Shown: piece after piece, positions 1-64,000 of the stretch | Position numbering within the stretch: position 1 is the first letter of the stretch | Layout: each line of letters opens with the position of its first letter | Source of the DNA: Patescibacteria group bacterium | Lineage (GTDB): Bacteria > Patescibacteriota > Patescibacteriia > Patescibacteriales > UBA12465 | NCBI GenBank assembly: GCA_023229115.1 | Contig: JALNZW010000003.1 | Span: forward strand, 1,664-65,663 | Length of the DNA stretch: 64,000 bases | Direction of reading: 5' to 3' | Notes under the pieces: generated by a model | Databases searched by the model: none | Told to the model about the DNA's origin: nothing | Seen by the model: the letters and a program-made list of their open reading frames with translations, nothing else | Position numbers and translations under genes: made by a program

Positions 1-1041
1 AACATACAAACCCATACGATAAGCAGCTGAAAAAAGTAAAAATAAAGAAGTAATAGTAAAGATGGCTAATATCCTTTGTATTAATAAATTTGTTTTTTTA
101 TAAGTAAAAAAATAAATTAAAATATTAATAATTGATAAAAACAACAACTGCCAAAAACCACTTTTAACTAAGCTTTCAACTTCCTTAAAATCGAAAGGCA
201 ATGATCCAATTAACAAGCGACTTAATTGTATCCACAAAAACAACAAATAAAGAAGTAAAACGCCGCCTAAAACAATTCCGGAAATTATAGGATCAATATT
301 TTTTTTATCTTCTTTTTTCTCTTCACAAATAAATTTTTCACTCCAAGCCGTAAGAGTGGAAAAAAATAAGATTGTTAGAGCAATAAATACTAAAGCTCTA
401 TAAACAAAAGGCAAGGAAATAAAAGAAGAAAACCAACCATAAAAAACCTTCATTCTACTAGCAAATTCCAAATCAGCTGAAGACAAAAGTGGTATAAAGA
501 AAGTTAAAGAAATTATCAAAAATAAAATTACTCCACTAATCACTCTAACAAAAACATTCTTCTTATTTTTATTAACTGGTACTAATAAGTTTAAATACAA
601 ATAAAATGTTTTTCCAATTTTAGATAAAAAAGAAAAAAATCTGGCTACTATCTTTGAAATAAAAGAAAAATCCCAAATTTTATTTTTTTTATTTATCAAA
701 AAAGATTGATTGTAAAAAACAATAAACAACAAAGGAAAAAACAATAAATTTACCACCTTAAAAAAGGGATTGTCATAAAAAGAATAACTAATTGCTATTA
801 AAACCATAGGTATAATCCATAACAAGTCCCTATGACTATAAAAATCTTTTTTATACAAAACCCAGGCAAACAAAGTCAGAAATATAAGCAAAAAGAAAGT
901 AGCATTAAAGCCTAAGGCATAAGGGCCTTTAGACCAAAAATTCCACAAAAAAATAACAAAAAACAAAGCTGGTACAGAGCTTAAAATCAGTCTTAGGGGC
1001 AAATCTTTTTTATTTTCTTTATAATTTTCAGTATGTGACAT
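1..1041 (-). CDS. polytopic membrane protein, 5'-complete with 3' end beyond the window edge (hypothetical)
   Basis: Hand translation of the minus strand from ATG at 1041 (MSHTENYKENKKDLPLRL...) stays open to position 1 and is very hydrophobic with multiple predicted TM helices. It is absent from the ORF track, probably because no stop codon lies in the window. Confidence 0.55.
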   Translation of the reverse strand, partial: MSHTENYKENKKDLPLRLILSSVPALFFVIFLWNFWSKGPYALGFNATFFLLIFLTLFAWVLYKKDFYSHRDLLWIIPMVLIAISYSFYDNPFFKVVNLLFFPLLFIVFYNQSFLINKKNKIWDFSFISKIVARFFSFLSKIGKTFYLYLNLLVPVNKNKKNVFVRVISGVILFLIISLTFFIPLLSSADLEFASRMKVFYGWFSSFISLPFVYRALVFIALTILFFSTLTAWSEKFICEEKKEDKKNIDPIISGIVLGGVLLLYLLFLWIQLSRLLIGSLPFDFKEVESLVKSGFWQLLFLSIINILIYFFTYKKTNLLIQRILAIFTITSLFLLFSAAYRMGLYV

Positions 1042-1144
1042 TCTTTTTAAAATATATTTTATAATAATCAACAACCAAATTATAACATATTTATTTTCTT
1101 GTTAAAATAATCAACCTAGATATTAAAAGACTTGTAATTAAAAA

Positions 1145-2191
1145 TTAAGAGTTTTCATTTTTAAGATACACAGTTCTAGAAGGAAGTGGAATACTGATAC
1201 CATTTTGATTTAAATCATTATAAATATTTTCTAATGCCTCTAATTTTTTATCGAAAGCAATGGATTGATCATTCACCCAAAATCTAGCCTGCCAATCCAA
1301 GCCAGAGTCCGCCAACTCTAACATGATAGCATTTGGAGCTGGTTCTTTTTCCACACCCTCTATTTTGTTTAAAGAATTAAAAACGACTTCCTTAATTTTA
1401 TCAATATTAGATCCATAGGCAGTGCTAAAATTAACTATAACCCTTAATTTTAAATTGGGTTGAGTAAAATTTTTAATTTTCATTTCAGCTAATCTTCCAT
1501 TCGGAATGGTAATAAGCTCATTGTCAAATGTTCTTATTTTCGTACTTCTAATAGTAACAGAATGAACAATACCCAATTCTCCACCCTCTAAAGACACCTT
1601 ATCTCCAACCTGAAGAGTTTTGTCTAATATTAAGCTAACTCCTCCAAATATATTTTTCAAAGAATCTTGCATGGCAAAACCAATAACAAAACCAGCTATT
1701 CCCATACTAGCCAAAAAAGGAGCAACATTAAATCCCCAAATATCTAAAATCCAAACCAAACCAATTATCAACAAGACAACGATAGTAGTCTTCTTAAATA
1801 ACGGAGATAAAGAGTCAACCATTTTGCTATTATTTTTCTTCTTAAAAACTTCTATCCAAAATCTAATTATAATATCAAAAACAATAGTCGCAGTATAAAT
1901 TAAAAAAACAGCTAAAGTTGAATCTATTATTCTTTCCAGCCAAAGATAAGTAAAATCTAACTGTTTAAGGGCAATTTGTAAACCCAAAACAATTAAAACA
2001 TAAATAAAGGGCGGTTTTAATTTTTCAATAATCAAATCATCTAGCTTTGTTTCTGTTTTTTGGCTCCATTTTTTAAAATATCTTTCAGTTAAAAAAGTTA
2101 TAATTTTTGATGCTAAAAAAAACAATATTAAAATTAACCCAGCCTTGATATATTGATTATCTAGTAAAAAATCGAAAATTTTATTAAACAT
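1145..2191 (-). CDS. small-conductance mechanosensitive channel (MscS family)
   Basis: 348 aa with N-terminal TM helices and the MscS-type core ASMGIAGFVIGFAMQDSLKNIFGGVSLILDKTLQVGDKV followed by a C-terminal beta domain. Confidence 0.8.
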   Translation of the reverse strand: MFNKIFDFLLDNQYIKAGLILILFFLASKIITFLTERYFKKWSQKTETKLDDLIIEKLKPPFIYVLIVLGLQIALKQLDFTYLWLERIIDSTLAVFLIYTATIVFDIIIRFWIEVFKKKNNSKMVDSLSPLFKKTTIVVLLIIGLVWILDIWGFNVAPFLASMGIAGFVIGFAMQDSLKNIFGGVSLILDKTLQVGDKVSLEGGELGIVHSVTIRSTKIRTFDNELITIPNGRLAEMKIKNFTQPNLKLRVIVNFSTAYGSNIDKIKEVVFNSLNKIEGVEKEPAPNAIMLELADSGLDWQARFWVNDQSIAFDKKLEALENIYNDLNQNGISIPLPSRTVYLKNENS

Positions 2192-2264
2192 AAATCGAAG
2201 TCTACTTAATTATTAAAATATTATTTTAACACAAAATACAGGAAAAACAAAGATATTTTTAGTA

Positions 2265-2300
2265 AAAACCCCGAAAATATTTTTTTCAGGGTTTTTATTT
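2265..2300. terminator. bidirectional rho-independent terminator-like hairpin
   Basis: aaaccccgaaaa ... ttttcagggttt inverted repeat with one mismatch, flanked by an A-run and a T-run. It lies between the small basic ORF and the MscS gene. Confidence 0.4.
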
Positions 2301-2307
2301 TGTTTTT

Positions 2308-2445
2308 TTATTTTTTTACTGCTTTTTTGGTACCTTTCTTTTCAGCTTTCTCTTCCAACATAACACGTTTAGCCTCTAAGCGTTTAGCTGTTTTATGAGA
2401 TTTACTGTTTTTTCTTTTACCAACACGATGTGGTTTAAGGGCCAT
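2308..2445 (-). CDS. small basic protein (45 aa, MALKPHRVGKRKNSKSHKTAKRLEAKRVMLEEKAEKKGTKKAVKK); possible ribosomal-protein-like or other nucleic-acid-binding peptide
   Basis: An ATG-to-TAA ORF found by hand that falls below the ORF-track length cutoff. It is extremely Lys/Arg rich and sits in an otherwise empty 340-bp gap followed by a terminator hairpin. Confidence 0.35.
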   Translation of the reverse strand: MALKPHRVGKRKNSKSHKTAKRLEAKRVMLEEKAEKKGTKKAVKK

Positions 2446-2535
2446 ATCTTTTAAATTAATTATAAATATAACGATTTCATAATAACACAGAAGAATTTAA
2501 TAAGCAAAAAACACCCAAGCACAAGACTTCTCTTT

Positions 2536-3303
2536 TTATTGCTTGTTCTTGTAAAAAATTCTTCCAATAAAAAACATAAACAAAGCCAAGCACAAGACTA
2601 AAGTAACAATAATGCTTAAATACTCTCCATTGAAGCCAGTTACGGATAAATGTTTTAATAATATACCAAGATAAGCCCAAACAAAAACTAATCCATAGGC
2701 AGTATTTTTATCTTTACACATGCGCAAAATTCCAATCAACGCCCCAACAAGTAAAATAATGCTTGTCCAAATATATTCAGCTATACCAAATCCATTCCAA
2801 TTAATACTTACTAAAAATACTGTAATATTAGCAATCGTCGCTACCGTAATCCAGCCAAAATAAACGCTAAAAGGAATTGATATAAAAAACTTCTCTAAAG
2901 AAGAAAATTTTTGCAGACGAACAATGTCAGCAATTTTAATAAGGCAGAAAAGTAATATTACCATAACAATTACTGACAAGCTAATATAATCATAGTGCCA
3001 AGCAAATATCCATAAAATATTAGCAATTGAAGTGATAATAAAAAAAAGATTTATTTTGCTAAAAAGCTCTGATCTTTTAGAATTAACCCTTAGAAATTGA
3101 TACACAATATAAAAAGCAAGTAGAAGGTAGATTAAACCCCAGATAGAGAAAGTTAAACCGGCTGGCGCAAATAAGTTTGGATAAGCATCTGATATTTGAC
3201 CAGTAGAGAGATTATTAATTGGCAAACTGTTCGCTAAAAAGTTTACAACAAGCATCGAAACATAAGTAACGACTGTAATAATTTTTATAAAAATATTTTT
3301 CAT
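2536..3303 (-). CDS. integral membrane protein (hypothetical; weak TspO/MBR-like resemblance)
   Basis: 255 aa with 5-6 predicted TM helices and a Trp-rich segment (LPINNLSTGQISDAYPNLFAPAGLTFSIWGLIYLL). Confidence 0.6.
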   Translation of the reverse strand: MKNIFIKIITVVTYVSMLVVNFLANSLPINNLSTGQISDAYPNLFAPAGLTFSIWGLIYLLLAFYIVYQFLRVNSKRSELFSKINLFFIITSIANILWIFAWHYDYISLSVIVMVILLFCLIKIADIVRLQKFSSLEKFFISIPFSVYFGWITVATIANITVFLVSINWNGFGIAEYIWTSIILLVGALIGILRMCKDKNTAYGLVFVWAYLGILLKHLSVTGFNGEYLSIIVTLVLCLALFMFFIGRIFYKNKQ

Positions 3304-3367
3304 AGTTTTATTTTTAATAATATAAATAAATTATAACATAAAAATACAAATATTTAAATTAATTAAA

Positions 3368-3396
3368 ACAAAAAAGCCCTTGAATTTTCAAGGGCA
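3368..3396 (-). terminator. rho-independent terminator after the ABC-F gene
   Basis: gcccttgaa/ttcaagggc 9-bp stem. On the minus strand it is followed by a T-run. Confidence 0.55.
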
Positions 3397-3415
3397 AAAA
3401 CAAATAAGCATTTTA

Positions 3416-4888
3416 CTAAAGTTTTCCTAAATCGAGTTCGTCCGTAATCTTTATTTCTTTTATAAATTCAGACATATGACTAATTATAATCAAAGCTCCC
3501 TGATAATCATTGATAGCTTCAGCTATTATTGGAATATGACGAAAATTTATATGATTTGTCGGCTCATCTAAAACCAAAAGACCTGGTTCCATCAAAACTA
3601 TTCTAGCAAAAGACAACAATCCTTTCTGACCCTCAGATAAATCACCAATTTTACTTCCCATTAAATCTCCTGTAATTAAAAATCCAGCAGCAACCGATCT
3701 CATTGTTTGTTCTGTCATCTCCTTGGAAAGACAAGAATCCAAAGATGAAAAAACCGTTTGATCATAATCTAAATTAGAAAAATCTTGACTATAATAGGCA
3801 AGCTTAACTTTTGGTAAAATCTCCAAGCCCTCTTGAGTTCCCAAGACCAAAGATCTAAGCAAACTACTCTTGCCAATTCCATTTGGCCCCTTTATTAAAA
3901 GCCTATCTCTTTTAGTTAAAACTTTGTTAACATTTTTAAATATTGGTTCATGGTTTTTAATTACTCTAACTTTTGAAATACTAACAATATTACCATTAAT
4001 ATCTTCTTGGGCCGGAATATCAAATTTTCTAATAGTTTTATCTTCCCTTCTAACATCTACTTTATTTTCCTCTAAGTCCTCTGTCTCTGCTTTTAACTTT
4101 TGAGCTAACTTACGCATCTTACCTCCCTTGTTGGCAAAAAAATTTACTTTTTCTTTTCGATCTTTTATCTTTTTTTCTAGTTGTGCATTTTTCATTATTT
4201 CCCTCTCTACTCTTCTGGAAACTTCTTCGACCACTGAATAATAATCACCAACATAAAGCTCTGTCTTTCTAGTAAAAACATCTAAGTAAATAACGCCCTC
4301 GGTAAAGCAGTTTAAAAAATCAGCATCATGAGAAATAACAATAACTGTTTTGTCATACATTATTAAAAAACTAATTAAGTGGTCTATACCACCTTGATCT
4401 AAGTTATTTGTAGGCTCATCTAACAGTAAAATGTCAGGGTCTTTAATTAAAGCAAAGGCAAGTAAAAGTCTCGCCTGTTGACCACCGGAAAGATCGCCAA
4501 CTTTTTTATCCAAAGGTACCTGAAAATCAACCGCATCTAGAACTTTACTGATACGACTTTTTATATTACCAGGAACTTCTTCAAAAGCTTTTGAAAAGTA
4601 ACTTTCAACACTAAGATCTAAATCTTCTTTGGCCATTGTTTGCTTGGCTGTTCCTATGCTAGCATCATTAGTAATGGAAATTAGACCTTCCTTTGCTTTT
4701 AATTCTCCTTTTATTAGCTTAAAAATAGTGCTTTTACCAGCCCCATTTTGACCCATTAAGGTTATTTTTGCTCCCCTTCTGATACTAAAATTAGCCTCAT
4801 CTAAAATGGGCTTTTTTTCTAAATATTCAAATTTAACATCTTTGAAACTAAGTATTACTTCTTCTGACATAAGTTCATATCCAATCAT
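3416..4888 (-). CDS. ABC-F family ATPase (two tandem ABC domains, no TMD; translation-factor type)
   Basis: Two Walker A motifs (GQNGAGKST, GPNGIGKSS), two ABC signatures (LSGGQQARLLLA, LSEGQKGLLSFA) and an inter-domain charged linker. Confidence 0.85.
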   Translation of the reverse strand: MIGYELMSEEVILSFKDVKFEYLEKKPILDEANFSIRRGAKITLMGQNGAGKSTIFKLIKGELKAKEGLISITNDASIGTAKQTMAKEDLDLSVESYFSKAFEEVPGNIKSRISKVLDAVDFQVPLDKKVGDLSGGQQARLLLAFALIKDPDILLLDEPTNNLDQGGIDHLISFLIMYDKTVIVISHDADFLNCFTEGVIYLDVFTRKTELYVGDYYSVVEEVSRRVEREIMKNAQLEKKIKDRKEKVNFFANKGGKMRKLAQKLKAETEDLEENKVDVRREDKTIRKFDIPAQEDINGNIVSISKVRVIKNHEPIFKNVNKVLTKRDRLLIKGPNGIGKSSLLRSLVLGTQEGLEILPKVKLAYYSQDFSNLDYDQTVFSSLDSCLSKEMTEQTMRSVAAGFLITGDLMGSKIGDLSEGQKGLLSFARIVLMEPGLLVLDEPTNHINFRHIPIIAEAINDYQGALIIISHMSEFIKEIKITDELDLGKL

Positions 4889-5024
4889 AAATAAATCAAA
4901 TTAAGAATGTTAAAGCAATTTTTGCTTATAAACATTAATAATCACCTTATTTAGGTTAGCACATCTTGAATAAAAATCAAATACAAAGACCTGTTTAGAT
5001 TTATATTAATTAAAATGATTATAT

Positions 5025-5054
5025 ACAAAAAACCGCATCTATTTAGATGCGGTA
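5025..5054 (-). terminator. rho-independent terminator (ccgcatcta/tagatgcgg stem plus T-run on minus)
   Basis: Perfect 9-bp inverted repeat followed by TTTTTTGT when read on the minus strand, downstream of the peroxiredoxin gene. Confidence 0.5.
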
Positions 5055-5286
5055 GAAGCATTGTCAAAGATTATAATCTCTTAAAAAGACCATCAAATAA
5101 AATGCCTAATTTGTCACAACGCTTTATGCCGTTGAGCCTACCCTGCACATCTTTTAGGTAAAAATATTTTTCATCTTTATTCATTTCTCTGATAGAGCCT
5201 GATGATTTTAATTGACAAACATTATGCTGATTATAAGCGCCAAAAACATTAACATCTTCATGTGAAGAAATAAATTTTAACTAACA

Positions 5287-5314
5287 AAAAAGTATACTAA
5301 AATAGTATACTTTT
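5287..5314. terminator. AT-rich dyad: aaaaGTATAC-taaaata-GTATACtttt
   Basis: 10-bp stem hairpin built from two copies of the palindromic hexamer GTATAC, lying 60 nt downstream of the peroxiredoxin stop. It could be a terminator or a protein-binding operator. Confidence 0.35.
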
Positions 5315-5373
5315 ATCAAGAGTCTGTAATTGTGAAAAAAACCGAAAGAATGTGACTAAAATTAAACAAGATT

Positions 5374-6090
5374 TTAACCCTTAATATTCAACTCTTTTTC
5401 AATATCTTCTTTGCTAATATTTTTAGTACAAAAAAACCAATCATAACAATTCATTTCATCTTTATTTTCCATTCTTTCTTTGGCTACACCACAAGAACCA
5501 GCTGTAGGCACTATAACTTCATCTCCTGGCCTCCAATCAGCTGGAGTAGCGATAGAAAATTTATCAGCGGCTTGCATAGCTATTAAAGCCCTATACAATT
5601 CATCAAAATTACGACCCAAACTTAATGGATAATAAATAATTGCTCTAATTATTCCCTTAGGATCAATAAAGAATACAGCCCGAACTGCCTTAGTATTACT
5701 CTCTCCTGGCTGCATCATTCCATATTTTTCAGCAACTTCCATAGTAATATCTTCAATTAAAGGAAATTTAACTTCGACATTTTTCATCCCCTTATACTCT
5801 ATTTTTTCCTTAATAGTACGAAGCCAAGCAATATGACTATACAAGCCATCAACTGATAATCCCACAAGCTTACAATTAGCTTGATTGAATTTTTCCTCCA
5901 TACTAGCAAAGGTCATAAATTCTGAAGTACAAACTGGAGTAAAATCAGCTGGATGACTAAAAAGAATAACCCAGGAATCTTTATAGTCTTCAGGAAAATT
6001 AATCTCACCTTGAGTAGTGACAGCTTTAAAGACTGGGGCCTTTTCACCAATTCTAGGAATTGAGAAAATTTTGTTTTCATTGTTTTCCAT
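5374..6090 (-). CDS. peroxiredoxin, 1-Cys Prx (Prx6-like) subfamily
   Basis: 238 aa with the peroxidatic motif DFTPVCTSEF and a thioredoxin fold. Confidence 0.85.
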   Translation of the reverse strand: MENNENKIFSIPRIGEKAPVFKAVTTQGEINFPEDYKDSWVILFSHPADFTPVCTSEFMTFASMEEKFNQANCKLVGLSVDGLYSHIAWLRTIKEKIEYKGMKNVEVKFPLIEDITMEVAEKYGMMQPGESNTKAVRAVFFIDPKGIIRAIIYYPLSLGRNFDELYRALIAMQAADKFSIATPADWRPGDEVIVPTAGSCGVAKERMENKDEMNCYDWFFCTKNISKEDIEKELNIKG

Positions 6091-6146
6091 AAATTTAAAA
6101 TTAATTATTAGTTAATTTATATTATATCATTTTTTAAGAGTATAGA

Positions 6147-6587
6147 CTAAATTTCTTTATCCATTAAAACAAAATCTCTATTTGCGTAATAATTAAGTAA
6201 AATAGCCCTAGTTTTATATCCAAGCTTTTCATACAAGCTTTTAGCCTTCCAGTCTAACCCAGTTTCAAGACGAATTTTGTGAACACCCAAAGACTTTACA
6301 TGGGTTTCAACTGTATTTATAATCTTTTTTGCCAAACCATTTCTTCTAAATCTTCTTCCAACAATTAATGAATCAATTTGTGCAACTCCTAACTCTGTAA
6401 AAAAAGAAACGTAAGCAATAATTTTATTATCGGCTGCGTTTCTAGCAACAAGGGTATAAAAATTTTTAGAAAAATCCAGATTATGTTCTCCATAATGCTC
6501 TCTATCGGCTTCGGGCCATTCTTCAGCTTTAAATTTATCCAACAAAAAAACATCTATATCCTCTAGTTTTACTATATCAATATTCAT
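6147..6587 (-). CDS. GNAT family N-acetyltransferase
   Basis: 146 aa with a VGRRFRRNGLAKKI acetyl-CoA binding motif A-like segment. Confidence 0.7.
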   Translation of the reverse strand: MNIDIVKLEDIDVFLLDKFKAEEWPEADREHYGEHNLDFSKNFYTLVARNAADNKIIAYVSFFTELGVAQIDSLIVGRRFRRNGLAKKIINTVETHVKSLGVHKIRLETGLDWKAKSLYEKLGYKTRAILLNYYANRDFVLMDKEI

Positions 6588-6670
6588 TTTTGAAATATAA
6601 ATTATAATTATTAAAATTATACCATTTTTTATTGAAAAAATAAAAAAGTTCTGATTCTTATCTAGGGTAT

Positions 6671-6701
6671 AAAAAAAGACCTAATAAAATTAGGTCTTTT
6701 A
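6671..6701. terminator. bidirectional terminator hairpin (agacctaat/attaggtct)
   Basis: 9-bp perfect stem flanked by an A-run and a T-run. Confidence 0.5.
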
Positions 6702-6755
6702 TCTTAGCCACGTAAAAAAACCTTCGATGTTCACGTGTCCACGTAATAAAAACAA

Positions 6756-6791
6756 AACAGCCACTAATGTGGCTTGTTTTATTTTTATTTT
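6756..6791. terminator. terminator hairpin agccac-taat-gtggct plus T-runs
   Basis: The stem is followed by tgttttatttttatttt. The same hairpin sequence (agccactaaYgtgg) recurs at 42714-42727. Confidence 0.45.
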
Positions 6792-6811
6792 ATTATATCT
6801 TATTTTAACAA

Positions 6812-6844
6812 CAAAAAAAGTAGACAAAATTTGTCTACTTTTTG
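6812..6844. terminator. terminator hairpin (gtagacaaa/tttgtctac) plus T-run
   Basis: 9-bp stem with A/T runs on both sides. Confidence 0.45.
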
Positions 6845-6845
6845 G

Positions 6846-6912
6846 GGTACAGATCATTGCTCCGAGGCTAGGACGCGAACGGGTCTCTCGAACCACGCCC
6901 GTCCCTCGGTAA
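6846..6912. other. GC-rich conserved intergenic motif copy 1 (GGCTAGGACGCGAACGGGTCTCTCGAACCACGCC within a ccgagg...cctcgg stem)
   Basis: Roughly 55% GC island in a roughly 30% GC genome. It shares GGCTA..GACGCG-N3-GGGTCTCTCGAA-NC-NCGC with 12401-12456 and sits immediately 3' of the minus-strand gene ending at 6917. Confidence 0.4.
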
Positions 6913-6916
6913 AAAA

Positions 6917-7861
6917 CTATTCAGTAGCCATAATAATCTCTCCACACTTATCTTTATACTGATCTACAATATCAAAAATATCATCTATTTTAGGTTCTCT
7001 AGCAGTGATTTCTTCTCCGTTTTTAAATGTCGCTGTAACTTCCAAAGCATGTGTTTGCATAACTGATTCTATTTCACATTCGGCAATAGCTTGTTTTATT
7101 AAATTCCAATTAGTAATATTTGTAAATGCATAATCTTCTGCTTTTACAATTAATTCGTCTACGTCATGATCAAATATTTTCCGTTGAACATCCTCGGGAA
7201 ATATTTTCTTAATATCTTTGGTATAATCAGCTCCATCACCTGGAGCTTCATATGAAAATTTATTTATATCATAATATGACAACTCATTTGGATAATCTAT
7301 TTTAACTGGACCAGATGAACCACTGACTGTAACTAACTTATTATTTTCAATCACATATTCTCCGCAATAGGCCCAAATATATAATGGGAATAATTCTTGG
7401 TCAGGTTTTAAATTTTTAATTGTACAAAAATTATAGCTATCATCTCGATTTTTCCAGCTAAAATGTTTTTGTATTAATAAATATCTTTCTATGGCTTGCT
7501 CTCTTGGTGTTGGGTTGTAGGCTATATTTATTTTATCTGTTACTTGGGTTGAAGCGTTAACACAAAATTGTTTTGAATGACAACTTAAATAATTTGAGAC
7601 TACCGTTTCACCACAAAGAGAGCAAGTGTCTTGATGTTCCAAGCACTCAACTTCATTTAACTTTTCACAAGCATCTTCATCGATAAAATCATTATTTTGC
7701 AAAGATAAAAGTATTCCAGGGATTATACCTACTAAAATCAGTACTACTCCTAAAATCAAATAGATTTTATTAAATTTATTTTGTTTTTTCTTTTGGGTAA
7801 AATAGATGATCAACCCAATTGTCCCCAAGATTAAAAATATTAGTGATGTTGGTATTGGCAT
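6917..7861 (-). CDS. hypothetical membrane-anchored protein (two N-terminal TM helices, Cys-rich linker, soluble C-domain)
   Basis: 314-aa ORF with no recognised motif. Confidence 0.5.
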   Translation of the reverse strand: MPIPTSLIFLILGTIGLIIYFTQKKKQNKFNKIYLILGVVLILVGIIPGILLSLQNNDFIDEDACEKLNEVECLEHQDTCSLCGETVVSNYLSCHSKQFCVNASTQVTDKINIAYNPTPREQAIERYLLIQKHFSWKNRDDSYNFCTIKNLKPDQELFPLYIWAYCGEYVIENNKLVTVSGSSGPVKIDYPNELSYYDINKFSYEAPGDGADYTKDIKKIFPEDVQRKIFDHDVDELIVKAEDYAFTNITNWNLIKQAIAECEIESVMQTHALEVTATFKNGEEITAREPKIDDIFDIVDQYKDKCGEIIMATE

Positions 7862-7889
7862 AAAGTTATATTAATAAATTTTTTAATCT

Positions 7890-8087
7890 CTAATTAATCT
7901 TAGTGTTATTATTCGTAAAAACATAAAAAAATAGAGCATTTATTATAACAAACAACAAAGAAAAAATAATAGAAAATGCTATAAAACTTTCTTCTAAACT
8001 TTTTTGTAATGCCCAAATATTTATACCAATAAATATTATTCCAATTATTGCATTGATAGAAATGTTTATAAAAATTATTTTTTTCAT
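7890..8087 (-). CDS. small hydrophobic membrane protein (65 aa)
   Basis: Two predicted TM helices, directly downstream of the 8105-9541 gene. Confidence 0.35.
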   Translation of the reverse strand: MKKIIFINISINAIIGIIFIGINIWALQKSLEESFIAFSIIFSLLFVIINALFFYVFTNNNTKIN

Positions 8088-8104
8088 AAGTATATTTTTA
8101 ATCT

Positions 8105-9541
8105 CTATAACTCATCATAATAATTTACAATACCAGAATTTTCCCCTGACACAACTTCCATATTACCAGTAATGTATACATTTAATCTACTTGTGTTTGT
8201 CGCATTAATTACCGCCTCCTCTGCTATAAATTTATCCATTTCAACCCAGCAATCACCTGAATCTATTATCAAATTCTTAGCCGAACCTGTTAAATTAATG
8301 ATACCACCATTAGCATCTAATTTCAATGTATCTATAACCTTAACATTACCCTTTATATTATTAAACCTATGAGTCAATTTTATTTCTAAATTATCAACTT
8401 CTAAACTTCCCAATTTAACATTAGCACCTTCATTTTTTATTTTTTCAACATCTGGCATGGTTATTTCTATCGCTAGGTGCTTGGTTCCTGCTCGAAACAA
8501 AATATTTCTGTTCTCTACGATCCAAGTATCAGTATTAAAAAATGTTTCAAAGCTCGATCTTTTAATATTTAAAGTATTATCAACTTTTTCAAAGTCTAAT
8601 CCGATCTGATCATACTCACTACCTTTAATTAAAATGTCAAAATCATCACCTTGCTTAATTATTATGTCATCAAATTCAACATAAGGTGATATATAGATGT
8701 TTTTAAAATCTTTAATATCAATATGACTCTCCTGAATGTTGGCCTTCATATCTGCTTCTTTTACTTTAAACCCAGAATTCAAATAAATAAATGATAAAAG
8801 AAAAATAATTAAAAAAATACCAAGATAGATAAGCAAACGCAATGATATTTTCTTGTTTAAATATTTCTTGCTAGGAAACAATGAAATTATTCCTAAATTA
8901 ATAATAAATATTAATGGTATCGCCAAAATACAAAAGATAGAAATGAGCATTGGATAATAACCCCAAAATCCAATAACATCTATAATTCTAAAATCAGCCA
9001 TTATGTATCTAAGCCAATGGCTTGAGGGGTTGAAAAATAAATATAAAAATATAACTGTGGATGTCAATATTCCCAAAGATCCAGCACCTAAAAATATTCC
9101 TCCAAATATTTTTTTAAAAGCTAGAACTATCTTTGAATTTGGATATTTTTTAAATTGCTCTGATGTGCCCCTGATAACTAATCCAATTAGACCACCCGCC
9201 AAACTTAAAACAATAAAAGGGAAAAATATACCCAACAAAGCTTCAAAACTGAAAGATGGCTTGGGCAAATATCCATGATTTGAATATGTTAATAAATAGT
9301 TAATTACTACAACTGCTATATTATTAACTAAAGTCCCGATTAATAAAATTGGTAAAAACTCATAGCTTCTATTTTTGTCTTGGACTAAAATCAATAAAAT
9401 ACCTGTCAAAAAAGGTAATAAAAGCATAATAAAAATAACTGGTAGATAGCCAAACATAATATTATCTAATCCACCAGGTAATATATTTAATACTGTAGTA
9501 ACAATTATAGTAAAAATAAAAATGTAAAAAAGTTTTTTCAT
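8105..9541 (-). CDS. membrane protein with C-terminal DUF4097-like (putative adhesin / LiaF-like beta-repeat) domain
   Basis: 478 aa with 6 or so N-terminal TM helices. The C-terminal 220 aa have repetitive beta-strand N/G/D-rich segments (NLTGSAKNLIIDSGD..., VYITGNMEVVSGENSG) typical of DUF4097. Confidence 0.5.
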   Translation of the reverse strand: MKKLFYIFIFTIIVTTVLNILPGGLDNIMFGYLPVIFIMLLLPFLTGILLILVQDKNRSYEFLPILLIGTLVNNIAVVVINYLLTYSNHGYLPKPSFSFEALLGIFFPFIVLSLAGGLIGLVIRGTSEQFKKYPNSKIVLAFKKIFGGIFLGAGSLGILTSTVIFLYLFFNPSSHWLRYIMADFRIIDVIGFWGYYPMLISIFCILAIPLIFIINLGIISLFPSKKYLNKKISLRLLIYLGIFLIIFLLSFIYLNSGFKVKEADMKANIQESHIDIKDFKNIYISPYVEFDDIIIKQGDDFDILIKGSEYDQIGLDFEKVDNTLNIKRSSFETFFNTDTWIVENRNILFRAGTKHLAIEITMPDVEKIKNEGANVKLGSLEVDNLEIKLTHRFNNIKGNVKVIDTLKLDANGGIINLTGSAKNLIIDSGDCWVEMDKFIAEEAVINATNTSRLNVYITGNMEVVSGENSGIVNYYDEL

Positions 9542-9547
9542 AAAAAT

Positions 9548-10204
9548 TTAATCCCAAGTATCTAAACCGCTTCCAGATAAAGGAATTACATCACCTAAAT
9601 ATTTTGGTTTTGAATTAAAAGTAATATTTAACCAAGCTTTAACTTTAGCTAAGACCTCTCTCCTGTTTCTAGTATCCTCACCATAGTATCTTTGCAAATC
9701 AGCGCTGACTCCACAACTATCTATTTCTAATTTATCAGCTATATATAAAGCTCTTGGCAGATGGAAATCTTGTGTTACAACAATCAGTGAATCGGCTTGA
9801 AATATTTCTTTAGCTCTATAAAGACTATCGTAGGTATCAAATCCTGCGTGATCTAAAAAAATATCTTCTGGTTTTATATTATTTTCCAACAAATATTCTT
9901 TAGCAGTATTTACCTCATCATACTCCACTTGCCCATGATCCCCACTAACTAAAATTTTATCCACCTTACCTGTGTTATATAACTCAATGGCTGTTTTGAC
10001 TCTATCTCTAAAAATATCACTCAAATTACCATTGTTCCAAACTTTAGCACCGAGAACTAAGGCAGCTTGCTTGTGGGTATTATCTAAATCACATAAATTA
10101 TTGCCAATTCGATTAATATTGATGTTGATTGCATAAATAGAACCTATCAAAACTATTATACAAATAATAAATATGGTTAATATTTTTTTCATAAACTTTA
10201 CCAA
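9548..10204 (-). CDS. DUF218 (SanA/YdcF/ElyC family) protein
   Basis: 218 aa with an N-terminal TM helix, then VLGAKVWNNG ... ILVSGDHG ... VVTQDFHLPRA, which are typical SanA/YdcF motifs. Confidence 0.7.
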   Translation of the reverse strand: MVKFMKKILTIFIICIIVLIGSIYAINININRIGNNLCDLDNTHKQAALVLGAKVWNNGNLSDIFRDRVKTAIELYNTGKVDKILVSGDHGQVEYDEVNTAKEYLLENNIKPEDIFLDHAGFDTYDSLYRAKEIFQADSLIVVTQDFHLPRALYIADKLEIDSCGVSADLQRYYGEDTRNRREVLAKVKAWLNITFNSKPKYLGDVIPLSGSGLDTWD

Positions 10205-11088
10205 TAAATTACATTTTCACTATCTGACCAGAATACATTTTCATATCTATCTTTAGACAACCTATTATTCTGTTTAATAATCTCACCTTTTTCTGTATCA
10301 AAAACAAACAATGTCCAATATTCATTTTTTGTATCATAATCAACAGATTCAATCTGTGCCTCAATAGCCAACCTGCTACTGTCAGGAGAAAAAACTATAT
10401 GGTTAAAATCAAGTAATTTGGTTTCTTTAAAACGTGTAATAAAAAACCCATCATTAATATCATCTAAATTTAATAAACGCAAACTTAAATTTTGGTTGTT
10501 ACAACTATGATTAATTTCCATAACAGGTGGATTTTTAACACATTCACTTTCTAAAAAGACCACCTTCTCACCGTCAGACGATTTAGCAACTAACTTACCT
10601 TTAGATGGTAGTTCCACTGTTTTTCTTGTCCTGAAATCTAAATAATAATTAGTAAACGGTCCATTATATAATTTTGAATCTTGCGGATAATACCAAGCTG
10701 ACCCAACTAAGGTATCCCTAGATAAAGGTGTAAGTATTGGATCTATATAGTATGTGTAAAAACCCAAAGAATCTTTAATCTCTCCATTTTGCATTATTCT
10801 AGTCCAGCCAACACCAAAATCAGTATCTTCTCCTATGTGATCAAAAGAAAATATATCATCATATTTATCTATGCTAAAAATAGATGGTTGGTTAAAACTT
10901 AAAATCTGTCCTGATAAATTATTAAACTCATTATCAATATCATCAAGCTTATTTTGTATATGACAATTAAAATATGGCGGTTGTATCAAACAAGCATCAC
11001 CACGTTTAAACCAGTAGATAAAAATAGCAACTATTGCTAATATTATTATGGCTAAAATTATACAAATTTTTCTTTTCATATTGTTCAT
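10198..11088 (-). CDS. hypothetical N-terminally anchored protein, beta-rich (TolB/beta-propeller-like repeats)
   Basis: 296 aa with an N-terminal TM helix and an FSPDSSRLA-type repeat. Confidence 0.45.
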   Translation of the reverse strand: MNNMKRKICIILAIIILAIVAIFIYWFKRGDACLIQPPYFNCHIQNKLDDIDNEFNNLSGQILSFNQPSIFSIDKYDDIFSFDHIGEDTDFGVGWTRIMQNGEIKDSLGFYTYYIDPILTPLSRDTLVGSAWYYPQDSKLYNGPFTNYYLDFRTRKTVELPSKGKLVAKSSDGEKVVFLESECVKNPPVMEINHSCNNQNLSLRLLNLDDINDGFFITRFKETKLLDFNHIVFSPDSSRLAIEAQIESVDYDTKNEYWTLFVFDTEKGEIIKQNNRLSKDRYENVFWSDSENVIYW

Positions 11089-11108
11089 TATACCTTATTT
11101 AAGACAAA

Positions 11109-11136
11109 CAAAAAACACCTCTAGAGGTGTTTTTTG
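11109..11136 (-). terminator. rho-independent terminator (acacctctagaggtgt palindrome plus T5)
   Basis: Perfect 16-bp palindrome followed by TTTTT, just past the stop of 11147-12202. Confidence 0.6.
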
Positions 11137-11146
11137 AAAATATATA

Positions 11147-12202
11147 CTATTTCTTCCAAACATTCTTTGCAAACTTCCATCCATATTTTGCAATAATAAG
11201 CATAATAAACAGATAGATAATATATTGTAGAATTAGGAATAACAATGATACTAGATTAATAGTAATATCTTGTGCAACCGTATTAATATCTCTAACAAAA
11301 GATTTTACTGCTACTTTCCATGATTCTTTTAAATTTTGCCCATCAATAAACTTATTCTCCACTACTCGAACATTAAAATATGTATATTCTAGTCGATCAA
11401 GCTGTTCCGCTTTAGATCTATTAATTCTTTCTAATTGTGCATTTATATTTATCTTTTCCTGAGTTAATCTTTCAATAATTCTTATTTTACTATCAATAAT
11501 TTTAGCTAGACTTTCTACGTCTTGAGTTCTGGTAGCTAAATCTGTAATATCGTCATAAGAGCTAACTGCATTATTTAGAGTTTCCTCAATAGAAGCCATT
11601 TTCTTTTCCAATATTTCTACTTCGCTAGTGTAGTCGTCAATTAATCTTTTAATGGTATATGTATTTTCATTTAATTCTTTAGGATCTAGTTCTTCAATAA
11701 TAGCTAATATCTCATTAACACTATCATGCTTAACTTTAAAATTATAATTACAGCTTCTTTCATATTCATTGGCATTTTCAAAAATTACATCTTCGTTTGA
11801 TTTCAGGTCAGCAACTTTTTTGCAAGTATCTTCTAGATGACGGGTTTCAATATTTGCACCATACTCAGTGACTTCGAAATCTTCAGCATCATCTCCCATT
11901 GTAGCTGTATTATCCATTGGGGGCATGAACGGTTCTGTGGCTATCACATTTCTTATAGATAAACCAACTGAACCACCCGATTCGCCATAACCCATATCTT
12001 TCATAGCGTATTCTTCATCATCCATGTCAAACATAGCATCCTGCGTGACCACACTTCTACCATTAGACCCAGGAGTTAAAGATTTAAAAGAAGATCCGAT
12101 TAAACGAAAGGCTAAAGTAATTACAATAATTACCACTAAGGCTAACCCAGCAATTTTAAAAATATTGGCTGGTTTTAAATTAAGATTGTTTGGAAATTGC
12201 AT
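11147..12202 (-). CDS. hypothetical coiled-coil protein with N- and C-terminal TM segments (DUF4349-like architecture)
   Basis: 351 aa with an N-terminal TM helix, an acidic region, a long heptad-like coiled coil and a C-terminal TM helix. Confidence 0.45.
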   Translation of the reverse strand: MQFPNNLNLKPANIFKIAGLALVVIIVITLAFRLIGSSFKSLTPGSNGRSVVTQDAMFDMDDEEYAMKDMGYGESGGSVGLSIRNVIATEPFMPPMDNTATMGDDAEDFEVTEYGANIETRHLEDTCKKVADLKSNEDVIFENANEYERSCNYNFKVKHDSVNEILAIIEELDPKELNENTYTIKRLIDDYTSEVEILEKKMASIEETLNNAVSSYDDITDLATRTQDVESLAKIIDSKIRIIERLTQEKININAQLERINRSKAEQLDRLEYTYFNVRVVENKFIDGQNLKESWKVAVKSFVRDINTVAQDITINLVSLLFLILQYIIYLFIMLIIAKYGWKFAKNVWKK

Positions 12203-12253
12203 ATGAGTTATTTAAGAGTCAATTATTAATTAATAAATAAATATATATTTTAT

Positions 12254-12284
12254 ATTATATCAGATTTTGATAAAAAATAACATT
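12254..12284 (-). promoter_or_regulatory. candidate promoter with extended -10 (TGATATAAT) for 11147-12202
   Basis: On the minus strand, atgtta-N18-tgaTATAAT lies about 45 nt upstream of the start codon. Confidence 0.3.
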
Positions 12285-12400
12285 TTTTAACCAAACAAAA
12301 AATACCTCGAATTTGAGATATTTTTTGCAACCTACTACGCATTTCAGTTCGAACCCCTTTCCCAGTAGGAAATAAAAGTATCGAACTAAAAATTGTTTTT

Positions 12401-12456
12401 GGCTAATATTAGACGCGTATGGGTCTCTCGAAACGCGCACTAGGTTGGCTCTGCGG
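12401..12456. other. GC-rich conserved intergenic motif copy 2 (GGCTAATATTAGACGCGTATGGGTCTCTCGAAACGCGC...)
   Basis: Shares the GACGCG-N3-GGGTCTCTCGAA core with 6846-6912. It also contains the 11-mer AATATTAGACG, which recurs at 20588-20598 and 21320-21330. Confidence 0.4.
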
Positions 12457-12528
12457 ATTACATATTTTCAGAGTTATTTAACATATTCCCTGCGATTAAA
12501 ATTAGTATGGGCAAACTGGAAAAAATAA

Positions 12529-13191
12529 TTAATTAATCAAAATCAGCCAAGCTTTTAAATTTTCTTTTTTTGTAAATTTATTTAGTTTTCTCCCATATCT
12601 ATTCGCCATAACACTTAGAATATAATTTATAGTTTTTTCCATTATTTCTAAGCGATCACCCGTAAACACAGCTTCTTCATTTGGTTCAAAGTTTTTATGA
12701 TAGTTCTCTATATGTATTCTATTTCTAAGCCATGCAAAATTATCTAAATATTTATAGATATTGCCATTTTCACTAAAGAGCAAATTGAATTTTCTGCAAT
12801 AATCGATAATTTCTTTAAAGTCATATCTTTTCATGGCGTAATACTTTTGAGCCTCTCCAGTGAGAACGTCAATTCTTTCTTTTTGCCTTTTGTCTTTTCC
12901 AATTTTAGATTTTATTTTTAAGACATCGTCTGAGGCCAAGCATTCTGGTAAATCATTAGTTGCGTTATCTAACCTTATTAACAAATCTATTAGTATTGCC
13001 TCTATAATCGAAACTAAAAAAATTGTGATCGGTTTATTATAACACATAGCATCTTCCTCCAAACCATTTTTCTTCGCTTCATACAATAAAAAAAGTATTT
13101 TAAAATTGTAAATTATATTGCCTCCTATATTAAAATTCCAGATAAATTCAGATAAATACATTGTTACTTCGGTTTTGTCATACTTAAACAT
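12529..13191 (-). CDS. hypothetical protein (220 aa), last gene of the putative island
   Basis: ORF with no recognised motif. It sits between the ATPase cluster and the GC-rich motif. Confidence 0.45.
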   Translation of the reverse strand: MFKYDKTEVTMYLSEFIWNFNIGGNIIYNFKILFLLYEAKKNGLEEDAMCYNKPITIFLVSIIEAILIDLLIRLDNATNDLPECLASDDVLKIKSKIGKDKRQKERIDVLTGEAQKYYAMKRYDFKEIIDYCRKFNLLFSENGNIYKYLDNFAWLRNRIHIENYHKNFEPNEEAVFTGDRLEIMEKTINYILSVMANRYGRKLNKFTKKENLKAWLILIN

Positions 13192-13245
13192 GGTGGTTAA
13201 ACTAAAAGATATTATCCAATTAAATTTTATATATTAAACTAAAAT

Positions 13246-15021
13246 TTAAAACCCCTTACCTCCAAACAGTAAATCATCTTTATCTAATTTTCTTACAATG
13301 TTTTCTTTCTCAATATCAAACCCCTGAGGGACATCACTTTTAATCATGCTAACAATAAGTTGGACATCATACTGAGTACTATAACGTTTAAAAAGTTTGA
13401 TAAAATTTTTCACAGGGTTATCCCCCCAATTTTCCAAGCCGCCATCTAAATAACAAAAGTTAAAATATGAATATTTAGAATAATACAATAAGATGGCTAC
13501 AATAAACGCCACGCACTGCACTCTTGTGGCGGTGTAACCGTCTCCCTTGCCTGTTAATTTTGCTTGATTTAGCGTAACTGTTTTAAAATCTACATTATTT
13601 TCCTTATTCATATTAATGCCAATAACTGCAGTATCATCCATAGACTCTTTATATATTTCGCTAAAAATATTTTGAATTTCCCTATATTCATTTCCAGAAA
13701 GCACCTTATCGACTTCGTTTTTTATTTCATCTATAATAACCTCAATTTTTCTTTTTAGTTGTTGAACGCCTTCTTCGAGTTTCTTAATATCACTAATATT
13801 ATCCAACTGATTTCTATAATCCTTAATTTCAGATTCAATATCAATAATATCGCGCTGATAAATTTTAAACTTAACGAAAGTGTCTTTTTCTTTTAATGTC
13901 TCAAGCGCAAAAAAGCGTTTTTCATTATATTCAATCAACTTTGTTTGGATACTTTCTAATTCATTTTCAAGTTCCACAAGCTCCTCTTTTAAATACTTTT
14001 CTCTTTCCTTTGTTATATCTCTTTCAAAGCTAATTAAGTCTTCGTAATCATTAACCAATTCCTTGGGAAAATAAATTTTTGCCTCATTAAAAATTTTTTC
14101 AATTTCTTTTAAATCAACACTTTCCCGGCTTTCTATAGATTCGTTTATCTTATCTTTTTCATAAGTTACATAGTATTTTCTTGAATTTAAATCAGAAATA
14201 TTTTTCTCAATATCTTCAATTAAATCCTTATTTAATCCGGCTTCCTTTGCAAAAAAATTAAATTGGTCTATTTTTCTCTGCACAGATTCTCTTTCTTTAT
14301 TTTTTGTATCAATTATAGTTTGAATTATATTTTTTTCGTCAGACACACCATTCTCATTCGATTTTCTTTTAATATAACGCTCTTCGTGAGAAATATCATC
14401 TGCGAGTTCAAATTTGTCCAACAATAAAACGCCATTGCCTCCAAATAAGTCAAACAAAAATGGTTTCCAGTACCTATCTTTACTCTTAAAACTTTTCATT
14501 TTAAAAATATCGCCGTATTCATCCTGTTTTCTAAGAATGTATTTCAAAAAGTGACGGTAATTGTGATCCTGAAGCTTATTAAAGTTTAAATATGACTCCA
14601 ATATTTTAACAGCATTCTGTTCATTTGACTTAGTGTTTATAGACACTTCAGTATAGTCCCATGAGTCCATATCTATATTTGTAAAATCCTGATTCTTTTC
14701 TTCATGCAACTTAAAAGAGACTCTTGAACTAATATTTACGCTTCTTCTTATTGTTAAATACTTTCCACTATTTAATTTTATTTCAAGAAAAAATGTCCAA
14801 TCACGAAACTCAAGATAATTTTTTTTAAAAAAATCGCTTTGTTTTTTGAGTAATAAAAAATCAATTAAATAAACTAATGCTGTTTTACCTAAATTATGTT
14901 CATGAAATTTTCCATCTTTGTCAACCTCATTCACGACATCACCAAAAACAATATTCAAACCTTTATCGAATAATATTGGCTTCATTTTTAAATTGTTCGA
15001 ATATATTTTGCTCAACATCAT
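13246..15021 (-). CDS. P-loop NTPase with SMC/ABC-like architecture (DUF2326/YydD-like; candidate ABC-3C-type ATPase)
   Basis: 591 aa. The N-terminal GLNIVFGDV...HNLGKTALVYLIDFLL is a Walker A (GKT) in the SMC/RecF/ABC-like N-terminal style. There is a long central coiled coil (ELVELENELESIQTKLIEYNEK...) and a C-terminal YLDGGLENWGD block. Confidence 0.6.
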   Translation of the reverse strand: MMLSKIYSNNLKMKPILFDKGLNIVFGDVVNEVDKDGKFHEHNLGKTALVYLIDFLLLKKQSDFFKKNYLEFRDWTFFLEIKLNSGKYLTIRRSVNISSRVSFKLHEEKNQDFTNIDMDSWDYTEVSINTKSNEQNAVKILESYLNFNKLQDHNYRHFLKYILRKQDEYGDIFKMKSFKSKDRYWKPFLFDLFGGNGVLLLDKFELADDISHEERYIKRKSNENGVSDEKNIIQTIIDTKNKERESVQRKIDQFNFFAKEAGLNKDLIEDIEKNISDLNSRKYYVTYEKDKINESIESRESVDLKEIEKIFNEAKIYFPKELVNDYEDLISFERDITKEREKYLKEELVELENELESIQTKLIEYNEKRFFALETLKEKDTFVKFKIYQRDIIDIESEIKDYRNQLDNISDIKKLEEGVQQLKRKIEVIIDEIKNEVDKVLSGNEYREIQNIFSEIYKESMDDTAVIGINMNKENNVDFKTVTLNQAKLTGKGDGYTATRVQCVAFIVAILLYYSKYSYFNFCYLDGGLENWGDNPVKNFIKLFKRYSTQYDVQLIVSMIKSDVPQGFDIEKENIVRKLDKDDLLFGGKGF

Positions 15022-15254
15022 AAAACAAATTCTATTACATCTTTATTTTTATAATACTTAATTTTTCTTATTGCGAATAAAAAACAAAGTGATTTTAAAT
15101 ATAAACCCTTTACTCGCTGACCTTTTATAACGATCAGTCTCCGAAGTAAATCATCATATCCAATTATTTTATTTTCCATCAGAATTTTTAACAACACAGA
15201 GCTAATATTTAAAACAGAGTATTCTAAATTTAAATGTTTTGTTGGTTTTAACAT
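15018..15254 (-). CDS. small protein (78 aa from internal Met; the ORF track gives a 129-aa version overlapping the upstream gene) - possible middle component
   Basis: The start was chosen at MLKPTK to avoid a 149-nt overlap with 15259-16236. Its stop overlaps the ATPase start (ATGA-type coupling). Confidence 0.35.
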   Translation of the reverse strand: MLKPTKHLNLEYSVLNISSVLLKILMENKIIGYDDLLRRLIVIKGQRVKGLYLKSLCFLFAIRKIKYYKNKDVIEFVL

Positions 15255-15258
15255 AATA

Positions 15259-16236
15259 TTATGGATTAATACCAAGATCACAATTGAAATACATATAATG
15301 AAGAAGCGTAAATATTTTTCTTTTATCGTATCCCAAGTCTTTAGTAAATTTTTCTTCCACTCTATTATAAACTTCTTGAAAAAACTCAGAAATACTATAA
15401 TATTCATCCTTTTTTGAAATATAAATTTCTTGGAGTTCGTTAAAAACAGAATTATAACAATTTAAAACTTCTTCATTAGCGTCTTCGCTCAAAAAAGATC
15501 TAATAGGGAGATGATGCCTAATATTTTTTCTAACTATATTTTCAAAATAATCTGAAGACATATTATTCTTAATATTCTTTATCTTAATGTCTTTTCTGGT
15601 CGGAATTTTAGTTATTTTCATCTCTGCGATTACGCCATTCTTAATTTCATCGCGAAGTTTTAATACCAAATTTTTTATATCCTCTTCGTTTAAACGAATC
15701 GGTTCATGTAAATTAATTTTAATGTAATCTGCTATATTAATATCTAATATTTTTAAAAGTTTTGACCATTTAACGGGGCTTAGTTGATTAATATCATTGA
15801 CAAGGTCGAAAATATCTTTAATTTGTGTTGTTTTATCAAAATTAAATTTTCCATCAATCTCCTTTTCAAAATCAACAGATTTATACCCACCAGAGCTTTT
15901 TTTACCAATAATAAAAATTATTAACTCGGGAAATTCAAGCGCTCTTGTCGAATGGCTTCTAAGAGTGTCTTTAATTTTTTCAGATCTACTTTCTGACGTT
16001 ATCTGATATGCCACTCCAGCACCTTTGTCACCAAGATCAATGCCTTTTATATTTTTTTCTACCTGATTTAAATTTTTTAAATTAAGATTATAGATTTCAT
16101 TCAAAAAAGTACAAAAAAAATCCTCACTTTTTTTATGAATATCAAATAAACACTGAGAGCCTCTTTGCTCAACATTATTTCGCAATACTCCGAGAGCATC
16201 ACTAATTTGCAAATTAATACCTATACTTTTTAACAT
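15259..16236 (-). CDS. hypothetical protein, candidate effector/sensor of the ATPase cluster (C-terminal R-x4-H HEPN-like motif RKNIRHH)
   Basis: 325 aa with conserved-looking IKGIDLGDKGAGVAYQITS and C-terminal YFENIVRKNIRHHLPIRSF. It is co-directional with, and tightly spaced to, the small ORF and the ATPase. Confidence 0.45.
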   Translation of the reverse strand: MLKSIGINLQISDALGVLRNNVEQRGSQCLFDIHKKSEDFFCTFLNEIYNLNLKNLNQVEKNIKGIDLGDKGAGVAYQITSESRSEKIKDTLRSHSTRALEFPELIIFIIGKKSSGGYKSVDFEKEIDGKFNFDKTTQIKDIFDLVNDINQLSPVKWSKLLKILDINIADYIKINLHEPIRLNEEDIKNLVLKLRDEIKNGVIAEMKITKIPTRKDIKIKNIKNNMSSDYFENIVRKNIRHHLPIRSFLSEDANEEVLNCYNSVFNELQEIYISKKDEYYSISEFFQEVYNRVEEKFTKDLGYDKRKIFTLLHYMYFNCDLGINP

Positions 16237-16369
16237 TTAACTTTAATTATACATCCTTAATGCAAACATAAAATGTGTGAAAAATTGCGTTTTTAGATAT
16301 ATAGAAAAACAATTTTAATATCTTTATTTTAACAGAAAAACCGTTTTAAATCAAAATGACATTCATAAA

Positions 16370-16393
16370 CAAAAAGACGCCTAAACGGCGTCT
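16370..16393 (-). terminator. rho-independent terminator overlapping the methyltransferase stop codon
   Basis: agacgcc/ggcgtct 7-bp stem with the TAG stop in the loop, followed by TTTTT on the minus strand. Confidence 0.55.
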
Positions 16394-17631
16394 CTTAGTG
16401 ATTCTCCTAATTTTTTAATAACTCCGACAACTAAAGCATTGCCCATAATGAATGCTCTTTTAATATCAGGAGCCATTTCAGTATGATTATCAGGAAACAT
16501 ATTTAATCTTTCAAGCTCCAAAGGCATTAATCTTCTCAGCCTTCCTGACTTTGTCTTTATTACATGTTTAAATCTTGATGGAGATGTTCCTCCTTCACCA
16601 GTAACTATTGTTCGAGAAGGTTTATTAATTAAATCAGGAAAGGCCATTTTTCCTTCAGAATAATTATACTCATGTCCGTCTTTAGATTTCCTTGGTGCCG
16701 TCTTTCCACCCTTTAAATATTCCCACCTCTTGATATCAGCAGGTTTAATAAAAAACTCTTCGGGAACTTTTTTTTCATCAATTAAAAAGTCTCCCAATAT
16801 TGAACTCTTACCCTTATAATCTGATTCAACCTTCATTGTTGTTACATGCCCGTTTATCATTACTCCGGCGTTTTCAAATGGACTCTTCGATGGCATATCC
16901 TTTGAAAATTTTTCAGAAACATAAACATAATCAGTGCCAATTTCAAATTGACTAAATTTAACCACGTCTTGATTAACCTTAAAAGCCTTAGCTATTAAAC
17001 CATCATTATTTATCCATTTCTTTTTATCTTTACAGGCTAAAACTTTTTTCCAAATAGATGTATTTTGTTTATAACCCATTATATAAATACGCCGACGACG
17101 TTGAGGAAAACCATAATCAGCGGCATTAATAACTCTCCACTCTACTGCGTAACCGAGTTTAGCTAAAGAGGACAACATAATAGCAAAATCACGACCTCTT
17201 TGTTTAACAGGAGATTTTAATAATCGATCAACATTTTCCAATAATAGAAACTTAGGAGTATTTTTGCCCTTCTTATTGAGAATATTAAAAATAGACCACC
17301 ATAGAACTCCTTTCTTTCCCTCCAGCCCTTTTGATTGCTTAAGTGTCCTGGCAACTGAATAATCTTGGCAAGGAAAACCGCCAACTAATAAATCATGATT
17401 AGGAATGTCATCAAATTTCATATCAACCACCTCTTGTATATCTTCACAAGAGTGTCCTTTACCACCAAAACGAGCCACATAAATATCTGAAGCATACTGT
17501 TTTTTGGCTCCTGGCTCCCACTGACTACTCCAAACAACTCTATATTTTGTATTATTATTACTGGCACCCTCAAGACCAATTCGAAAACCGCCCACACCAG
17601 CAAAAAGCTCAACGATTTTTATCTCCTTCAT
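16381..17631 (-). CDS. DNA (cytosine-5)-methyltransferase
   Basis: Motif I ELFAGVGGF, motif IV GGFPCQDYS, motif VI ENV and motif X MGNALVVGV. It is 416 aa, matching the M.Sau3AI size class. Confidence 0.9.
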   Translation of the reverse strand: MKEIKIVELFAGVGGFRIGLEGASNNNTKYRVVWSSQWEPGAKKQYASDIYVARFGGKGHSCEDIQEVVDMKFDDIPNHDLLVGGFPCQDYSVARTLKQSKGLEGKKGVLWWSIFNILNKKGKNTPKFLLLENVDRLLKSPVKQRGRDFAIMLSSLAKLGYAVEWRVINAADYGFPQRRRRIYIMGYKQNTSIWKKVLACKDKKKWINNDGLIAKAFKVNQDVVKFSQFEIGTDYVYVSEKFSKDMPSKSPFENAGVMINGHVTTMKVESDYKGKSSILGDFLIDEKKVPEEFFIKPADIKRWEYLKGGKTAPRKSKDGHEYNYSEGKMAFPDLINKPSRTIVTGEGGTSPSRFKHVIKTKSGRLRRLMPLELERLNMFPDNHTEMAPDIKRAFIMGNALVVGVIKKLGESLRDAV

Positions 17632-17697
17632 AATATTTCTCTAATTAATAAGCTATGCATGTAGCATAGCATATCAAAAAAAATTGATCAACACCCC

Positions 17698-19125
17698 TTA
17701 TTTTTCGAGGTTTTTCCTTATATAATCAGCATTAAGCCAGAAACAATGTTTCGTATAAAACTTACTACCTGTAAATTCATCTTCCGTTGGAAGTTCTATT
17801 ACATCAGAGGAATCCTTTCCATGAGGCCTAACATGTGCAACTCCATTAAACTTTGATGTTGGAAAGAAGGTAAATCTTCTTTCTTTGCCATTTTTATATT
17901 TTTTTATTTCTTTAACTATTTTACCTTTATCAACTAATTTCTTAGTCTTGCTCCAAACACTCTCAGCGTAGTTCATGTCAGAGGCGGGAAAGTTCCAAAA
18001 TTTATAGCCCTCAAAATGAATTAGATCTTTTGTCTTATCTTTATCTTTCCTAAAAATTATAAACAAAAACCTATCTTCTTCTAACATCTTGAAGAAATTA
18101 GTTTCCTCCCATTTCTGTTTCAGAATTTGTTTATAGTTAAAATATGGAAACGAGATTGATTCTTTTAATTTACCATTACTTTCTAACACCACAACTTTCA
18201 TTGTGACATTAGATTTCTCAAACTCCTCAACCTTATTAGCTGATATGCCGAGCATGAGATTGGCAAGTAATCTTTTATATTGCTTAGTTTTCTTATTAAC
18301 CTTAAGGCCAATCTCAGAAAGTATCTGTTTATCAGACATCCCAATAAAAGGAGCTAATCTATCATCAACAGACTTATCTATTGTCTTTCCTTTTTCGGAT
18401 ATAGATTGAATATCCCCCTCCAATCCCATAATCTTTTCATGGAGAATAAAATTTAAATAGTTTTGCTTCAAAGAAAAGGCTCTTGGCTTTGCTTGTATGT
18501 CAGAGTTTGGCTGCTTTCTTGTAATAGAACTATTAGCCGCCTTCGTGCAAGCACCGAGATAAAAAGTCTCGCCCTCTGAAAGTAAATGCGCCTCCCCTCT
18601 TTTAATTTTATTTATAATATACTCCCAATCATTCTTAATCTGCAAAGCATCTTCAGCAGAAATCTTGTTCACTAAATCAAGTTCATAAAGAAACTTAAAT
18701 TTATATTCCAATAAACTTAGGTCGCTCTCATAAAGATAAAACATAAGTAATATTAACTTATTCTTATCCAAAAATGAACTATGCTCCCAATCTTCTAATA
18801 CAACAGATACATAGTCTATCATTGAGAATACAAGGCGTTCTTTAACGGCATATTCTTTGCTTTTATGTTTTTTTATTGGCGTTGTTTTTAATTCAACTCC
18901 GGCAATCTTAAAGTCAGCCTCATGTCTATTGTCCACCAAAGCCTGGTTAAATACATATTTTTGAACAAGTTGACCAAGAAATCCTTTTCTTTTTTTTCCG
19001 TGTTTTTCTATATCTCTTTTTGCCTCAGCAACATCATCTTTTTCCATCACATCAAGAAGGCGCTTATCCATAAAGGCTAAGGCATCATTAAAGACTTCTT
19101 CTTTTGTGTTATAAACTTTTAACAT
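17698..19125 (-). CDS. type II restriction endonuclease, Sau3AI/MutH family (predicted GATC-specific)
   Basis: 475 aa. The MutH-like catalytic region is DNRHEADFKIAGVELKTTPIKK (D...E-x-K with the GVELKT motif), and the gene lies directly upstream of the C5-MTase. Confidence 0.7.
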   Translation of the reverse strand: MLKVYNTKEEVFNDALAFMDKRLLDVMEKDDVAEAKRDIEKHGKKRKGFLGQLVQKYVFNQALVDNRHEADFKIAGVELKTTPIKKHKSKEYAVKERLVFSMIDYVSVVLEDWEHSSFLDKNKLILLMFYLYESDLSLLEYKFKFLYELDLVNKISAEDALQIKNDWEYIINKIKRGEAHLLSEGETFYLGACTKAANSSITRKQPNSDIQAKPRAFSLKQNYLNFILHEKIMGLEGDIQSISEKGKTIDKSVDDRLAPFIGMSDKQILSEIGLKVNKKTKQYKRLLANLMLGISANKVEEFEKSNVTMKVVVLESNGKLKESISFPYFNYKQILKQKWEETNFFKMLEEDRFLFIIFRKDKDKTKDLIHFEGYKFWNFPASDMNYAESVWSKTKKLVDKGKIVKEIKKYKNGKERRFTFFPTSKFNGVAHVRPHGKDSSDVIELPTEDEFTGSKFYTKHCFWLNADYIRKNLEK

Positions 19126-19131
19126 AAATTA

Positions 19132-19938
19132 TTAAACAATCAACTTTATTTTTGAATCTCTCAAAAATCTGGTTAAGGTTCTTTTTTCTTGACCACCCCT
19201 TGGCACTCTTCCGTAAAATCTTTGTGATCCGACTCTTTTAGTACAGTAACTTATGTAAAGACCGTGCTTAGCTCTTGTCATTGAAACATAAAGCAATCTT
19301 CTTTCGTCTCCAATAAATTCACCTTCATTTTTCCCTGGTAAAAACTCATCTTCAGCCCCAACAATAAAGCAAACATCAAATGTTAACCCTTTAGCTTTGT
19401 GCATAGTAAGAATACTAACAGCATCCTTTTCTGCACTCTGTTCTATTCTATCAGAATTAATACCGATAGACTTTACTATGCTCTCTAATGTATCAGATTC
19501 ATCTGAAATATATTTAACAAAATATTTTAAAATCCTCTCACGTAAAACGGTATCTTCCACATAGTGCTCTATAACTCCTTTAACTTTATCAATTAAATTG
19601 TCTATTTTATTAAATTCTTCTAAATCATCTTCTACTTTTTCAACGAAACTCTTTATCTTTTCTCCATATTTACTAACAACAATATTTTGCTTTATTTCTT
19701 GTAAAGATTTACTGAATCTAAGATTTTTATCAACTGCTATTCGAAAAACATCATCAATACTTTTTTCTCCAATATTATTTTTAGCAAGCTCCAAGAGTGT
19801 TCTCCACGCTAAATCATCTTCTTTATTCGATAATAATCTAAAAATAGAAAGGACGACTCTAAATTCTGACTGGCTTTCTAATGCTGAATCAGGGGCACCC
19901 GCAATCATGATACCATTACCAACAAGCACATCACTCAT
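19132..19938 (-). pseudogene. helicase C-terminal fragment (SF1 UvrD-like motifs V-VI) of a disrupted nuclease-helicase gene
   Basis: ILTMHKAKGLTFDVCFIVGAED ... LLYVSMTRAKHGLYI are UvrD/PcrA helicase C-terminal motifs. No Walker A/B is found in this ORF. Confidence 0.55.
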
Positions 19939-19973
19939 TAAACTTAAAATGGCAGCACTTCTTGATAATATGA

Positions 19974-20558
19974 CTATTTTTTCTGCTGGAACACCTTTAC
20001 TAATACATCAAATGCTGATAAATAAGTCTTTCCAAGACCTGTGGCGAATACTACAAGACCTTTGTTTTTGCCAGATTTTCTTGTTTCATCTAAAGCCTCA
20101 AGGGCACGATTTTGAATATAGTGAGGCTCAACATCTCCCAACCTATTTAAATATATTTTATAAAGTTGTTCATCACCTATAAAACTTCTTCTTATTTCCC
20201 AAATGCAAGATTGAGGCTCTTTTCTTATTAAATCATTGGTAAATCGTATTAGATGAAAACCCTCTTTTATAATTTCGTTTTGCTTGTTTTGTAAATGATT
20301 AAAATATTCTTTAGTAACAGCTCCTTGCGCGTGATAATAGAGGCCGTCACACTCTATTGCATATTTTTTAAATTTTGTTGTTATAACAAAATCTAGTCTA
20401 TACACACCAGAACCATCTGGTTTAGGTATTTCATATTCTGGAGTAATATAATCAAGCCCCTTTTCTCCAAAATCTTTATAATAAACATTGATTATAAAGG
20501 TTTTACCCAAATCATTTAGCTTGTTTTTATATTTAAATAAAAAATCATTTAGTTTCAT
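19974..20558 (-). pseudogene. N-terminal fragment: DUF559/Vsr-like PD-(D/E)xK endonuclease domain plus helicase Walker A (ATGLGKTY), truncated
   Basis: YRLDFVI...AIECDGLYYH nuclease motifs, then GLVVFATGLGKTYLS. The ORF ends 20 residues later. The next ORF is in a different frame and carries only C-terminal helicase motifs. Confidence 0.5.
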
Positions 20559-20566
20559 ACAAACAA

Positions 20567-20586
20567 GGTTGATTGTAAAATCAACC
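20567..20586 (-). promoter_or_regulatory. 7-bp stem hairpin (ggttgat/atcaacc) immediately upstream of the 20558 start codon
   Basis: Perfect inverted repeat 9 nt before the ATG, adjacent to the AATATTAGACG 11-mer and a TATAAT box. Confidence 0.3.
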
Positions 20587-20682
20587 GAATATTAGACGAT
20601 AAATTATATAATTATTGTATCATTTAAAACGGCCTGGGTCAAAAAAAATAAATCCCTAAATATAAGGTATTTTTATACTTTA

Positions 20683-20979
20683 TCACTTCTTTTTTCTGCA
20701 GACATCGCACCCCGCCATGCCAGTAAACCATGGCCAATGTTCAATGCTATTACTAAATTTAATATATGAATTTGATACTGGTCTATGAATTCTATTCTTT
20801 TTACATTTTGGACATAGAATGCCATTACAAAGACAGGTAACTGAAATTAGCTTTTCACCTTCTTCTGGACTGTTATTGAAAAAATCGTTACCCCAATTTA
20901 AATATTTTTTCATTATTTTTCCATTATATTCCCCGCAAACTTTGCACTCAATTAAACCTTTCGAAATTTCGTTTTCCAT
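20683..20979 (-). CDS. Cys-rich zinc-ribbon protein (hypothetical)
   Basis: 98 aa with CKVC, CLC...CPKC and CDVC pairs. Confidence 0.5.
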   Translation of the reverse strand: MENEISKGLIECKVCGEYNGKIMKKYLNWGNDFFNNSPEEGEKLISVTCLCNGILCPKCKKNRIHRPVSNSYIKFSNSIEHWPWFTGMAGCDVCRKKK

Positions 20980-21049
20980 AAATTTATTGATTAATAATAA
21001 AAAACCTCTTCCCCTAGATTGAGAAAGAGTTTTTATTTATGAAAATAAA

Positions 21050-21170
21050 AAATCGACCTTTATCTTCCCCATCTAGGGCTAGGTTTAGCACCTTCTGAAT
21101 GGATTACTTCAGGGTTGCTGGCAGGTCATCGGGCTAGTTCCCTCACTGCACTCTTTATAAATAGATTATT
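21050..21170 (-). ncRNA. candidate structured ncRNA (GC-rich island, unidentified family)
   Basis: A roughly 55% GC, 120-nt island in an AT-rich spacer. On the minus strand an extended -10 (gTGcTATAAT, plus-strand 21190-21200) lies just upstream, and a hairpin plus T-run (about 21005-21040) lies downstream. Nested complementarity is present (gcag..ctgc, cggg..ccc). Confidence 0.35.
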
Positions 21171-21249
21171 CAATTGTAATTATATTATAGCACTATTACT
21201 ATCAAGAATAAAACAAGGCTCGGATTCGAACTAAGATTATCCTTCATAT

Positions 21250-21312
21250 AAAGCTCTTTTAGTTCATTTGACTTAATTAAAAGAGCTCAGCCTAAACTGA
21301 GTTCTTTTAATT
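21250..21312. other. stable hairpin pair (agctctttt...aaaagagct outer stem; ctcag-cctaaa-ctgag inner hairpin plus T-run)
   Basis: 9-bp and 5-bp stems followed by ttcttttaatttttt. Possibly a terminator for tRNA-Asn read-through or a small RNA. Confidence 0.35.
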
Positions 21313-21362
21313 TTTTAGTAATATTAGACGACTCCTGTCGGTCTACTACACTAAAACGTTGT

Positions 21363-21437
21363 TGGCTCCGAGGGTGGGATTCGAACCCACGACCAATTGA
21401 TTAACAGTCAACTGCGCTACCGCTGCGCCACCTCGGA
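21363..21437 (-). tRNA. tRNA-Asn (anticodon GTT)
   Basis: Manual cloverleaf TCCGAGG-TG-GCGC-AGCGGTA-GCGC-A-GTTGA-CTGTTAA-TCAAT-TGGTC-GTGGG-TTCGAAT-CCCAC-CCTCGGA-G-CCA. It has a 7-bp acceptor stem, U33 and A37, anticodon GUU, and an encoded CCA. Confidence 0.9.
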
Positions 21438-21511
21438 ATGATCAGTTTTAAATGTTTAAAACTGATATATATAATAACAAACTTAAATAATATGTCAAAT
21501 AAATTAAGAGA

Positions 21512-22420
21512 CTAATCAATAAGCATTTGTTTATCGTCTATCCACAAATTACCCTTAAAACAGTTCCTTCCTGGCTCAAATCTTCTATCAGCATAATAAT
21601 ACCTGCCCTCACCATCATTGCTACTTGTTCTAAAATTAGCACAAATTTCAAACTCTCTATCACTAATTTTATTATATTCTATTTTTTCACCAGTCTCTGG
21701 GTCATATAAGTCTTTTTCATTAAAATAAAACTTACCACTTTCTGAAGAAATTTCTTGCAGGTTGTTTGGCAATTTTTTATTTAAATCATAATAATTATTA
21801 ACCACACCCTCAATAACTGAAACTCTATTTAAAACTATCTGATCCAGTCTTTTTTTTCTAGCTATCTGGGGAGATTCTACAAAAAAGAAAGAAGAAATAA
21901 ATATAGCCAAAACTAATCCCAAAGAAATAATGAAAAAAGTTCTTATATTTTTATCTTTTTTTTCAACATTATCTCTCTTAATATCATAAAAATAATAACT
22001 GAAAACTAGCGCTGAAATAATTAGGACGGTCAAAGTTTTTAAAGCAAACTTTAAAGTCATTTCTCCTGATAAAAAACTATTTAAAATTCCAATCAAAGAA
22101 CCAAGAATTATTACTGCTGAAACAAAGAGTATAAAGTAAGTTAACCAACGACGCAAAGAAGATTCTTTTTCCAATTCATTTTTTCTAAGACCTTTATTAA
22201 CAAAATTTACCATCAAGAAAAAAATAGGCGCGGCAACAAACAAGGCTGAAATACCAAATCTTAAACCTCCGTCATTATTATAAACATTATCAACTAAAAT
22301 ATCGCGAATACTTTTATCAATTATTTGAAAAATAATAATAGCCGAAGAAATTGCCGTAAAAATTAAAGCCACTAAAGAAAGCAAATAATAAAAAGCAAAT
22401 TTAGGATTATTGTTCTTCAT
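21512..22420 (-). CDS. hypothetical membrane protein (4-5 TM helices, C-terminal soluble domain)
   Basis: 302-aa ORF with no recognised motif. Confidence 0.5.
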   Translation of the reverse strand: MKNNNPKFAFYYLLSLVALIFTAISSAIIIFQIIDKSIRDILVDNVYNNDGGLRFGISALFVAAPIFFLMVNFVNKGLRKNELEKESSLRRWLTYFILFVSAVIILGSLIGILNSFLSGEMTLKFALKTLTVLIISALVFSYYFYDIKRDNVEKKDKNIRTFFIISLGLVLAIFISSFFFVESPQIARKKRLDQIVLNRVSVIEGVVNNYYDLNKKLPNNLQEISSESGKFYFNEKDLYDPETGEKIEYNKISDREFEICANFRTSSNDGEGRYYYADRRFEPGRNCFKGNLWIDDKQMLID

Positions 22421-22452
22421 ATTTTTTAAATTATTTTTAAAAATTTTTTAAA

Positions 22453-23811
22453 TTAAAAATCTCTTAATTTTTCTAAACTCTTATTTTGCATTTTTCTAAT
22501 TTTTTCCAAAGCCTTAGCTTCAATCTGTCTAATTCTTTCTCTAGTAACCTCAAACTCTTGTCCAACCTCCTCCAATGTATGAGCAACACCATCAACCAAG
22601 CCAAATCTCATTTCTAATATTTTTTGTTCACGTGGAGAAAGATTAACTATAACCTCTTTAACATAATCCTTTAAAAGTTGTAAAGCAGCTACCCTGTCAG
22701 GTGTTTCATTTTTAACATCTTCAATAAAATCTTCTAGAGTTGAATTATCGTCATCATCACCAATAGTTGTCTCTAAGGAGATAGTTTCTTGAGAAATTTT
22801 CATTATATAAACAACTTTATCTAATTCCTCTCCCATTTCAGCTGCAGTTTCTTCAATCATTGGCTCTCTACCTAATTCTTGAATTAAAAATCTTTGAGCT
22901 TGTTGAAATTTATTAATATTTTCAACCATATGAACGGGAATACGAATCGTTCTTGATTGATCAGCTAGAGCTCTAGTTATCGCTTGTCTAATCCACCAAG
23001 TAGCGTAAGTTGAAAATTTATAACCCTTCTGATGTTCAAATTTATCAACTGCTCTAAACAAACCAATATTTCCTTCTTGAATTAAGTCTAATAAACTTAA
23101 ACCTTTAACACCAGAAAATTTCTTAGCAATTGATACTACTAACTTTAAGTTGGATTCAATCATTTTTCTTTCAGCATCTTTATCTCCCCTGTCTTTTCTT
23201 TTTGATAGCTCTACTTCCTCTTCTGCGGTTAAGAGTGGTATCTTGCCTATTTCTTTCAAATATATTTGGATTGAATCACTAGATAAATTAGCAAAATCAA
23301 AAGACATGCCGGAAGTTTTCTTTTTGTCTGGCAAATTTTTAAATCCTAATCCCAAAACATTTCCACTATCTTCGCTAACTGCAATACCGGTGTCATGTAA
23401 ACGACCCAAAAACATCTCATATTCATAAATATGATCTTCAACATTGGGAAATAAGTATAATATTTCTGTTTCAGTTAAAAAACCACGAGACCTACCTTTT
23501 TCAATAATTTTTAAAATTTGCTCTTCACTAGGTGCATCCTTTTTTTCATAATGTGTTAATTCCAAAGATTCTTTATTTTCTTTTTTACTAACTTTAATCT
23601 TAGAACTTTGTGTTTTTTTCTTATTGACAACCTTGGTTGTTTTAGCCACCTTCTTTCCAGTAACCTTTTTGCTGTTACCTACATTTTTCTTAGAAACTTT
23701 TTTTTCTTTTTTAACAACATTTTTTTTAACCGACTTTTCTTTTTTAACAACTTTAGTGCTTGGTCTTTTTTTAGAATCTTTTTTCTTATCTTTATTTTTT
23801 TTAACAGTCAT
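22453..23811 (-). CDS. rpoD: RNA polymerase sigma factor RpoD (sigma-70) with Lys-rich N-terminal region
   Basis: Region 2 [27 protein letters not shown]. Region 4 [24 protein letters not shown]. Confidence 0.9.
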
Positions 23812-23836
23812 ATTTATTAGGTTTATTTTTTGCTAA

Positions 23837-25711
23837 TTAATTAATGTGAAGAAACTTGTCATTTAAATCCTTTAATTCTTCTAAGATGCTTTCTATTTTG
23901 TCCTTTTCATTGTTTTTTTCAGCCAAAGACAAACTAAGCTCCTTTTCTCTTATTAAATTTTTATAATAAATCTTCTTAAGGTCTAAAATTATATTTAACA
24001 CTTCTTTTTTAACACTTAAATTTAATTCTTGGCTATCACTCTCATGCTCGTAAAGATAAAAATCAGCTAAAAGTGATATTTTGTTAAAAAAAGAAACTGC
24101 TTTTTGCTTATCCAAAATGAACTCCTGCTCACCCTTAATATAATCCAAAAACTGATTATAATCAAGCTTTTTATTGTTTTGATTATAGTAAATCAGCATA
24201 ATTTCATAAAATTTTCTAAATTTTACTGGAATTTGATCCAAATCCAATTTATTAGACAAATAGTCAAAATTATGTGGAAATCTCAAAATCAAAGACATCA
24301 AAAGCTCCGTCAACTTATCCTCTCTATTAACCGAAGATAGATTTTCTACTTGAACAAAATTTTTATCTATTTTTTTTTCAGTCTCAAAACCATTGATTTT
24401 ATTAGTGTTTTTACCTAATTTTAATAATTGCTCTCTTAAAAAAGACTCATTAACAGAATATTTTTGACCTATTTCTTTTATCCAAAAATCTTGTTCAACT
24501 TTATTATACAACATGTTTATAACTGTTAATATCTTGTTAACAGATTTATTTTTTTGATCAATATTATTTAAATCGAGGCTTTTGAGCTCTTTGTTTAAAT
24601 AATAATCAATAATATGCCTAGAATTTTCAATAGCCGACCCAAAAACAGTTGGATTTTCTCTAATTATCTCATCGGGGTCTTTACCGACCTCTTTATCATT
24701 AAAAACCACTACCTTCAAATTTAAACCCATTTTCAAGGCTTCAGCTATACCTCTGTCCGTAGCACCAGAACCAGCTAAATCCTGATCGAAGGACAAAATA
24801 ATATTATTAGTATATCTTTTAATTAAATTTAACTGAGAAACTGTTAATGCTGTACCAGAAGAAGCTACAACGTTTTTAAAGCCAGCCTCATGAACCGAAA
24901 TAACATCCATTTGTCCTTCAACCACAATCACTGCATCTTTCTCCTTAATAAATCCCTTGGCCTTATCTAGTCCAAAAAGGACTCTGCTTTTATCATACAA
25001 ATCAGTCTGAGGGCTATTTATATATTTACCAAACGATTTTTCCTTATCTTGATTATCTGGATTAACCCTAGCCGTAAAAGCTAGAACTCGACCATTAGCA
25101 TCTTTAATAGGAAACATTATTCGATCACGAAAACGATTAAAATATTTGCCCCTGTCACTCTTGGCCGACATTCCACTTAAAAATATCTCATTATCAGTAT
25201 ATTTTTTACTTTTTAAAAAATTTATTAAATCATCATAATTATTTAAACTATAACCTATACCCCAGCGATTAATAGCCTCTGTGTTTAAGCCTCTCTGAGC
25301 TAAATACTTTTTAATCTTGTCAATATTCTCATTCTTATTTTTCTCATTAGTTAAAATAAAATTATAATATTTTAAACTAAGTTCTAAAATTTCAAACAAA
25401 CGATTCTTGCTTTTATTTTCAGAAAAATCACGATTATCTAAAACAACTCCTGCCCTAGGAGCTAACATTTTTAAAGTTTCCACAAAATCCAATCCTTCCA
25501 TTTCCATGATAAAAGAAAAAATATCGCCACCCTTGCCACAACCAAAGCAATGCCAGATTTGTTTTTCTGGCGAAACCATAAAAGACGGTGTTTTTTCATT
25601 ATGAAAAGGACAAACACCCCTAAAATTAGAGCCGGCTGGCCTTAAATTAAGATATTGTGAAATTAATTCAACAATATCTATTTTAGCTTTTATTTCCTCT
25701 GAATGATTCAT
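23837..25711 (-). CDS. dnaG: DNA primase DnaG
   Basis: Zinc-binding CPFHNEKTPSF...CFGCGKGGD. TOPRIM VVVEGQMDVISVHEAG ... LSFDQDLAG. Confidence 0.9.
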   Translation of the reverse strand: MNHSEEIKAKIDIVELISQYLNLRPAGSNFRGVCPFHNEKTPSFMVSPEKQIWHCFGCGKGGDIFSFIMEMEGLDFVETLKMLAPRAGVVLDNRDFSENKSKNRLFEILELSLKYYNFILTNEKNKNENIDKIKKYLAQRGLNTEAINRWGIGYSLNNYDDLINFLKSKKYTDNEIFLSGMSAKSDRGKYFNRFRDRIMFPIKDANGRVLAFTARVNPDNQDKEKSFGKYINSPQTDLYDKSRVLFGLDKAKGFIKEKDAVIVVEGQMDVISVHEAGFKNVVASSGTALTVSQLNLIKRYTNNIILSFDQDLAGSGATDRGIAEALKMGLNLKVVVFNDKEVGKDPDEIIRENPTVFGSAIENSRHIIDYYLNKELKSLDLNNIDQKNKSVNKILTVINMLYNKVEQDFWIKEIGQKYSVNESFLREQLLKLGKNTNKINGFETEKKIDKNFVQVENLSSVNREDKLTELLMSLILRFPHNFDYLSNKLDLDQIPVKFRKFYEIMLIYYNQNNKKLDYNQFLDYIKGEQEFILDKQKAVSFFNKISLLADFYLYEHESDSQELNLSVKKEVLNIILDLKKIYYKNLIREKELSLSLAEKNNEKDKIESILEELKDLNDKFLHIN

Positions 25712-25717
25712 TTTAAT

Positions 25718-26221
25718 TTAAATAAATAAAAATCTTTTCTTTTTTACATTTTTATTAAAATTTTCAATATCTTTTTCTAAATCAGCTGTTTTCATATCAT
25801 CTAATATATCATCCCTTAGAGAGTCAGACTTAATTTCGGAATTAATACTTTCATTTTTAACACTACCAACCGCTTCCTCTTTTCTTGTTTCATTTTTCAT
25901 GCCTAAAGAAGAAACCTCATATTGTCCTGAAAAAAAAGAAGCTAAGGCGCTTATTTCGCTTTCAACCAAATCACCATCATACTCAGCGCTGTGCATGTGT
26001 TGACCTTCATAGCTAGCCTTTTTTTGATCTAAATGCAAACTAAATATACATCCCTGGCTATTTTCGTCTATATATAAATGAAAACGAGGATAATGTTCAC
26101 CGGATAAACGCCTAACCAAACTTTCCTGACCACTTCTTCTGTCAAATATTAGGGCATAACCAAAACGTCTAGTTATATTTTTCGCCTCCTCTAATTTTAT
26201 TGATTTAATCAAAACTTTCAT
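25718..26221 (-). CDS. hypothetical protein (167 aa)
   Basis: ORF tightly following dnaG, with no recognised motif. Confidence 0.45.
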   Translation of the reverse strand: MKVLIKSIKLEEAKNITRRFGYALIFDRRSGQESLVRRLSGEHYPRFHLYIDENSQGCIFSLHLDQKKASYEGQHMHSAEYDGDLVESEISALASFFSGQYEVSSLGMKNETRKEEAVGSVKNESINSEIKSDSLRDDILDDMKTADLEKDIENFNKNVKKKRFLFI

Positions 26222-26224
26222 ATA

Positions 26225-26671
26225 TTAACTTTTTTTCTTAAAAATAAAGAAATTATAAATAATAAAACTCTCTACTCCAATAATTACTGTAACTAAAGAC
26301 TGAGAACAAAGATAGTTAAATCCATTAATGCTTGAAAAAATATGCATCAATTTAACATTTATTAATAAATTTAAAAAAGAAATAAATAAATAGGAAAAAA
26401 GTTGACGATGGACATAGGCTAAGTTGTTGTCTCTAAATGTCCAAAATTTATGGGTAAAAAAATTAAATAAAAAGGACAAAAAGAAGGCCAAGGCAGTAGA
26501 TGGCAACAAACTCTGATTTAAAACATCATGCAATAAAAATAAAAATAATAAATCTAATAATAATGTAAAACAACCAGTTATAAAAAACTTAACATAAGCT
26601 TTTCTTAAATTTAAAATTTTAAAAGTTATTGGAAAATATGAAAAAATAAAAAATTTTAATTTTTGATACAT
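26225..26671 (-). CDS. GtrA-family membrane protein
   Basis: 148 aa with 4 TM helices and the NFFTHKFWTF motif typical of GtrA. Confidence 0.65.
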   Translation of the reverse strand: MYQKLKFFIFSYFPITFKILNLRKAYVKFFITGCFTLLLDLLFLFLLHDVLNQSLLPSTALAFFLSFLFNFFTHKFWTFRDNNLAYVHRQLFSYLFISFLNLLINVKLMHIFSSINGFNYLCSQSLVTVIIGVESFIIYNFFIFKKKS

Positions 26672-26676
26672 AGAAC

Positions 26677-27570
26677 TTACTTATAAATTTCAGCTACCTC
26701 AGCAATTATTTTTTCTGAATCCCGAAAACGATCTTTAATGCTTTTAGAATTTAAAACAACGCTTATAAACTCCTTACCATCACTATTAGAAAATTTTAAA
26801 GTTAAGCAATACCCTGCCAAAATATTATAACCCGTCTTTCCGGAAATAACCCGACCATCAACCTCTAAGTCTTTAAATCCGACAAGCAATTCGTTAGTAG
26901 AATTTACATTTTTAATACGACCATTCTTGGTTTCAAAATTATAAGCATATCTCTGGGCAAGATCGGCTATAAGTTCATTCTCAAAAGCTTTAGCGGTCAT
27001 AATGGCCACTTCTTTAGCCGTAGAAACATTATTATTACTTAAACCAGTCGCATCTTCGAAATAAGTTTTGTATAGCTTTAATTCTTTAGCCTTTTCATTC
27101 ATTTTTTTAACAAGATCATCTTCACTTAAACCAATGGAATTGCTTAAAGCAATAACTGCAGTATTATCAGAGGGAATTAAAGATAAAGCTAACAAATCAA
27201 TTTTTTTTACTTCTTCACCCAAAAAAAGATAATCTCTGCCTCCTAAACGACGGTCGCTTGCTTGAATTCTATAATAATCCTCAAAATTAATATCAAGATC
27301 CATGAAAACTAAAGCTGCCATTACCTTGCTAATACTAGCAATGGAACGAACTTCATTAGCCTCTCTTTCAAACAGAAAAAAATTAGCATCTGAATCAAGT
27401 ACAGCCACCGAAGAAGCTGATAAATCTAAATTATTAATTTTTTCTACTTTTTCGGAAAAGTTATTCAGTTGCCAAACCTTCTGTGTCTCTCCATAATTAT
27501 CAAAAGCAGACAAAGAAACAACATTAAACAACAAAGAACTTAAAATATGAAAAATAACAAAGATAAACAT
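26677..27570 (-). CDS. D-alanyl-D-alanine carboxypeptidase (serine-type, PBP5/DacA-like)
   Basis: Signal/anchor at the N-terminus, SxxK active site (ASISKVMAAL) and an SDN-like SDNTA motif. Confidence 0.75.
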   Translation of the reverse strand: MFIFVIFHILSSLLFNVVSLSAFDNYGETQKVWQLNNFSEKVEKINNLDLSASSVAVLDSDANFFLFEREANEVRSIASISKVMAALVFMDLDINFEDYYRIQASDRRLGGRDYLFLGEEVKKIDLLALSLIPSDNTAVIALSNSIGLSEDDLVKKMNEKAKELKLYKTYFEDATGLSNNNVSTAKEVAIMTAKAFENELIADLAQRYAYNFETKNGRIKNVNSTNELLVGFKDLEVDGRVISGKTGYNILAGYCLTLKFSNSDGKEFISVVLNSKSIKDRFRDSEKIIAEVAEIYK

Positions 27571-27576
27571 AAGCGA

Positions 27577-28380
27577 CTACTTTTCTAAATTATTATTAAC
27601 CTCTTCTTCTTCTTCTTCCTCTTCCTCGTTTTCATCTTCATCATCTTCTTCTTCATCATATTCACCCTCCTCGCCACCTTCATCTTCTTCGTTCTCGTCC
27701 TCATCTTTTTCATTCCCTACCTTTTCCCTAGAGCCATTATCCCCTTCACTGTCATTCTCACTATCGTCTACTAACATCTCTGTTTCATTATCAGCACCAA
27801 CTTCTAATTCGACTTCAAGCCCCAAATCATCGCTGTCATGATTATTTATTTTACCCAACAACTTATCTATCTCTTCATTATTATTAAATTTCTCATAATC
27901 AGGCAAATCATTTAAACTGGATATTCCTAAAAATTTAACAAAATCAAGACTAACAGTATAGATATTATCTTCAATTTCATCAGCTGATTTTTCTTCAACC
28001 AAACCCCTGATTAATAAATTTTTTAAAATCAAACTACAATTTATTCCTCTAATTTTTTCGATATCCTTCTTTTTAATTGGTCCCCTATAAGCAATAATAG
28101 TCAATGTTTCTAGGCTGGCCGGTGTTAATTCCCCACTAACCTCACTTTGCATAAACTTTTGAACGACAGCCGCGCTTTCAGGAGAACTAGACATTTGATA
28201 TTTTTTAGAATTTTCAATTATAAGAATTCCTCGATCATTATTCTTATAATCATCTATTAATTCTTGCAAATCTTTTTCAACCTCTTCTGTTTTTTTATCT
28301 AAGACATCAGCTAATTCCTTGAGAGATAATGGTTTGGGAGAAACAAAAAGCAATGATTCAATTGAGCGTTTAATATTCAT
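27577..28380 (-). CDS. scpB: segregation and condensation protein B (ScpB) with long acidic C-terminal tail
   Basis: Tandem winged-helix core (LETLTIIAYRGPIKKKDIEKIRGI). The C-terminal 70 aa are almost all D/E. Confidence 0.8.
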   Translation of the reverse strand: MNIKRSIESLLFVSPKPLSLKELADVLDKKTEEVEKDLQELIDDYKNNDRGILIIENSKKYQMSSSPESAAVVQKFMQSEVSGELTPASLETLTIIAYRGPIKKKDIEKIRGINCSLILKNLLIRGLVEEKSADEIEDNIYTVSLDFVKFLGISSLNDLPDYEKFNNNEEIDKLLGKINNHDSDDLGLEVELEVGADNETEMLVDDSENDSEGDNGSREKVGNEKDEDENEEDEGGEEGEYDEEEDDEDENEEEEEEEEEVNNNLEK

Positions 28381-28398
28381 AAAATTATTTTAATTAAA

Positions 28399-29130
28399 TT
28401 ACAAAATATCATCCTGACCTTCTTCTAAATAAATTTCACTAAACAAAGAAACTTGATTAAAAACTAATTGCCTTTGTTTTGACAATTCTAAAACGGCTAA
28501 AAAATTAACAATTATTTCTGTTTTAGATTTAGCTTCTTTTAAAATTTTAGTAAAATTTATTTTAATTTTCTTATTTATTAAATTTTTGATAAACGAAATT
28601 CTTTCTTCAATACTTATTTCAGCCTTAATCGTTTCTTCTTCTAATTTTTCCTCTTCAACTTCAATCTTTTCTAATATTTTTAAAAATGAACAATGTAAAT
28701 CATTTTGCTTAACATTTTTCGGGGGAAAAAAATAATCACCCAAAAAAGAAAAACGACGATTATTTTTATTTATAACCCTAGAAAAAGAAAACTTTTTTCT
28801 ACCAATAATTTTTTGAATTTTGCCACTCAAATCAACAAAATCTTTATACATTCTCAATTGTTTTTCTAGATCCTCAATCTCTTCCTCATCTTCGGGCGTA
28901 AATAAATATGGCAATAAAGCTTTCGATTTTAAATAAATTAATTTGCTAGCCATCAATAAAAAATCAGCCATTCTTTCTGGTAAAATATCCTTTGAATTTT
29001 GAATATATGTTAAATATTCGTCGGCTATTTTAGCTAAACTGACTGAAGTGATGTCCAATTCTTCTTTTTCTATAATTCGAAGAAGTAGGGATAAAGGGCC
29101 TTGAAATTGGTCTATTTTGATGTCTATCAT
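28399..29130 (-). CDS. scpA: segregation and condensation protein A (ScpA)
   Basis: N-terminal IDQFQGPLSLLLRIIEKEELDITSVSLAKIADEYL is the characteristic ScpA start, and the gene is adjacent to scpB. Confidence 0.8.
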   Translation of the reverse strand: MIDIKIDQFQGPLSLLLRIIEKEELDITSVSLAKIADEYLTYIQNSKDILPERMADFLLMASKLIYLKSKALLPYLFTPEDEEEIEDLEKQLRMYKDFVDLSGKIQKIIGRKKFSFSRVINKNNRRFSFLGDYFFPPKNVKQNDLHCSFLKILEKIEVEEEKLEEETIKAEISIEERISFIKNLINKKIKINFTKILKEAKSKTEIIVNFLAVLELSKQRQLVFNQVSLFSEIYLEEGQDDIL

Positions 29131-29231
29131 AGTATTTTTGATAAAAACAAGCCAAAAAAGGGGTATTTTATTAAAAACCCTTACTTATCCATTCTAACTA
29201 ATTTTAAGCGTTTTATCAATAGCAAAAAATA

Positions 29232-29963
29232 TTAAAAATTCAAATAATTTATTTTTCTTTTTATAAAATTTTGGAAATTTTTATCTGTTTTTAAATCTAA
29301 TAAAAATGAAAAATCATTTTTTTTAACAAACTCCTTTAAAGACAATAAGTCTTTGTTGATTTTCAAATGATTTATTTTATCAAGACTTCTATTGATAGTT
29401 TCCTTATTAGTACAAGAATCACAAACAACGCCTCCGCGATTTAAACTAATAAAATTCAAATTTTTATCGCAACCGCACTCAACACATCTAGAAGTTTGAT
29501 AAGAATAACCAAGCAAGTCTAAAAGTTTAAACTTTAAAATGTCACCTAAAAAATCAAGATCCTTTAAAGACTTACTCTTAACACTTTCAATGGAATCATT
29601 AATAGTTTTTAAAAAATTATTTAAAAAAATAAAAAGATCAAAATCTGCCTGGCCTTCTTTTACATGTTGATTAAAAAAAGAAAAAACCTTACCACTTAAA
29701 AGTAAAGAATTATAATCATTTTTTAAATTTAGAAAAGAATTTTGACTGATTACGCTACCAACACTAACCCCGTTTTTATTTTTAATCATCATTAAATCTA
29801 CAAAATTAAAAGGCTCAAGATGAGCCACTAATTTAGATGATTGCTTTCTAGCCCCTCTGGCTGTTAAAACTAATTTACCAAAGTCTAAAGTATAAAAATA
29901 GATTAAAGCATCATTTTCTTTATGGGGAAATCTATTTAAAACTATGGCTTTAGTTCTTATCAT
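29232..29963 (-). CDS. recO: DNA repair protein RecO
   Basis: N-terminal OB fold followed by a C-terminal CxxC...CxxC zinc finger (CVECGC...CDSC). Confidence 0.75.
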   Translation of the reverse strand: MIRTKAIVLNRFPHKENDALIYFYTLDFGKLVLTARGARKQSSKLVAHLEPFNFVDLMMIKNKNGVSVGSVISQNSFLNLKNDYNSLLLSGKVFSFFNQHVKEGQADFDLFIFLNNFLKTINDSIESVKSKSLKDLDFLGDILKFKLLDLLGYSYQTSRCVECGCDKNLNFISLNRGGVVCDSCTNKETINRSLDKINHLKINKDLLSLKEFVKKNDFSFLLDLKTDKNFQNFIKRKINYLNF

Positions 29964-30340
29964 CTTTTATCTAAATAAGATTGAAGGATTATCATAGCTG
30001 CCAAAGAATCGCGATTATCGTTCATTTTTTTATTCATTATAGAGTCAGCTTGTAAACTAGAAAGCCTTTCATCAATCAAAATCATCTTAACTTCTTTTCC
30101 AACTAATTCTTTTTCAATAAAATTAATAAATCTTAAAAAATTTTTATTGTCACTTTCTTGACCACTCATTTTCTTGGGATTGCCAATTACTAAAAAACCT
30201 ATTCCTTCCTTTTTCACAAGCTCAAGTAAAGCCGATGGACTAGAAACGGTTTTAAAAGGTGTAGATATTTTATTTTCACTGTTAGCCAGAGCCAGGCCTA
30301 TTCTTTTCTCGCCCCAGTCAACCCCCAAATATTTAATCAT
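29960..30340 (-). CDS. ruvX: Holliday-junction resolvase-like protein RuvX/YqgF
   Basis: 126 aa with LGVDWGEKRIGLALA and IGNPKKMSG ... IDERLSS motifs. Confidence 0.85.
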   Translation of the reverse strand: MIKYLGVDWGEKRIGLALANSENKISTPFKTVSSPSALLELVKKEGIGFLVIGNPKKMSGQESDNKNFLRFINFIEKELVGKEVKMILIDERLSSLQADSIMNKKMNDNRDSLAAMIILQSYLDKR

Positions 30341-31173
30341 TATTCAGTTAAAATTATATTTCCATCTTCAACAACGGCAATTGAGTGTTCGTAGTGAGAA
30401 CTAAGAGAATTATCAGAGGTTACAAAGGTATAAGTATTTTTAGCTACTTTAACATGAAATTTGCCAGCATTAATCATTGGTTCAATGGCAATAACCATTC
30501 CTGGCTTTAAAACTAAATTATCACGACTCTTATCACCTATTTCATAATTGAAAACATGAGGGTCCTCATGAGCTTGATAGCCAACTCCATGTCCAACTAA
30601 ATCTCTGACAACACTAAAGCCATTTTTAACAACAAAATCTTCGATTGTTTTACCAATATCATTTAAAGTCATACCTGGCTTGGCCTTGCCTATTCCTAAA
30701 AATAAAGCCTCTTTAGATATTTTAATTATTTTGGTAGCATCTTTAGATACTTTACCAACCGGAACAGTTCGACACATGTCAGTATAAAAACCACCACCCT
30801 TAGAGCGATGATTATAGGGTCGATTATTTTTTCGAGCCTCTTCTTTGCTTTGAATAGGCCATTCCATTCCAATATCCAAGCCAACAATATCTCCCGACTT
30901 TAAAACTTTATTTGGCAAAGCTGTTCCATGAACAACTTCATTATTTACAGAGACACAAAGTGTTGATGGAAAAAAAATTTTACCACCCATCGGATAATCT
31001 TTAAAAGCTGGTCGACCACCTTTTTTCTCTATCAAAGAAGTTGCTAAATTCTCTAAATCTTCTGAATTAACACCAGGTTTAACCATTTTACAAACCTCAC
31101 TCAAAACATTGGATAGTATTTTACCACCCTCTTTTAATATTTTAATCTCTTCTAATGTTTTAATTTCTATCAT
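30340..31173 (-). CDS. map: methionine aminopeptidase type I
   Basis: 277 aa with a pita-bread fold and metal ligands in DIVGLDIG ... HGVGYQAHE ... IEPM. Confidence 0.85.
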   Translation of the reverse strand: MIEIKTLEEIKILKEGGKILSNVLSEVCKMVKPGVNSEDLENLATSLIEKKGGRPAFKDYPMGGKIFFPSTLCVSVNNEVVHGTALPNKVLKSGDIVGLDIGMEWPIQSKEEARKNNRPYNHRSKGGGFYTDMCRTVPVGKVSKDATKIIKISKEALFLGIGKAKPGMTLNDIGKTIEDFVVKNGFSVVRDLVGHGVGYQAHEDPHVFNYEIGDKSRDNLVLKPGMVIAIEPMINAGKFHVKVAKNTYTFVTSDNSLSSHYEHSIAVVEDGNIILTE

Positions 31174-31177
31174 TTTT

Positions 31178-31465
31178 TTATTTATAATTTTCTAAAATTT
31201 TCTTAAAATTTTTTGTATCCTGATCACTTGTCTTGGGATCTTTATCAAACTCCCTAAGAGCTCTACTTCTAGTAAAAAACGGTATTTTCCCATCATCCTT
31301 AATAGTCTTAGCCAATCTTTTAAAGATTTTTATAGCCAAATCCTTGTTATTCTTTAAACTAGAAAATTGACCATGATTAACCATGCTAGAAAATTTTCTA
31401 GCAAAACCACTGCTGCCACTCATTCTAAAAGAATGTCCAGTTGGTGGTAATTTTTTAGATGGCAT
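31178..31465 (-). CDS. hypothetical basic protein (95 aa) between secY and map
   Basis: ORF occupying the position where adk or infA usually sits, with no recognised motif. Confidence 0.4.
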   Translation of the reverse strand: MPSKKLPPTGHSFRMSGSSGFARKFSSMVNHGQFSSLKNNKDLAIKIFKRLAKTIKDDGKIPFFTRSRALREFDKDPKTSDQDTKNFKKILENYK

Positions 31466-31563
31466 ATTATATGTTATTACGTATTATAATAAGCTTATTA
31501 TAATAAAAAAACAATAAAAAAACAAGGAATTTTATCCTTGTTTTCTTTATATTCTAAAAAATA

Positions 31564-32832
31564 TTAAATACTATCGTAATCTCTCATGGTTATCTGGGAC
31601 TCAATCTGTTTTACTGTTTCAATAACAACTGAAACAACGATCAACATACTTGTTCCTCCAATAGCTAATGTTTGCATTCCTGTAAAATATTTCATCACTA
31701 AAGGCAAAACAGCGATAACACCCAAGAAAAGCGAACCAGTAAGCAAAATGCGTCTGCTAATGCCTTGTAAATAATCACTAGTATGTCTTCCTGGCCTTAT
31801 TCCTGGTATAAAACCTCCTTGTTTTTGTAAATTTTCAGCTATTTGATCTGGCTTAAATACTATTTCTGTATAAAAATAAGTAAAGCCAACAACTAAAATA
31901 AAGTAAAATATACCATAAAAAAGTTGATTCTCAAAAACTTTTATTATCCAAGTTGAAACATTAGCTAAAATAGCATATTTAGAGGAAACAAAAAACTGGG
32001 CAATCATTGTTGGAAAAACAATAATGGAAATAGCAAAGATAATCGGAATAACACCAGCAGTATTAACTCTCAGTGGTAAATGAGTACTTGTTCCACCAAA
32101 AGCTCTATTTCCCCTTATTTGTCTAGCGTATTGAACTGGAATATTTCTTTGACCCTCATTAATAATAACGATACCAATAATAGTTATTAGGGTTATAAAA
32201 ATAAAACCTAAAAGCATGAATAATTGAGATTGGTCAAAAGTAAAAATTATTCTCTGAAGACCAGTTGGTAAACCGGCTATAATACCAGCAAAGATTAAAA
32301 GAGAAATACCATTTCCAATCTTTTTTTCTGAAATAAGCTCACCAATCCACATTAAGAATATTGTTCCAGCAGTTATGGTTATGATAATAGTTAATAAATC
32401 AAAATAACCACCACTTAAAATACCAGCTCCAGAACTGTTAAGTAACTTGATCATGCCATAAGCTTGAATCATGGCTAAAGGAACCGTTCCTAATCTTGTC
32501 CAAGTATTAATTTTTTGACGACCAGACTCCTCTTTTTGCATTTCTTCTAATTTAGGAAGAATCATTCCTAATAATTGAAAAATAATAGAAGAAGTGATAT
32601 AAGGAGCAATACCCATCATAACTATTGAAAAATTGTCCATACTACCGCCAGAAAAAACATTCAACATTCCTAAAAATTGATTTGAAGAAAAAATATCCCT
32701 CAAAACATCAACATTAACGCCTGGAACAGGGATATGAGCAAAAAGTCTAAAAAAAGCTAACATTAACAACACAAAAAGAATGTTATTTCTTAAATCTCTA
32801 ATTTTCCAAATTTTTGTTATTTTATCAAACAT
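31564..32832 (-). CDS. secY: preprotein translocase subunit SecY
   Basis: 422 aa with 10 TM helices, directly downstream of rplO. Confidence 0.9.
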   Translation of the reverse strand: MFDKITKIWKIRDLRNNILFVLLMLAFFRLFAHIPVPGVNVDVLRDIFSSNQFLGMLNVFSGGSMDNFSIVMMGIAPYITSSIIFQLLGMILPKLEEMQKEESGRQKINTWTRLGTVPLAMIQAYGMIKLLNSSGAGILSGGYFDLLTIIITITAGTIFLMWIGELISEKKIGNGISLLIFAGIIAGLPTGLQRIIFTFDQSQLFMLLGFIFITLITIIGIVIINEGQRNIPVQYARQIRGNRAFGGTSTHLPLRVNTAGVIPIIFAISIIVFPTMIAQFFVSSKYAILANVSTWIIKVFENQLFYGIFYFILVVGFTYFYTEIVFKPDQIAENLQKQGGFIPGIRPGRHTSDYLQGISRRILLTGSLFLGVIAVLPLVMKYFTGMQTLAIGGTSMLIVVSVVIETVKQIESQITMRDYDSI

Positions 32833-32840
32833 ATTTTAAA

Positions 32841-33266
32841 TTATTTTTCTAATGTTTTTTTAACACCATCACTCATTTTAAGATTCTCAAACTTTAAGCC
32901 CTTAACTGTCAAAGACTCTTTTCCTAAAATTTTCACAACCTGATTTTTCTTAGAAATAAGTTTTTTAGCCAATAAAGTTTCTGGACTAACCACCTCATTA
33001 TCTTTAAAATTCTCATTAATAGCCTTAATACTAACAACTTGGTTTTTGTCACTTAAAGATTTAAAACCTCTAACTTTTGGTGTTTTTAAAAGATTTTGCT
33101 TCATGCCCAATCTTTTTAATTTACCACGACTAACACCAGAACGAGATTTTTGTCCTTTTAAACCACGTCCGCTATAAGTACCAGAACCAGAAGAATTTCC
33201 TCTGCCAATTCTTTTTTTCTTCTTCAAGGTTCCTTTTCCCTTTTTTATACTATCTAGTGTAATCAT
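32841..33266 (-). CDS. rplO: 50S ribosomal protein L15
   Basis: 141 aa, Gly/Arg/Lys rich, in the conserved position before secY. Confidence 0.85.
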   Translation of the reverse strand: MITLDSIKKGKGTLKKKKRIGRGNSSGSGTYSGRGLKGQKSRSGVSRGKLKRLGMKQNLLKTPKVRGFKSLSDKNQVVSIKAINENFKDNEVVSPETLLAKKLISKKNQVVKILGKESLTVKGLKFENLKMSDGVKKTLEK

Positions 33267-33286
33267 ATCTTTTATAAAAATTATTT

Positions 33287-33955
33287 TTATTTTTTGGATT
33301 TAATTTCTTTTTTATCTGCTGTTTCTAAAGAATTCTTATCTTTATTCACTTTATTTTCAGAATCTTTTTTAGGAGAAAAAGTTTTTCTTTTTAATTTTGA
33401 TAAAGCTAAAATTGTACATTTAGCATTATTAACCTTATTATTTGTTCCTAAAATTTTACTAGTAACATTTTTAATACCAGCTAAATCCATTATAACCCTA
33501 ACAACGCCTCCAGCAATAACACCTCTACCCTTAGCGGCTGGTTTAAACATTAATTTAGCTGAACCAAATTTAGCATTTATTTGATGAGGGATAGTGTCGT
33601 TATAAATAGGAACTTCTAGTAAATTCTTTTTAGCCTTATTAACAGCTTTATTAACTGCTAGAGTAACATCAGCACCTTTGCCCAAAGCAACAGCAATTCT
33701 TCCCTTCTTATCACCAATGACAACGCAAGCTCTAAAGCTCATTCTTTTGCCACCCTTCATAACTCTAGTTACGCGAGCCAAATCTAGAATTCTTTGCTCA
33801 AACTCCTCCTTTGGTCTTTCTCCAAATCTTTTTCCACGTCCAGAAAAATCTTTTCTCTTTTTATTAAAACCAGAATTATTAAATGGTTTTCCGGCGATTC
33901 CGGTAGTTGGAGTGTTTTCCTGTTTTTTTTCTTCTTGTTTTTTTTCTTCGGACAT
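33287..33955 (-). CDS. rpsE: 30S ribosomal protein S5 (with N- and C-terminal extensions)
   Basis: Core ILDLARVTRVMKGGKRMSFRACVVIGDKKGRIAVALGKG...GRGVIAGG. Confidence 0.9.
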   Translation of the reverse strand: MSEEKKQEEKKQENTPTTGIAGKPFNNSGFNKKRKDFSGRGKRFGERPKEEFEQRILDLARVTRVMKGGKRMSFRACVVIGDKKGRIAVALGKGADVTLAVNKAVNKAKKNLLEVPIYNDTIPHQINAKFGSAKLMFKPAAKGRGVIAGGVVRVIMDLAGIKNVTSKILGTNNKVNNAKCTILALSKLKRKTFSPKKDSENKVNKDKNSLETADKKEIKSKK

Positions 33956-33989
33956 AATATTTAAAAACTTATATATAAATAAATTATGA

Positions 33990-34349
33990 TTAAAACTTCA
34001 ATCCAGCTTCACGGGCGCCATCAGCTACAGCCTTAACTCTTCCATGATATTTATAACCACCACGATCAAAAACTGCCTCTGAAATATTAGCTTTAACAGC
34101 TTTTTCTCCTAAAAGCTTACCTAATTTAAAGCTTTGCTCAGTTTTTTTCATCTTATCGGCCCCTTTTAATTCTTTAAAATTAACACTAAATAATGTTTTT
34201 CCGTTAACATCATCAATCAATTGTAAGTAAATGCCGATATTAGATTTAAAGACACTTAATCTTGGCTTGCTAGCTGTGCCACTAATCTTCATTCTAATTT
34301 TTTTATGTCTTCTTTCTAATTTACTATTTTTTTCTTTCTGCTTGTTCAT
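33990..34349 (-). CDS. rplR: 50S ribosomal protein L18
   Basis: 119 aa ending VFDRGGYKYHGRVKAVADGAREAGLKF. Confidence 0.9.
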   Translation of the reverse strand: MNKQKEKNSKLERRHKKIRMKISGTASKPRLSVFKSNIGIYLQLIDDVNGKTLFSVNFKELKGADKMKKTEQSFKLGKLLGEKAVKANISEAVFDRGGYKYHGRVKAVADGAREAGLKF

Positions 34350-34381
34350 ATGTGAAAAATTTATTTATAAATATTATTAAA

Positions 34382-34921
34382 TTATTTAGCAGCAGCTTTA
34401 CCAGCTTTTCTTCTAATAACTTCATCACTATATTTAATACCCTTACCTTTGTATGGCTCTGGCACCCTTAATTTTCTAATTTGGGCAGCTATTTCACCAA
34501 CCAATTGCTTGTCAATGCCACTAATTGTCAAATTATTGCCTTCTGCCACAGCTGAAATTCCTTGAGGTAAAGGAAATTCTATTGGATGTGAAAAGCCTAA
34601 ATTAAAATTTATTTTATTACCAGCGACAGCCATTTTGTAACCAACACCTTTAATTTCTAATTTTTTTTCAAAGCCATCATTAACGCCCACAACCATATTA
34701 TTTATTAAAGCTCTGTATAAACCCCATAAAGATTTCTCCTTCTTATTTTCTGGGTTAGAAACTTTAACTATAATTTCTCCATCAACAACTTCAACCTTAG
34801 CCTCTTTTAAAAAGCTTGTTTTTAGTTCACCTTTTGGGCCCTTAACAGTTACTGTTCTGCCCTCAATTTTAACATCAGTTCCGTTTGGTATTTTGATTGC
34901 TAATTTTCCTAATCTTGACAT
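34382..34921 (-). CDS. rplF: 50S ribosomal protein L6
   Basis: 179 aa with two-domain L6 pattern (IPNGTDVKIEG..VTVKGPKG). Confidence 0.9.
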   Translation of the reverse strand: MSRLGKLAIKIPNGTDVKIEGRTVTVKGPKGELKTSFLKEAKVEVVDGEIIVKVSNPENKKEKSLWGLYRALINNMVVGVNDGFEKKLEIKGVGYKMAVAGNKINFNLGFSHPIEFPLPQGISAVAEGNNLTISGIDKQLVGEIAAQIRKLRVPEPYKGKGIKYSDEVIRRKAGKAAAK

Positions 34922-34980
34922 AATAATGGTATTATAATTTTAAAATTAAAAATAATTTCAAAAGCATTTTTCTTAAAAAA

Positions 34981-35400
34981 TTAATAAATTTCACAAATAA
35001 ATTCTCCACCAATCTTGGTTTTTCTGGCTTCGATATTAGTCATCAAACCTTTAGAGGTAGAAACTATAGCCAAACCAAAACCATTTAAAATAGTTGGGAT
35101 ATTGTCTTTATTGATATAAACTCTTCTGCCTGGCTTACTTATTCTCTTTAAAGAGCTTATTCTTGGTCGGCCATCAGCTTCATATTTCAAAACCAATCTA
35201 ATTTGATCAAATTTTGAACTCTTGTTTTTTTGCAAATCTTGGCCACCTTTAATTATTTCAGCTTTGCTTATAAAACCCTCTCTCTCTAATATCTTGGCAA
35301 TGTTGAACTTTATTTTGCTCATTGGCAAAAGAACATCAGCCTTTCTTACAGTAGAGGCGTTTCTAATTCTGGTTAGCATGTCTGCGATTGGATCTATCAT
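34981..35400 (-). CDS. rpsH: 30S ribosomal protein S8
   Basis: 139 aa beginning MIDPIADMLTRIRNA. Confidence 0.9.
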   Translation of the reverse strand: MIDPIADMLTRIRNASTVRKADVLLPMSKIKFNIAKILEREGFISKAEIIKGGQDLQKNKSSKFDQIRLVLKYEADGRPRISSLKRISKPGRRVYINKDNIPTILNGFGLAIVSTSKGLMTNIEARKTKIGGEFICEIY

Positions 35401-35444
35401 AATATTTTAATTAAATAAAAGTATATAATTTAATAAATAGCGAA

Positions 35445-35630
35445 TTACCAACTTGCTTTTTTAATTCCTGGTAAATCTCCATTGTCAGCTAATTCTCTAA
35501 AACAAATACGACACAAATCAAAATCTCTCATGTATCCCTTGTTCCTACCACAACGCCAGCATCTATTAATTTTTCTAGTTGAAAATTTTGCCTGTCTTTT
35601 AGCTTTTACAATTAACGCTTGTCTAGCCAT
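35445..35630 (-). CDS. rpsZ: 30S ribosomal protein S14 type Z (zinc-binding)
   Basis: 61 aa with CWRCGR...CRIC. Confidence 0.9.
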
Positions 35631-35645
35631 ATAAATATTTTTTAA

Positions 35646-36200
35646 TTATTTTTTATTATTCTCCTCTTTTTTAAAAGGAAAACCAAACATTCTGAATAAC
35701 TCTAAACCTTCTTCTTTGTTTTTAGCACTTGAATCAACTATAACCTCTAATCCGTGAATATTATTAATATCATCAACTTTCACTTCTGGAAAAGCAGTAT
35801 TCTCTTTAAAGCCAATGGTTAAATTACCCTGTTTATCAACTGATTTTTCTGATATACCTCTAAAATCTCTAACACGAGGAAAACTAACATTAACTAATTT
35901 CTCTAAAAAATTATACATTCTTTCACCTCTAAGGGTAACCATGATACCAATAATCATACCCTCTCTAACTTTAAAAGATGAAATTGATTTTTTAGCTTTT
36001 GTAAAAACTGGCTTTTGCCCTGTAATCTTAATTAAAGTTTTTTCAATATTATCAATATAGTCCTTGTCCTTAACTCTTCGACCAAAACCAACATTAATAA
36101 CAACTTTTTTAATTTTAGGAACTAAAAACCCATTAGAATAATTAAATTTATCTTTCAAGGCAGGTATTATTTCTTTTTGATATTTTTCTTTTAAACTCAT
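35646..36200 (-). CDS. rplE: 50S ribosomal protein L5
   Basis: 184 aa in the conserved order and with L5 motifs. Confidence 0.9.
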   Translation of the reverse strand: MSLKEKYQKEIIPALKDKFNYSNGFLVPKIKKVVINVGFGRRVKDKDYIDNIEKTLIKITGQKPVFTKAKKSISSFKVREGMIIGIMVTLRGERMYNFLEKLVNVSFPRVRDFRGISEKSVDKQGNLTIGFKENTAFPEVKVDDINNIHGLEVIVDSSAKNKEEGLELFRMFGFPFKKEENNKK

Positions 36201-36223
36201 ACTATTATTTTAATATATTTTAA

Positions 36224-36550
36224 TTAATCTATGGTTTCACCACATTTTTTACAAACTCTAAATTTCTTAGCACTTGAGTCAGAACCCTTTTCTCCTATCT
36301 TATAAGAAACTCTGGTATTTTTGCCGCATTTAGGGCAAATTAAAGCAACATTTGAAATATTAATTAAACCTGGGAATTCAATTCTTTGTCCCTTCTCTCC
36401 TTGCTTTTGGGGTCTTAAATGTTTAATTAAAATATTTAAGCCCTCGACACTAACTCTTCCTTCTTTAGGGAAAATTTGTAAAACTTTGCCAGTTTTACCG
36501 CTATCCTTTCCGGCTAATATTTTAACTTTATCTCCTTTTTTTATCTTCAT
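36224..36550 (-). CDS. rplX: 50S ribosomal protein L24 with C-terminal zinc-ribbon extension
   Basis: KOW motif KIKKGDKVKILAGKDSGKTGKV, plus a C-terminal CPKCGK...CKKCGE. Confidence 0.85.
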   Translation of the reverse strand: MKIKKGDKVKILAGKDSGKTGKVLQIFPKEGRVSVEGLNILIKHLRPQKQGEKGQRIEFPGLINISNVALICPKCGKNTRVSYKIGEKGSDSSAKKFRVCKKCGETID

Positions 36551-36580
36551 ATCAAAAAATTTAATTTAATAAATCAAAAA

Positions 36581-36952
36581 TTATAAAACCTCTGGGGCTA
36601 AAGAAGCTATCTTGGTAAAACCAGCTCTTCTAACTTCTCTGGCTACTGGACCAAAAATACGTGTTCCCTTCGGCTCCTTTTTTTCTTTATCAATAACAAC
36701 ACAAGCATTATCATCGAACCTCAAATAACTGCCATCTTTTCTTCTAATTTCTTTTTTTGTTCTAACAACAACAGCTCTAAGAACATCACTCTTTTTAATA
36801 GGCATATGAGGACTAGCTGATTTAACAGTAGCCACAATAATATCACCAACAGTGGCATATCTTTTTTTATAACCACCCAAAACTCTAATACACAAAACTT
36901 CTTTAGCTCCGGTATTATCAGCAACTTTTAATCGACTTTCTACTTGTATCAT
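36581..36952 (-). CDS. rplN: 50S ribosomal protein L14
   Basis: 123 aa beginning [17 protein letters not shown]. Confidence 0.9.
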
Positions 36953-36984
36953 ATATTTATAATATTTAAAAACAATTAAAATTA

Positions 36985-37242
36985 TTAACTATAAATAACT
37001 CTCCATTTTTTATCTTTACTAATTGGACGACATTCTACAAAAGAAACTTTGTCCCCTATTTTAAACTTATTCTCTTCATCATGAACTTTATATTTCTTGC
37101 TAGAAATATATCTTTTCTGGTATTTTTTATTAATCTTAGTAATATCAACAGAAACAAGAACAGTTTTGTCAGACTTATCACTAACAACCACTCCTGAGAA
37201 TTTTTTTCTAATAACTTTTTTAACTTCTTTTTTATTTTCCAT
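36985..37242 (-). CDS. rpsQ: 30S ribosomal protein S17
   Basis: 85-aa OB-fold protein in the conserved position. Confidence 0.85.
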
Positions 37243-37250
37243 ATTATTTT

Positions 37251-37478
37251 TTATTTATTCTCTTCATTTTTATTATTTTCTATATCGGTAGAATTTTTGT
37301 CAGAATTCAATAATGTCAAAACTTGAGCAACATTTTTTCTAATGTTTCTGATTTCTCTAATGTTTTTTAATTGACGATTAGAGTCCTTAAATCTAAGTTC
37401 TCTCAACTCCTCTCTCCATTTAGCAAGCAAAGAATGAAGTTCAGAGTCTTTTTTCGTTTTTAATTCTTTTAAGTCCAT
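37251..37478 (-). CDS. rpmC: 50S ribosomal protein L29
   Basis: 75 aa with MDLKELKTKKDSELHSLLAKWREEL. Confidence 0.85.
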   Translation of the reverse strand: MDLKELKTKKDSELHSLLAKWREELRELRFKDSNRQLKNIREIRNIRKNVAQVLTLLNSDKNSTDIENNKNEENK

Positions 37479-37501
37479 ATTTTAATTATTTATTTTTATA
37501 A

Positions 37502-37909
37502 TTAATCTTTTTTAACAATCTTACATTTTACTGGTAATTTATAAGCAGCTAAATTTAAAGCCTGTAAGGATTGTTCCTCTGTTAGACCGTCAATTTCATA
37601 CATGATCATACCTGGTTTAACTGGACAAATATAGTGATCAACTGCTCCCTTTCCCTTACCCATAGGTATTTCTCCACCTTTTTGAGTAACTGATCTGTCT
37701 GGAAAAATTCTAATCCAAATTTTACCATTCTTTTTGGTATATTTAGCAATAACTCTTCTGGCAGCCTCAATTTGACGTGAGCTAATCCAACAAGCCTCCA
37801 TGCTTTTTAAACCATAAGATCCAAAATCAACATTAAGTAAACTACTGGCTTTACCACCTCTTTTGGCCTTGTGCATCTTTCTATGTTTAGTTTTTTTTGG
37901 CATTAACAT
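37502..37909 (-). CDS. rplP: 50S ribosomal protein L16
   Basis: 135 aa beginning MLMPKKTKHRKMHKAKRGG. Confidence 0.9.
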   Translation of the reverse strand: MLMPKKTKHRKMHKAKRGGKASSLLNVDFGSYGLKSMEACWISSRQIEAARRVIAKYTKKNGKIWIRIFPDRSVTQKGGEIPMGKGKGAVDHYICPVKPGMIMYEIDGLTEEQSLQALNLAAYKLPVKCKIVKKD

Positions 37910-38026
37910 ATTTTTTGTTTAAGATTCTTGAGATCACCGAGATCCTTAGATTGTTTTTTAATTTTATATTTCCAAAACTATTTAAGAATCCTGAATATTT
38001 CAAGAATCTTAATTAATAATCATAAA

Positions 38027-38686
38027 TTATTTTTTCTTAAAAATTTCACCCTTGTATATCCAAACCTTGATACCAATAGCTCCATATGTAGTGCGAGCAG
38101 CTCCTCTAGCATAATCGATATTAGCCCTCAAAGTACTAAGCGGTAATTTTCCGAAAATTAATTTTTCAGATCTGGCAATTTCAGCACCATTAAGACGACC
38201 GGCGACAACCACCTTAACACCCAAAGCACCAGCCCTCTCTATTCTAGAAATAGCTTGTTTCATAACTTTTCTGAAAGGAACTCTTTTCTCTATTTCCAAA
38301 GATATTGCTTGAACATTGATTTGAGCACTTAAATTAGGATTATCAACTTCTTTGATATTTATACTTAAATCATCTAATCTAATTTTCATTGGATTGCTTA
38401 AAAATTTTCGGTGTAATTTCCTTTTTAATTCCTCAACTCCGTTACCACCTCTACCAATAATAATACCAGGTTTACCTGTATAAACATCCATTGTAATTCT
38501 ACCAGAATCTCTACTGATCTCTACTTTATCAATACCAGCCTCTCTAAATTCTTTTAAAATGTATTTTCTAATCAAAACATCTTGCTTAACATTTGTAATA
38601 TAATTGTTACCAGCGCTAAACCAAGTTGAAGGCCAAGTCTTGGTAATTCCCATTCTTAGTATTTTTGGATTTACTTTTTTACCCAT
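38027..38686 (-). CDS. rpsC: 30S ribosomal protein S3
   Basis: 219 aa with a KH domain plus the S3 C-terminal domain. Confidence 0.9.
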   Translation of the reverse strand: MGKKVNPKILRMGITKTWPSTWFSAGNNYITNVKQDVLIRKYILKEFREAGIDKVEISRDSGRITMDVYTGKPGIIIGRGGNGVEELKRKLHRKFLSNPMKIRLDDLSINIKEVDNPNLSAQINVQAISLEIEKRVPFRKVMKQAISRIERAGALGVKVVVAGRLNGAEIARSEKLIFGKLPLSTLRANIDYARGAARTTYGAIGIKVWIYKGEIFKKK

Positions 38687-38717
38687 ATTTTTTATTAAAT
38701 AAAATTTTTAATCAATA

Positions 38718-39242
38718 TTAACCAACTTTTCTTCTAAAAACTTTGTTAGCAAAACTTTTATTAGAAGATTTAACATCACCTTTCACATTTTTATCTATAT
38801 CTTTATCTATCTTATCATCTTTTTTTGTTTTTTTAGCCTCCTTAGCAACTTCATCTAATTTGACTGGTGCTTCCACTTTTACTTTTTTAGCTTCTTTTTT
38901 ACCACTATCAACTATTTCAGATAAAGTAATTGCTATGTGACTCATTTTTTTTCTTAAAATAGTAGCTCGACCATGAGCTCTTGGTAACCATCTCTTAAGA
39001 ACACGTCCCTCATCAACCTTAATTTCTTTAATAACTAAATTATTTCTATCTAAATCATAATTATTAATAGCATTAGCAACAGCTGATTCTAATAATTTTA
39101 GCATTGGTTTAGCTGATTTTTTATTTAAAAATTTCAATTGATTAGCAGCTTTATTAACATCCAAACCACGGACTAAACCGGAAACCAATCTGGCTTTTCT
39201 TGGAGCTACTCTTAAATGTTTTAAACTGGCTCTAACTTCCAT
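38718..39242 (-). CDS. rplV: 50S ribosomal protein L22 with Lys-rich C-terminal extension
   Basis: Core LRVAPRKARLVSGLVRG..., plus a roughly 60-aa K/E/D-rich tail. Confidence 0.9.
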   Translation of the reverse strand: MEVRASLKHLRVAPRKARLVSGLVRGLDVNKAANQLKFLNKKSAKPMLKLLESAVANAINNYDLDRNNLVIKEIKVDEGRVLKRWLPRAHGRATILRKKMSHIAITLSEIVDSGKKEAKKVKVEAPVKLDEVAKEAKKTKKDDKIDKDIDKNVKGDVKSSNKSFANKVFRRKVG

Positions 39243-39270
39243 ATTTTTAATATATTATGATATTAGTTAA

Positions 39271-39558
39271 TTATTTTTTTACCTGAGATTGGGCTTTTGC
39301 CATTTTTCCTCCATGTCCAACAAATTTTTTAGTAATCGAAAACTCTCCCAACTTATGACCAACCATATTTTCTACAATATAAACAGGAACATGTTGTTTT
39401 CCGTTGTGGACTCCAATAGTTTTACCAACCATTTCTGGGGTTATCGAACAAGCTCTGTCCCAAACCTTAATAACAGTTTTATCTTCTGGAGACATAGCTT
39501 TTATTTTTGCCAATATTCTTTGGTTAACGTATGGTCCTTTTTTTAAACTTCTTGCCAT
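39271..39558 (-). CDS. rpsS: 30S ribosomal protein S19
   Basis: 95 aa with [10 protein letters not shown]...GHKLGEF. Confidence 0.9.
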
Positions 39559-39578
39559 AATATTATAGTTAAATTATT

Positions 39579-40424
39579 TTATTTCTTCTTTTTAGAAGGT
39601 CTTCTTTTAACAATCAATTTGTTAGATCTTCTTTTCTTTCTAGTTTTTACACCCAATGCTGGTTTACCCCATTTTGTTTTTGGTCCTTTAAGACCAATGG
39701 ATTGTTTTCCTTCTCCACCACCATGAGGATGATCATTAGGATTCATAGCTGTACCTCTAACTGTTGGTCTTATTCCTAAAAGTCTTTTTCTACCAGCTGA
39801 ACCAATTTTAATATGCATCTTGTCTGGGTTACTAACTTGCCCAACAGTACAAAGAGCCTCCTTTTTAATCAAACGAATTTCTCCTGATGGCATTTTAACT
39901 TGAGCATACTTACCTTCAATGCCCATGACAGCGACTGCGTTTCCAGCTCCTCTGGCAATTTTAGCACCCATCCCTGGTTCTATTTCAATATTATGAACAG
40001 AAATACCAGCTGGTATAAATTTAAGAGGCATAGCATTACCTGCTTTTATTTCAACTAACTCTTTAGAGCTAATAATTTTATCACCAACCTTCAGACCAAC
40101 TGGAGCTACAATATATTTTTTATCACCATCAAGATAAGAAACTAGAGCAATACGAGAACCTCTGTTTGGATCATATTCAATAGTTTTTACGACTGCTGGG
40201 ATATTAAATTTATCTCTTTTAAAATCAATCAATCTAATATATCTTTTTACACCACCACCACGGTGTCTAACTGTAATTTTTCCCTGATTATTTCTTCCAC
40301 CTTTCTTCTTCTTTATTTTTAAAAGTCTCTTTTCAGGAGATGCTTCACGAGAAATATCTGAAAAATCATCGTAGGTAGCATGACGTCTCTTTGGTGTATT
40401 TGGTTTTGTTTTTTTTATAGCCAT
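39579..40424 (-). CDS. rplB: 50S ribosomal protein L2
   Basis: 281 aa with the GRNNQGKITVRHRGGG motif. Confidence 0.95.
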   Translation of the reverse strand: MAIKKTKPNTPKRRHATYDDFSDISREASPEKRLLKIKKKKGGRNNQGKITVRHRGGGVKRYIRLIDFKRDKFNIPAVVKTIEYDPNRGSRIALVSYLDGDKKYIVAPVGLKVGDKIISSKELVEIKAGNAMPLKFIPAGISVHNIEIEPGMGAKIARGAGNAVAVMGIEGKYAQVKMPSGEIRLIKKEALCTVGQVSNPDKMHIKIGSAGRKRLLGIRPTVRGTAMNPNDHPHGGGEGKQSIGLKGPKTKWGKPALGVKTRKKRRSNKLIVKRRPSKKKK

Positions 40425-40446
40425 ATCCTTAATAAATTATATTATT

Positions 40447-40902
40447 TTAAACTCCTTCGTAAATTGATATAGAATCACCTTTTTTAAGACTAACTAAAGC
40501 TTTTTTAAAATCTTTCCTCTTTCCAGTGATTTTACCTCTACTAACAACCTTTCCTTTGACCTTAATAATATTAACCTTTTCCGGTTTTACACCATAAACC
40601 TCAAAAATAGCCTTGGCTACATCTATTTTATTAGCTGAATCAGAAACGACAAAAGCATACTGATTTAGAGAGCCAAGATTAGCAGCCTTTTCTGTTACCA
40701 AAGGTTTAACCAAGATTCTATAAGCCACTGAATTTTTAACTCCTTTTTTAGAAGTCTTGTCAGTACCTTCACTATAAAGATCCTTCATTGACTTTTCTTC
40801 TTTAGCCACCTCTTTTTTAGCTTTTTTTTCTTTATTTAAATCAATAGTCTCTTTCTCTTGACCTTCAGAATCATTTGTTTTTTTAGCAGTAAATATTCCC
40901 AT
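40447..40902 (-). CDS. rplW: 50S ribosomal protein L23 with roughly 55-aa N-terminal extension
   Basis: L23 core (YRILVKPLVTEKA ... ) preceded by a K/E-rich extension. Confidence 0.85.
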   Translation of the reverse strand: MGIFTAKKTNDSEGQEKETIDLNKEKKAKKEVAKEEKSMKDLYSEGTDKTSKKGVKNSVAYRILVKPLVTEKAANLGSLNQYAFVVSDSANKIDVAKAIFEVYGVKPEKVNIIKVKGKVVSRGKITGKRKDFKKALVSLKKGDSISIYEGV

Positions 40903-40921
40903 ATTTTTAAAAAAAATTTAA

Positions 40922-41584
40922 TTATTCTTTTGAGTATCTTTCGTTAATTTTTTTAATAGCAGATTCTGAAATTAACAAATTTCTATTTTTTAATAAATCA
41001 ACAATATTAATATTTTCCAAATTAATCATTTCAACCCCGGATAAATTACGTCCAGAATTAAGAACTTTAACATCTTTACTATCATTTATAAACAAAACAC
41101 TTCTTCTTCCTTTTGGATCGAATCCATTAAAGTTTTTTTCTATTTTCTTTAAAGAATCATTAAAAAGTTTAGTTTTAAATTCAGCCATTTCAACCTTGTC
41201 AACAACTAATAAATTATTATTTTTAACTCTATCAGAAAAAACCATCATTAAAGCTTTTTGCTTCATTTTTTTATTAATCTTTTTAGAAAAATTACGATCT
41301 TTTCTGGGACCAAAAGTGACTCCACCACCAACCCAGATAGGAGATCTGCTAGAACCAGCTCTAGCTCTACCTGTTCCTTTTTGTTTCCATGGTTTTTTAC
41401 CTCCACCACGAACCTCAGATTTTGTCTTAGTGTGTGCTAAGACTTGTCTTTCGTTAGCTGTTTGAGCAACCATTGCCTGGTGAACCAAGTCATTATTAAC
41501 CTCCAAAGCAAAAACCTTATCAGAAAGCTTTAGTTCTCCTGTTTGTTCACCATTTTGATTGTATATATTTACTTTAACAGACAT
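40922..41584 (-). CDS. rplD: 50S ribosomal protein L4
   Basis: 220 aa containing KPWKQKGTGRARAGS. Confidence 0.9.
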   Translation of the reverse strand: MSVKVNIYNQNGEQTGELKLSDKVFALEVNNDLVHQAMVAQTANERQVLAHTKTKSEVRGGGKKPWKQKGTGRARAGSSRSPIWVGGGVTFGPRKDRNFSKKINKKMKQKALMMVFSDRVKNNNLLVVDKVEMAEFKTKLFNDSLKKIEKNFNGFDPKGRRSVLFINDSKDVKVLNSGRNLSGVEMINLENINIVDLLKNRNLLISESAIKKINERYSKE

Positions 41585-41622
41585 AAGATTTATATCAAAT
41601 TTATTTTATTAAATGTTTAGAC

Positions 41623-42468
41623 TTACTTCTCGCTTGAGTCTTCTTTTTTTTCTTCAACTTTCTCTTCAGCCTTTTCCTCAACTTTCTCCTCGACTTTTTC
41701 TTCTTTTTTTTCTTCAACTTTTTCGGCAATCTTTTCTTCAGTCTTTTCTTCAGTCTTGTTTTCTACTTCTTCTGTTTTATTTTCAACAAGCTCTTCTTTT
41801 TTTTCTTTTACTTTTTCTGTTTTAACGCTGTCTTTAACAAGCAATTCACCTTCTCCCTTGATAATCACTAAAGAATTTGTAGCTCCAGGAACAGCTCCTT
41901 TTACAAAGATTACATTATTTTCTAAATCAATATCAACAATTTCCATATTTTTAGTAGTAATTCTGTCACCACCCATTCTTCCACCCATTTTAGTTCCTTT
42001 AAAAACATGGGCTGGACCTTTTGGGCCAACAGAACCAGAGGCTCTTAATTGATCTTTATTACCATGAGTCTTCTTAGAACCAGAAAAACCATGTCTTCTA
42101 ACAACACCCTGGAATCCTTTTCCCTTTGAAGTTCCTGTAACATCAACAATATCGCCGCCAGTAAAAGTAGAGACATCAATCATTTTACCAATTTCTATAT
42201 TTGAATTATCTTCTTTTAATCTAAATTCTCTTAAATATCTAACATCCTCACGACCCAAAGCTTTCTTCACATGACCTTTAACTGATTTGGAAATATTTTT
42301 AGACCTTCTTTCTCCATAAGAAATCTGAACAGCTTTATAAGAATCGCTCTTATCATTTTTAATTTGAGTAACAAAACAAGGACCAGCCTGAACAAGAGTA
42401 CAAGGAATAACTTTATCCCCTTGCCAAATCTGAGTCATTTTCATTTTTTTCCCTAGTATAAATTTCAT
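41623..42468 (-). CDS. rplC: 50S ribosomal protein L3 with roughly 70-aa Lys/Glu-repeat C-terminal tail
   Basis: L3 core up to about residue 210, then EKVKEKKEELVENKTEEVENKTEEKTEEK... low-complexity repeats. Confidence 0.9.
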   Translation of the reverse strand: MKFILGKKMKMTQIWQGDKVIPCTLVQAGPCFVTQIKNDKSDSYKAVQISYGERRSKNISKSVKGHVKKALGREDVRYLREFRLKEDNSNIEIGKMIDVSTFTGGDIVDVTGTSKGKGFQGVVRRHGFSGSKKTHGNKDQLRASGSVGPKGPAHVFKGTKMGGRMGGDRITTKNMEIVDIDLENNVIFVKGAVPGATNSLVIIKGEGELLVKDSVKTEKVKEKKEELVENKTEEVENKTEEKTEEKIAEKVEEKKEEKVEEKVEEKAEEKVEEKKEDSSEK

Positions 42469-42713
42469 ATATATTAAAAAATTATCTAATAAAATAAAAA
42501 CTGGTTCTCAACAAAAACCAGTAGCGAAAACTTTATAATTCAAAGTATAAGCTTAAATTTGTTTTTGTTGAAAAAAATACCTCCTCTAAAAATGATTGAT
42601 AAATCTTTAGGGGACTTTCCTCTTATTTTTAAAAGAAGAGTTTCCGAAAAAATAAACAATCAATTAATTTCAATTTAATTTATTTTAAAAAAATACAAAA
42701 TAAACAAAACAAT

Positions 42714-42727
42714 AGCCACTAACGTGG
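42714..42727 (-). terminator. hairpin agccac-taac-gtgg followed by a T-run on minus, between rpsJ and rplC
   Basis: Same hairpin as 6759-6774. On the minus strand it reads ccacgttagtggct followed by attgttttgtttatttt. Confidence 0.35.
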
Positions 42728-42740
42728 TATCAGTAACATT

Positions 42741-43094
42741 CTAATCCATTTTTATTTCTAAGTCAACCCCTGAAGGAAGAGATAAACTTGTCAAATCTTC
42801 AATGGTTTTAGCTGATGGTTCAATAATGTCAATTAGTCTTTTGTGTGTTCTCATTTCATACTGATCTCTAGCATTTTTATGCACAAAAGTTGAGCGATTA
42901 ACTGTATATTTCCTTTTTTCAGTAGGAAGTGGAACTGGACCTGAAACCTGGGCATCAGTTCTCAATGCTGTCTCAATAATGGTTTTAGACGCCTGATCAA
43001 TTATTTTGTGATCAAAAGCCTTAATCTTGATACGGATTTTGCTTTTTGATTCACCGCTCTCTTTCTTGACGTTCTTTTTTTTACTTTCAGCCAT
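42741..43094 (-). CDS. rpsJ: 30S ribosomal protein S10
   Basis: 117 aa with [15 protein letters not shown]...VSGPVPLPT. Confidence 0.9.
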
Positions 43095-43110
43095 ATGGAT
43101 TTACGATTAA

Positions 43111-43151
43111 ATGTGCAACAATTTAAAAGATCTTTTCACTATACTGCACAT
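43111..43151 (-). promoter_or_regulatory. S10-operon leader inverted repeat (atgtgca ... tgcacat)
   Basis: 7-bp arms with a roughly 27-nt loop in the 5' UTR of rpsJ. It could be a leader structure for autoregulation. Confidence 0.3.
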
Positions 43152-43204
43152 CTTAATTTTATATTTTATTTTAAATTATAAATTATTTTAAATAAACATT
43201 ATAA

Positions 43205-43225
43205 GCTCGCCTAGTAAAGGCGAGC
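43205..43225 (-). terminator. hairpin after tuf (gctcgcc/ggcgagc)
   Basis: 7-bp GC-rich stem 9 nt after the tuf stop, followed on minus by T-rich sequence. Confidence 0.45.
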
Positions 43226-43233
43226 CTAAATAT

Positions 43234-44436
43234 TTACTTGATAATTTTAGCTACAACACCAGCTCCAACTGTTCTACCACCTTCACGAATAGCAAATCTT
43301 TGCTTTTCTTCAAGAGCGATAGGAGCAATTAATTTAACCTTTAAATTAACTGTATCGCCAGGCATAACCATTTCAACTCCTGCTGGTAATTCAATTTCAC
43401 CAGTTACATCAGTTGTTCTGATGTAGAATTGAGGTTTATAACCTTTGAAAAATGGTTTGTGTCTTCCACCTTCATCTTTACCTAAAATATAAACTTCAGC
43501 TTCAAATTCTGTATGAGGTGTAACTGTTCCTGGTTTTACCAAAACTTGACCTCTCTCTACTTCATCTTTTTTTGTACCTCTTAAAAGTAAACCAGCATTA
43601 TCACCAGCTTCACCTCTATCTAAAGATTTGTTAAACATTTCTACTCCAGTAATAGTTGTTTTCTTGGTATCCATTAAACCAACGATCTCAACTTCATCAC
43701 CAACATTGACAACACCTCTTTCAATTCTGCCTGTACAAACAGTACCTCTTCCTTCAATTGAGAAGATATCTTCAATCGGCATCAAAAATGATTTATCCAA
43801 ATCTCTCTCCGGAGTTGGAATATGATCATCTAAGGCTTTAAGTAAATCAGCAATTGGTTGTGCGTCTGGTCCTGTTGGATTTTCTAAAGCCTTCAAAGCA
43901 CTACCTCTAATGATCGGAGTTGCATCTCCAGGGAATTCATATTTCTTTAATAAATCCTTGATTTCCTCTTCGACTAAATCAATTAATTCTTTATCCTCCA
44001 CCAAGTCACATTTGTTCAAAAATACAACAATGTAAGGAACACCAACCTGACGAGCTAACAAGATATGCTCTCTAGTTTGAGGCATAGGTCCATCAGTGGC
44101 TGAAACCACTAAAATAGCACCGTCCATTTGAGCGGCACCAGTGATCATATTTTTAACGTAATCAGCGTGACCAGGACAATCAACGTGAGCATAATGTCTA
44201 GTTGCTGTTTCATACTCTTGGTGAGAAGTAGCAATTGTGATACCTCTTTGTTTCTCCTCAGGAGCATTGTCAATTTCATCAACTCCTCTTTGAGTTGCTT
44301 TCATACCTTGAGCATTAGCTACATTTAATATAGCTGCTGTCAAAGTTGTCTTCCCATGATCAACGTGACCAATTGTTCCAACGTTGACATGAGACTTACT
44401 GCGTTCAAATTTGTCTGCCATTTTTTTTGAAAACAC
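43234..44436 (-). CDS. tuf: elongation factor Tu
   Basis: 400 aa with [18 protein letters not shown] and NKCD motifs. Confidence 0.95.
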
Positions 44437-44562
44437 GACCTCCTTTCGGAGTTACTTGCCTCAAAGGCAACCAGCCGTTTACATTAATTATTAATAAATT
44501 TATTTTATAAACAAGCAAAAATAGCTAAAAAAATTAACTATTTTTAATTTGTTTTATTCAAT

Positions 44563-44832
44563 TTAATTTTCAGCCTCTTCTCTAATTTGCGGTGGAATCT
44601 TCCAATTACTCGAACCTTTTCCGTTTTCATTAACACCATTTTCATCTCCCTTGATATTATCAATATTTTTTTTCTCTGTCAAGCCTTTTTCCTGACTAAT
44701 ATTAATTAAGCCTTCATATTGATCCAGGCTCATCAAAACAAAAGAATCCTCTGGCTCACTATTATCAAAAACAATAATACGATCCCCTGTTTTTTTTGAT
44801 AAACTTATAACTTGTTTTAATTGTTTAGACAT
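44563..44832 (-). CDS. hypothetical acidic protein (89 aa)
   Basis: ORF between the pilin-like genes and tuf, with no recognised motif. Confidence 0.4.
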   Translation of the reverse strand: MSKQLKQVISLSKKTGDRIIVFDNSEPEDSFVLMSLDQYEGLINISQEKGLTEKKNIDNIKGDENGVNENGKGSSNWKIPPQIREEAEN

Positions 44833-44893
44833 AAAATAACATTTTAATTATAACTAAGTATTATAATTAAAAATTAAATTATGTCAATAAAGA

Positions 44894-45904
44894 TTAGTTT
44901 GGATAATAACAAGTATTGCCCATTTCATATAAAAAACTTATTTCATCTAGAGACAATTCCCGGTTAAAAAACATAATCTCATCAATTGGTCCCAAAAAAT
45001 AATAACCATCAAACCTTCTTCCAATAAAATCAATTAATATATTACTTGAATTATTTCCAGAATAAGAGGTCCCAATCTTAACTCCGTTAATATAAAAATC
45101 AAAATTATAACTATCTGTTTTTACAACAACCAAATGAACAAATTCATTTACCTTAGACCAATTAACGCCAGTATAGCCTGATCCAACCTGAAAGGCTAAA
45201 AATTCTGTACCATTATAACGAATACCAGCAGTACGAGAAGAGTCACCTATGAAATATCTAGTAGTAGAAACATTATTGAGATTAATCCAAAGAGATAGGC
45301 TTGTGCCAACAGAAAACTCTATTGGAGAATTCAAGGTTATGTAATTGCTAGAACCATCAAAATTAAAAGCTTGCCCAAACCTACCATCAACATAAGTGGC
45401 TCCAGTAAAAACACCATCATAATTTCCTAAATAATCATTAGCATTTTCTTCCGCCTGTAAATAGGCTATTAAATCAGAAGGACAGCAAGGACTATCTATT
45501 ATGTTTTCATTTACTGCACAATTATAACCAGAATCAAAATCATCCAAATTGCCCTCTAACTCAAAAGAAAGGGAATATTTTCCACTGTCTTGATAATGAT
45601 TATAAATAACATTATCAGGAATCTTATCATAAAAAACAACACCCGAAGGGCTAACTAATTGTTCACCGTAATTAAAATTTTGATTATCAGGATATTCACC
45701 TTCTACCATTTTATAAGACTCTAGAGCTAATCTTAACTCTGAAATATTACTTAAAACCTTTTTGTCCCTAGCTGATCTTCTAATAACACTAACTGAAGCG
45801 ATAGCCACGGTTGTCACTAATGAAATTATTAAAACAACCACCATGAGTTCTGTAAAAGTAAAAGCAGTTAATAAATTTTTTCTATTTTTTTTAAAAACAA
45901 ACAT
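44894..45904 (-). CDS. prepilin-type N-terminal domain protein with C-terminal LamG-like (concanavalin A-like) domain, paralog 3
   Basis: N-terminus MFVFKKNRKNLLTAFTFTELMVVVLIISLV (class III signal). C-terminal LamG_3-like block ending IDEIMFFNRELSLDEISFLYE. Confidence 0.7.
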   Translation of the reverse strand: MFVFKKNRKNLLTAFTFTELMVVVLIISLVTTVAIASVSVIRRSARDKKVLSNISELRLALESYKMVEGEYPDNQNFNYGEQLVSPSGVVFYDKIPDNVIYNHYQDSGKYSLSFELEGNLDDFDSGYNCAVNENIIDSPCCPSDLIAYLQAEENANDYLGNYDGVFTGATYVDGRFGQAFNFDGSSNYITLNSPIEFSVGTSLSLWINLNNVSTTRYFIGDSSRTAGIRYNGTEFLAFQVGSGYTGVNWSKVNEFVHLVVVKTDSYNFDFYINGVKIGTSYSGNNSSNILIDFIGRRFDGYYFLGPIDEIMFFNRELSLDEISFLYEMGNTCYYPN

Positions 45905-45930
45905 AAATATTTGTAAATTATAAATTATTA

Positions 45931-47004
45931 TTATAAAACACTATCCACCCACATAGGACAAGACGTCGGACAATCAGGTAATAAAGAAGCATTGTTTTTA
46001 TTAATAGAATAATCCAAAACAGAACACCCAGAACCATCATCCATTAACCATCGAACGAGCAGATCGTTACTTGATATTTTTCTTCCTTCATGTAAAGAAA
46101 CTATTTCCTCAAGAGTTAGAGCTCTTCTGTAAATTCGAGCATCATAAATATAGCCTTTAAAATAGTTAGAAATGCCAGCTGTGTATACACCTCTATAACC
46201 AGAAGTTATCGGTCTATTTATTGAATTAACCAAATTAATACTATAGGTTCTCTCTCCAACTTTAACACCATCCAAATAAGCAAAAAACTTTTTATTAGAA
46301 AAATCATGAACAATAGTTGCTAAATACCACTGATTTCTAGGGACATAAGAATCAAAGCTAACACAAAAAGCAAGGCTATCTCCATAAGTACAAACTCTGT
46401 TAGCATAAAGATGAAATCCGAAAAGATACTGCTGACCAACACCTATAACCGTTTGCCAATTCATTAAATCTTGGTTATCAACATATACCCAAGCACTAGC
46501 TGAGTAATCACCGGAATTAATATTAAAATCAACGTTTTGACTGGAGGATAAACAATCATCGACTCCATCAAATTTAAGATAATTACTACTTAGATCAGGT
46601 ATAATGTCTTTGTTTGTAATCCCTTCAGGTGTTGCTAAGTTTAAACCTTCACTCAATTGATCTGAATTATTTTCTAGTTCAAATTCTAGCTCATAATAAT
46701 CGTCTCCAAATAATAAATATGAAAAATCACCCGGCATTTCATTTAAAAAAACCAAATTGGAAGAGCTTCCAATTAATTGATCACTCAAATTTAATTGTTC
46801 CGGATATTCCCCTTCAACGTTTTTATAATTTTCTAAAGCAATTTGAATTTGATTAACATCATTGATTTTTTTTAAGTCCCTACCCTTACTCCTGGAATTA
46901 GAAAGAGAAATCATCACTAAAGTAGAAATTAAGGCAACAATTAAAACAGCAACTAAAATCTCAACAAAGGTAAAGGCTTTCTTGTTTTTAAAAACATTAA
47001 TCAT
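45931..47004 (-). CDS. prepilin-type N-terminal domain protein with C-terminal LamG-like domain, paralog 2
   Basis: N-terminus KKAFTFVEILVAVLIVALISTLVMISLSNSRSKGRDLKKINDVNQIQIALENYK. C-terminus ...ARIYRRALTLEEIVSLHE. Confidence 0.7.
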   Translation of the reverse strand: MINVFKNKKAFTFVEILVAVLIVALISTLVMISLSNSRSKGRDLKKINDVNQIQIALENYKNVEGEYPEQLNLSDQLIGSSSNLVFLNEMPGDFSYLLFGDDYYELEFELENNSDQLSEGLNLATPEGITNKDIIPDLSSNYLKFDGVDDCLSSSQNVDFNINSGDYSASAWVYVDNQDLMNWQTVIGVGQQYLFGFHLYANRVCTYGDSLAFCVSFDSYVPRNQWYLATIVHDFSNKKFFAYLDGVKVGERTYSINLVNSINRPITSGYRGVYTAGISNYFKGYIYDARIYRRALTLEEIVSLHEGRKISSNDLLVRWLMDDGSGCSVLDYSINKNNASLLPDCPTSCPMWVDSVL

Positions 47005-47007
47005 ATT

Positions 47008-48249
47008 TTAGTAATTTTTGTAATATTTTTTAGTATTATCATACAAACTCAAAACTTCTTCAGCTGATAAAGCCTTATTAAAATACATAGCATCGTTTAT
47101 ACGACCTTGAAAATAAGATTCGGTAGTACTACCACCCTTACCTAAAAACATGGGCTTGTCAGTTCCTATATTCATAACGGTATTTTCGATTTCAGATATC
47201 AACTGACCATTCTTATAAAATCTACGAAAAGAACCATCATCAGTTAAAACAATAAAATGCCAACCATCGGGGTATTTACTTAGAATATAATCTTCTATGG
47301 GCCACCATTGCCTATCGATAGAATCAATTGAATTTTGACTAGCAATTTTACCAGAATAGAGGGCTAGCCCCCAACGACCCAAACTCAAACCAGTACCCCA
47401 CAACAATCCTCCTGAGCCCTGTGGCTTTGTACCATCTAGCCAAAGAGCTAAAGAATATTCTGTTTGTTTTGGCATTGTTGAAATATTAAAAAAATCATCA
47501 ACTCCATCAAAATAAACAAATCCATTGATCAATTTTGGCTGAAGATCAATATTTGTTTGAATTGCATTTTTTTTATTCAAAGAAAGATCATAAATCTCTC
47601 CAACCCCATCAACACTACTGCTGTCAATTTTTAAGCCACCATCAGATGATAAAAAAAGAATTAAATTTTCATAAATATTATTGTTTTGAAAATAATGGAA
47701 TAAGTTGTAGGTTTTATTTTCATTTAAAATAAAACCTCCACTACTAGAAACAAAACCTAAATAGTCTAAGCAATAATCTCGACAACAAGCTGATTCAAGA
47801 ATGCCATCAGCATTAGCACATTTAATTCCGGGAGAAAAATTTAAAGCAGTATTTTCAACTTCAAAACCTATGTCATAACTCAAAGTTAAAGTATTATAAT
47901 AATAATCAACTTTGTCTGGCACCTCACTTAAAAAAACCAAACCAGAAGAACTTCCAACTAACGATTCTCCTGGGATTAATTGTTCTGGGTATCGTCCTTC
48001 AACATTTTTATAATTTTCTAAAGCAACTTGAATTTGATTAACATCATTAATTCTTTTTAAATCTCTGCCCTTACTCCTGGAGTTAGAAAGAGAAATCATC
48101 ACTAAAGTAGAAATTAAGGCAACAATTAAAACAGCAACTAAAATCTCAACAAAGGTAAAAGCTTTTTTATTTCTTATAAACAAAAAATTATTCATACCAA
48201 AATTATAGCAAAAAAATATATATTTTAAAAACAAAAAACGGAGCTTCAA
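47008..48249 (-). CDS. prepilin-type N-terminal domain protein with C-terminal LamG-like domain, paralog 1 (true start probably the internal Met at 48195)
   Basis: The first 55 residues after the leader are identical to paralog 2. C-terminus DAMYFNKALSAEEVLSLYD. The Met at residue 19 gives a 12-aa leader before AFTFVE. Confidence 0.7.
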   Translation of the reverse strand: MKLRFLFLKYIFFCYNFGMNNFLFIRNKKAFTFVEILVAVLIVALISTLVMISLSNSRSKGRDLKRINDVNQIQVALENYKNVEGRYPEQLIPGESLVGSSSGLVFLSEVPDKVDYYYNTLTLSYDIGFEVENTALNFSPGIKCANADGILESACCRDYCLDYLGFVSSSGGFILNENKTYNLFHYFQNNNIYENLILFLSSDGGLKIDSSSVDGVGEIYDLSLNKKNAIQTNIDLQPKLINGFVYFDGVDDFFNISTMPKQTEYSLALWLDGTKPQGSGGLLWGTGLSLGRWGLALYSGKIASQNSIDSIDRQWWPIEDYILSKYPDGWHFIVLTDDGSFRRFYKNGQLISEIENTVMNIGTDKPMFLGKGGSTTESYFQGRINDAMYFNKALSAEEVLSLYDNTKKYYKNY

Positions 48250-48277
48250 ACAGCTCCGTTTTTTTATCTATAAAAAA

Positions 48278-50362
48278 CTATTTACCACTTTTTTCTTTAA
48301 TTTGTTCTAAAATATTTCTTGGAACTTCATTATAATGAGAAAATTCCATTGAATAATTAGCTCTACCTTGACTCATTGACCTCAAAGATGTGGCATAGCC
48401 AAACATTTCTGCCAATGGAACTTTAGCTAAAATAACTTTAGCATTACCCCTATCAGTCATTTCTTCAATTTGACCTCTTTTAGCATTTAAATCCCCAATA
48501 ATATTACCCATATATTCCTCTGGAGTAGTAACTTCAACTTTCATAATTGGCTCAAGTAAAACTGGACTAGCTTTTTGACAAGCATCTTTGAAGGCAAAAA
48601 TAGCTGCCATTTTAAAAGCTATTTCAGAAGAGTCAACCTCATGATAAGAACCATCATAAACAGTTACCTTAACATCAACCATTGGATAACCAGCTAAGAC
48701 ACCGCTTCCCATTGCCTCTTTAACACCCTTCTCAATAGCAGGAATATATTCCCTTGGAATAGCTCCTCCCTTAACTTCATCAACAAATTCATAAGTTTTA
48801 CCACCTTCATTAACCTGTGGTTCCAATCTCAAGTAACAATGACCATATTGACCACGGCCACCAGATTGTTTAGCATATTTATGTTCAGCCTCAGCTTTTT
48901 GTTTAATAGTTTCACGATAAGATACTTGAGGATTGCCAACATTAGCTTCAACACCAAATTCTCTTCTCATACGATCAACAATAATGTCCAGATGAAGCTC
49001 TCCCATGCCAGAAATCAAAACTTGTCCACTCTCTTCATCACTTTCCACTCTAAAAGTTGGGTCTTCTTCGGCTAATCTGCTTAAAGCAATACCCATTTTT
49101 TCTTGATCAGCCTTAGTTTTTGGTTCAACAGCAATCTTAATAACTGGTTCAGGGAAAACAATAGATTCAAGTAGTAAAGGATTCTTTTCATCACATAAAG
49201 TATTTCCAGTTGTAGTATCTTTTAAACCAATAACAGCTGCAATATCTCCAGCCTTTATTTCTTTGATTTCTTCTCTGTGGTTGGCATGCATACGAACTAA
49301 ACGACCGATTCTTTCTTTGTTACCAGTAGAAGAATTTATTATGTATGAACCAGAACTCAAAACACCACTATAAACTCTAACGAAACAAAGCTTTCCAATA
49401 AAAGGATCGGTGGCTATTTTAAAAGCCAAACCCATAAAAGGTTCTTTTTCATCCGGCTTAACAACCACCTTTTTAGTTTCATCATCAACATCGGTAGCTT
49501 CTATCTCTGGAACATCAAGAGGAGATGGTAAATAATCACAAACAGCATCAAGGGCTTTTTGGACTCCAATATTCTGCAAAGCTGTTCCACAAAAAACTGG
49601 ATATATTCCATTTGAAATAACACCCTTTCTTAAAGCTGGTTTCAATTCTTCAACAGATATTTGTTCACCACTTAAATATTTTTCAGTTAAATTATCATCA
49701 AATTCAGCAATTCTTTCAACTAATTCGCTGTGATATTTTTCAACCTTATCTTGTATGTCAGCTGGAATTTCAATTTCAGTTATATTCATACCAAAATTAC
49801 CTTCAAACTTATAAGCTTTTTTTTCTAAAACATCAACAACTCCAGAAAAAGTACTTTCAGAACCAATTGGCAACTGATAAGCAACTGCTTTAGGGTTTAG
49901 TCTTTTTTTAATAGAATCCAAACTCATATAAAAATCAGCTCCTGTTTTATCCATTTTATTAACAAAACAAAGTCTAGGAACATTATATTTGTCTGCTTGA
50001 CGCCAAACAGTTTCTGATTGAGGTTCAACACCTTGAGATCCATCAAAAACGGCAATAGCGCCATCCAAAACACGAAGTGATCTTTCTACCTCAACAGTAA
50101 AATCAACGTGACCAGGGGTATCAATTATATTAATTTTATTGTCCTTCCAAAAACAAGTTGTAGCGGCTGAAGTTATAGTAATTCCTCTCTCTTTTTCTTG
50201 TTCCATCCAATCCATATCAGCGGCACCATCATGAGTTTCACCGATCTTATGTTTTTTTCCAGTATAAAAAAGAACTCTTTCAGTAAAAGTTGTTTTTCCA
50301 GCATCAATATGGGCCATGATACCAATGTTTCTAAATTTATCCAGAGTATAATCTTGCGACAT
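48278..50362 (-). CDS. fusA: elongation factor G
   Basis: 694 aa with AHIDAGKTT and DTPGHVDF. Confidence 0.95.
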
Positions 50363-50604
50363 ATATTATTTTAAGAGTTTTAAGAGTTTTAGGACTTTTA
50401 AGACTCTTAGGATACTTATTTTAATTTTTATATATATTTTATATTTTTTTATTTCTTCTTAAAACCTCATATTTTAAGTGAAATTTTTAGAAAAAAATTA
50501 AGAAAGAATTGCGATTAAAATTTTATATTTTGAGCAAAATTTGAGGAAAAGACGAGAAGCGAAGTAAGTCGTATTTATAATACGATGAACGAGCCTCGCA
50601 GTCT

Positions 50605-50634
50605 TTGACAAAAAAGTTTGCCAAAATATATAAT
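50605..50634 (+). promoter_or_regulatory. sigma70-consensus-like element TTGACA-N18-TATAAT on the plus strand (antisense to rpsG)
   Basis: Exact TTGACA at 50605-50610 and TATAAT at 50629-50634, inside the 276-bp rpsG-fusA spacer. Confidence 0.25.
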
Positions 50635-50638
50635 TTTA

Positions 50639-51106
50639 TTATCTTGAGAAATGAGCAAAAGCCTTATTAGCCTCAGCCATCTTATGAACAGTTTCTCTCT
50701 TTCTAACAGATGCACCTTCACCATTAGAAGCATCTAAAATTTCAGCAGCTAATTTCTCGGCCATTGATCTTCCTTTTCGATCTTTAGAAGCTGAAATAAT
50801 CCAATTACAACCCAAATAAAATCTTCTTTCGCCTCTTACTTGGAAAGGAACTTGGTAGTTGGCACCACCAACTCTTTTACCTCTAACCTCAAGCAAAGGA
50901 GAAACTTTCTTCAAAGCTTTATTAAAAATGTGTCTTGGATCGTGTTTGGTTTCTTGGCGAATAATATCAAAAGCATCATAAGTTATCTTTTGAGCTACTG
51001 ATCTCTTTCCGTCAACCATTATATAATTTATAAACTTGGCAATATTTTTATCACCATATTTTAAATCATTTTCAATTTTTCTTTTTGGAGCTTGTTTACC
51101 TCTCAT
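50639..51106 (-). CDS. rpsG: 30S ribosomal protein S7
   Basis: 155-aa protein with strong S7 similarity throughout. Confidence 0.9.
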   Translation of the reverse strand: MRGKQAPKRKIENDLKYGDKNIAKFINYIMVDGKRSVAQKITYDAFDIIRQETKHDPRHIFNKALKKVSPLLEVRGKRVGGANYQVPFQVRGERRFYLGCNWIISASKDRKGRSMAEKLAAEILDASNGEGASVRKRETVHKMAEANKAFAHFSR

Positions 51107-51170
51107 AGTTTTAAAATTACCAGCTATAGCAATTTTTATTAATTTATATCAATTTTATGTTAATTAAATT

Positions 51171-51590
51171 TTAAGCTTTTGGCTTTTTGGCACCATAGCA
51201 GCTTCTTCCCTGTCTTCGAGCATCAACACCCTGAGCATCATAAACACCACGAACAACTTTGTATCTAACACCCGGTAAATCTTTTGTTTTTCCACCCTTA
51301 ATTAAAACGATTGAGTGCTCTTGCAAATTATGTCCCATTCCAGGAATATAGGCAGTAACCTCCATTCCATTAGACAAACGAACACGAGCAATTTTACGTA
51401 AAGCTGAGTTCGGTTTCTTGGGAGTCATGGTAGTAACCTTAAGACAAACACCCTGCTTAAAAGGTGAGCCACTTTTTGTAACTTTTTTCTTACGATGCAA
51501 AGAATCTAAACTAGTACGTAAAGCTAAATTCTTTTTTCTTTTACTGGAAGGTTTTCTTCCCTTTCTAACTAACTGATTAATAGTTGGCAT
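51171..51590 (-). CDS. rpsL: 30S ribosomal protein S12
   Basis: 139 aa with [10 protein letters not shown] and [12 protein letters not shown]. Confidence 0.95.
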
Positions 51591-51721
51591 AAAAATTATT
51601 TAAAATTTTATTAATTTATACTATTTTTATATTACTTATACAAATAAAAACACAAACAACACAATTCTGGAATGTGTATAAAGAATTTAGCAAAGAAAAG
51701 ATAATAAGTCAAGAATACTAA

Positions 51722-52645
51722 TTATTCCTTAATACATCTAATGTATCGACCATAAACAGAGTCTATCAGAACAGAGTTAGAAGTCACAATTGTTAACCCA
51801 CTATTATTATATACATCATACAAACGTGTTCCGAGATCATCTACTGTTCTGGTCCAGAGATAAAAACCAGTTCCGAAATAAGGCCATTGAGTTGAATATT
51901 TGTGACCACCAGGAAGTAAAGAAAAGCCAAGATCGTCAGTGCCATAAACAGTGTCAGAAGCCCAATAAGGATGCTCTGAAGTTGTACATTCTCCTCTTAA
52001 AGGAGAATTTGTTTGACGACATGATCTAAGATTATAAACATTATAGGCACCAATATTGCTAATTAGAGAAATAAAATCATCTCTGGTTGGCACCATCCAA
52101 CCATCAGGACAAACTCCTCTAGGGTCAGTTATAGTATGAGATGAGTAAACATAGCCATAAAGACCGCTATAAAGAAAATCATGAGTCGGATAATTCACTC
52201 CTGTCCAACTTCCAGTAACATAAGGAATACTATCCCTATTTTTAAATTTGTCAGTTATTAAATTTTCTTTAAACCAACACTGATCACCGATAGCAACTGT
52301 AGGATAAGTGTAACCATTATAGGAGACATCTTGACCACATTCAAAAGTATCAACAATACAAGAACCACTTTGACAAATATAGCCAGGTTGGCAATCAGGG
52401 TAACAAATATTAGAAGTAGATTCTCCTCCTTCTCCTGATTCACCACTTGAACAATCATAATTTAAAATACCTCCAGGTGTAGCACATTTTGGTCCTTCTT
52501 CTAGGCTAGAGATGTCATTTCCTAAACAGAAAGAAATAGAATAAGTAGAATAATCATCATCAACTTGATAATAAAAAGTATTTTGATTAGGATCACAGAC
52601 ACCATCAGCTGGATAAGGAGCAGTAGGAATATTAATCATTAACAT
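51722..52645 (-). CDS. FISUMP (Fibrobacter succinogenes major paralogous) domain protein; downstream part of a frameshifted prepilin-FISUMP gene
   Basis: GDQCWFKENL...GVCPDGWMVPTRDDFISL... matches the FISUMP signature. Confidence 0.7.
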   Translation of the reverse strand: MLMINIPTAPYPADGVCDPNQNTFYYQVDDDYSTYSISFCLGNDISSLEEGPKCATPGGILNYDCSSGESGEGGESTSNICYPDCQPGYICQSGSCIVDTFECGQDVSYNGYTYPTVAIGDQCWFKENLITDKFKNRDSIPYVTGSWTGVNYPTHDFLYSGLYGYVYSSHTITDPRGVCPDGWMVPTRDDFISLISNIGAYNVYNLRSCRQTNSPLRGECTTSEHPYWASDTVYGTDDLGFSLLPGGHKYSTQWPYFGTGFYLWTRTVDDLGTRLYDVYNNSGLTIVTSNSVLIDSVYGRYIRCIKE

Positions 52646-52899
52646 TTCTCCACTAGAAGTAATGAGAGTACCACTATTCCATTCTTCTACAGTAGGATAA
52701 CGGCCTTGTTCATTAAAGAATAGCTCTAGGGCGGTTTGGGTTTGTTTAACGTCAGCTACACGTTTAGAATCACGAGCACGAGAGCGAGCCTGTTGTAAGG
52801 CGACAACTGCTAAGTAGCCAGTATTCCAATGATAGCGATTACTACCAAGAGTTCGATGAGGGTGAAGGCTTTTTGTTTTTTATAATTGTTTTTAAACAT
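52646..52899 (-). pseudogene. prepilin-type leader plus N-terminal helix segment, offset by 1 nt from the FISUMP ORF (frameshift near 52812)
   Basis: From ATG at 52899: MFKNNYKKQKAFTLIELLVVIAIIGILAT, then TAG. The -1/+2 frame continues (L)AVVALQQARSRARDSKRVADVKQTQTALELFFNEQGRYP... directly into MLMINIPTAPY. One T appears to be missing in ACT-TTA. Confidence 0.55.
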
Positions 52900-52943
52900 T
52901 ATTTTTTATTTGTAATTTAAGAAAAAATATTAAAAATTTTAAT

Positions 52944-54800
52944 TTATAATAAAACGGCTTTAATTCTCCTAACACCAGAACTAGAACTTTCTTCTTTTTG
53001 TATTTTAAATACACCTAAATTTTCCAAACTTTCAACATGAGGACCACCACAAATTTCTTTAGAAAAGTCACCCACAGAATAAACTTTTACTTTTTCTCCA
53101 TATTTAGATTCAAAAACTCCAGTAGCCCCCATCTTCTTAGCTTCTTCCAAACTCATTTCGCTACAATTAACTTTTAAACCTTTCTGAATATTTTCATTTA
53201 CCAAATCTTCTACTTGTTTTTTTTGTTCATCAGTCATTTTCTCAGGATGCGAAAAATCGAAACGAAGTCTTTCGGCAGTAATATTACTTCCCCGCTGTGA
53301 TACATGATCACCTAAAACTCGACGAAGAGCCTCTAACAATAAATGAGCCGCAGTATGAAGCTTGGTAGTTTCCTCGCTTTGATCAGCCAGACCTCCCTTA
53401 AACTTTCCAGCACTAGCGGTTTTAGATAATTTTTGATGTTTGTTTAAAGCTTGATTATATTCCTCTAAAAAATTATCTGATTTGGAAATATTTTTTTCTT
53501 CTATAATTTCTAATGTCATCTCGAGTGGATAGCCATGACTTTGAAAAAGATTAAAAGCAATTTCGCCATTAATTTTCTCCCCCTTTTCAACCAAACTATT
53601 TAAAACTCTCTCCCCCTTCTCTATGGTTTTATTAAACTTGTATTCTTCTTCATTAAAAGCTTTTAAAATAAAATTCCTATTTTTATTTAATTCACTATAA
53701 GAATCTTTATAGAAATCAACAATCACCTGACTTAATTCAGAGATAAGATTTTGTTGTTCAATTTTTAATTGCTTCAAGTAGCGCACCGCTCGTCTAATAA
53801 GACGCCTAATAATATAACCTTGATCAGTGTTAGATGGGCTAAGTCCCTTGTCATCTCCCAATAAAAAAGTTGCACCCTTAATATGATCAGCAATAACTTC
53901 AAAAGCTTTTTTATTATCTTCGTATTTAAGTCCAGAAATATTTTCTAATCTATCAACAATAGAACCCAAGGAGTCAATTTTGAAAATATTGCTCAAATTA
54001 TTTTTTATCATCACAATTCGCTCTAATCCTCCACCAAAGTCAACATTTTTGTTTTCTAATTCTTTCCAGCCATCAACTGTTTTTTGATACTGCATAAAAA
54101 CAGAATTACCAATTTCAATAAATCTTCCACAGTCGCAATTTAAATGACAATGCTCACCAAATTTTGGATCATGTTTTTTACCAGTATCATAAAAAGTTTC
54201 ACTATCTGGACCGCCTAATTCTCCAACAGCATCACCTCTCTGCCACCAATTTTTATCACGGTAAGCAAAGATTCTATCTTTAAAAAAATCAAGCTCTACA
54301 CCCGGCCCCTCATCTCCCTTGGTGGTAGTTTCGGGTCCTTCACCAGCTTCAACTCCGTATTTCTTATAAATATTTTTTAGAATTTGAATTGATTCTTCAT
54401 CTTTGACAATATTCTTTCCATCACCAACATAAACTGTTTGATAAATTTTATTTATATCAAAGCCTAGTTCTTCTATTAAAAATTCAAACCACCAATTCAA
54501 TTGCTCCTCTTTAAAATAATCTCCCAAACTCCAGTTACCAAGCATTTCAAAAAAAGTATTATGGCGACCATCGCCAACATCATCAATATCTTCGGAACGA
54601 AAACATTTTTGACTATTTGTTAAACGAACGCCAGCTGGATGTTTCTCGCCTAAAAGATATGGGACCAAGGGAAACATACCAGAATTGGTAAACAAAAGAC
54701 TAGAATCATTTTCGGGAATGAGCGATGAAGATGATATCAGGGCGTGTTGTTTTTTTTGAAAAAATTCAAAATATTTTTGTCTGATTTCACTAGTTGTCAT
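52944..54800 (-). CDS. alaS: alanine--tRNA ligase, short form lacking C-Ala domain
   Basis: Catalytic core (FTNSGM, RHNTFFEMLGNWSLGDYFK) and editing-domain HTAAHLL...CGGPHV. It is 618 aa, versus about 870 aa for typical AlaRS. Confidence 0.85.
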   Translation of the reverse strand: MTTSEIRQKYFEFFQKKQHALISSSSLIPENDSSLLFTNSGMFPLVPYLLGEKHPAGVRLTNSQKCFRSEDIDDVGDGRHNTFFEMLGNWSLGDYFKEEQLNWWFEFLIEELGFDINKIYQTVYVGDGKNIVKDEESIQILKNIYKKYGVEAGEGPETTTKGDEGPGVELDFFKDRIFAYRDKNWWQRGDAVGELGGPDSETFYDTGKKHDPKFGEHCHLNCDCGRFIEIGNSVFMQYQKTVDGWKELENKNVDFGGGLERIVMIKNNLSNIFKIDSLGSIVDRLENISGLKYEDNKKAFEVIADHIKGATFLLGDDKGLSPSNTDQGYIIRRLIRRAVRYLKQLKIEQQNLISELSQVIVDFYKDSYSELNKNRNFILKAFNEEEYKFNKTIEKGERVLNSLVEKGEKINGEIAFNLFQSHGYPLEMTLEIIEEKNISKSDNFLEEYNQALNKHQKLSKTASAGKFKGGLADQSEETTKLHTAAHLLLEALRRVLGDHVSQRGSNITAERLRFDFSHPEKMTDEQKKQVEDLVNENIQKGLKVNCSEMSLEEAKKMGATGVFESKYGEKVKVYSVGDFSKEICGGPHVESLENLGVFKIQKEESSSSGVRRIKAVLL

Positions 54801-54910
54801 ATATATTGTTTATATTATTTTTTATACTTTAATTATTATACTATAATTTTTGTAAAATTGGCAATAAAAAAACACCCCAGCTTTCGCTGGGGTAACAAAA
54901 AATGAGGTGT

Positions 54911-55936
54911 TTATTTCAAAATATTAACCTCTGCCTCTAAAATTATACCAAACTTATCAAAAACATTTTTCTTCACCAAATCTACCAAAAACAAAACATC
55001 TTTTTGGCTAGCACTACCATGATTTACTAAAATTAAAGCTTGGTTTTCATAAACCCCGGCATCGCCATGACGATAGCCCTTCACATCAACTTGCTCTATC
55101 AACCAACCAGCTGGAATCTTTATTCCTTTTTGATCGGGAAAACTTTTAATATCTGAAAATTTATCTTTTAATATTTTAAACTCATCTTCGGAAATAACTG
55201 GATTTTTGAAAAATGAACCAGCATTAGGAAGTATTCCCGGGTTAGGTAATTTTAAATTTCTAATTTCTTGAATTACTTCTGCCACATCCTTTAATTTAGG
55301 ATTTTCTATCCCCTTCTCTGCTAGTTTATTTTTTATATCACCGTATTCTAAATTAAATTTTTCTTTTTTGCTCAACTTTAACTCGACCCATAAAACAAAA
55401 TATTTGTTTTTCAATTTATTTTTAAAAATACTATCACGATAAGCAAACTGACAATCTTTTAAATTAAAATATTTTTTTTCACCTGTCTTTAAATCAATAG
55501 CACATAGATTATAAAAAATATCCTTCAATTCCACGCCATAAGCTCCAATGTTTTGCACTGGCGCGGCTCCAACTGTTCCAAAGATATAAAACATATTTTC
55601 TATTCCATAATAATTACGAGAAATAGAAAAATTAACCATTTTTGACCAAGCTTCCCCGCTATATGATTTTATAATAGCAGAATCTTCATTTTCGCCCACA
55701 ACCTCCATTCCTTTTATCTCATTCTTTATCACCAAGCCATCAAAACCTTTGTCAGAAAATAAAATATTTGAACCACCACCTAGAACAAAGATCTTTTTAG
55801 ATCTTCTCTTGGCCCATTTAATAGCTACTATAAAATCATCTTCACTTTTTACAACTACAAAATATTTAGCCAAACCACCAATTTTAAAAGTAGAATAATC
55901 GGCTAGTTTTACATTTTTTTTAATCTCTAATTCCAT
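54911..55936 (-). CDS. murB: UDP-N-acetylenolpyruvoylglucosamine reductase MurB
   Basis: FAD-binding domain FKIGGLAKYFVVV...VLGGGSNILF. Confidence 0.85.
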   Translation of the reverse strand: MELEIKKNVKLADYSTFKIGGLAKYFVVVKSEDDFIVAIKWAKRRSKKIFVLGGGSNILFSDKGFDGLVIKNEIKGMEVVGENEDSAIIKSYSGEAWSKMVNFSISRNYYGIENMFYIFGTVGAAPVQNIGAYGVELKDIFYNLCAIDLKTGEKKYFNLKDCQFAYRDSIFKNKLKNKYFVLWVELKLSKKEKFNLEYGDIKNKLAEKGIENPKLKDVAEVIQEIRNLKLPNPGILPNAGSFFKNPVISEDEFKILKDKFSDIKSFPDQKGIKIPAGWLIEQVDVKGYRHGDAGVYENQALILVNHGSASQKDVLFLVDLVKKNVFDKFGIILEAEVNILK

Positions 55937-55939
55937 ATA

Positions 55940-57373
55940 TTAAATATCTTTAGAAGATATATTAAGTAATTTATAAGCTACTCGAAAAATATCACCAGCA
56001 CCCAAAAGTAAAATAACTTTATCCTTGCTAGCTATTTTTCTTAAATCTTTTTCAATATCAGAAAAATTTTTAAAATATTTTAATTCTTGCTTTTTATTAT
56101 TTTTCAAATTATATTGCCCTATTTTTTTCATTAAATCAAGGCTGGAAAGTTTTTGAAACTTTTCTCGAGCTGAAGTATAAATCTCCATTAAATATAAACT
56201 ATCAGTTAATTCAAAGCTTTTAACAAAATCATCGAATAAAGCCTTGGTTCGACTTACGGTGTGCGGATGAAAAACAGTAATTATTTTTTTATCTCCATAT
56301 CTTTGTTTAACTGCCTGAAGACATGCTTTTACTTCAGTTGGATGATGTCCATAATCATCTATAATAACCGACCCCCTATAAACACCCAAGACATCGAAGC
56401 GACGAGAAGCCCCAGTAAACAAAAACAAATTTTTTCTAATTTTTTCCAAATCAACTCTCAATTCTAGACAAGAAGAAATTACAGCCAAAGCATTAGAAAT
56501 GTTATGTTCACCCATTAACTTAATTTTAAACTTACCCAAACTTTTATTATTTTTATACAAAATAAAACTTTGTCCGTAATTTTCAGTCTTTATCTCTTTG
56601 GCTTGATAAAAATATTTATAATTTAATTTTTCTAAATTTTTTATATCATTAACAGAATAAAAAATATTTTTACCTTTATTAAATTTACTAATTTTTAAGC
56701 ACTGCTCATCTTCGGCGTTAGTTATTAAAAAACCTGATGAAGGAATTTTTTTTATAAAATCAGCAAAAACCTTAAAGTAAGCTTTTTTATCTTTAAAATA
56801 ATCAGGATGATCAAAATCAATATTATTTAAAGCGACCATCTGCGGATTAAAATATTGCAATTTATTTTGATACTCGTCAGATTCTAACACAAAATATTTT
56901 GATTTTCCCAACAAAGAACTTCCTTTAAATTGTCTAACATAAGAACCAGATAAAACATTAGGAGAAAAATCAGATTTAAATAAAGCATAACCAAGCCAAG
57001 AAGTAACAGTTGTCTTTCCATGACTACCACAAACAGAAATACCAAAATATTGATTAAACAAATATCCAACCGCCTCAGCATAAGTTACAATTTTAACACC
57101 TTTTTTATTTAAAAACTTAAGTTCAATATTTTTATTAACTTCAAAAGCTGAAGAACGAATAACTAAGTCAATTTTTTCTGGGAAATCTTTTAAGGAAAAC
57201 CCATGTTTAACTTTTATCTTGGAATTAGCGAGTGTTTTATTGGTTTGAAATTCTTCTTCCACGTCGGAACCAGAGACTTTAAATCCCTTAAAAACCAAAA
57301 ACTGAGCTAACATTGCCATGCCAACCCCCTTAATACCAACCATGTAAATATTGTCCTTTTTATTTAAAATCAT
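55940..57373 (-). CDS. murC: UDP-N-acetylmuramate--L-alanine ligase MurC
   Basis: Mur ligase P-loop VCGSHGKTTVTSWL, adjacent to murB. Confidence 0.85.
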   Translation of the reverse strand: MILNKKDNIYMVGIKGVGMAMLAQFLVFKGFKVSGSDVEEEFQTNKTLANSKIKVKHGFSLKDFPEKIDLVIRSSAFEVNKNIELKFLNKKGVKIVTYAEAVGYLFNQYFGISVCGSHGKTTVTSWLGYALFKSDFSPNVLSGSYVRQFKGSSLLGKSKYFVLESDEYQNKLQYFNPQMVALNNIDFDHPDYFKDKKAYFKVFADFIKKIPSSGFLITNAEDEQCLKISKFNKGKNIFYSVNDIKNLEKLNYKYFYQAKEIKTENYGQSFILYKNNKSLGKFKIKLMGEHNISNALAVISSCLELRVDLEKIRKNLFLFTGASRRFDVLGVYRGSVIIDDYGHHPTEVKACLQAVKQRYGDKKIITVFHPHTVSRTKALFDDFVKSFELTDSLYLMEIYTSAREKFQKLSSLDLMKKIGQYNLKNNKKQELKYFKNFSDIEKDLRKIASKDKVILLLGAGDIFRVAYKLLNISSKDI

Positions 57374-57441
57374 AAATATTATAAAATTATTATAACATAT
57401 TTAAATAAATAAAAAAGTGGAATCAACGACTCCACTTTTAA

Positions 57442-58053
57442 TTAAAAAATTCTTTCAAGACAGAAGGGTCTTGCTTCTTTTAAAAGACCACTGCTCTCTT
57501 GGTCTTCAAAATAATCCCAATCAACTTTGGGATGCTCTCCTCTGTAAACATGAATAACAGGAGAATCCTTAACAGTTTTTAAAAAAGAATTAAGAGCTTT
57601 AACATAATATTTGTTTAAAATATTACTGTGTAAGCACAAAGCCAATGACTCCGATAAAGTTAAAAATTTTTCAGAATCAACAGGCACTCTAGAATTAGAA
57701 GAATCATTGTTTACTCCCCAAAGATAATAAGGCGTCTGAGATACTGTTATTAAATTCTCAATATCATCATTATCAAAATAAGAATAACCCTTATTACCAT
57801 TGAATTGTAAAAATTGAACCTGATTTGAAACCCTAATAATATCAAAAGGTATGACTGGAACAAACCACACATCAAGTAAGTAGTCACTATTATCAAGCTC
57901 TTTAATCCTAGAAATAATTTTTTCTTTAAACTCCATCAAAGAAAGCAAAGGGTCAGTCATAACAAAAGCCGGAACATCCAAAGAGGCTAATTTATTTATT
58001 TGAAAATCAAACAACTCAATTGCCTGTTTAACAATTTTTTTTCTCCTCTTCAT
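57442..58053 (-). CDS. hypothetical protein (203 aa)
   Basis: ORF inside the inserted block between murG and murC, with no recognised motif. Confidence 0.4.
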   Translation of the reverse strand: MKRRKKIVKQAIELFDFQINKLASLDVPAFVMTDPLLSLMEFKEKIISRIKELDNSDYLLDVWFVPVIPFDIIRVSNQVQFLQFNGNKGYSYFDNDDIENLITVSQTPYYLWGVNNDSSNSRVPVDSEKFLTLSESLALCLHSNILNKYYVKALNSFLKTVKDSPVIHVYRGEHPKVDWDYFEDQESSGLLKEARPFCLERIF

Positions 58054-58093
58054 GATTTATTTTTTTTAAAGGTACGAATTATTTTAATTTAAT

Positions 58094-58846
58094 TTAATCT
58101 TTCTTATTCTTAAAACTTTCAAACGCTTTTAATATTTCAACCGGAGTAACAAAAACTATTGTATTTGATTGATCAGACGATATATCATTTATTGACTGCA
58201 ATGTTCTTAAATGTAAGGCACCATCAGAAGATGATAATATCTTGGCAGCATTAGACAAATTCTCAGCAGCCGCCAACTCTCCCTGAGCATTAATAATCAC
58301 AGCTCTTTTTTCCCTCTCGGCCTCAGCTTGTTTGGCAATAGTTCTTTCCATTGACTCTGGCAATATTATATCTTTTAATTCAACGTTATTAACCTTTAAG
58401 CCCCAGGCATCAGTTTCTTTGTCGACAATTTCTCTAATTCTTTCAGCAATTTGATCACGATTAGTCAAAAGTTCATCAAGACTTGTTTCTCCGACAATGT
58501 TTCTCATGGTTGTTTGAGCATATTGAGAGACAGCATAATAAAAATTTTCAACCTCAATAATAGCCTTAGAAGCATCAGATATTTTATAATATAAAACAGC
58601 ATTAACTGTCACTGGCACATTATCCCTAGTAATAGCCCTTTGATCTGGAACGTCAACAGCTTTAACTCTAATATCAACCTTCTTATAAGTTTGAAAAATT
58701 GGCCACAAAAACTTCCAACCTGGATTCATAACACTAGAAAAACGACCCATTGTAAATTTAACACCTCTTTCGTATTGATTTATTTGTTTTAAAGATGATA
58801 AGAAAAAAATAAAAACAAAAACCAAAAGAACAATAAAAAAATCCAT
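58094..58846 (-). CDS. SPFH/band-7 (stomatin/HflC-like) domain membrane protein
   Basis: N-terminal TM helix, then the SPFH domain (QRAITRDNVPVTVNAVLYYKI ... AKQAEAEREKRAVII). Confidence 0.8.
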   Translation of the reverse strand: MDFFIVLLVFVFIFFLSSLKQINQYERGVKFTMGRFSSVMNPGWKFLWPIFQTYKKVDIRVKAVDVPDQRAITRDNVPVTVNAVLYYKISDASKAIIEVENFYYAVSQYAQTTMRNIVGETSLDELLTNRDQIAERIREIVDKETDAWGLKVNNVELKDIILPESMERTIAKQAEAEREKRAVIINAQGELAAAENLSNAAKILSSSDGALHLRTLQSINDISSDQSNTIVFVTPVEILKAFESFKNKKD

Positions 58847-58927
58847 ATATTTAAATTTAAGAATAAAAAATAAATCTATCCTTAATATATTAACACAAAA
58901 AAATAAAAAAATAAATATAAATTTTAA

Positions 58928-58956
58928 TTGACAAAAAAGGCTTTTTTTAGTAAAAT
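58928..58956 (+). promoter_or_regulatory. sigma70-type promoter TTGACA-N17-TAAAAT for the plus-strand cluster
   Basis: Exact -35 hexamer, 17-bp spacer and TAAAAT -10, about 25 nt upstream of the 58982 ATG. Confidence 0.45.
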
Positions 58957-58981
58957 TTACTAAAGTATTAAAAGAAAAAAA

Positions 58982-59161
58982 ATGAATATTGATTTAGAGA
59001 TAGAAAAAAAGATAGAAGAAATAAAAGCTATCTATCAAGAATACATCAATCAAATAAAAAAACTTAAACTTAGGCAAGAAAAAATTGTTTTAGATTTTAT
59101 CAAATTAAAAGAAGAAGAGCATTTGAACAAAATAAGACAAGAAATTAAAAATAACTTTTAA
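58982..59161 (+). CDS. small coiled-coil protein (59 aa)
   Basis: MNIDLEIEKKIEEIKAIYQEYINQIKKLKLRQEKIVLDFIKLKEEEHLNKIRQEIKNNF. It ends 5 nt before the next gene and falls below the ORF-track cutoff. Confidence 0.4.
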   Translation: MNIDLEIEKKIEEIKAIYQEYINQIKKLKLRQEKIVLDFIKLKEEEHLNKIRQEIKNNF

Positions 59162-59166
59162 TAAAT

Positions 59167-60669
59167 ATGAAAAAAGAGTCAATAAAAAAAGAAAATTTAG
59201 ATATAGAAACAATTGAACCACTGGAAAAAAATATTGCAGAGAAGTTTAGTGTTGTCGAAAAAGCAAAAATGGTAATAAAGGAAACCAAAGAAAAAATAAA
59301 CAAACAAAAAGAAGAAAATAAAAATTCTTATGAAAAATTACAAAGTGATTTAAAAAATTTTTTAGTTGCCATAGAAGGAACAAAAGATGTCTATAAAAAA
59401 GATAAATATGATTTATCAGATAACCAAGAGGCTAATCTTGTAATAGAAGAAATAGGTAGTATCCAAGAAGAAATAAAACTATTAGTCAGTGAATTAGAAA
59501 CAAAAATAAATAATTTAGAAAAAGGAATAAACCAGCATCCTAGTCCAGAAAATATAAAGTCAAGATTAGAGATTAGAGATTCAAGTCAAGAAGAGCAAGA
59601 AAGATTTGCCGAAAGAATACCTAGTCACCAAAAAGAAGCTCTTAGAATTTGTTCTAAGATTTTTAATAAGTGCCAATATCCTTGGTATTTAACTGGATCA
59701 ATCGCCTTTTTAATAAACGCTACTGAAAGCAAAAAACAACCAGATGACATTGATATCATTTTTCATGAAAAAGATTTTGAAAAAATGTCACAAGAATTTA
59801 AATCTCTGGGATTTGAGACCGGAATAGCCGCTACCACTGGCTGTCCCTTTATAAAAGGAAAGATTAAAATAGAAAACGAAAAAGGAGAAAGTAAAGAAAT
59901 CGATGTTGAAGCTTTTGGACAAAAAACAGAAGAACCAAATGGTTTAATAAATCCAGGAGCCAAAGATACTAAATGTCAAATAATTAAAAATAAAACATCT
60001 GAAAACGATCAAGAAAATTTTAATATTTTAGACAAATCTGGACAAGTAGAATTATACTTCAAAAGTTTAATCAACGAGATCAAAGGTTTTAACTTTGAAT
60101 CTTTTTTAAACGAAAAAGATGATCAAAAAAGCGAAAATAAATCTAAAAAATTTATTAATAGAATAGCTAATCTCTTTGAATTAAGTGGAAATAATAAATT
60201 GGAAATAATCAGAAAAACAAGAGAGCTTTGCCAAAACAAAGAAGAATTATTGCTACTAAGAAATTTTATTGATATTAGTAAAAAATTTAAAGAAGAAAAA
60301 CATAACGGAAAAGGATTAGAAAATGTTTATAACGATGGACACTTGCAAATAGCTGTAGAGAATCTAAAAAAAGAAATCGGTCGCGAACAAGAATTACTTA
60401 AAAATAGTTATCTGGAAATATCAAACAAAATGAAGGACCTTAGCAATATGAATAAGGAGGAAAAAATAGAATTAATAAACAAAATTGATCAAGAAATTTA
60501 TTCCAAAAAAGACATGATTGATAATTTTTTGAAAAGTCACAAAGAAATAAATAATGAAAATGAGGGAAATAAAGATTTACCAATTTATATTTTTATAAGC
60601 AAATTTAAAGAAAACTTTATAAACCCTTTTTGTGAAAAAATGGCTAACTTTAAAAAAGAATTAATTTAA
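59167..60669 (+). CDS. coiled-coil protein with central Pol-beta-type nucleotidyltransferase-like core
   Basis: 500 aa. The central YPWYLTGSIAFLINATESKKQPDDIDIIFHEKDFEKM resembles the GS...DxD NTase motif seen in ANT(2'')/MNT-like enzymes, flanked by long K/E-rich helices. Confidence 0.45.
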   Translation: MKKESIKKENLDIETIEPLEKNIAEKFSVVEKAKMVIKETKEKINKQKEENKNSYEKLQSDLKNFLVAIEGTKDVYKKDKYDLSDNQEANLVIEEIGSIQEEIKLLVSELETKINNLEKGINQHPSPENIKSRLEIRDSSQEEQERFAERIPSHQKEALRICSKIFNKCQYPWYLTGSIAFLINATESKKQPDDIDIIFHEKDFEKMSQEFKSLGFETGIAATTGCPFIKGKIKIENEKGESKEIDVEAFGQKTEEPNGLINPGAKDTKCQIIKNKTSENDQENFNILDKSGQVELYFKSLINEIKGFNFESFLNEKDDQKSENKSKKFINRIANLFELSGNNKLEIIRKTRELCQNKEELLLLRNFIDISKKFKEEKHNGKGLENVYNDGHLQIAVENLKKEIGREQELLKNSYLEISNKMKDLSNMNKEEKIELINKIDQEIYSKKDMIDNFLKSHKEINNENEGNKDLPIYIFISKFKENFINPFCEKMANFKKELI

Positions 60670-60673
60670 AAAT

Positions 60674-60862
60674 ATGGAGGAATTAAAAATGGAAAAACTT
60701 TTTTCACCGGAGGAGATAAACGAATTAAACAAAAAAACAGATCCAAAGGATCTGGAAGAATTTTTTTTCGAAATCTTTGTTAAAAAAGGAGATAATCAAG
60801 AAAAAGCTAGAAAAATGGCTCAAGAATGGGCGCAAGAAATTACTAGCAATAAGATTGATTAA
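60674..60862 (+). CDS. small hypothetical protein (62 aa)
   Basis: ORF starting 5 nt after the NTase-like gene, convergent with murG. Confidence 0.35.
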   Translation: MEELKMEKLFSPEEINELNKKTDPKDLEEFFFEIFVKKGDNQEKARKMAQEWAQEITSNKID

Positions 60863-61962
60863 TTCTCAAAAAAAGACTCAACAATGGCAATCATTCTTTG
60901 GTTGCCATTTTTTATTACCTCAGAAACGTTATTAGACAATTTCTCTCTTAAATAATTATTGGATAAAACCTCCTTTATTTCCTTAACCAATAAAGTAGGG
61001 CTTAGGTTTTTTTCCTCTAAAATTATAGCTGCTTCTTTGTTTTTAAATTCCCAAGCGTTATATTCTTGATGAGAATCAGGCATAGGAATAAGTATTGAAG
61101 GTTTTTTTAAAAAAGAAATTTCAGTTAAAGTAGCCAAGCCACACCTAGAAACAAGTAAGTCGGAAATATACATTAATTCGATTAAATCTTTATGCTTTAA
61201 GAATTCAAATCTCAAATAATTATCTACATTCTCTTCTATTTCGAAACCCCTATCGCTCCTGCCACTAATGTGAACAATATTAGTTAACAAGGACAATTCT
61301 TTCAAGGACAATTTTAATAAATTATTAATAAAATATGAACCAGTACCGCCACCAAGAACTAACAATAAAGGTAAGTCATCCTTTAAATGATATTTTTTAA
61401 AAATATCATTTTTGGTAATTCCCAACAAACCTAAATCAGCCGCTATATTCCCTATTAATCTCCCTTTTTTACCATAAGATTTTAAAGATTTTTCAAAAGT
61501 GACAGTAACTATTTTAGAAAATGGAGCCATTAACTTGTTTGCTAAGCCAGGAACAACATCTTGTTGATGTATCAAAACTGGAATCTTTAAAAACCAGGAA
61601 GCAAAAACCAAAGGGACAGACACAAAACCACCAGCACTAATAATTAATCCGGGTCTTTCCTTGATAAGTAAAAATAAAGATTGCCAAAAAGCTATAAAAA
61701 TTTTAAACAAATCAATAAAATTATAAACTGAAAAATAACGTCTTAATTTTCCGCTAAAAATTGCTTTATACTTCATACCTTCTGATAAAACTATATTTTT
61801 TTCTACTCCTCTATAAGTGCCAACAAACAAAAAATCAAAATTGTTTTTCAATTCCTCTCTTATAAAAATCAAAGGAATAACAGAGCCCCCAGTACCACCA
61901 CCACTTAAAATTATTTTTTTATTTTTATTGTTTTTCATAAAAATTATTTTTTTCATCAACAA
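60859..61962 (-). CDS. murG: undecaprenyldiphospho-muramoylpentapeptide beta-N-acetylglucosaminyltransferase MurG
   Basis: Glycine-rich motifs ILSGGGTGGSVIP and LVLGGGTGS, directly downstream of ftsW. Confidence 0.85.
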   Translation of the reverse strand: MLMKKIIFMKNNKNKKIILSGGGTGGSVIPLIFIREELKNNFDFLFVGTYRGVEKNIVLSEGMKYKAIFSGKLRRYFSVYNFIDLFKIFIAFWQSLFLLIKERPGLIISAGGFVSVPLVFASWFLKIPVLIHQQDVVPGLANKLMAPFSKIVTVTFEKSLKSYGKKGRLIGNIAADLGLLGITKNDIFKKYHLKDDLPLLLVLGGGTGSYFINNLLKLSLKELSLLTNIVHISGRSDRGFEIEENVDNYLRFEFLKHKDLIELMYISDLLVSRCGLATLTEISFLKKPSILIPMPDSHQEYNAWEFKNKEAAIILEEKNLSPTLLVKEIKEVLSNNYLREKLSNNVSEVIKNGNQRMIAIVESFFEN

Positions 61963-63088
61963 CTTGACGACTAATATTTAACAAAATTCCAAAAGCAGCC
62001 AACAAGACAGACAGAGATGTTCCACCAGCACTAATAAAAGGCAAAGGAACTCCAGTCATTGGAACTAAATTCATCATTCCAGCTATATTCAAGAAAGCTT
62101 GAAAAAAAATCCAAACAGATATTCCAACCGCTAAAGATTGACCAAAAAGGTCGGGCGCTCGACTAGCAATTTTCATTCCCCTAATAAATATAAAAAGGTA
62201 AATTAAAATTAAAATTAAAGAACCAATAAAACCGATTTCTTCAGCAATTATAGGAAAAATAGAATCAGCCCAAACCTCTGGCAAATAATTAAATTTTTGC
62301 CTACTTTCACCCAGGCCCCTTCCCCATAAGCCGCCGGAACCAACAGCGATTAGAGATTGATTAACTTGATAACAAATATCCCTATCAAAATCAGGATTTT
62401 GTAAGCACTTTATTCTGTTAATTTGATATTCTTTTATTAAGCCCTTATCGCCCTCGGAATTCATGGAATTAAAAATAAATAAAATTCCAATAATCATTAT
62501 TAAAAATAAAACAAACAAATGACTAAGATTGCCACCGGCCACCAAATAAACCATCAAAGAAACAAAAAAAATAATTAAAAAAGTACCCAAATCTGGTTGC
62601 TTTAAAATTAATACTCCAATAGTTGTCAAAACGACTAAAAAAGGAAAAATGCCTGTGGAAAATTTTTTCAAATCATCTTTCTTGGATTCCAACCAAGCTG
62701 CTAAATAAAACAGAAAAAACAATTTAACAAATTCCGAAACCTGAAACGATTTACCAAAAACAACTATCCAGCTACGAGACGTGCCATATTCATTACCCAG
62801 ACCAGGGACAAAAACTAAAATCAAAAGAGCCACAGATAAAATAAGAAAAAGAAAAGAATATTTTTTAAAAAAATGATAATCTATTTTAAAAAATAAAAAA
62901 AATAAAAAAAGACCAAAAATTAAACCAAAAATCTGGCCCCTAACATAATGATAAGGCTCTCCAAAATTAGACTGAGAGACAGCCAAAGAAGCACTAAAAA
63001 GCATGACTAAGCCAAAAACAATCAACAAAGGAACAATAAAAGACAAATATTTATCAACCGAAGCAATTTTTTTATTTTTCAATATCAT
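61925..63088 (-). CDS. ftsW: SEDS-family peptidoglycan glycosyltransferase FtsW/RodA
   Basis: 387 aa with 10 TM helices, positioned between mraY and murG. Confidence 0.8.
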   Translation of the reverse strand: MILKNKKIASVDKYLSFIVPLLIVFGLVMLFSASLAVSQSNFGEPYHYVRGQIFGLIFGLFLFFLFFKIDYHFFKKYSFLFLILSVALLILVFVPGLGNEYGTSRSWIVVFGKSFQVSEFVKLFFLFYLAAWLESKKDDLKKFSTGIFPFLVVLTTIGVLILKQPDLGTFLIIFFVSLMVYLVAGGNLSHLFVLFLIMIIGILFIFNSMNSEGDKGLIKEYQINRIKCLQNPDFDRDICYQVNQSLIAVGSGGLWGRGLGESRQKFNYLPEVWADSIFPIIAEEIGFIGSLILILIYLFIFIRGMKIASRAPDLFGQSLAVGISVWIFFQAFLNIAGMMNLVPMTGVPLPFISAGGTSLSVLLAAFGILLNISRQVVDEKNNFYEKQ

Positions 63089-63093
63089 AAAAC

Positions 63094-64000
63094 TTAAAAA
63101 GAGAAGCTTTTATCAAGTAAAAAAATCATCAAACCAATGGCAGCGGCTACAGCCGAAATAAGCCAAAACCTCATAACTATTTTGGCCTCGGTCCAACCAC
63201 AGGCCTGAAAATGATGATGTATCGGAGCTGATAATAAAACTTTTTTATTCCTAATCTTTTTAGAAAGAATTTGAATTATAACTGATAAAGATTCAAGTAA
63301 AAAAATAAAACCAATAAAGGGCAAAAGAAGAACATTATTGGTCAATAAAGCAATTATACCCAAGGTAACACCTAAGCTCATAGAGCCCGTATCACCCATA
63401 TAGAATCTAGCTGGAGGAATATTAAACCACAAAAATGCCAAAAGAGCTCCAACTATAACGGCACAAAAAGTAGCTAGATCATATCTGCCCATAGCAAAGG
63501 ATATAATTCCATAAGAAGCATAGGAAATTAAAAGAGTTCCACCCGCCAAACCGTCCAAACCATCAGTTTCATTAACTGAAAAAGACGTAGCTACTATTAT
63601 AAAAATAAAAACAGGAACATACCACCAAGCAATTTGAAAATAACCCAAGAAAGGAACGTGTATTAATGTCCAGTCTAACTTAAAATAAAACCACAAAGCA
63701 CCAATAACAGCAATTAAAGTATAAATCAATAAACGATGTTTCATTCTCAAACCACCACCGCCGAAAACGCCTTTACCAGAAACATCTAGCCAGTCATCCA
63801 GCAAACCAATAAGAGCCGAGGCCATTAAAGCGCCTAGGGGAAGTAAGGTTTCTTTTTGTGATAAAAAATTAAGGTGAGCAATAATGCTATCTGGAAAAAT
63901 CAAACTTAAGTAATAAAAAACAAGAATAAGAAAAAAAAGTGTACCCCAAATTAATATACCGCCCATAGTTGGTGTTCCAGATTTATGAGCGTGGAGTTCA
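63094..64000 (-). CDS. mraY: phospho-N-acetylmuramoyl-pentapeptide transferase MraY (N-terminus beyond window)
   Basis: NETDGLDGLAGG and SAPIHHHFQ motifs. The reading frame stays open to the window edge (…HAHKSGTPTMGG matches the conserved MraY segment), so the true start lies outside. Confidence 0.9.
   Translation of the reverse strand, partial: ELHAHKSGTPTMGGILIWGTLFFLILVFYYLSLIFPDSIIAHLNFLSQKETLLPLGALMASALIGLLDDWLDVSGKGVFGGGGLRMKHRLLIYTLIAVIGALWFYFKLDWTLIHVPFLGYFQIAWWYVPVFIFIIVATSFSVNETDGLDGLAGGTLLISYASYGIISFAMGRYDLATFCAVIVGALLAFLWFNIPPARFYMGDTGSMSLGVTLGIIALLTNNVLLLPFIGFIFLLESLSVIIQILSKKIRNKKVLLSAPIHHHFQACGWTEAKIVMRFWLISAVAAAIGLMIFLLDKSFSF

What the first reader, a model, noticed from the sequence alone, without database searches (positions are those of the whole stretch)
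44894..48249. Three tandem paralogous prepilin-LamG genes inserted between fusA and tuf in the str operon
rpsL-rpsG-fusA-tuf is one of the most conserved gene strings in bacteria, yet here 3.4 kb encoding three pilin-like proteins (class III signal KKAFTFVEIL..., conserved N-terminal helix, divergent middle, LamG-like jelly-roll C-terminus) separates fusA from tuf. Paralogs 1 and 2 share an identical 55-aa N-terminus, which points to recent duplication or gene conversion with diversifying C-domains. That pattern is consistent with pilus-tip adhesins or minor pilins used for host or cell attachment, or DNA uptake.
Basis: partly seen in the sequence, partly recalled or inferred. Interest (0 to 1): 0.65.

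Follow-up and report, generated by a model that had tools for sequence, protein, structure and literature searches.

The report
Swappable lectin-pilin genes between fusA and tuf
Three real, intact genes for type IV pilins carrying a lectin-like (LamG) head sit between the translation genes fusA and tuf of an uncultured Patescibacteria bacterium; the protein type is already known, but this slot turns out to be a strain-variable cassette site for probable attachment proteins.

Summary
On the minus strand, fusA is followed by three prepilin-LamG genes: 47008-48195, 45931-47004 and 44894-45904. All three proteins have a class III signal (Ala at -1, Phe+1, Glu+5) and a Laminin_G_3 domain above Pfam threshold. 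An AF2 model of the middle one shows a pilin helix, a small sheet and a jelly-roll that matches LamG and pentraxin folds.

The arrangement is not a chimera. Five independent assemblies reproduce it at 99.9-100% identity, and all sampled relatives with EF-G at least 88% identical carry 1-3 pilin genes in the same slot. Relatives at 81-85% have only orf89 there.

Slot content is mosaic across lineages: LamG, FISUMP, Listeria-Bacteroides repeats, an unassigned module, or a bare 149-aa pilin. C-modules are swapped against the flank phylogeny, and fusA and tuf give incongruent relationships. Gene-wide dN/dS is 0.12-0.22, so selection is purifying and the diversity comes from cassette replacement.

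Best reading: modular minor pilins displaying lectin-like adhesin heads on type IV pili of an episymbiont. Pilin plus PF13385 is a published, common architecture, so this is a new member of a known kind in an unusual, recombination-prone place.

The parts
48278..50362 (-). fusA (EF-G, 694 aa), upstream flank of the slot
   Evidence: 97% aa identity to L001
48233..48264 (-). Intrinsic terminator hairpin plus T-run right after fusA. It insulates the pilin genes from rpsL-rpsG-fusA transcription.
   Evidence: dG -19.8 kcal/mol, z -5.95. A hairpin plus T-run at the same place, with a different stem sequence, occurs in L005, L008 and L009.
48202..48229 (-). Promoter-like site (TTTAAA-16-TGnTATAAT) for the pilin genes. 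The -10 box ends 6 nt before the ATG, so the mRNA may be leaderless (inference).
   Evidence: The -10 element is conserved in L001, L005 and L009.
47008..48195 (-). Prepilin-LamG gene, slot 1 ('P3', 395 aa). Leader MNNFLFIRNKKA, mature N-terminus FTFVE, pilin module about 1-140, Cys cluster 126/137/138/142, LamG module to the C-terminus.
   Evidence: Contains P0004. Orthologue in L005 at 78% aa. The C-module is replaced in L001-L004.
45931..47004 (-). Prepilin-LamG gene, slot 2 ('P2', 357 aa). Leader MINVFKNKKA. A lineage-specific duplicate of the slot-1 pilin module with its own LamG module. The tail (about residues 310-357) resembles the first strand of a further LamG repeat.
   Evidence: The AF2 model shows helix 13-64, sheet 85-130 and a beta-sandwich 143-292.
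44894..45904 (-). Prepilin-LamG gene, slot 3 ('P1', 336 aa). Leader MFVFKKNRKNLLTA, mature N-terminus FTFTE. It belongs to the 'last-slot' pilin type found across the LamG-bearing relatives.
   Evidence: Identical to public protein P0157, which NCBI names 'LamG-like jellyroll fold domain-containing protein'.
47976..48179 (-). 204-nt 5' repeat shared with 46791-46994 (91% identity, including a 77-nt identical run). This is the homogenised pilin alpha1-coding segment of P3 and P2.
   Evidence: (dS 0.18 for codons 0-35 against 0.7-1.4 elsewhere)
44860..44887 (-). Perfect sigma-70 consensus TTGACA-16-TATAAT directly after the P1 stop codon. It would drive orf89-tuf independently of the pilin genes.
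   Evidence: Conserved in L001 and L005. L008 and L009 have an extended -10 (TGCTATAAT) instead.
44563..44832 (-). orf89, a conserved small gene that always precedes tuf in this part of Patescibacteria. It has a weak Phd/YefM-like N-terminal domain, a conserved W-x-IP motif and an acidic tail. It was in the slot before the pilins.
43234..44421 (-). tuf (EF-Tu, 395 aa from MADKFERSK), downstream flank. Followed by a terminator at 43202-43228.
51722..52899 (-). Fourth prepilin gene, upstream of rpsL. It has a pilin module plus a FISUMP (Fib_succ_major) domain and is disrupted by a 1-nt deletion between 52813 and 52812. It is intact (733 aa, two FISUMP domains) in L005.
   Evidence: The deletion is reproduced in independent assembly L112.
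50639..51590 (-). rpsL (51171-51590) and rpsG (50639-51106), the start of the str operon

Best explanation
The three genes encode modular type IV pilins. A short Lys-rich leader would be removed after Ala(-1) by a prepilin peptidase. The hydrophobic alpha1 helix (Phe1, Glu5) and a small beta-sheet form a compact pilin module of about 125 residues, which lets the protein be built into a type IV pilus. A LamG/ConA-like jelly-roll of about 200 residues grafted onto its C-terminus is displayed on the filament, most likely at or near the tip. There it would act as a lectin-like adhesin for surface glycans or cell-wall polymers of the host cell on which this Patescibacteria episymbiont lives.

The genes form their own transcription unit. 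It is insulated from rpsL-rpsG-fusA by a terminator, and it is followed by a consensus promoter that keeps orf89-tuf expressed.

The slot between fusA and orf89-tuf is a cassette site. In the clade that has it, it holds 1-3 pilin genes. Their C-terminal modules are replaced wholesale between lineages, probably by homologous recombination. The likely anchors are the near-identical translation genes on either side and the conserved 5' pilin-coding segment.

Shown here: the sequence features, the predicted fold, conservation of the slot, purifying selection, and the mosaic pattern. Inferred: processing by a peptidase, incorporation into pili, ligand binding, and a role in host specificity.
For: Class III signal motif in all three proteins, and in the fourth pilin. 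Ala at -1 is the commoner residue in this pilin family: 22 Ala against 10 Gly among the retrieved homologues.

N_methyl at threshold in two of them, with sub-threshold GspG, ComGC and ComGE N-terminal matches. A profile of the family hits GspG and geopilin N-termini in PDB.

Laminin_G_3 above cutoff in all three. AF2 model of P2: helix 13-64, sheet 85-130, beta-sandwich 143-292, with pLDDT 70-93 in the folded parts. Foldseek top hits are PAPP-A LamG modules, pentraxins and clostridial toxin receptor-binding domains, with E between 1e-9 and 1e-7.

The two modules have separate relatives. The pilin module (residues 5-135) recurs at 45-56% identity on proteins of 150 to 1241 aa. The LamG module resembles repeats of giant 1000-7000-aa proteins.

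The ORFs are intact, and dN/dS is 0.12-0.22 against 0.015-0.07 for the flanking genes.

Slot census in relatives: LamG x3, LamG x2, an unassigned module, Flg_new_2 plus He_PIG-FISUMP, Flg_new-Gly_rich_2 plus FISUMP, FISUMP x2, a short pilin plus FISUMP, and a short pilin alone. The slot is empty of pilins in relatives with EF-G at or below 85% identity.

Mosaicism: the slot-1 C-module of the window matches L005 (85% aa) but not the closer relative L001 (25%), whose module matches L095 (81%). fusA nt identity groups WIN with L001 (93.5%), while tuf groups L001 with L005 (94.9%).

Regulatory elements.

Precedents: S. sanguinis PilC is a modular minor pilin with a ConA-like lectin module that binds glycans, modelled at the pilus tip (PMC9934059). 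Pilin + PF13385 is among the most frequent modular pilin architectures, and the top-15 architectures include several CPR representatives (PMC8179133). TM7x minor pilins with large C-terminal domains contribute to host binding (PMC11623550).
Against: No pilus biogenesis genes (pilB, pilC, pilD, pilM, pilT) were found among the window ORFs scanned, or within 10 kb beyond either end. The link to an assembly machine therefore rests on the general conservation of T4P in Patescibacteria, as reported in the literature.

The -1 residue is Ala rather than the canonical Gly, and P1 scores below the N_methyl cutoff.

The AF2 model is of moderate confidence (mean pLDDT 67.8). The linker (116-139) and the tail (322-357) are unmodelled.

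There is no detectable sequence similarity to S. sanguinis PilC itself (it is absent at E<=0.01).

All three proteins keep Glu5, so none looks like a terminal cap subunit.

There are no expression, localisation or binding data.

Recombination is inferred from pairwise identities among a handful of lineages, not from a formal test.
Confidence: 0.68

Rival explanations
1. The proteins are pseudopilins of a competence (Com) or type II secretion-like pseudopilus rather than subunits of an adhesive pilus. The LamG modules would then serve DNA or nutrient capture, or secretion, not host attachment.
For: The best N-terminal matches are to GspG, ComGE and ComGC models, all far below their cutoffs. The profile hits GspG in PDB. 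Patescibacteria depend on uptake of external nucleotides and DNA (general knowledge).
Against: No NCBIfam equivalog cutoff is reached (33 bits against 88.85 for GspG). The N-terminal helix is shared by all type IV filament subunits and does not discriminate between systems. LamG, FISUMP and Listeria-Bacteroides repeat modules are typical surface-binding modules. In TM7x, the T4P-2 pilin mutants showed no competence defect (PMC11623550).
Confidence: 0.12
2. The class III signal is used only for export and membrane anchoring. The proteins stay on the cell surface as tethered lectins, like the archaeal 'bindosome' sugar-binding proteins that carry pilin-type signals, and are never polymerised.
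For: The C-modules are bulky. No machinery genes lie nearby. Patescibacteria genomes encode very many pilin-signal proteins with unrelated C-terminal domains.
Against: A complete pilin module (a helix of about 50 residues plus a beta-sheet and a conserved Cys loop) is retained under purifying selection, not just the signal. Glu5 is kept in all three. The same pilin module also occurs as stand-alone 149-150-aa pilins, including in this very slot (L102 and L110).
Confidence: 0.12
3. The insert is an artefact (assembly chimera) or a decaying, non-functional insertion.
For: Several assemblies break inside the slot: L092, L093 and L094 start within it. The neighbouring FISUMP pilin gene really is frameshifted.
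Against: Contigs spanning both junctions are 99.9-100% identical in independent assemblies. The slot is conserved across at least 10 lineages. The ORFs are intact and dN/dS is 0.12-0.22. The terminator and promoter elements are conserved.
Confidence: 0.02

Closest known systems
Modular type IV pilins with the architecture IPR012902 (class III signal) + PF13385/IPR013320 (Raynaud et al. 2021, PMC8179133)
   Same: The domain architecture is identical: a short pilin module with a ConA/LamG-like module grafted at the C-terminus. That survey counted more than 1,200 modular pilins in 264 architectures. It names PF13385 among the frequent, carbohydrate-binding ones, and several CPR lineages (Magasanikbacteria, Falkowbacteria, Wolfebacteria, Gracilibacteria, Saccharibacteria) among the representatives.
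   Different: That survey says nothing about genomic context. Here the genes lie between fusA and tuf, occur in tandem, and are exchanged between lineages. The -1 residue is mostly Ala in this family.
Streptococcus sanguinis PilC (minor pilin, PilABC tip complex; PMC9934059)
   Same: A pilin moiety plus a concanavalin A-like lectin module. PilC has been shown to bind glycans and is modelled at the pilus tip. It is encoded alongside another modular pilin.
   Different: No detectable sequence similarity (not recovered by the family profile at E<=0.01). PilC has an extra Ig-like module and is encoded in the pil machinery locus. Here there is no machinery nearby. No partner equivalent to PilA was identified.
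Nanosynbacter lyticus TM7x PilX1 / PilX2 (PMC11623550, PMC12206443)
   Same: [quoted passage not shown] PilX2 is needed for efficient host binding, and glycan binding has been proposed.
   Different: A different class (Saccharibacteria). The genes are in T4P loci. Homology to the present proteins was not tested here. The PilX1 jelly-roll is reported as not recognised by CD-Search, whereas these proteins are clear PF13385 members.
GspG / major pseudopilin and ComG pilins
   Same: The N-terminal 60 residues align: class III signal plus the alpha1 helix.
   Different: Scores are far below the family cutoffs. Those proteins are about 100-150 aa and have no grafted module.
Variable surface-structure loci held between conserved housekeeping genes (e.g. 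pneumococcal cps between dexB and aliA; O-antigen clusters between galF and gnd). This comparison is from my own knowledge and is an analogy only.
   Same: A hypervariable surface-determinant cassette flanked by conserved genes, with evidence of replacement by recombination in the flanks.
   Different: Here the flanks are core translation genes of the str operon, and the cargo is one to three pilin genes rather than a biosynthetic cluster. Recombination has not been formally demonstrated.

Membership tests
Type IV pilin (type IV filament subunit) | Class III signal peptide: a short basic leader, a small residue at -1, Phe/Met at +1, Glu at +5, then about 20 hydrophobic residues | tested here: met
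   P3 is MNNFLFIRNKKA|FTFVEILVAVLIVALISTLVMI. P2 is MINVFKNKKA|FTFVE.... P1 is MFVFKKNRKNLLTA|FTFTELMVVVLIISLV. The -1 residue is Ala rather than Gly, as in 22 of 34 retrieved homologues.
Type IV pilin (type IV filament subunit) | Pfam N_methyl (PF07963) / TIGR02532 at or above the curated cutoff | tested here: inconclusive
   P2 scores 21.9 bits and P3 21.6 bits against a cutoff of 21.2, so both pass. P1 scores 11.1 and fails. TIGR02532: 17.1 and 16.9 against 16.3 for P2 and P3, 12.0 for P1.
Type IV pilin (type IV filament subunit) | Lollipop fold: an extended N-terminal alpha-helix of about 50 residues packed on an antiparallel beta-sheet | tested here: met
   AF2 model of P2: helix 13-64 and strands at 85-130. 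pLDDT is 79-93 for residues 41-90 and lower in alpha1N. Only P2 was modelled.
Type IV pilin (type IV filament subunit) | Processing by a prepilin peptidase and assembly by a PilB/PilC-type machine encoded in the same genome | not testable with these tools
   No such genes were found among the window ORFs scanned or within 10 kb beyond either end. The rest of the genome is not available.
LamG / concanavalin A-like lectin-glucanase superfamily (PF13385 Laminin_G_3) | Profile match above the gathering score | tested here: met
   68.0, 63.0 and 45.5 bits against a cutoff of 27.6. The family profile hits PDB 4qvs at 6e-17 and the arabinanase LamG-like domain at 7e-9.
LamG / concanavalin A-like lectin-glucanase superfamily (PF13385 Laminin_G_3) | Two-sheet jelly-roll beta-sandwich fold | tested here: met
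   The AF2 model has a beta-sandwich at 143-292. Foldseek top hits are PAPP-A LamG, serum amyloid P and other pentraxins, and BoNT/TeNT Hc (E 1e-9 to 1e-7, prob 1.00, TM on target 0.6-0.73). Tested for P2 only.
LamG / concanavalin A-like lectin-glucanase superfamily (PF13385 Laminin_G_3) | Carbohydrate or other ligand binding | not testable with these tools
Modular pilin, as defined by Raynaud et al. 2021 | [quoted passage not shown] | tested here: met
   The definition is taken from PMC8179133.
Phd/YefM antitoxin (considered for orf89) | Profile match above the gathering score, the Phd/YefM fold, and an adjacent toxin gene | tested here: not met
   21.1 bits against a cutoff of 29.8. 38 of 60 family members give weak hits, the best at 1e-6. 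Foldseek finds nothing significant; YefM and RelJ appear only at E about 1.5. There is no toxin gene: the neighbours are always fusA or pilins on one side and tuf on the other.

The most novel reading that the evidence does not exclude
The fusA / orf89-tuf junction in this Patescibacteria clade may be a dedicated adhesin-cassette exchange site anchored by recombination. Because the flanks are among the most conserved DNA in any genome, DNA taken up from even fairly distant relatives could recombine there and swap the lectin heads displayed on the pilus. That would re-target the episymbiont to new hosts, making this a host-range switch built into the str operon. A second, separate novelty is orf89. 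It is a family of more than 1000 members found only in Patescibacteria, fixed between fusA and tuf in every sampled case. It could be an undescribed regulator or partner of EF-Tu expression.
Probability: 0.25. Interest if true: 0.6.

Novelty: new member of a known kind. Interest (0 to 1): 0.35.

Why it matters
Patescibacteria are obligate episymbionts, and how they recognise hosts is largely unknown. Type IV pili and their lectin-like minor pilins are the leading candidates. This locus gives a compact, easily located marker: anything between fusA and orf89-tuf. It samples the adhesin-head repertoire of a whole clade directly from metagenomes, and it shows that heads are exchanged as cassettes rather than tuned by point mutation. 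It also warns that the rpsL-rpsG-fusA-tuf string, often assumed contiguous for phylogenomic marker extraction and synteny checks, is routinely interrupted in this phylum. The protein type itself is already described and annotated, so the advance is about genome organisation and population variation, not a new mechanism.

Tried and rejected
1. Assembly chimera: rejected.
2. Gene-wide positive selection on the pilins: not found. NG86 omega is 0.12-0.22 for the orthologue pairs, and 0.10-0.29 when the pilin and C-modules are scored separately. Site-level tests were not possible with so few orthologues.
3. Foreign composition of the insert: GC 0.29-0.34 against 0.31-0.37 in the flanks, so no clear signal.
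4. Mobile-element footprints: no tRNA or integrase, and only the 5' pilin repeat and the terminator palindrome were found.
5. Pilus machinery: not found in any of the window ORFs scanned (about 30 by Pfam; several ORFs at roughly 25.7-31.5 kb were not scanned) or within 10 kb beyond either end.
6. Rfam: nothing in the region. Only a tRNA and a SAM riboswitch elsewhere in the window.
7. orf89 function: the profile against PDB found nothing, Foldseek was not significant, and only weak Phd/YefM hits appeared.
8. Literature on pilins in the str operon of CPR: no paper holds both 'candidate phyla radiation' and 'str operon'. One unrelated paper holds Patescibacteria + pilin + LamG.
9. The idea that a pre-existing terminator/promoter 'landing pad' explains the insertion: weakened. 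Pilin-less relatives have orf89 only 8-54 nt after fusA.
10. The TTG start at 48249 for P3: rejected, because it lies inside the terminator hairpin.


Full report
**What is there.** The window is AT-rich (about 31% GC), and almost every gene is on the minus strand. Reading that strand, the order is:
- alaS (52944-54800)
- a prepilin gene with a FISUMP domain (51722-52899)
- rpsL and rpsG
- fusA (48278-50362)
- three prepilin-LamG genes: 'P3' 47008-48195, 'P2' 45931-47004 and 'P1' 44894-45904
- an 89-codon ORF (44563-44832)
- tuf (43234-44421), then rpsJ and the S10 operon

Pfam gives Laminin_G_3 above the gathering score in all three (68, 63 and 45.5 bits against 27.6). N_methyl is at threshold in P2 and P3. 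NCBIfam gives only sub-threshold GspG and ComG N-terminal matches.

All three proteins have a class III signal: a Lys-rich leader of 10-14 residues, Ala at -1, Phe+1 and Glu+5, followed by a hydrophobic helix. Ala at -1 is the commoner residue in this pilin family, with 22 Ala against 10 Gly among the retrieved homologues.

- The TTG start at 48249 lies inside the fusA terminator hairpin. The ATG at 48195 (395 aa) is the start used by independent gene calls.
- The identical run between P3 and P2 is 39 residues (62 of 66), not 55.

**Is it real?** Yes. P1 is identical to a public protein found on at least nine contigs. Contigs from independent ENA, JGI and NCBI assemblies match the window at 99.9-100% nt identity across fusA-P3-P2-P1-orf89-tuf and on into the S10 operon. 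Related strains (EF-G 94-97% identical) from other samples have the same layout with two or three pilin-LamG genes.

**Fold.** An AF2 model of P2 was built from a 25-row alignment (mean pLDDT 67.8). It has an N-terminal helix (13-64), a small sheet (85-130), an unmodelled linker, and a beta-sandwich (143-292). Foldseek against PDB returns LamG modules of PAPP-A, pentraxins and clostridial neurotoxin receptor-binding domains, with E between 1e-9 and 1e-7. A family profile hits a LamG-type S-layer domain (4qvs, 6e-17), and its N-terminus hits GspG and geopilin. Only P2 was modelled; P1 and P3 rest on Pfam.

**Modularity.** An exhaustive phmmer search of 1.84 billion representatives gave 20,407 hits at E<=1e-3, and they fall into two sets:
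- The pilin module (residues 5-135) recurs at 45-56% identity on proteins from 150 to 1241 aa.
- The LamG module (140-345/356) resembles the repeat unit of giant 1000-7000-aa proteins.

Full-length relatives are few. This is what the 'grafting' model of modular pilins predicts (PMC8179133).

**How deep is the insertion?** I scanned one genome per species with EF-G and located tuf in each locus. I then scanned metagenomes with orf89. The results:
- Non-CPR bacteria have 40-250 nt between fusA and tuf.
- Every sampled relative with EF-G at least 88% identical has 1-3 pilin genes between fusA and orf89.
- Relatives at 81-85% identity (L010, L011, L107-L109), and at 70-78% (L015, L031, L083), have orf89 but no pilin. 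In some, orf89 starts only 8-54 nt after fusA.
- Other Patescibacteria carry unrelated genes at the junction (L010, L017, L025, L027, L028, L040).
- In some Magasanikbacteria-labelled genomes tuf is not downstream of fusA at all (L012, L013).

So the junction is often interrupted in this phylum, and the pilin insertion defines one sub-clade.

**Slot contents.** Pfam on the slot proteins shows these combinations:
- LamG x3: the window, and L001-L004/L101 (with a different first module)
- LamG x2: L005-7/L096-97 and L095
- one pilin with an unassigned module: L008/L105
- Flg_new_2 + unknown, and He_PIG + FISUMP: L009/L106
- Flg_new x2 + Gly_rich_2, and FISUMP: L098
- FISUMP x2: L100 and L104
- a bare 149-aa pilin + FISUMP: L102
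- a bare 149-aa pilin alone: L110

**Evolution of the locus.** Flanking proteins are 96-99% identical between the window and L001 or L005. P2 is 91% and P1 81% identical to their L001 counterparts. P3 matches L001's first gene only in the pilin module (72%), but is 78% identical over its full length to L005's first gene.

Nei-Gojobori estimates give omega 0.015-0.07 for the housekeeping genes and 0.12-0.22 for the pilins. The pilins evolve faster, but selection is purifying.

A neighbour-joining tree of the pilin modules groups them by slot position. There is a 'last-slot' type (P1 and its orthologues). There is also a 'first-slot' type that includes P3, with P2 as a duplicate present only in the window/L001 lineage. 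The upstream FISUMP pilin forms a separate type.

The 5' 204 nt of P3 and P2 are 91% identical, with a 77-nt perfect run. Synonymous divergence is 0.18 in codons 0-35 against 0.7-1.4 further on. That suggests gene conversion, or a very recent shared 5' end.

C-modules are distributed against the flank phylogeny:
- By fusA nt identity the window is closest to L001 (93.5%), then L005 (89.1%), then L095 (87.1%).
- Yet the slot-1 C-module is shared by the window and L005 (85% aa). A second type, about 25% identical to the first, is shared by L001 and L095 (81%).
- The last-slot C-module is one type in the window, L001 and L095, and another in L005.
- tuf groups L001 with L005 (94.9%) rather than with the window (91.2%).

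The simplest reading is recombination with breakpoints in or beside the slot. This rests on pairwise identities in a few lineages and is not a formal test.

**Regulatory layout.** A strong hairpin with a T-run follows fusA (dG -19.8 kcal/mol, z -5.95). Hairpins with different stem sequences sit at the same place in L005, L008 and L009. A TGnTATAAT element ends 6 nt before the P3 ATG. P3-P2 and P2-P1 are 3 and 26 nt apart, so the three genes probably form one operon. No terminator follows P1. Instead, a perfect TTGACA-16-TATAAT lies directly before orf89, and a terminator follows tuf. The inferred units are rpsL-rpsG-fusA | P3-P2-P1 (possibly reading through) | orf89-tuf. All of this is pattern matching, not evidence of function.

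**Mechanism (inferred).** By analogy with S. sanguinis PilC, a modular minor pilin whose ConA-like module binds glycans and which is modelled at the pilus tip with PilA and PilB (PMC9934059). Also by analogy with the TM7x minor pilins that carry large C-terminal domains, one of which is needed for host binding (PMC11623550). On that basis the three proteins are most likely minor pilins that present lectin-like heads on type IV pili for attachment to host-cell surface polymers. Wholesale head replacement between lineages would change binding specificity.

Rival readings are pseudopilins of a Com/T2SS-like system, and surface-tethered lectins that are never polymerised. Neither can be excluded, because no machinery gene lies in the window or within 10 kb on either side.

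**Comparison with the known.** Pilin + PF13385 is one of the frequent modular pilin architectures catalogued in 2021, and CPR lineages are among the representatives of the top architectures (PMC8179133). Public annotation already names these very proteins 'LamG-like jellyroll fold domain-containing protein' or 'prepilin-type N-terminal cleavage/methylation domain-containing protein'. The protein kind is therefore known. The new points are the position inside the str operon, the conservation of that slot across a clade, and its mosaic contents. I found no paper on these.

**Verdict.** A real feature, correctly read by the first stage apart from details. It is a new member of a known kind, with a moderately interesting genomic-context story. 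Interest 0.35.

Noticed in passing
window 44563-44832 (-); also L010, L015, L017, L031, L083, L088-L090: orf89 is an 88-170-aa protein family with at least 1363 members at E<=1e-3. Named sources are all Patescibacteria or unclassified 'bacterium'. In every case examined it lies between fusA and tuf, including 3 of 3 distant members sampled. It has a conserved N-terminal alpha-beta-beta-alpha domain with weak Phd/YefM similarity, an invariant W-x-IP motif and an acidic tail. It has no toxin partner and no significant structural match. It could be an undescribed regulator or partner linked to tuf.
   Followed up: partly
window 51722-52899 (-), deletion between 52813 and 52812: The prepilin-FISUMP gene upstream of rpsL has a 1-nt deletion (GCTACT-TAG against GCTACTCTAG in relatives) that splits it. 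The same deletion is present in an independent assembly (L112). L001 and L003 show this gene split at a different place. It is intact, with two FISUMP domains (733 aa), in L005. This suggests recurrent inactivation of this pilin.
   Followed up: partly
pilin leaders in the window and in P0001-P0183: In this pilin family the residue before the predicted cleavage site is Ala more often than the canonical Gly (22 against 10).
   Followed up: partly
window 13246-16236 (-): A gene cluster with domains of the ABC-three-component (ABC-3C) conflict systems: SMEK_N + CTD12 (15259-16236), MC6/MC8 middle component (15018-15407), and a DUF2326 protein (13246-15021).
   Followed up: no
window 16381-20558 (-): A C-5 cytosine DNA methylase (16381-17631) lies next to a protein with two MutH/Sau3AI-like domains (17698-19125), a probable restriction-modification pair. 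It is followed by what look like fragments of a UvrD-type helicase and a restriction enzyme (19132-20558).
   Followed up: no
window 21057-21163 (-): A SAM (S-box) riboswitch at 62 bits, upstream of a 98-codon ORF with no Pfam match (20683-20979). tRNA-Asn lies at 21363-21437.
   Followed up: no
window 41623-41830 (-), the C-terminus of rplC: Ribosomal protein L3 carries a Glu/Lys-rich repetitive C-terminal tail of about 65 residues (EEKVEEK...). Its length and sequence differ between otherwise near-identical strains (258-281 aa; 75% identity to L005 against 92-99% for neighbouring ribosomal proteins).
   Followed up: no
L012, L013 (also L014, L016): In the relatives with EF-G about 70% identical (two of them labelled Magasanikbacteria), tuf is not found downstream of fusA within the sequence held. 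In L012 fusA is followed by a 1616-aa protein. In L013 it is followed by unrelated genes, including what look by eye like a ribosomal protein S16 gene and a signal peptidase gene. The str operon is thus broken differently there.
   Followed up: no
window 45931-46074 (-), P2 residues about 310-357: The tail of P2 (LLVRWLMDDGSGCSVLDYSINKNNASLL...) looks like the opening strand motif of a further LamG repeat, and it aligns with the repeat unit of giant multi-LamG proteins. This hints that the module was cut out of a tandem-repeat protein in a shifted register.
   Followed up: no
L092, L093, L094: Several independent assemblies of this same strain end inside the pilin slot, as expected if co-occurring strains differ there.
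   Followed up: no

Follow-up and report, generated by a model that had tools for sequence, protein, structure and literature searches.

The gene that follows alaS in this contig, from an ultrasmall bacterium of the Patescibacteria, is broken by the loss of one base. Our preferred reading, to which we assign a probability of roughly 0.7, is that a modular type IV pilin has been inactivated by a real 1-bp deletion of very recent origin, and that the deleted allele coexists with an intact one. The finding amounts to an ordinary pseudogene allele of recent date within a protein class that is already known, and the recurrent knock-out of a presumed adhesin, together with swapping of its C-terminal module, is the only point that is mildly novel. 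Throughout, the window denotes the whole 64,000-nucleotide stretch of DNA that was analysed.

A single base is missing from a pilin gene

The gene order is murC-murB-alaS-pilin-rpsL-rpsG-fusA. On the minus strand, the pilin reading frame that opens with the ATG at 52899 runs for 29 codons (MFKNNYKKQKAFTLIELLVVIAIIGILAT) before it meets a TAG at 52812-52810, and the -1 frame is stop-free from there (LAVVALQQARSRARDSKRVADVKQ...) through ...GRYIRCIKE to the TAA at 51724-51722 (Table 1). The -1 frame is listed only as a 307-aa ORF (51722-52645), its sole listed ORF, because a start codon is absent farther upstream; upstream of the Met at 52645 the 3' fragment has neither a start codon of its own nor a signal peptide. 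Joining the two fragments with one added base gives a repaired protein of 392 aa. The initial annotation had placed a frameshift at these coordinates and proposed that a one-base shift restores a pilin helix leading into the FISUMP ORF, and both proposals are borne out, with a single base lacking relative to all nine relatives compared and a -1 frame that is open to 51722.

The identity of the lost base was read from a DNA alignment of the 5' 480 nt of the window gene with nine related genes. Every one of the nine carries one extra base at the position of the lesion, as either ACT-CTA-G or ACT-TTA-G, and in seven the base is a C, as it is in two further contigs (L058 and L059) that have flanks and an AlaRS identical to those of the window. 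The missing base is a C that lies outside any homopolymer. The TT now present in the window is the product of the loss of this C, hence there is no homopolymer tract, and the earlier description of the lesion as a missing T in a T-run has to be corrected.

The same break is found in the GenBank MAG record of the contig, where the 307-aa ORF is entered as MCK9438832.1, a [quoted passage not shown], two protein accessions from the AlaRS, MCK9438834.1. Exact-sequence look-up of the 307-aa and 305-aa products found neither on record.

Table 1. Features of the pilin locus in the window and its positional orthologs
Feature	Position	Strand	Description
alaS	52944..54800	-	Upstream synteny anchor
5' fragment	52810..52899	-	29 codons, leader MFKNNYKKQKA then FTLIELLVVIAIIGILAT, premature TAG
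Class III (prepilin) signal / N-methylation motif, putative	52808..52881	-	Residues 7-31; PF07963, TIGR02532; split by the lesion
Lesion	52812..52813	-	C of the CTA Leu30 codon gone between these positions; ACT/TAG versus intact ACT-CTA-G
3' fragment, -1 frame	51722..52813	-	363 codons (LAVVALQQARS...RCIKE) plus TAA; tblastn residues 30-392 = 52813-51725
Rest of pilin module, predicted	52451..52813	-	Residues 30-150; alpha-1 helix, small beta-sheet head; AF2, profile match
Gly/Ser/Glu-rich linker and Cys-rich mini-domain, predicted	52298..52450	-	Residues 151-201; low pLDDT, model residues 126-135
FISUMP (Fib_succ_major) module, predicted	51728..52297	-	Residues 202-391; PF09603, TIGR02145
307-aa ORF	51722..52645	-	Annotated in the GenBank MAG record
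rpsL	51171..51590	-	Downstream synteny anchor, then rpsG, fusA
Orthologs L001-L005, L064-L066			Logan runs from several projects; NCBI GCA_964444855.1; 65-aa N_methyl ORF + 315-aa FISUMP ORF
Orthologs L006-L008, L018			JGI 3300033163, 3300033164, 3300033166; L018 a GTDB MAG contig; 1-nt deletion, GAT-TTTCT, near codon 130
Ortholog L016			Another GTDB species representative; intact, 733 aa, pilin-FISUMP-x-FISUMP
Ortholog L060			Intact over the 140 residues present up to the contig end

The repaired gene would encode a modular type IV pilin

Judged by its domain content, the locus reads as a single gene, whose product would be a modular type IV pilin that ends in a FISUMP domain. The repaired protein matches PF07963 (N_methyl) over residues 7-31 with 37.2 bits against a curated cut-off of 21.2, and TIGR02532 over residues 9-32 with 31.9 against a cut-off of 16.3. 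Its C-terminal part matches PF09603 (Fib_succ_major) along the entire profile (positions 1-187 of 187, residues 202-391; 79.2 bits, cut-off 33.9) as well as TIGR02145 (FISUMP; 68.4, cut-off 41.65), and the conserved pattern of Cys and Trp residues of the FISUMP domain family is present. A class III signal consists of a short basic leader ending in Gly or Ala, Phe or Met at +1, a hydrophobic stretch of about 20 residues and Glu at +5, and these features are all found in the repaired reading, with the putative prepilin cleavage at KQKA/FTLIE and the Glu at +5; the signal is complete in that reading only, KQKA/FTLIELLVVIAIIGILATLAVVAL. In the window allele, which stops after residue 29, the leader and helix are not continuous with the globular head, whereas three other copies, those of the allelic contigs L058 and L059 and of the ortholog L016, do show this continuity.

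An AF2 model of residues 30-392 (mean pLDDT 77) consists of a long helix with a small sheet, then a disordered linker and finally a C-terminal domain of mixed alpha/beta type, with helix 2-36 and the strands at pLDDT 80-97. Foldseek with this model returned weak pseudopilin matches to EpsG, GspG and PilA (probability 0.5-0.87, E above 0.1) and nothing significant for the FISUMP domain. Against solved pilins, the sequence profile matches over the helix only, at E 7e-17 to 3e-5. The repaired protein falls within the definition of modular pilins given by Raynaud et al. 2021 (PMC8179133), the linker at model residues 126-135 being of low confidence.

The initial annotation considered a pilin-anchored FISUMP domain unusual, and this is not the case. 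PF07963 and PF09603 occur together in most of the 120 homologs among the matches listed, which belong to Patescibacteria and Falkowbacteria and are named either "FISUMP domain-containing protein" or "prepilin-type N-terminal cleavage/methylation domain"; PF09603 without PF07963 is seen in five of the 120 matches listed, and three of these five are positional orthologs. Two paralogs, P0003 and P0004, are intact, with a junction exactly as in the repaired gene (GILATLAVVALQQARSRARDSKR). The FISUMP domain is presumably IPR011871. Proteins of this kind have been defined as modular pilins by Raynaud et al. 2021, whose survey counts over 1,200 such proteins, with 264 architectures and many CPR (Patescibacteria) members, and places IPR011871 among the 15 most frequent added domains (PMC8179133). 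Among them are two pilins of Streptococcus sanguinis, PilB, whose added module is of the vWA type, and PilC, whose module is a ConA-like lectin (PMC8179133). Compared with the modular pilins of that study, the protein described here has Ala rather than Gly at -1 and a FISUMP module, and the window copy is inactivated. With the FISUMP proteins of Fibrobacter and Bacteroidota (TIGR02145, PF09603) it shares the full-length profile match and the Cys/Trp pattern; however, classical members of the family carry a lipoprotein signal (PMC5758913), and here the domain would be anchored through the pilin module.

Elsewhere in the window, three intact modular pilins with Laminin_G_3 modules lie just after fusA (44894-48249). 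No prepilin peptidase and no assembly ATPase or platform gene was found among the window ORFs scanned.

Deleted and intact alleles in several assemblies

Contigs that encode an AlaRS 100% identical to that of the window were aligned at the lesion. The same deletion within identical flanks is present in L055 (ENA ERZ27247346, 98 kb), L056 (JGI 3300015214) and L057 (ENA ERZ27247376), and the in-frame ACT-C-TAG, again within identical flanks, in L058 (JGI 3300014206) and L059 (ENA ERZ27247361). With the window included, the deletion is found in four contigs, which represent two pipelines (JGI and ENA) and no fewer than three sample accessions, although some of the ENA assemblies may be re-assemblies of JGI reads. 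Over about 590 nt there is no other difference between the intact and the deleted allele of this lineage. Contigs anchored on rpsL break within the gene short of the lesion and are uninformative on the deletion. A metagenome-wide scan with a pattern across the lesion, in a collection that does not hold the contig of the window, returned only intact 3-base-gap alleles that belong to a P0004-like paralog.

That the true genome has the C and an intact gene, the deletion being an artefact of sequencing or assembly, is an improbable explanation. It draws on the repetition of the N-terminal module among paralogs, the DNA of the rest of the pilin module (52451..52813) being nearly identical in paralogs elsewhere, and on the many contigs that break inside this module (L052-54 and L056-58); furthermore, the C allele appears in two contigs, and the NCBI MAG of Falkowbacteria HGW-1 is broken at internal repeats where two other assemblies of this organism show no break. 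Against these points stands the identical deletion in four contigs from two pipelines. None of the paralogs carries the deletion, so that a chimeric path cannot have created it. Single-base deletions outside homopolymers are rarely introduced by consensus short-read assembly, and the lesion site is neither a homopolymer nor error-prone. Nor is the window rich in broken genes, with one other candidate in its 64 kb, a split nuclease-helicase at 19132-20558, and the other overlapping ORF pairs that were checked being different, complete genes. The sequencing error offered as one option in the initial annotation is accordingly unlikely, and the option of a recent pseudogene is upheld, more precisely as a loss-of-function allele of recent origin found alongside an intact one.

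Confidence in the intact allele is slightly lower than in the deleted one, because a P0004-like paralog is identical over a 41-nt stretch at the lesion site, C included, and the L058 contig ends 34 nt beyond that site. There is a small chance that the C alleles of L058 and L059 arose by bubble-merging with this paralog during assembly. L059 tracks the window for about 700 nt (99% identity) before it passes into another FISUMP module, and its 3' tail is 96% identical to the paralog P0003, with 9 mismatches in 225 nt; because this match is 96% and not 100%, the tail points to a distinct allele rather than a simple chimera.

Different lesions in sister lineages

The gene between alaS and rpsL is also interrupted in other lineages, and each broken copy carries one lesion. 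In one lineage (L001-L005 and L064-L066) the lesion is an in-frame nonsense change, GGA to TGA at Gly66, where relatives have GGA, and in another (L006-L008 and L018) it is a 1-nt deletion, the remainder being called as a 579-aa ORF. Comparison of the orthologs for an uninterrupted frame found L016 intact and the L001 and L006 lineages broken. Of five close lineages, with AlaRS identities of 91-100%, three have a single young lesion each, and it differs between them. The lesions are unlike in kind and position and L016 is intact, which argues for independent knock-outs and not for a two-gene design; at least two sister lineages have lost the gene at this position, each through a lesion of its own. 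The NCBI MAG of Falkowbacteria HGW-1 was tried as a further broken lineage and rejected, since neither its +1 A nor its 103-nt deletion recurs in two other assemblies and both coincide with the edges of an internal repeat; these breaks are probably misassemblies and were left out of the count.

The lesions appear to be young. Among four lineages, dS is 0.37-1.2 and dN/dS 0.01-0.07 in alaS, rpsL and rpsG, and the repaired pilin gene has a dN/dS of 0.11-0.30, which implies purifying selection on the pilin gene for most of the time of divergence, until recently. Downstream of the lesions there is no second stop in the 338-596 codons that follow any of them. About 5% of substitutions would create a stop, and the absence of further stops puts the age of each lesion at less than 0.03-0.06 substitutions per site.

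In the lineage with the TGA, two strains that share the stop differ at 96 of 5,139 positions, and a 962-nt tract around the stop has zero differences amid mosaic flanks. The ORF downstream of the shared TGA shows 16 synonymous and 3 non-synonymous changes between L001 and L064. This ratio was considered as a sign of continuing translation but not accepted as such, given that the differences form clusters reaching into rpsL and rpsG; the clusters look like imported recombination patches.

With the window excluded, two of four positional genes are broken, versus none at about 12 paralog loci (Fisher p of about 0.05 by our own arithmetic, on few lineages that were ascertained from a broken gene). 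That sister lineages were hit independently is suggestive, though only suggestive, of a loss that is favoured.

Recoding, phase variation and separate genes

A programmed event, either -1 ribosomal frameshifting or transcriptional slippage, could in principle restore the full-length pilin, since a -1 shift yields exactly the conserved ...ILATLAVVAL... and the zero-frame stop could pause the ribosome. A stop codon in the zero frame at the shift site is also found in the +1 frameshift of prfB and the -1 frameshift of dnaX, but the slippery sequence, stimulatory structure and conservation among orthologs are all missing here. The site, GCU ACU UAG, does not contain an X XXY YYZ heptamer, and a -1 shift would require tRNA-Thr to move its pairing from ACU to UAC; for transcriptional slippage, a T run of 2 nt is far too short. 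The 106 nt around the site have a minimum free energy of -18.1 kcal/mol, against a mean of -21.9 for shuffled sequences (z +1.31), and are thus less stable than expected by shuffling, and an Rfam search around the lesion matched no family. Furthermore, all nine relatives and two contigs of the same strain are in frame, so the shift is not conserved, and the lesions of the orthologs differ in kind and site. Lacking a slippery site, a stimulatory structure and an Rfam family, programmed frameshifting was rejected, and we consider it very improbable.

The initial annotation had also raised a phase-variable slip in a homopolymer, which fails together with the programmed one, as the lost base is a C, no tract exists and the relatives are in frame. 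Phase variation through a simple sequence repeat was rejected likewise, because the alleles ACTCTAG and ACTTAG differ by a lone C and no repeat tract is present.

A third alternative is that the split reflects two genuine genes, one for a 29-aa peptide and the other for a separate 307-aa FISUMP protein. Gene callers and GenBank do annotate a stand-alone protein of 305 or 307 aa, and the positional orthologs are called split as well. However, the stop and the annotated ATG are separated by 84 codons of conserved coding sequence, almost identical to that of the intact P0003 and P0004, and the split points vary by lineage. The 307-aa product would lack a signal peptide even though its domain is Cys-rich and of an extracellular type, and the 29-aa half-helix has no known role. 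The DNA alignment with relatives rules this reading out, and its probability is close to nil. Split orthologs had been named in advance as the observation that would indicate two genes; superficially the orthologs are indeed split, but the conclusion does not follow from it, given their different lesions and sites and the intact L016.

Genetic code 25 (UGA = Gly) was considered for the L001 ortholog and rejected, as no in-frame UGA is present in alaS, murB, rpsL, rpsG or fusA of L001 and L064. The genes of the window have no in-frame UGA either, and the TGA of ruvX is a genuine stop that overlaps the start of recO in the sequence ATGA. The truncation of the fusA call in L064 was likewise discarded as a sign of recoding, because it reflects only the contig end and the N-terminus is normal.

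Recombination and a possible variation locus

Several observations would fit recombination at the locus. The single FISUMP module of the window begins like the first and ends like the second of the two repeats in L006 and L016, consistent with a hybrid formed by in-frame collapse of the two ortholog repeats. L059 has an identical AlaRS and the same N-terminal module but a different FISUMP module. L059, at 99% identity to the window in this region, served to compare the N-terminal module with other copies: identity is about 96% to L019, a paralog at an unrelated locus beside a methyltransferase gene, and only about 85.5% to L006, the positional ortholog. The position after alaS in Falkowbacteria HGW-1 is occupied by a pilin gene whose 655-aa product has two DUF1566 (Lcl_C) modules; a duplicated remnant of the leader is also present.

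These observations raise the possibility, which we regard as doubtful, that the site after alaS is a contingency or "expression" locus, at which pilins are toggled OFF and ON, C-terminal modules are swapped by recombination with paralogs, and broken alleles are reversible. The three close lineages with different young lesions would fit such a locus, as would the intact allele that coexists in the lineage of the window and the small number of non-positional homologs that look broken among the 120 matches listed. The same holds for the different module in L059, the greater similarity of the N-terminal module to the L019 paralog than to its ortholog, the HGW-1 pilin with its paired DUF1566 modules and leader scar, and the 962-nt tract without differences in the TGA lineage. 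Against this, repeat tracts, invertible elements, G4 motifs and silent cassettes are all absent from the window, the lesions are ordinary point events, and direct reversion was never observed. The sample of lineages is small and ascertained from the broken gene (with the Fisher p of about 0.05 given above), and the HGW-1 breaks at internal repeat boundaries look like misassembly.

At its widest, and at the same low likelihood, this proposal would make the site between alaS and rpsL-rpsG-fusA a dedicated variation locus for pilus-displayed adhesins in the Falkowbacteria-like clade. Modules such as one FISUMP, two FISUMP or two DUF1566 domains would be traded with paralogs through the near-identical N-terminal pilin module, with repeated switch-off by point lesions and restoration by recombination. 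If true, the locus would act at the level of the population as a switch, both of ON/OFF state and of specificity, in interactions with hosts or phages, functionally analogous to Neisseria pilE/pilS without its known machinery. As in pilE/pilS, a conserved 5' module is joined to variable 3' parts in mosaic alleles, and as in Neisseria pilus variation, ON and OFF alleles occur in one population and a module is swapped at a fixed site (L059). Unlike in pilE/pilS, neither silent promoterless cassettes nor a G4 element or homopolymer tract was identified in the window, and the changes are point mutations.

Targets of diversity-generating retroelements (DGRs) with a CLec2 domain, such as Legionella LdtA, include the same domain family (category "d", DUF1566/Fib_succ_major; PMC5758913) as a diversified, surface-exposed ligand-binding module. 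The variation seen here differs in that whole modules are replaced, rather than subjected to adenine-specific mutagenesis, and DGR diversification was rejected because the FISUMP region has no template repeat partner in the 64 kb.

Implications for pilus-mediated attachment

On the preferred reading of a recent deletion in a modular pilin gene, the intact protein would be cleaved by prepilin peptidase and incorporated into a type IV filament, probably at its tip, where the FISUMP module may be displayed as a ligand- or host-binding adhesin; the role of a pilus-displayed adhesin is suggested by family membership. In the window allele, loss of the C in codon 30 would end translation after 29 residues. 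The remaining 363 codons lack a signal peptide, and the allele is on that ground predicted to be OFF. Loss of the adhesin may be tolerated, as there are many paralogous modular pilins, or it may be selected, for instance as an escape from pilus-dependent phages or with a change of host partner.

For annotation, the public 305- and 307-aa "FISUMP domain-containing protein" is best regarded as the tail of a broken pilin gene, and in-frame TGA codons or split calls in this family are not evidence of separate genes or of an alternative genetic code. For the biology of the group, type IV pili are the best-supported means of attachment of Patescibacteria to host cells, for example in studies of Saccharibacteria. 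The coexistence of knock-out and intact alleles, together with the knock-outs in sister lineages, would mark this pilus adhesin as dispensable or counter-selected in some settings, and makes the gene a candidate determinant of host or phage specificity.

Repeats and possible exchanges in the FISUMP module

The single FISUMP domain of the broken pilin gene between alaS and rpsL (51728-52297) has a hybrid-like appearance when set against the two-repeat orthologs of L006 (5001-6740), from the lineage with a 1-nt deletion, and L016 (4001-6202), the intact 733-aa ortholog. Its 5' part resembles ortholog repeat 1, while the motifs GSWTGVNYP and WTRTVDDLGT resemble those of repeat 2. This mixed resemblance suggests that the window gene underwent an in-frame collapse between FISUMP repeats, with the loss of ~340 residues including a middle domain. 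In L059, a contig whose AlaRS is identical to that of the window, the pilin gene (2469-3308) is intact, and the part of its FISUMP module that begins with the QCWFKENL motif belongs to the type found in the intact paralog P0003, with 96% nucleotide identity to L009. Either the locus has had its module swapped, or L059 is a chimera that escaped detection.

In the Falkowbacteria HGW-1 assemblies, the gene following alaS (5894-7861 in L061 and L062) encodes a 655-aa pilin in which two DUF1566/Lcl_C modules occur together with a duplicated remnant of the leader (MKNFFKTKKAFTLI...NTRKKAFTLVELLVV). In the NCBI MAG (L063, 5894-7759), an additional A and a 103-nt deletion, both located at the repeat TGTGGCGGCGGTGTAGTCTTT, split this gene into three ORFs. 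A two-FISUMP gene in the HGW-Falkowbacteria-1 MAG (L020, 949-1580) is also frame-broken, its reading moving from frame 1 into frame 3 around 1056-1062, and this break may be a repeat-related assembly problem of the same kind as in L063.

The records for L016, L018 and L019, which are GTDB representative MAGs with these Patescibacteria-type loci, bear the title 'uncultured Gammaproteobacteria bacterium', in what looks like a mislabel.

Other genes of the window

Tandem modular pilins are also found near fusA, and the 5' ends of two of the three share a 204-nt repeat of 91% identity (46791-46994 and 47976-48179). The same tandem arrangement is present in L006-L008. A cluster resembling a defence island (13246-19125, minus strand) includes ABC-3C components (a DUF2326 protein, MC8/MC6, and SMEK_N with CTD12), a C-5 cytosine methylase and a MutH-like endonuclease protein. 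A probable second decayed gene lies at 19132-20558 (minus strand), where a 194-aa ORF carrying a nuclease domain (REase_MTES_1575/DUF559) and only positions 1-44 of ResIII is followed by a 268-aa ORF whose sole match is to UvrD_C positions 109-349. The central part of the helicase thus appears to be absent.

Coordinates of intact pilins and genes of the defence-island-like cluster in the window
Feature	Position	Strand	Context
Three tandem modular pilins, all intact, N_methyl + Laminin_G_3	44894-48249	-	Between fusA and tuf, directly after fusA
C-5 cytosine methylase	16381-17631	-	After ABC-3C components
MutH-like endonuclease protein	17698-19125	-	After C-5 cytosine methylase

Stop codons

The 66 long ORFs of the window end in TAA (52), TAG (11) or TGA (3). 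An in-frame TAA immediately follows the TGA in two of the three TGA-ending ORFs, one of these being the ATGA at which ruvX (29960-30340) overlaps recO.

A premature TGA in the positional ortholog is common to strains L001 and L064, with no differences across the 962 nt around the stop (2185-3146). The ORF downstream (3147-3930) carries 16 synonymous and 3 non-synonymous differences between the two strains, and these lie in clusters. Such a pattern could mean that the stop-bearing segment was swept, that recombination tracts were imported, or that selection continued.
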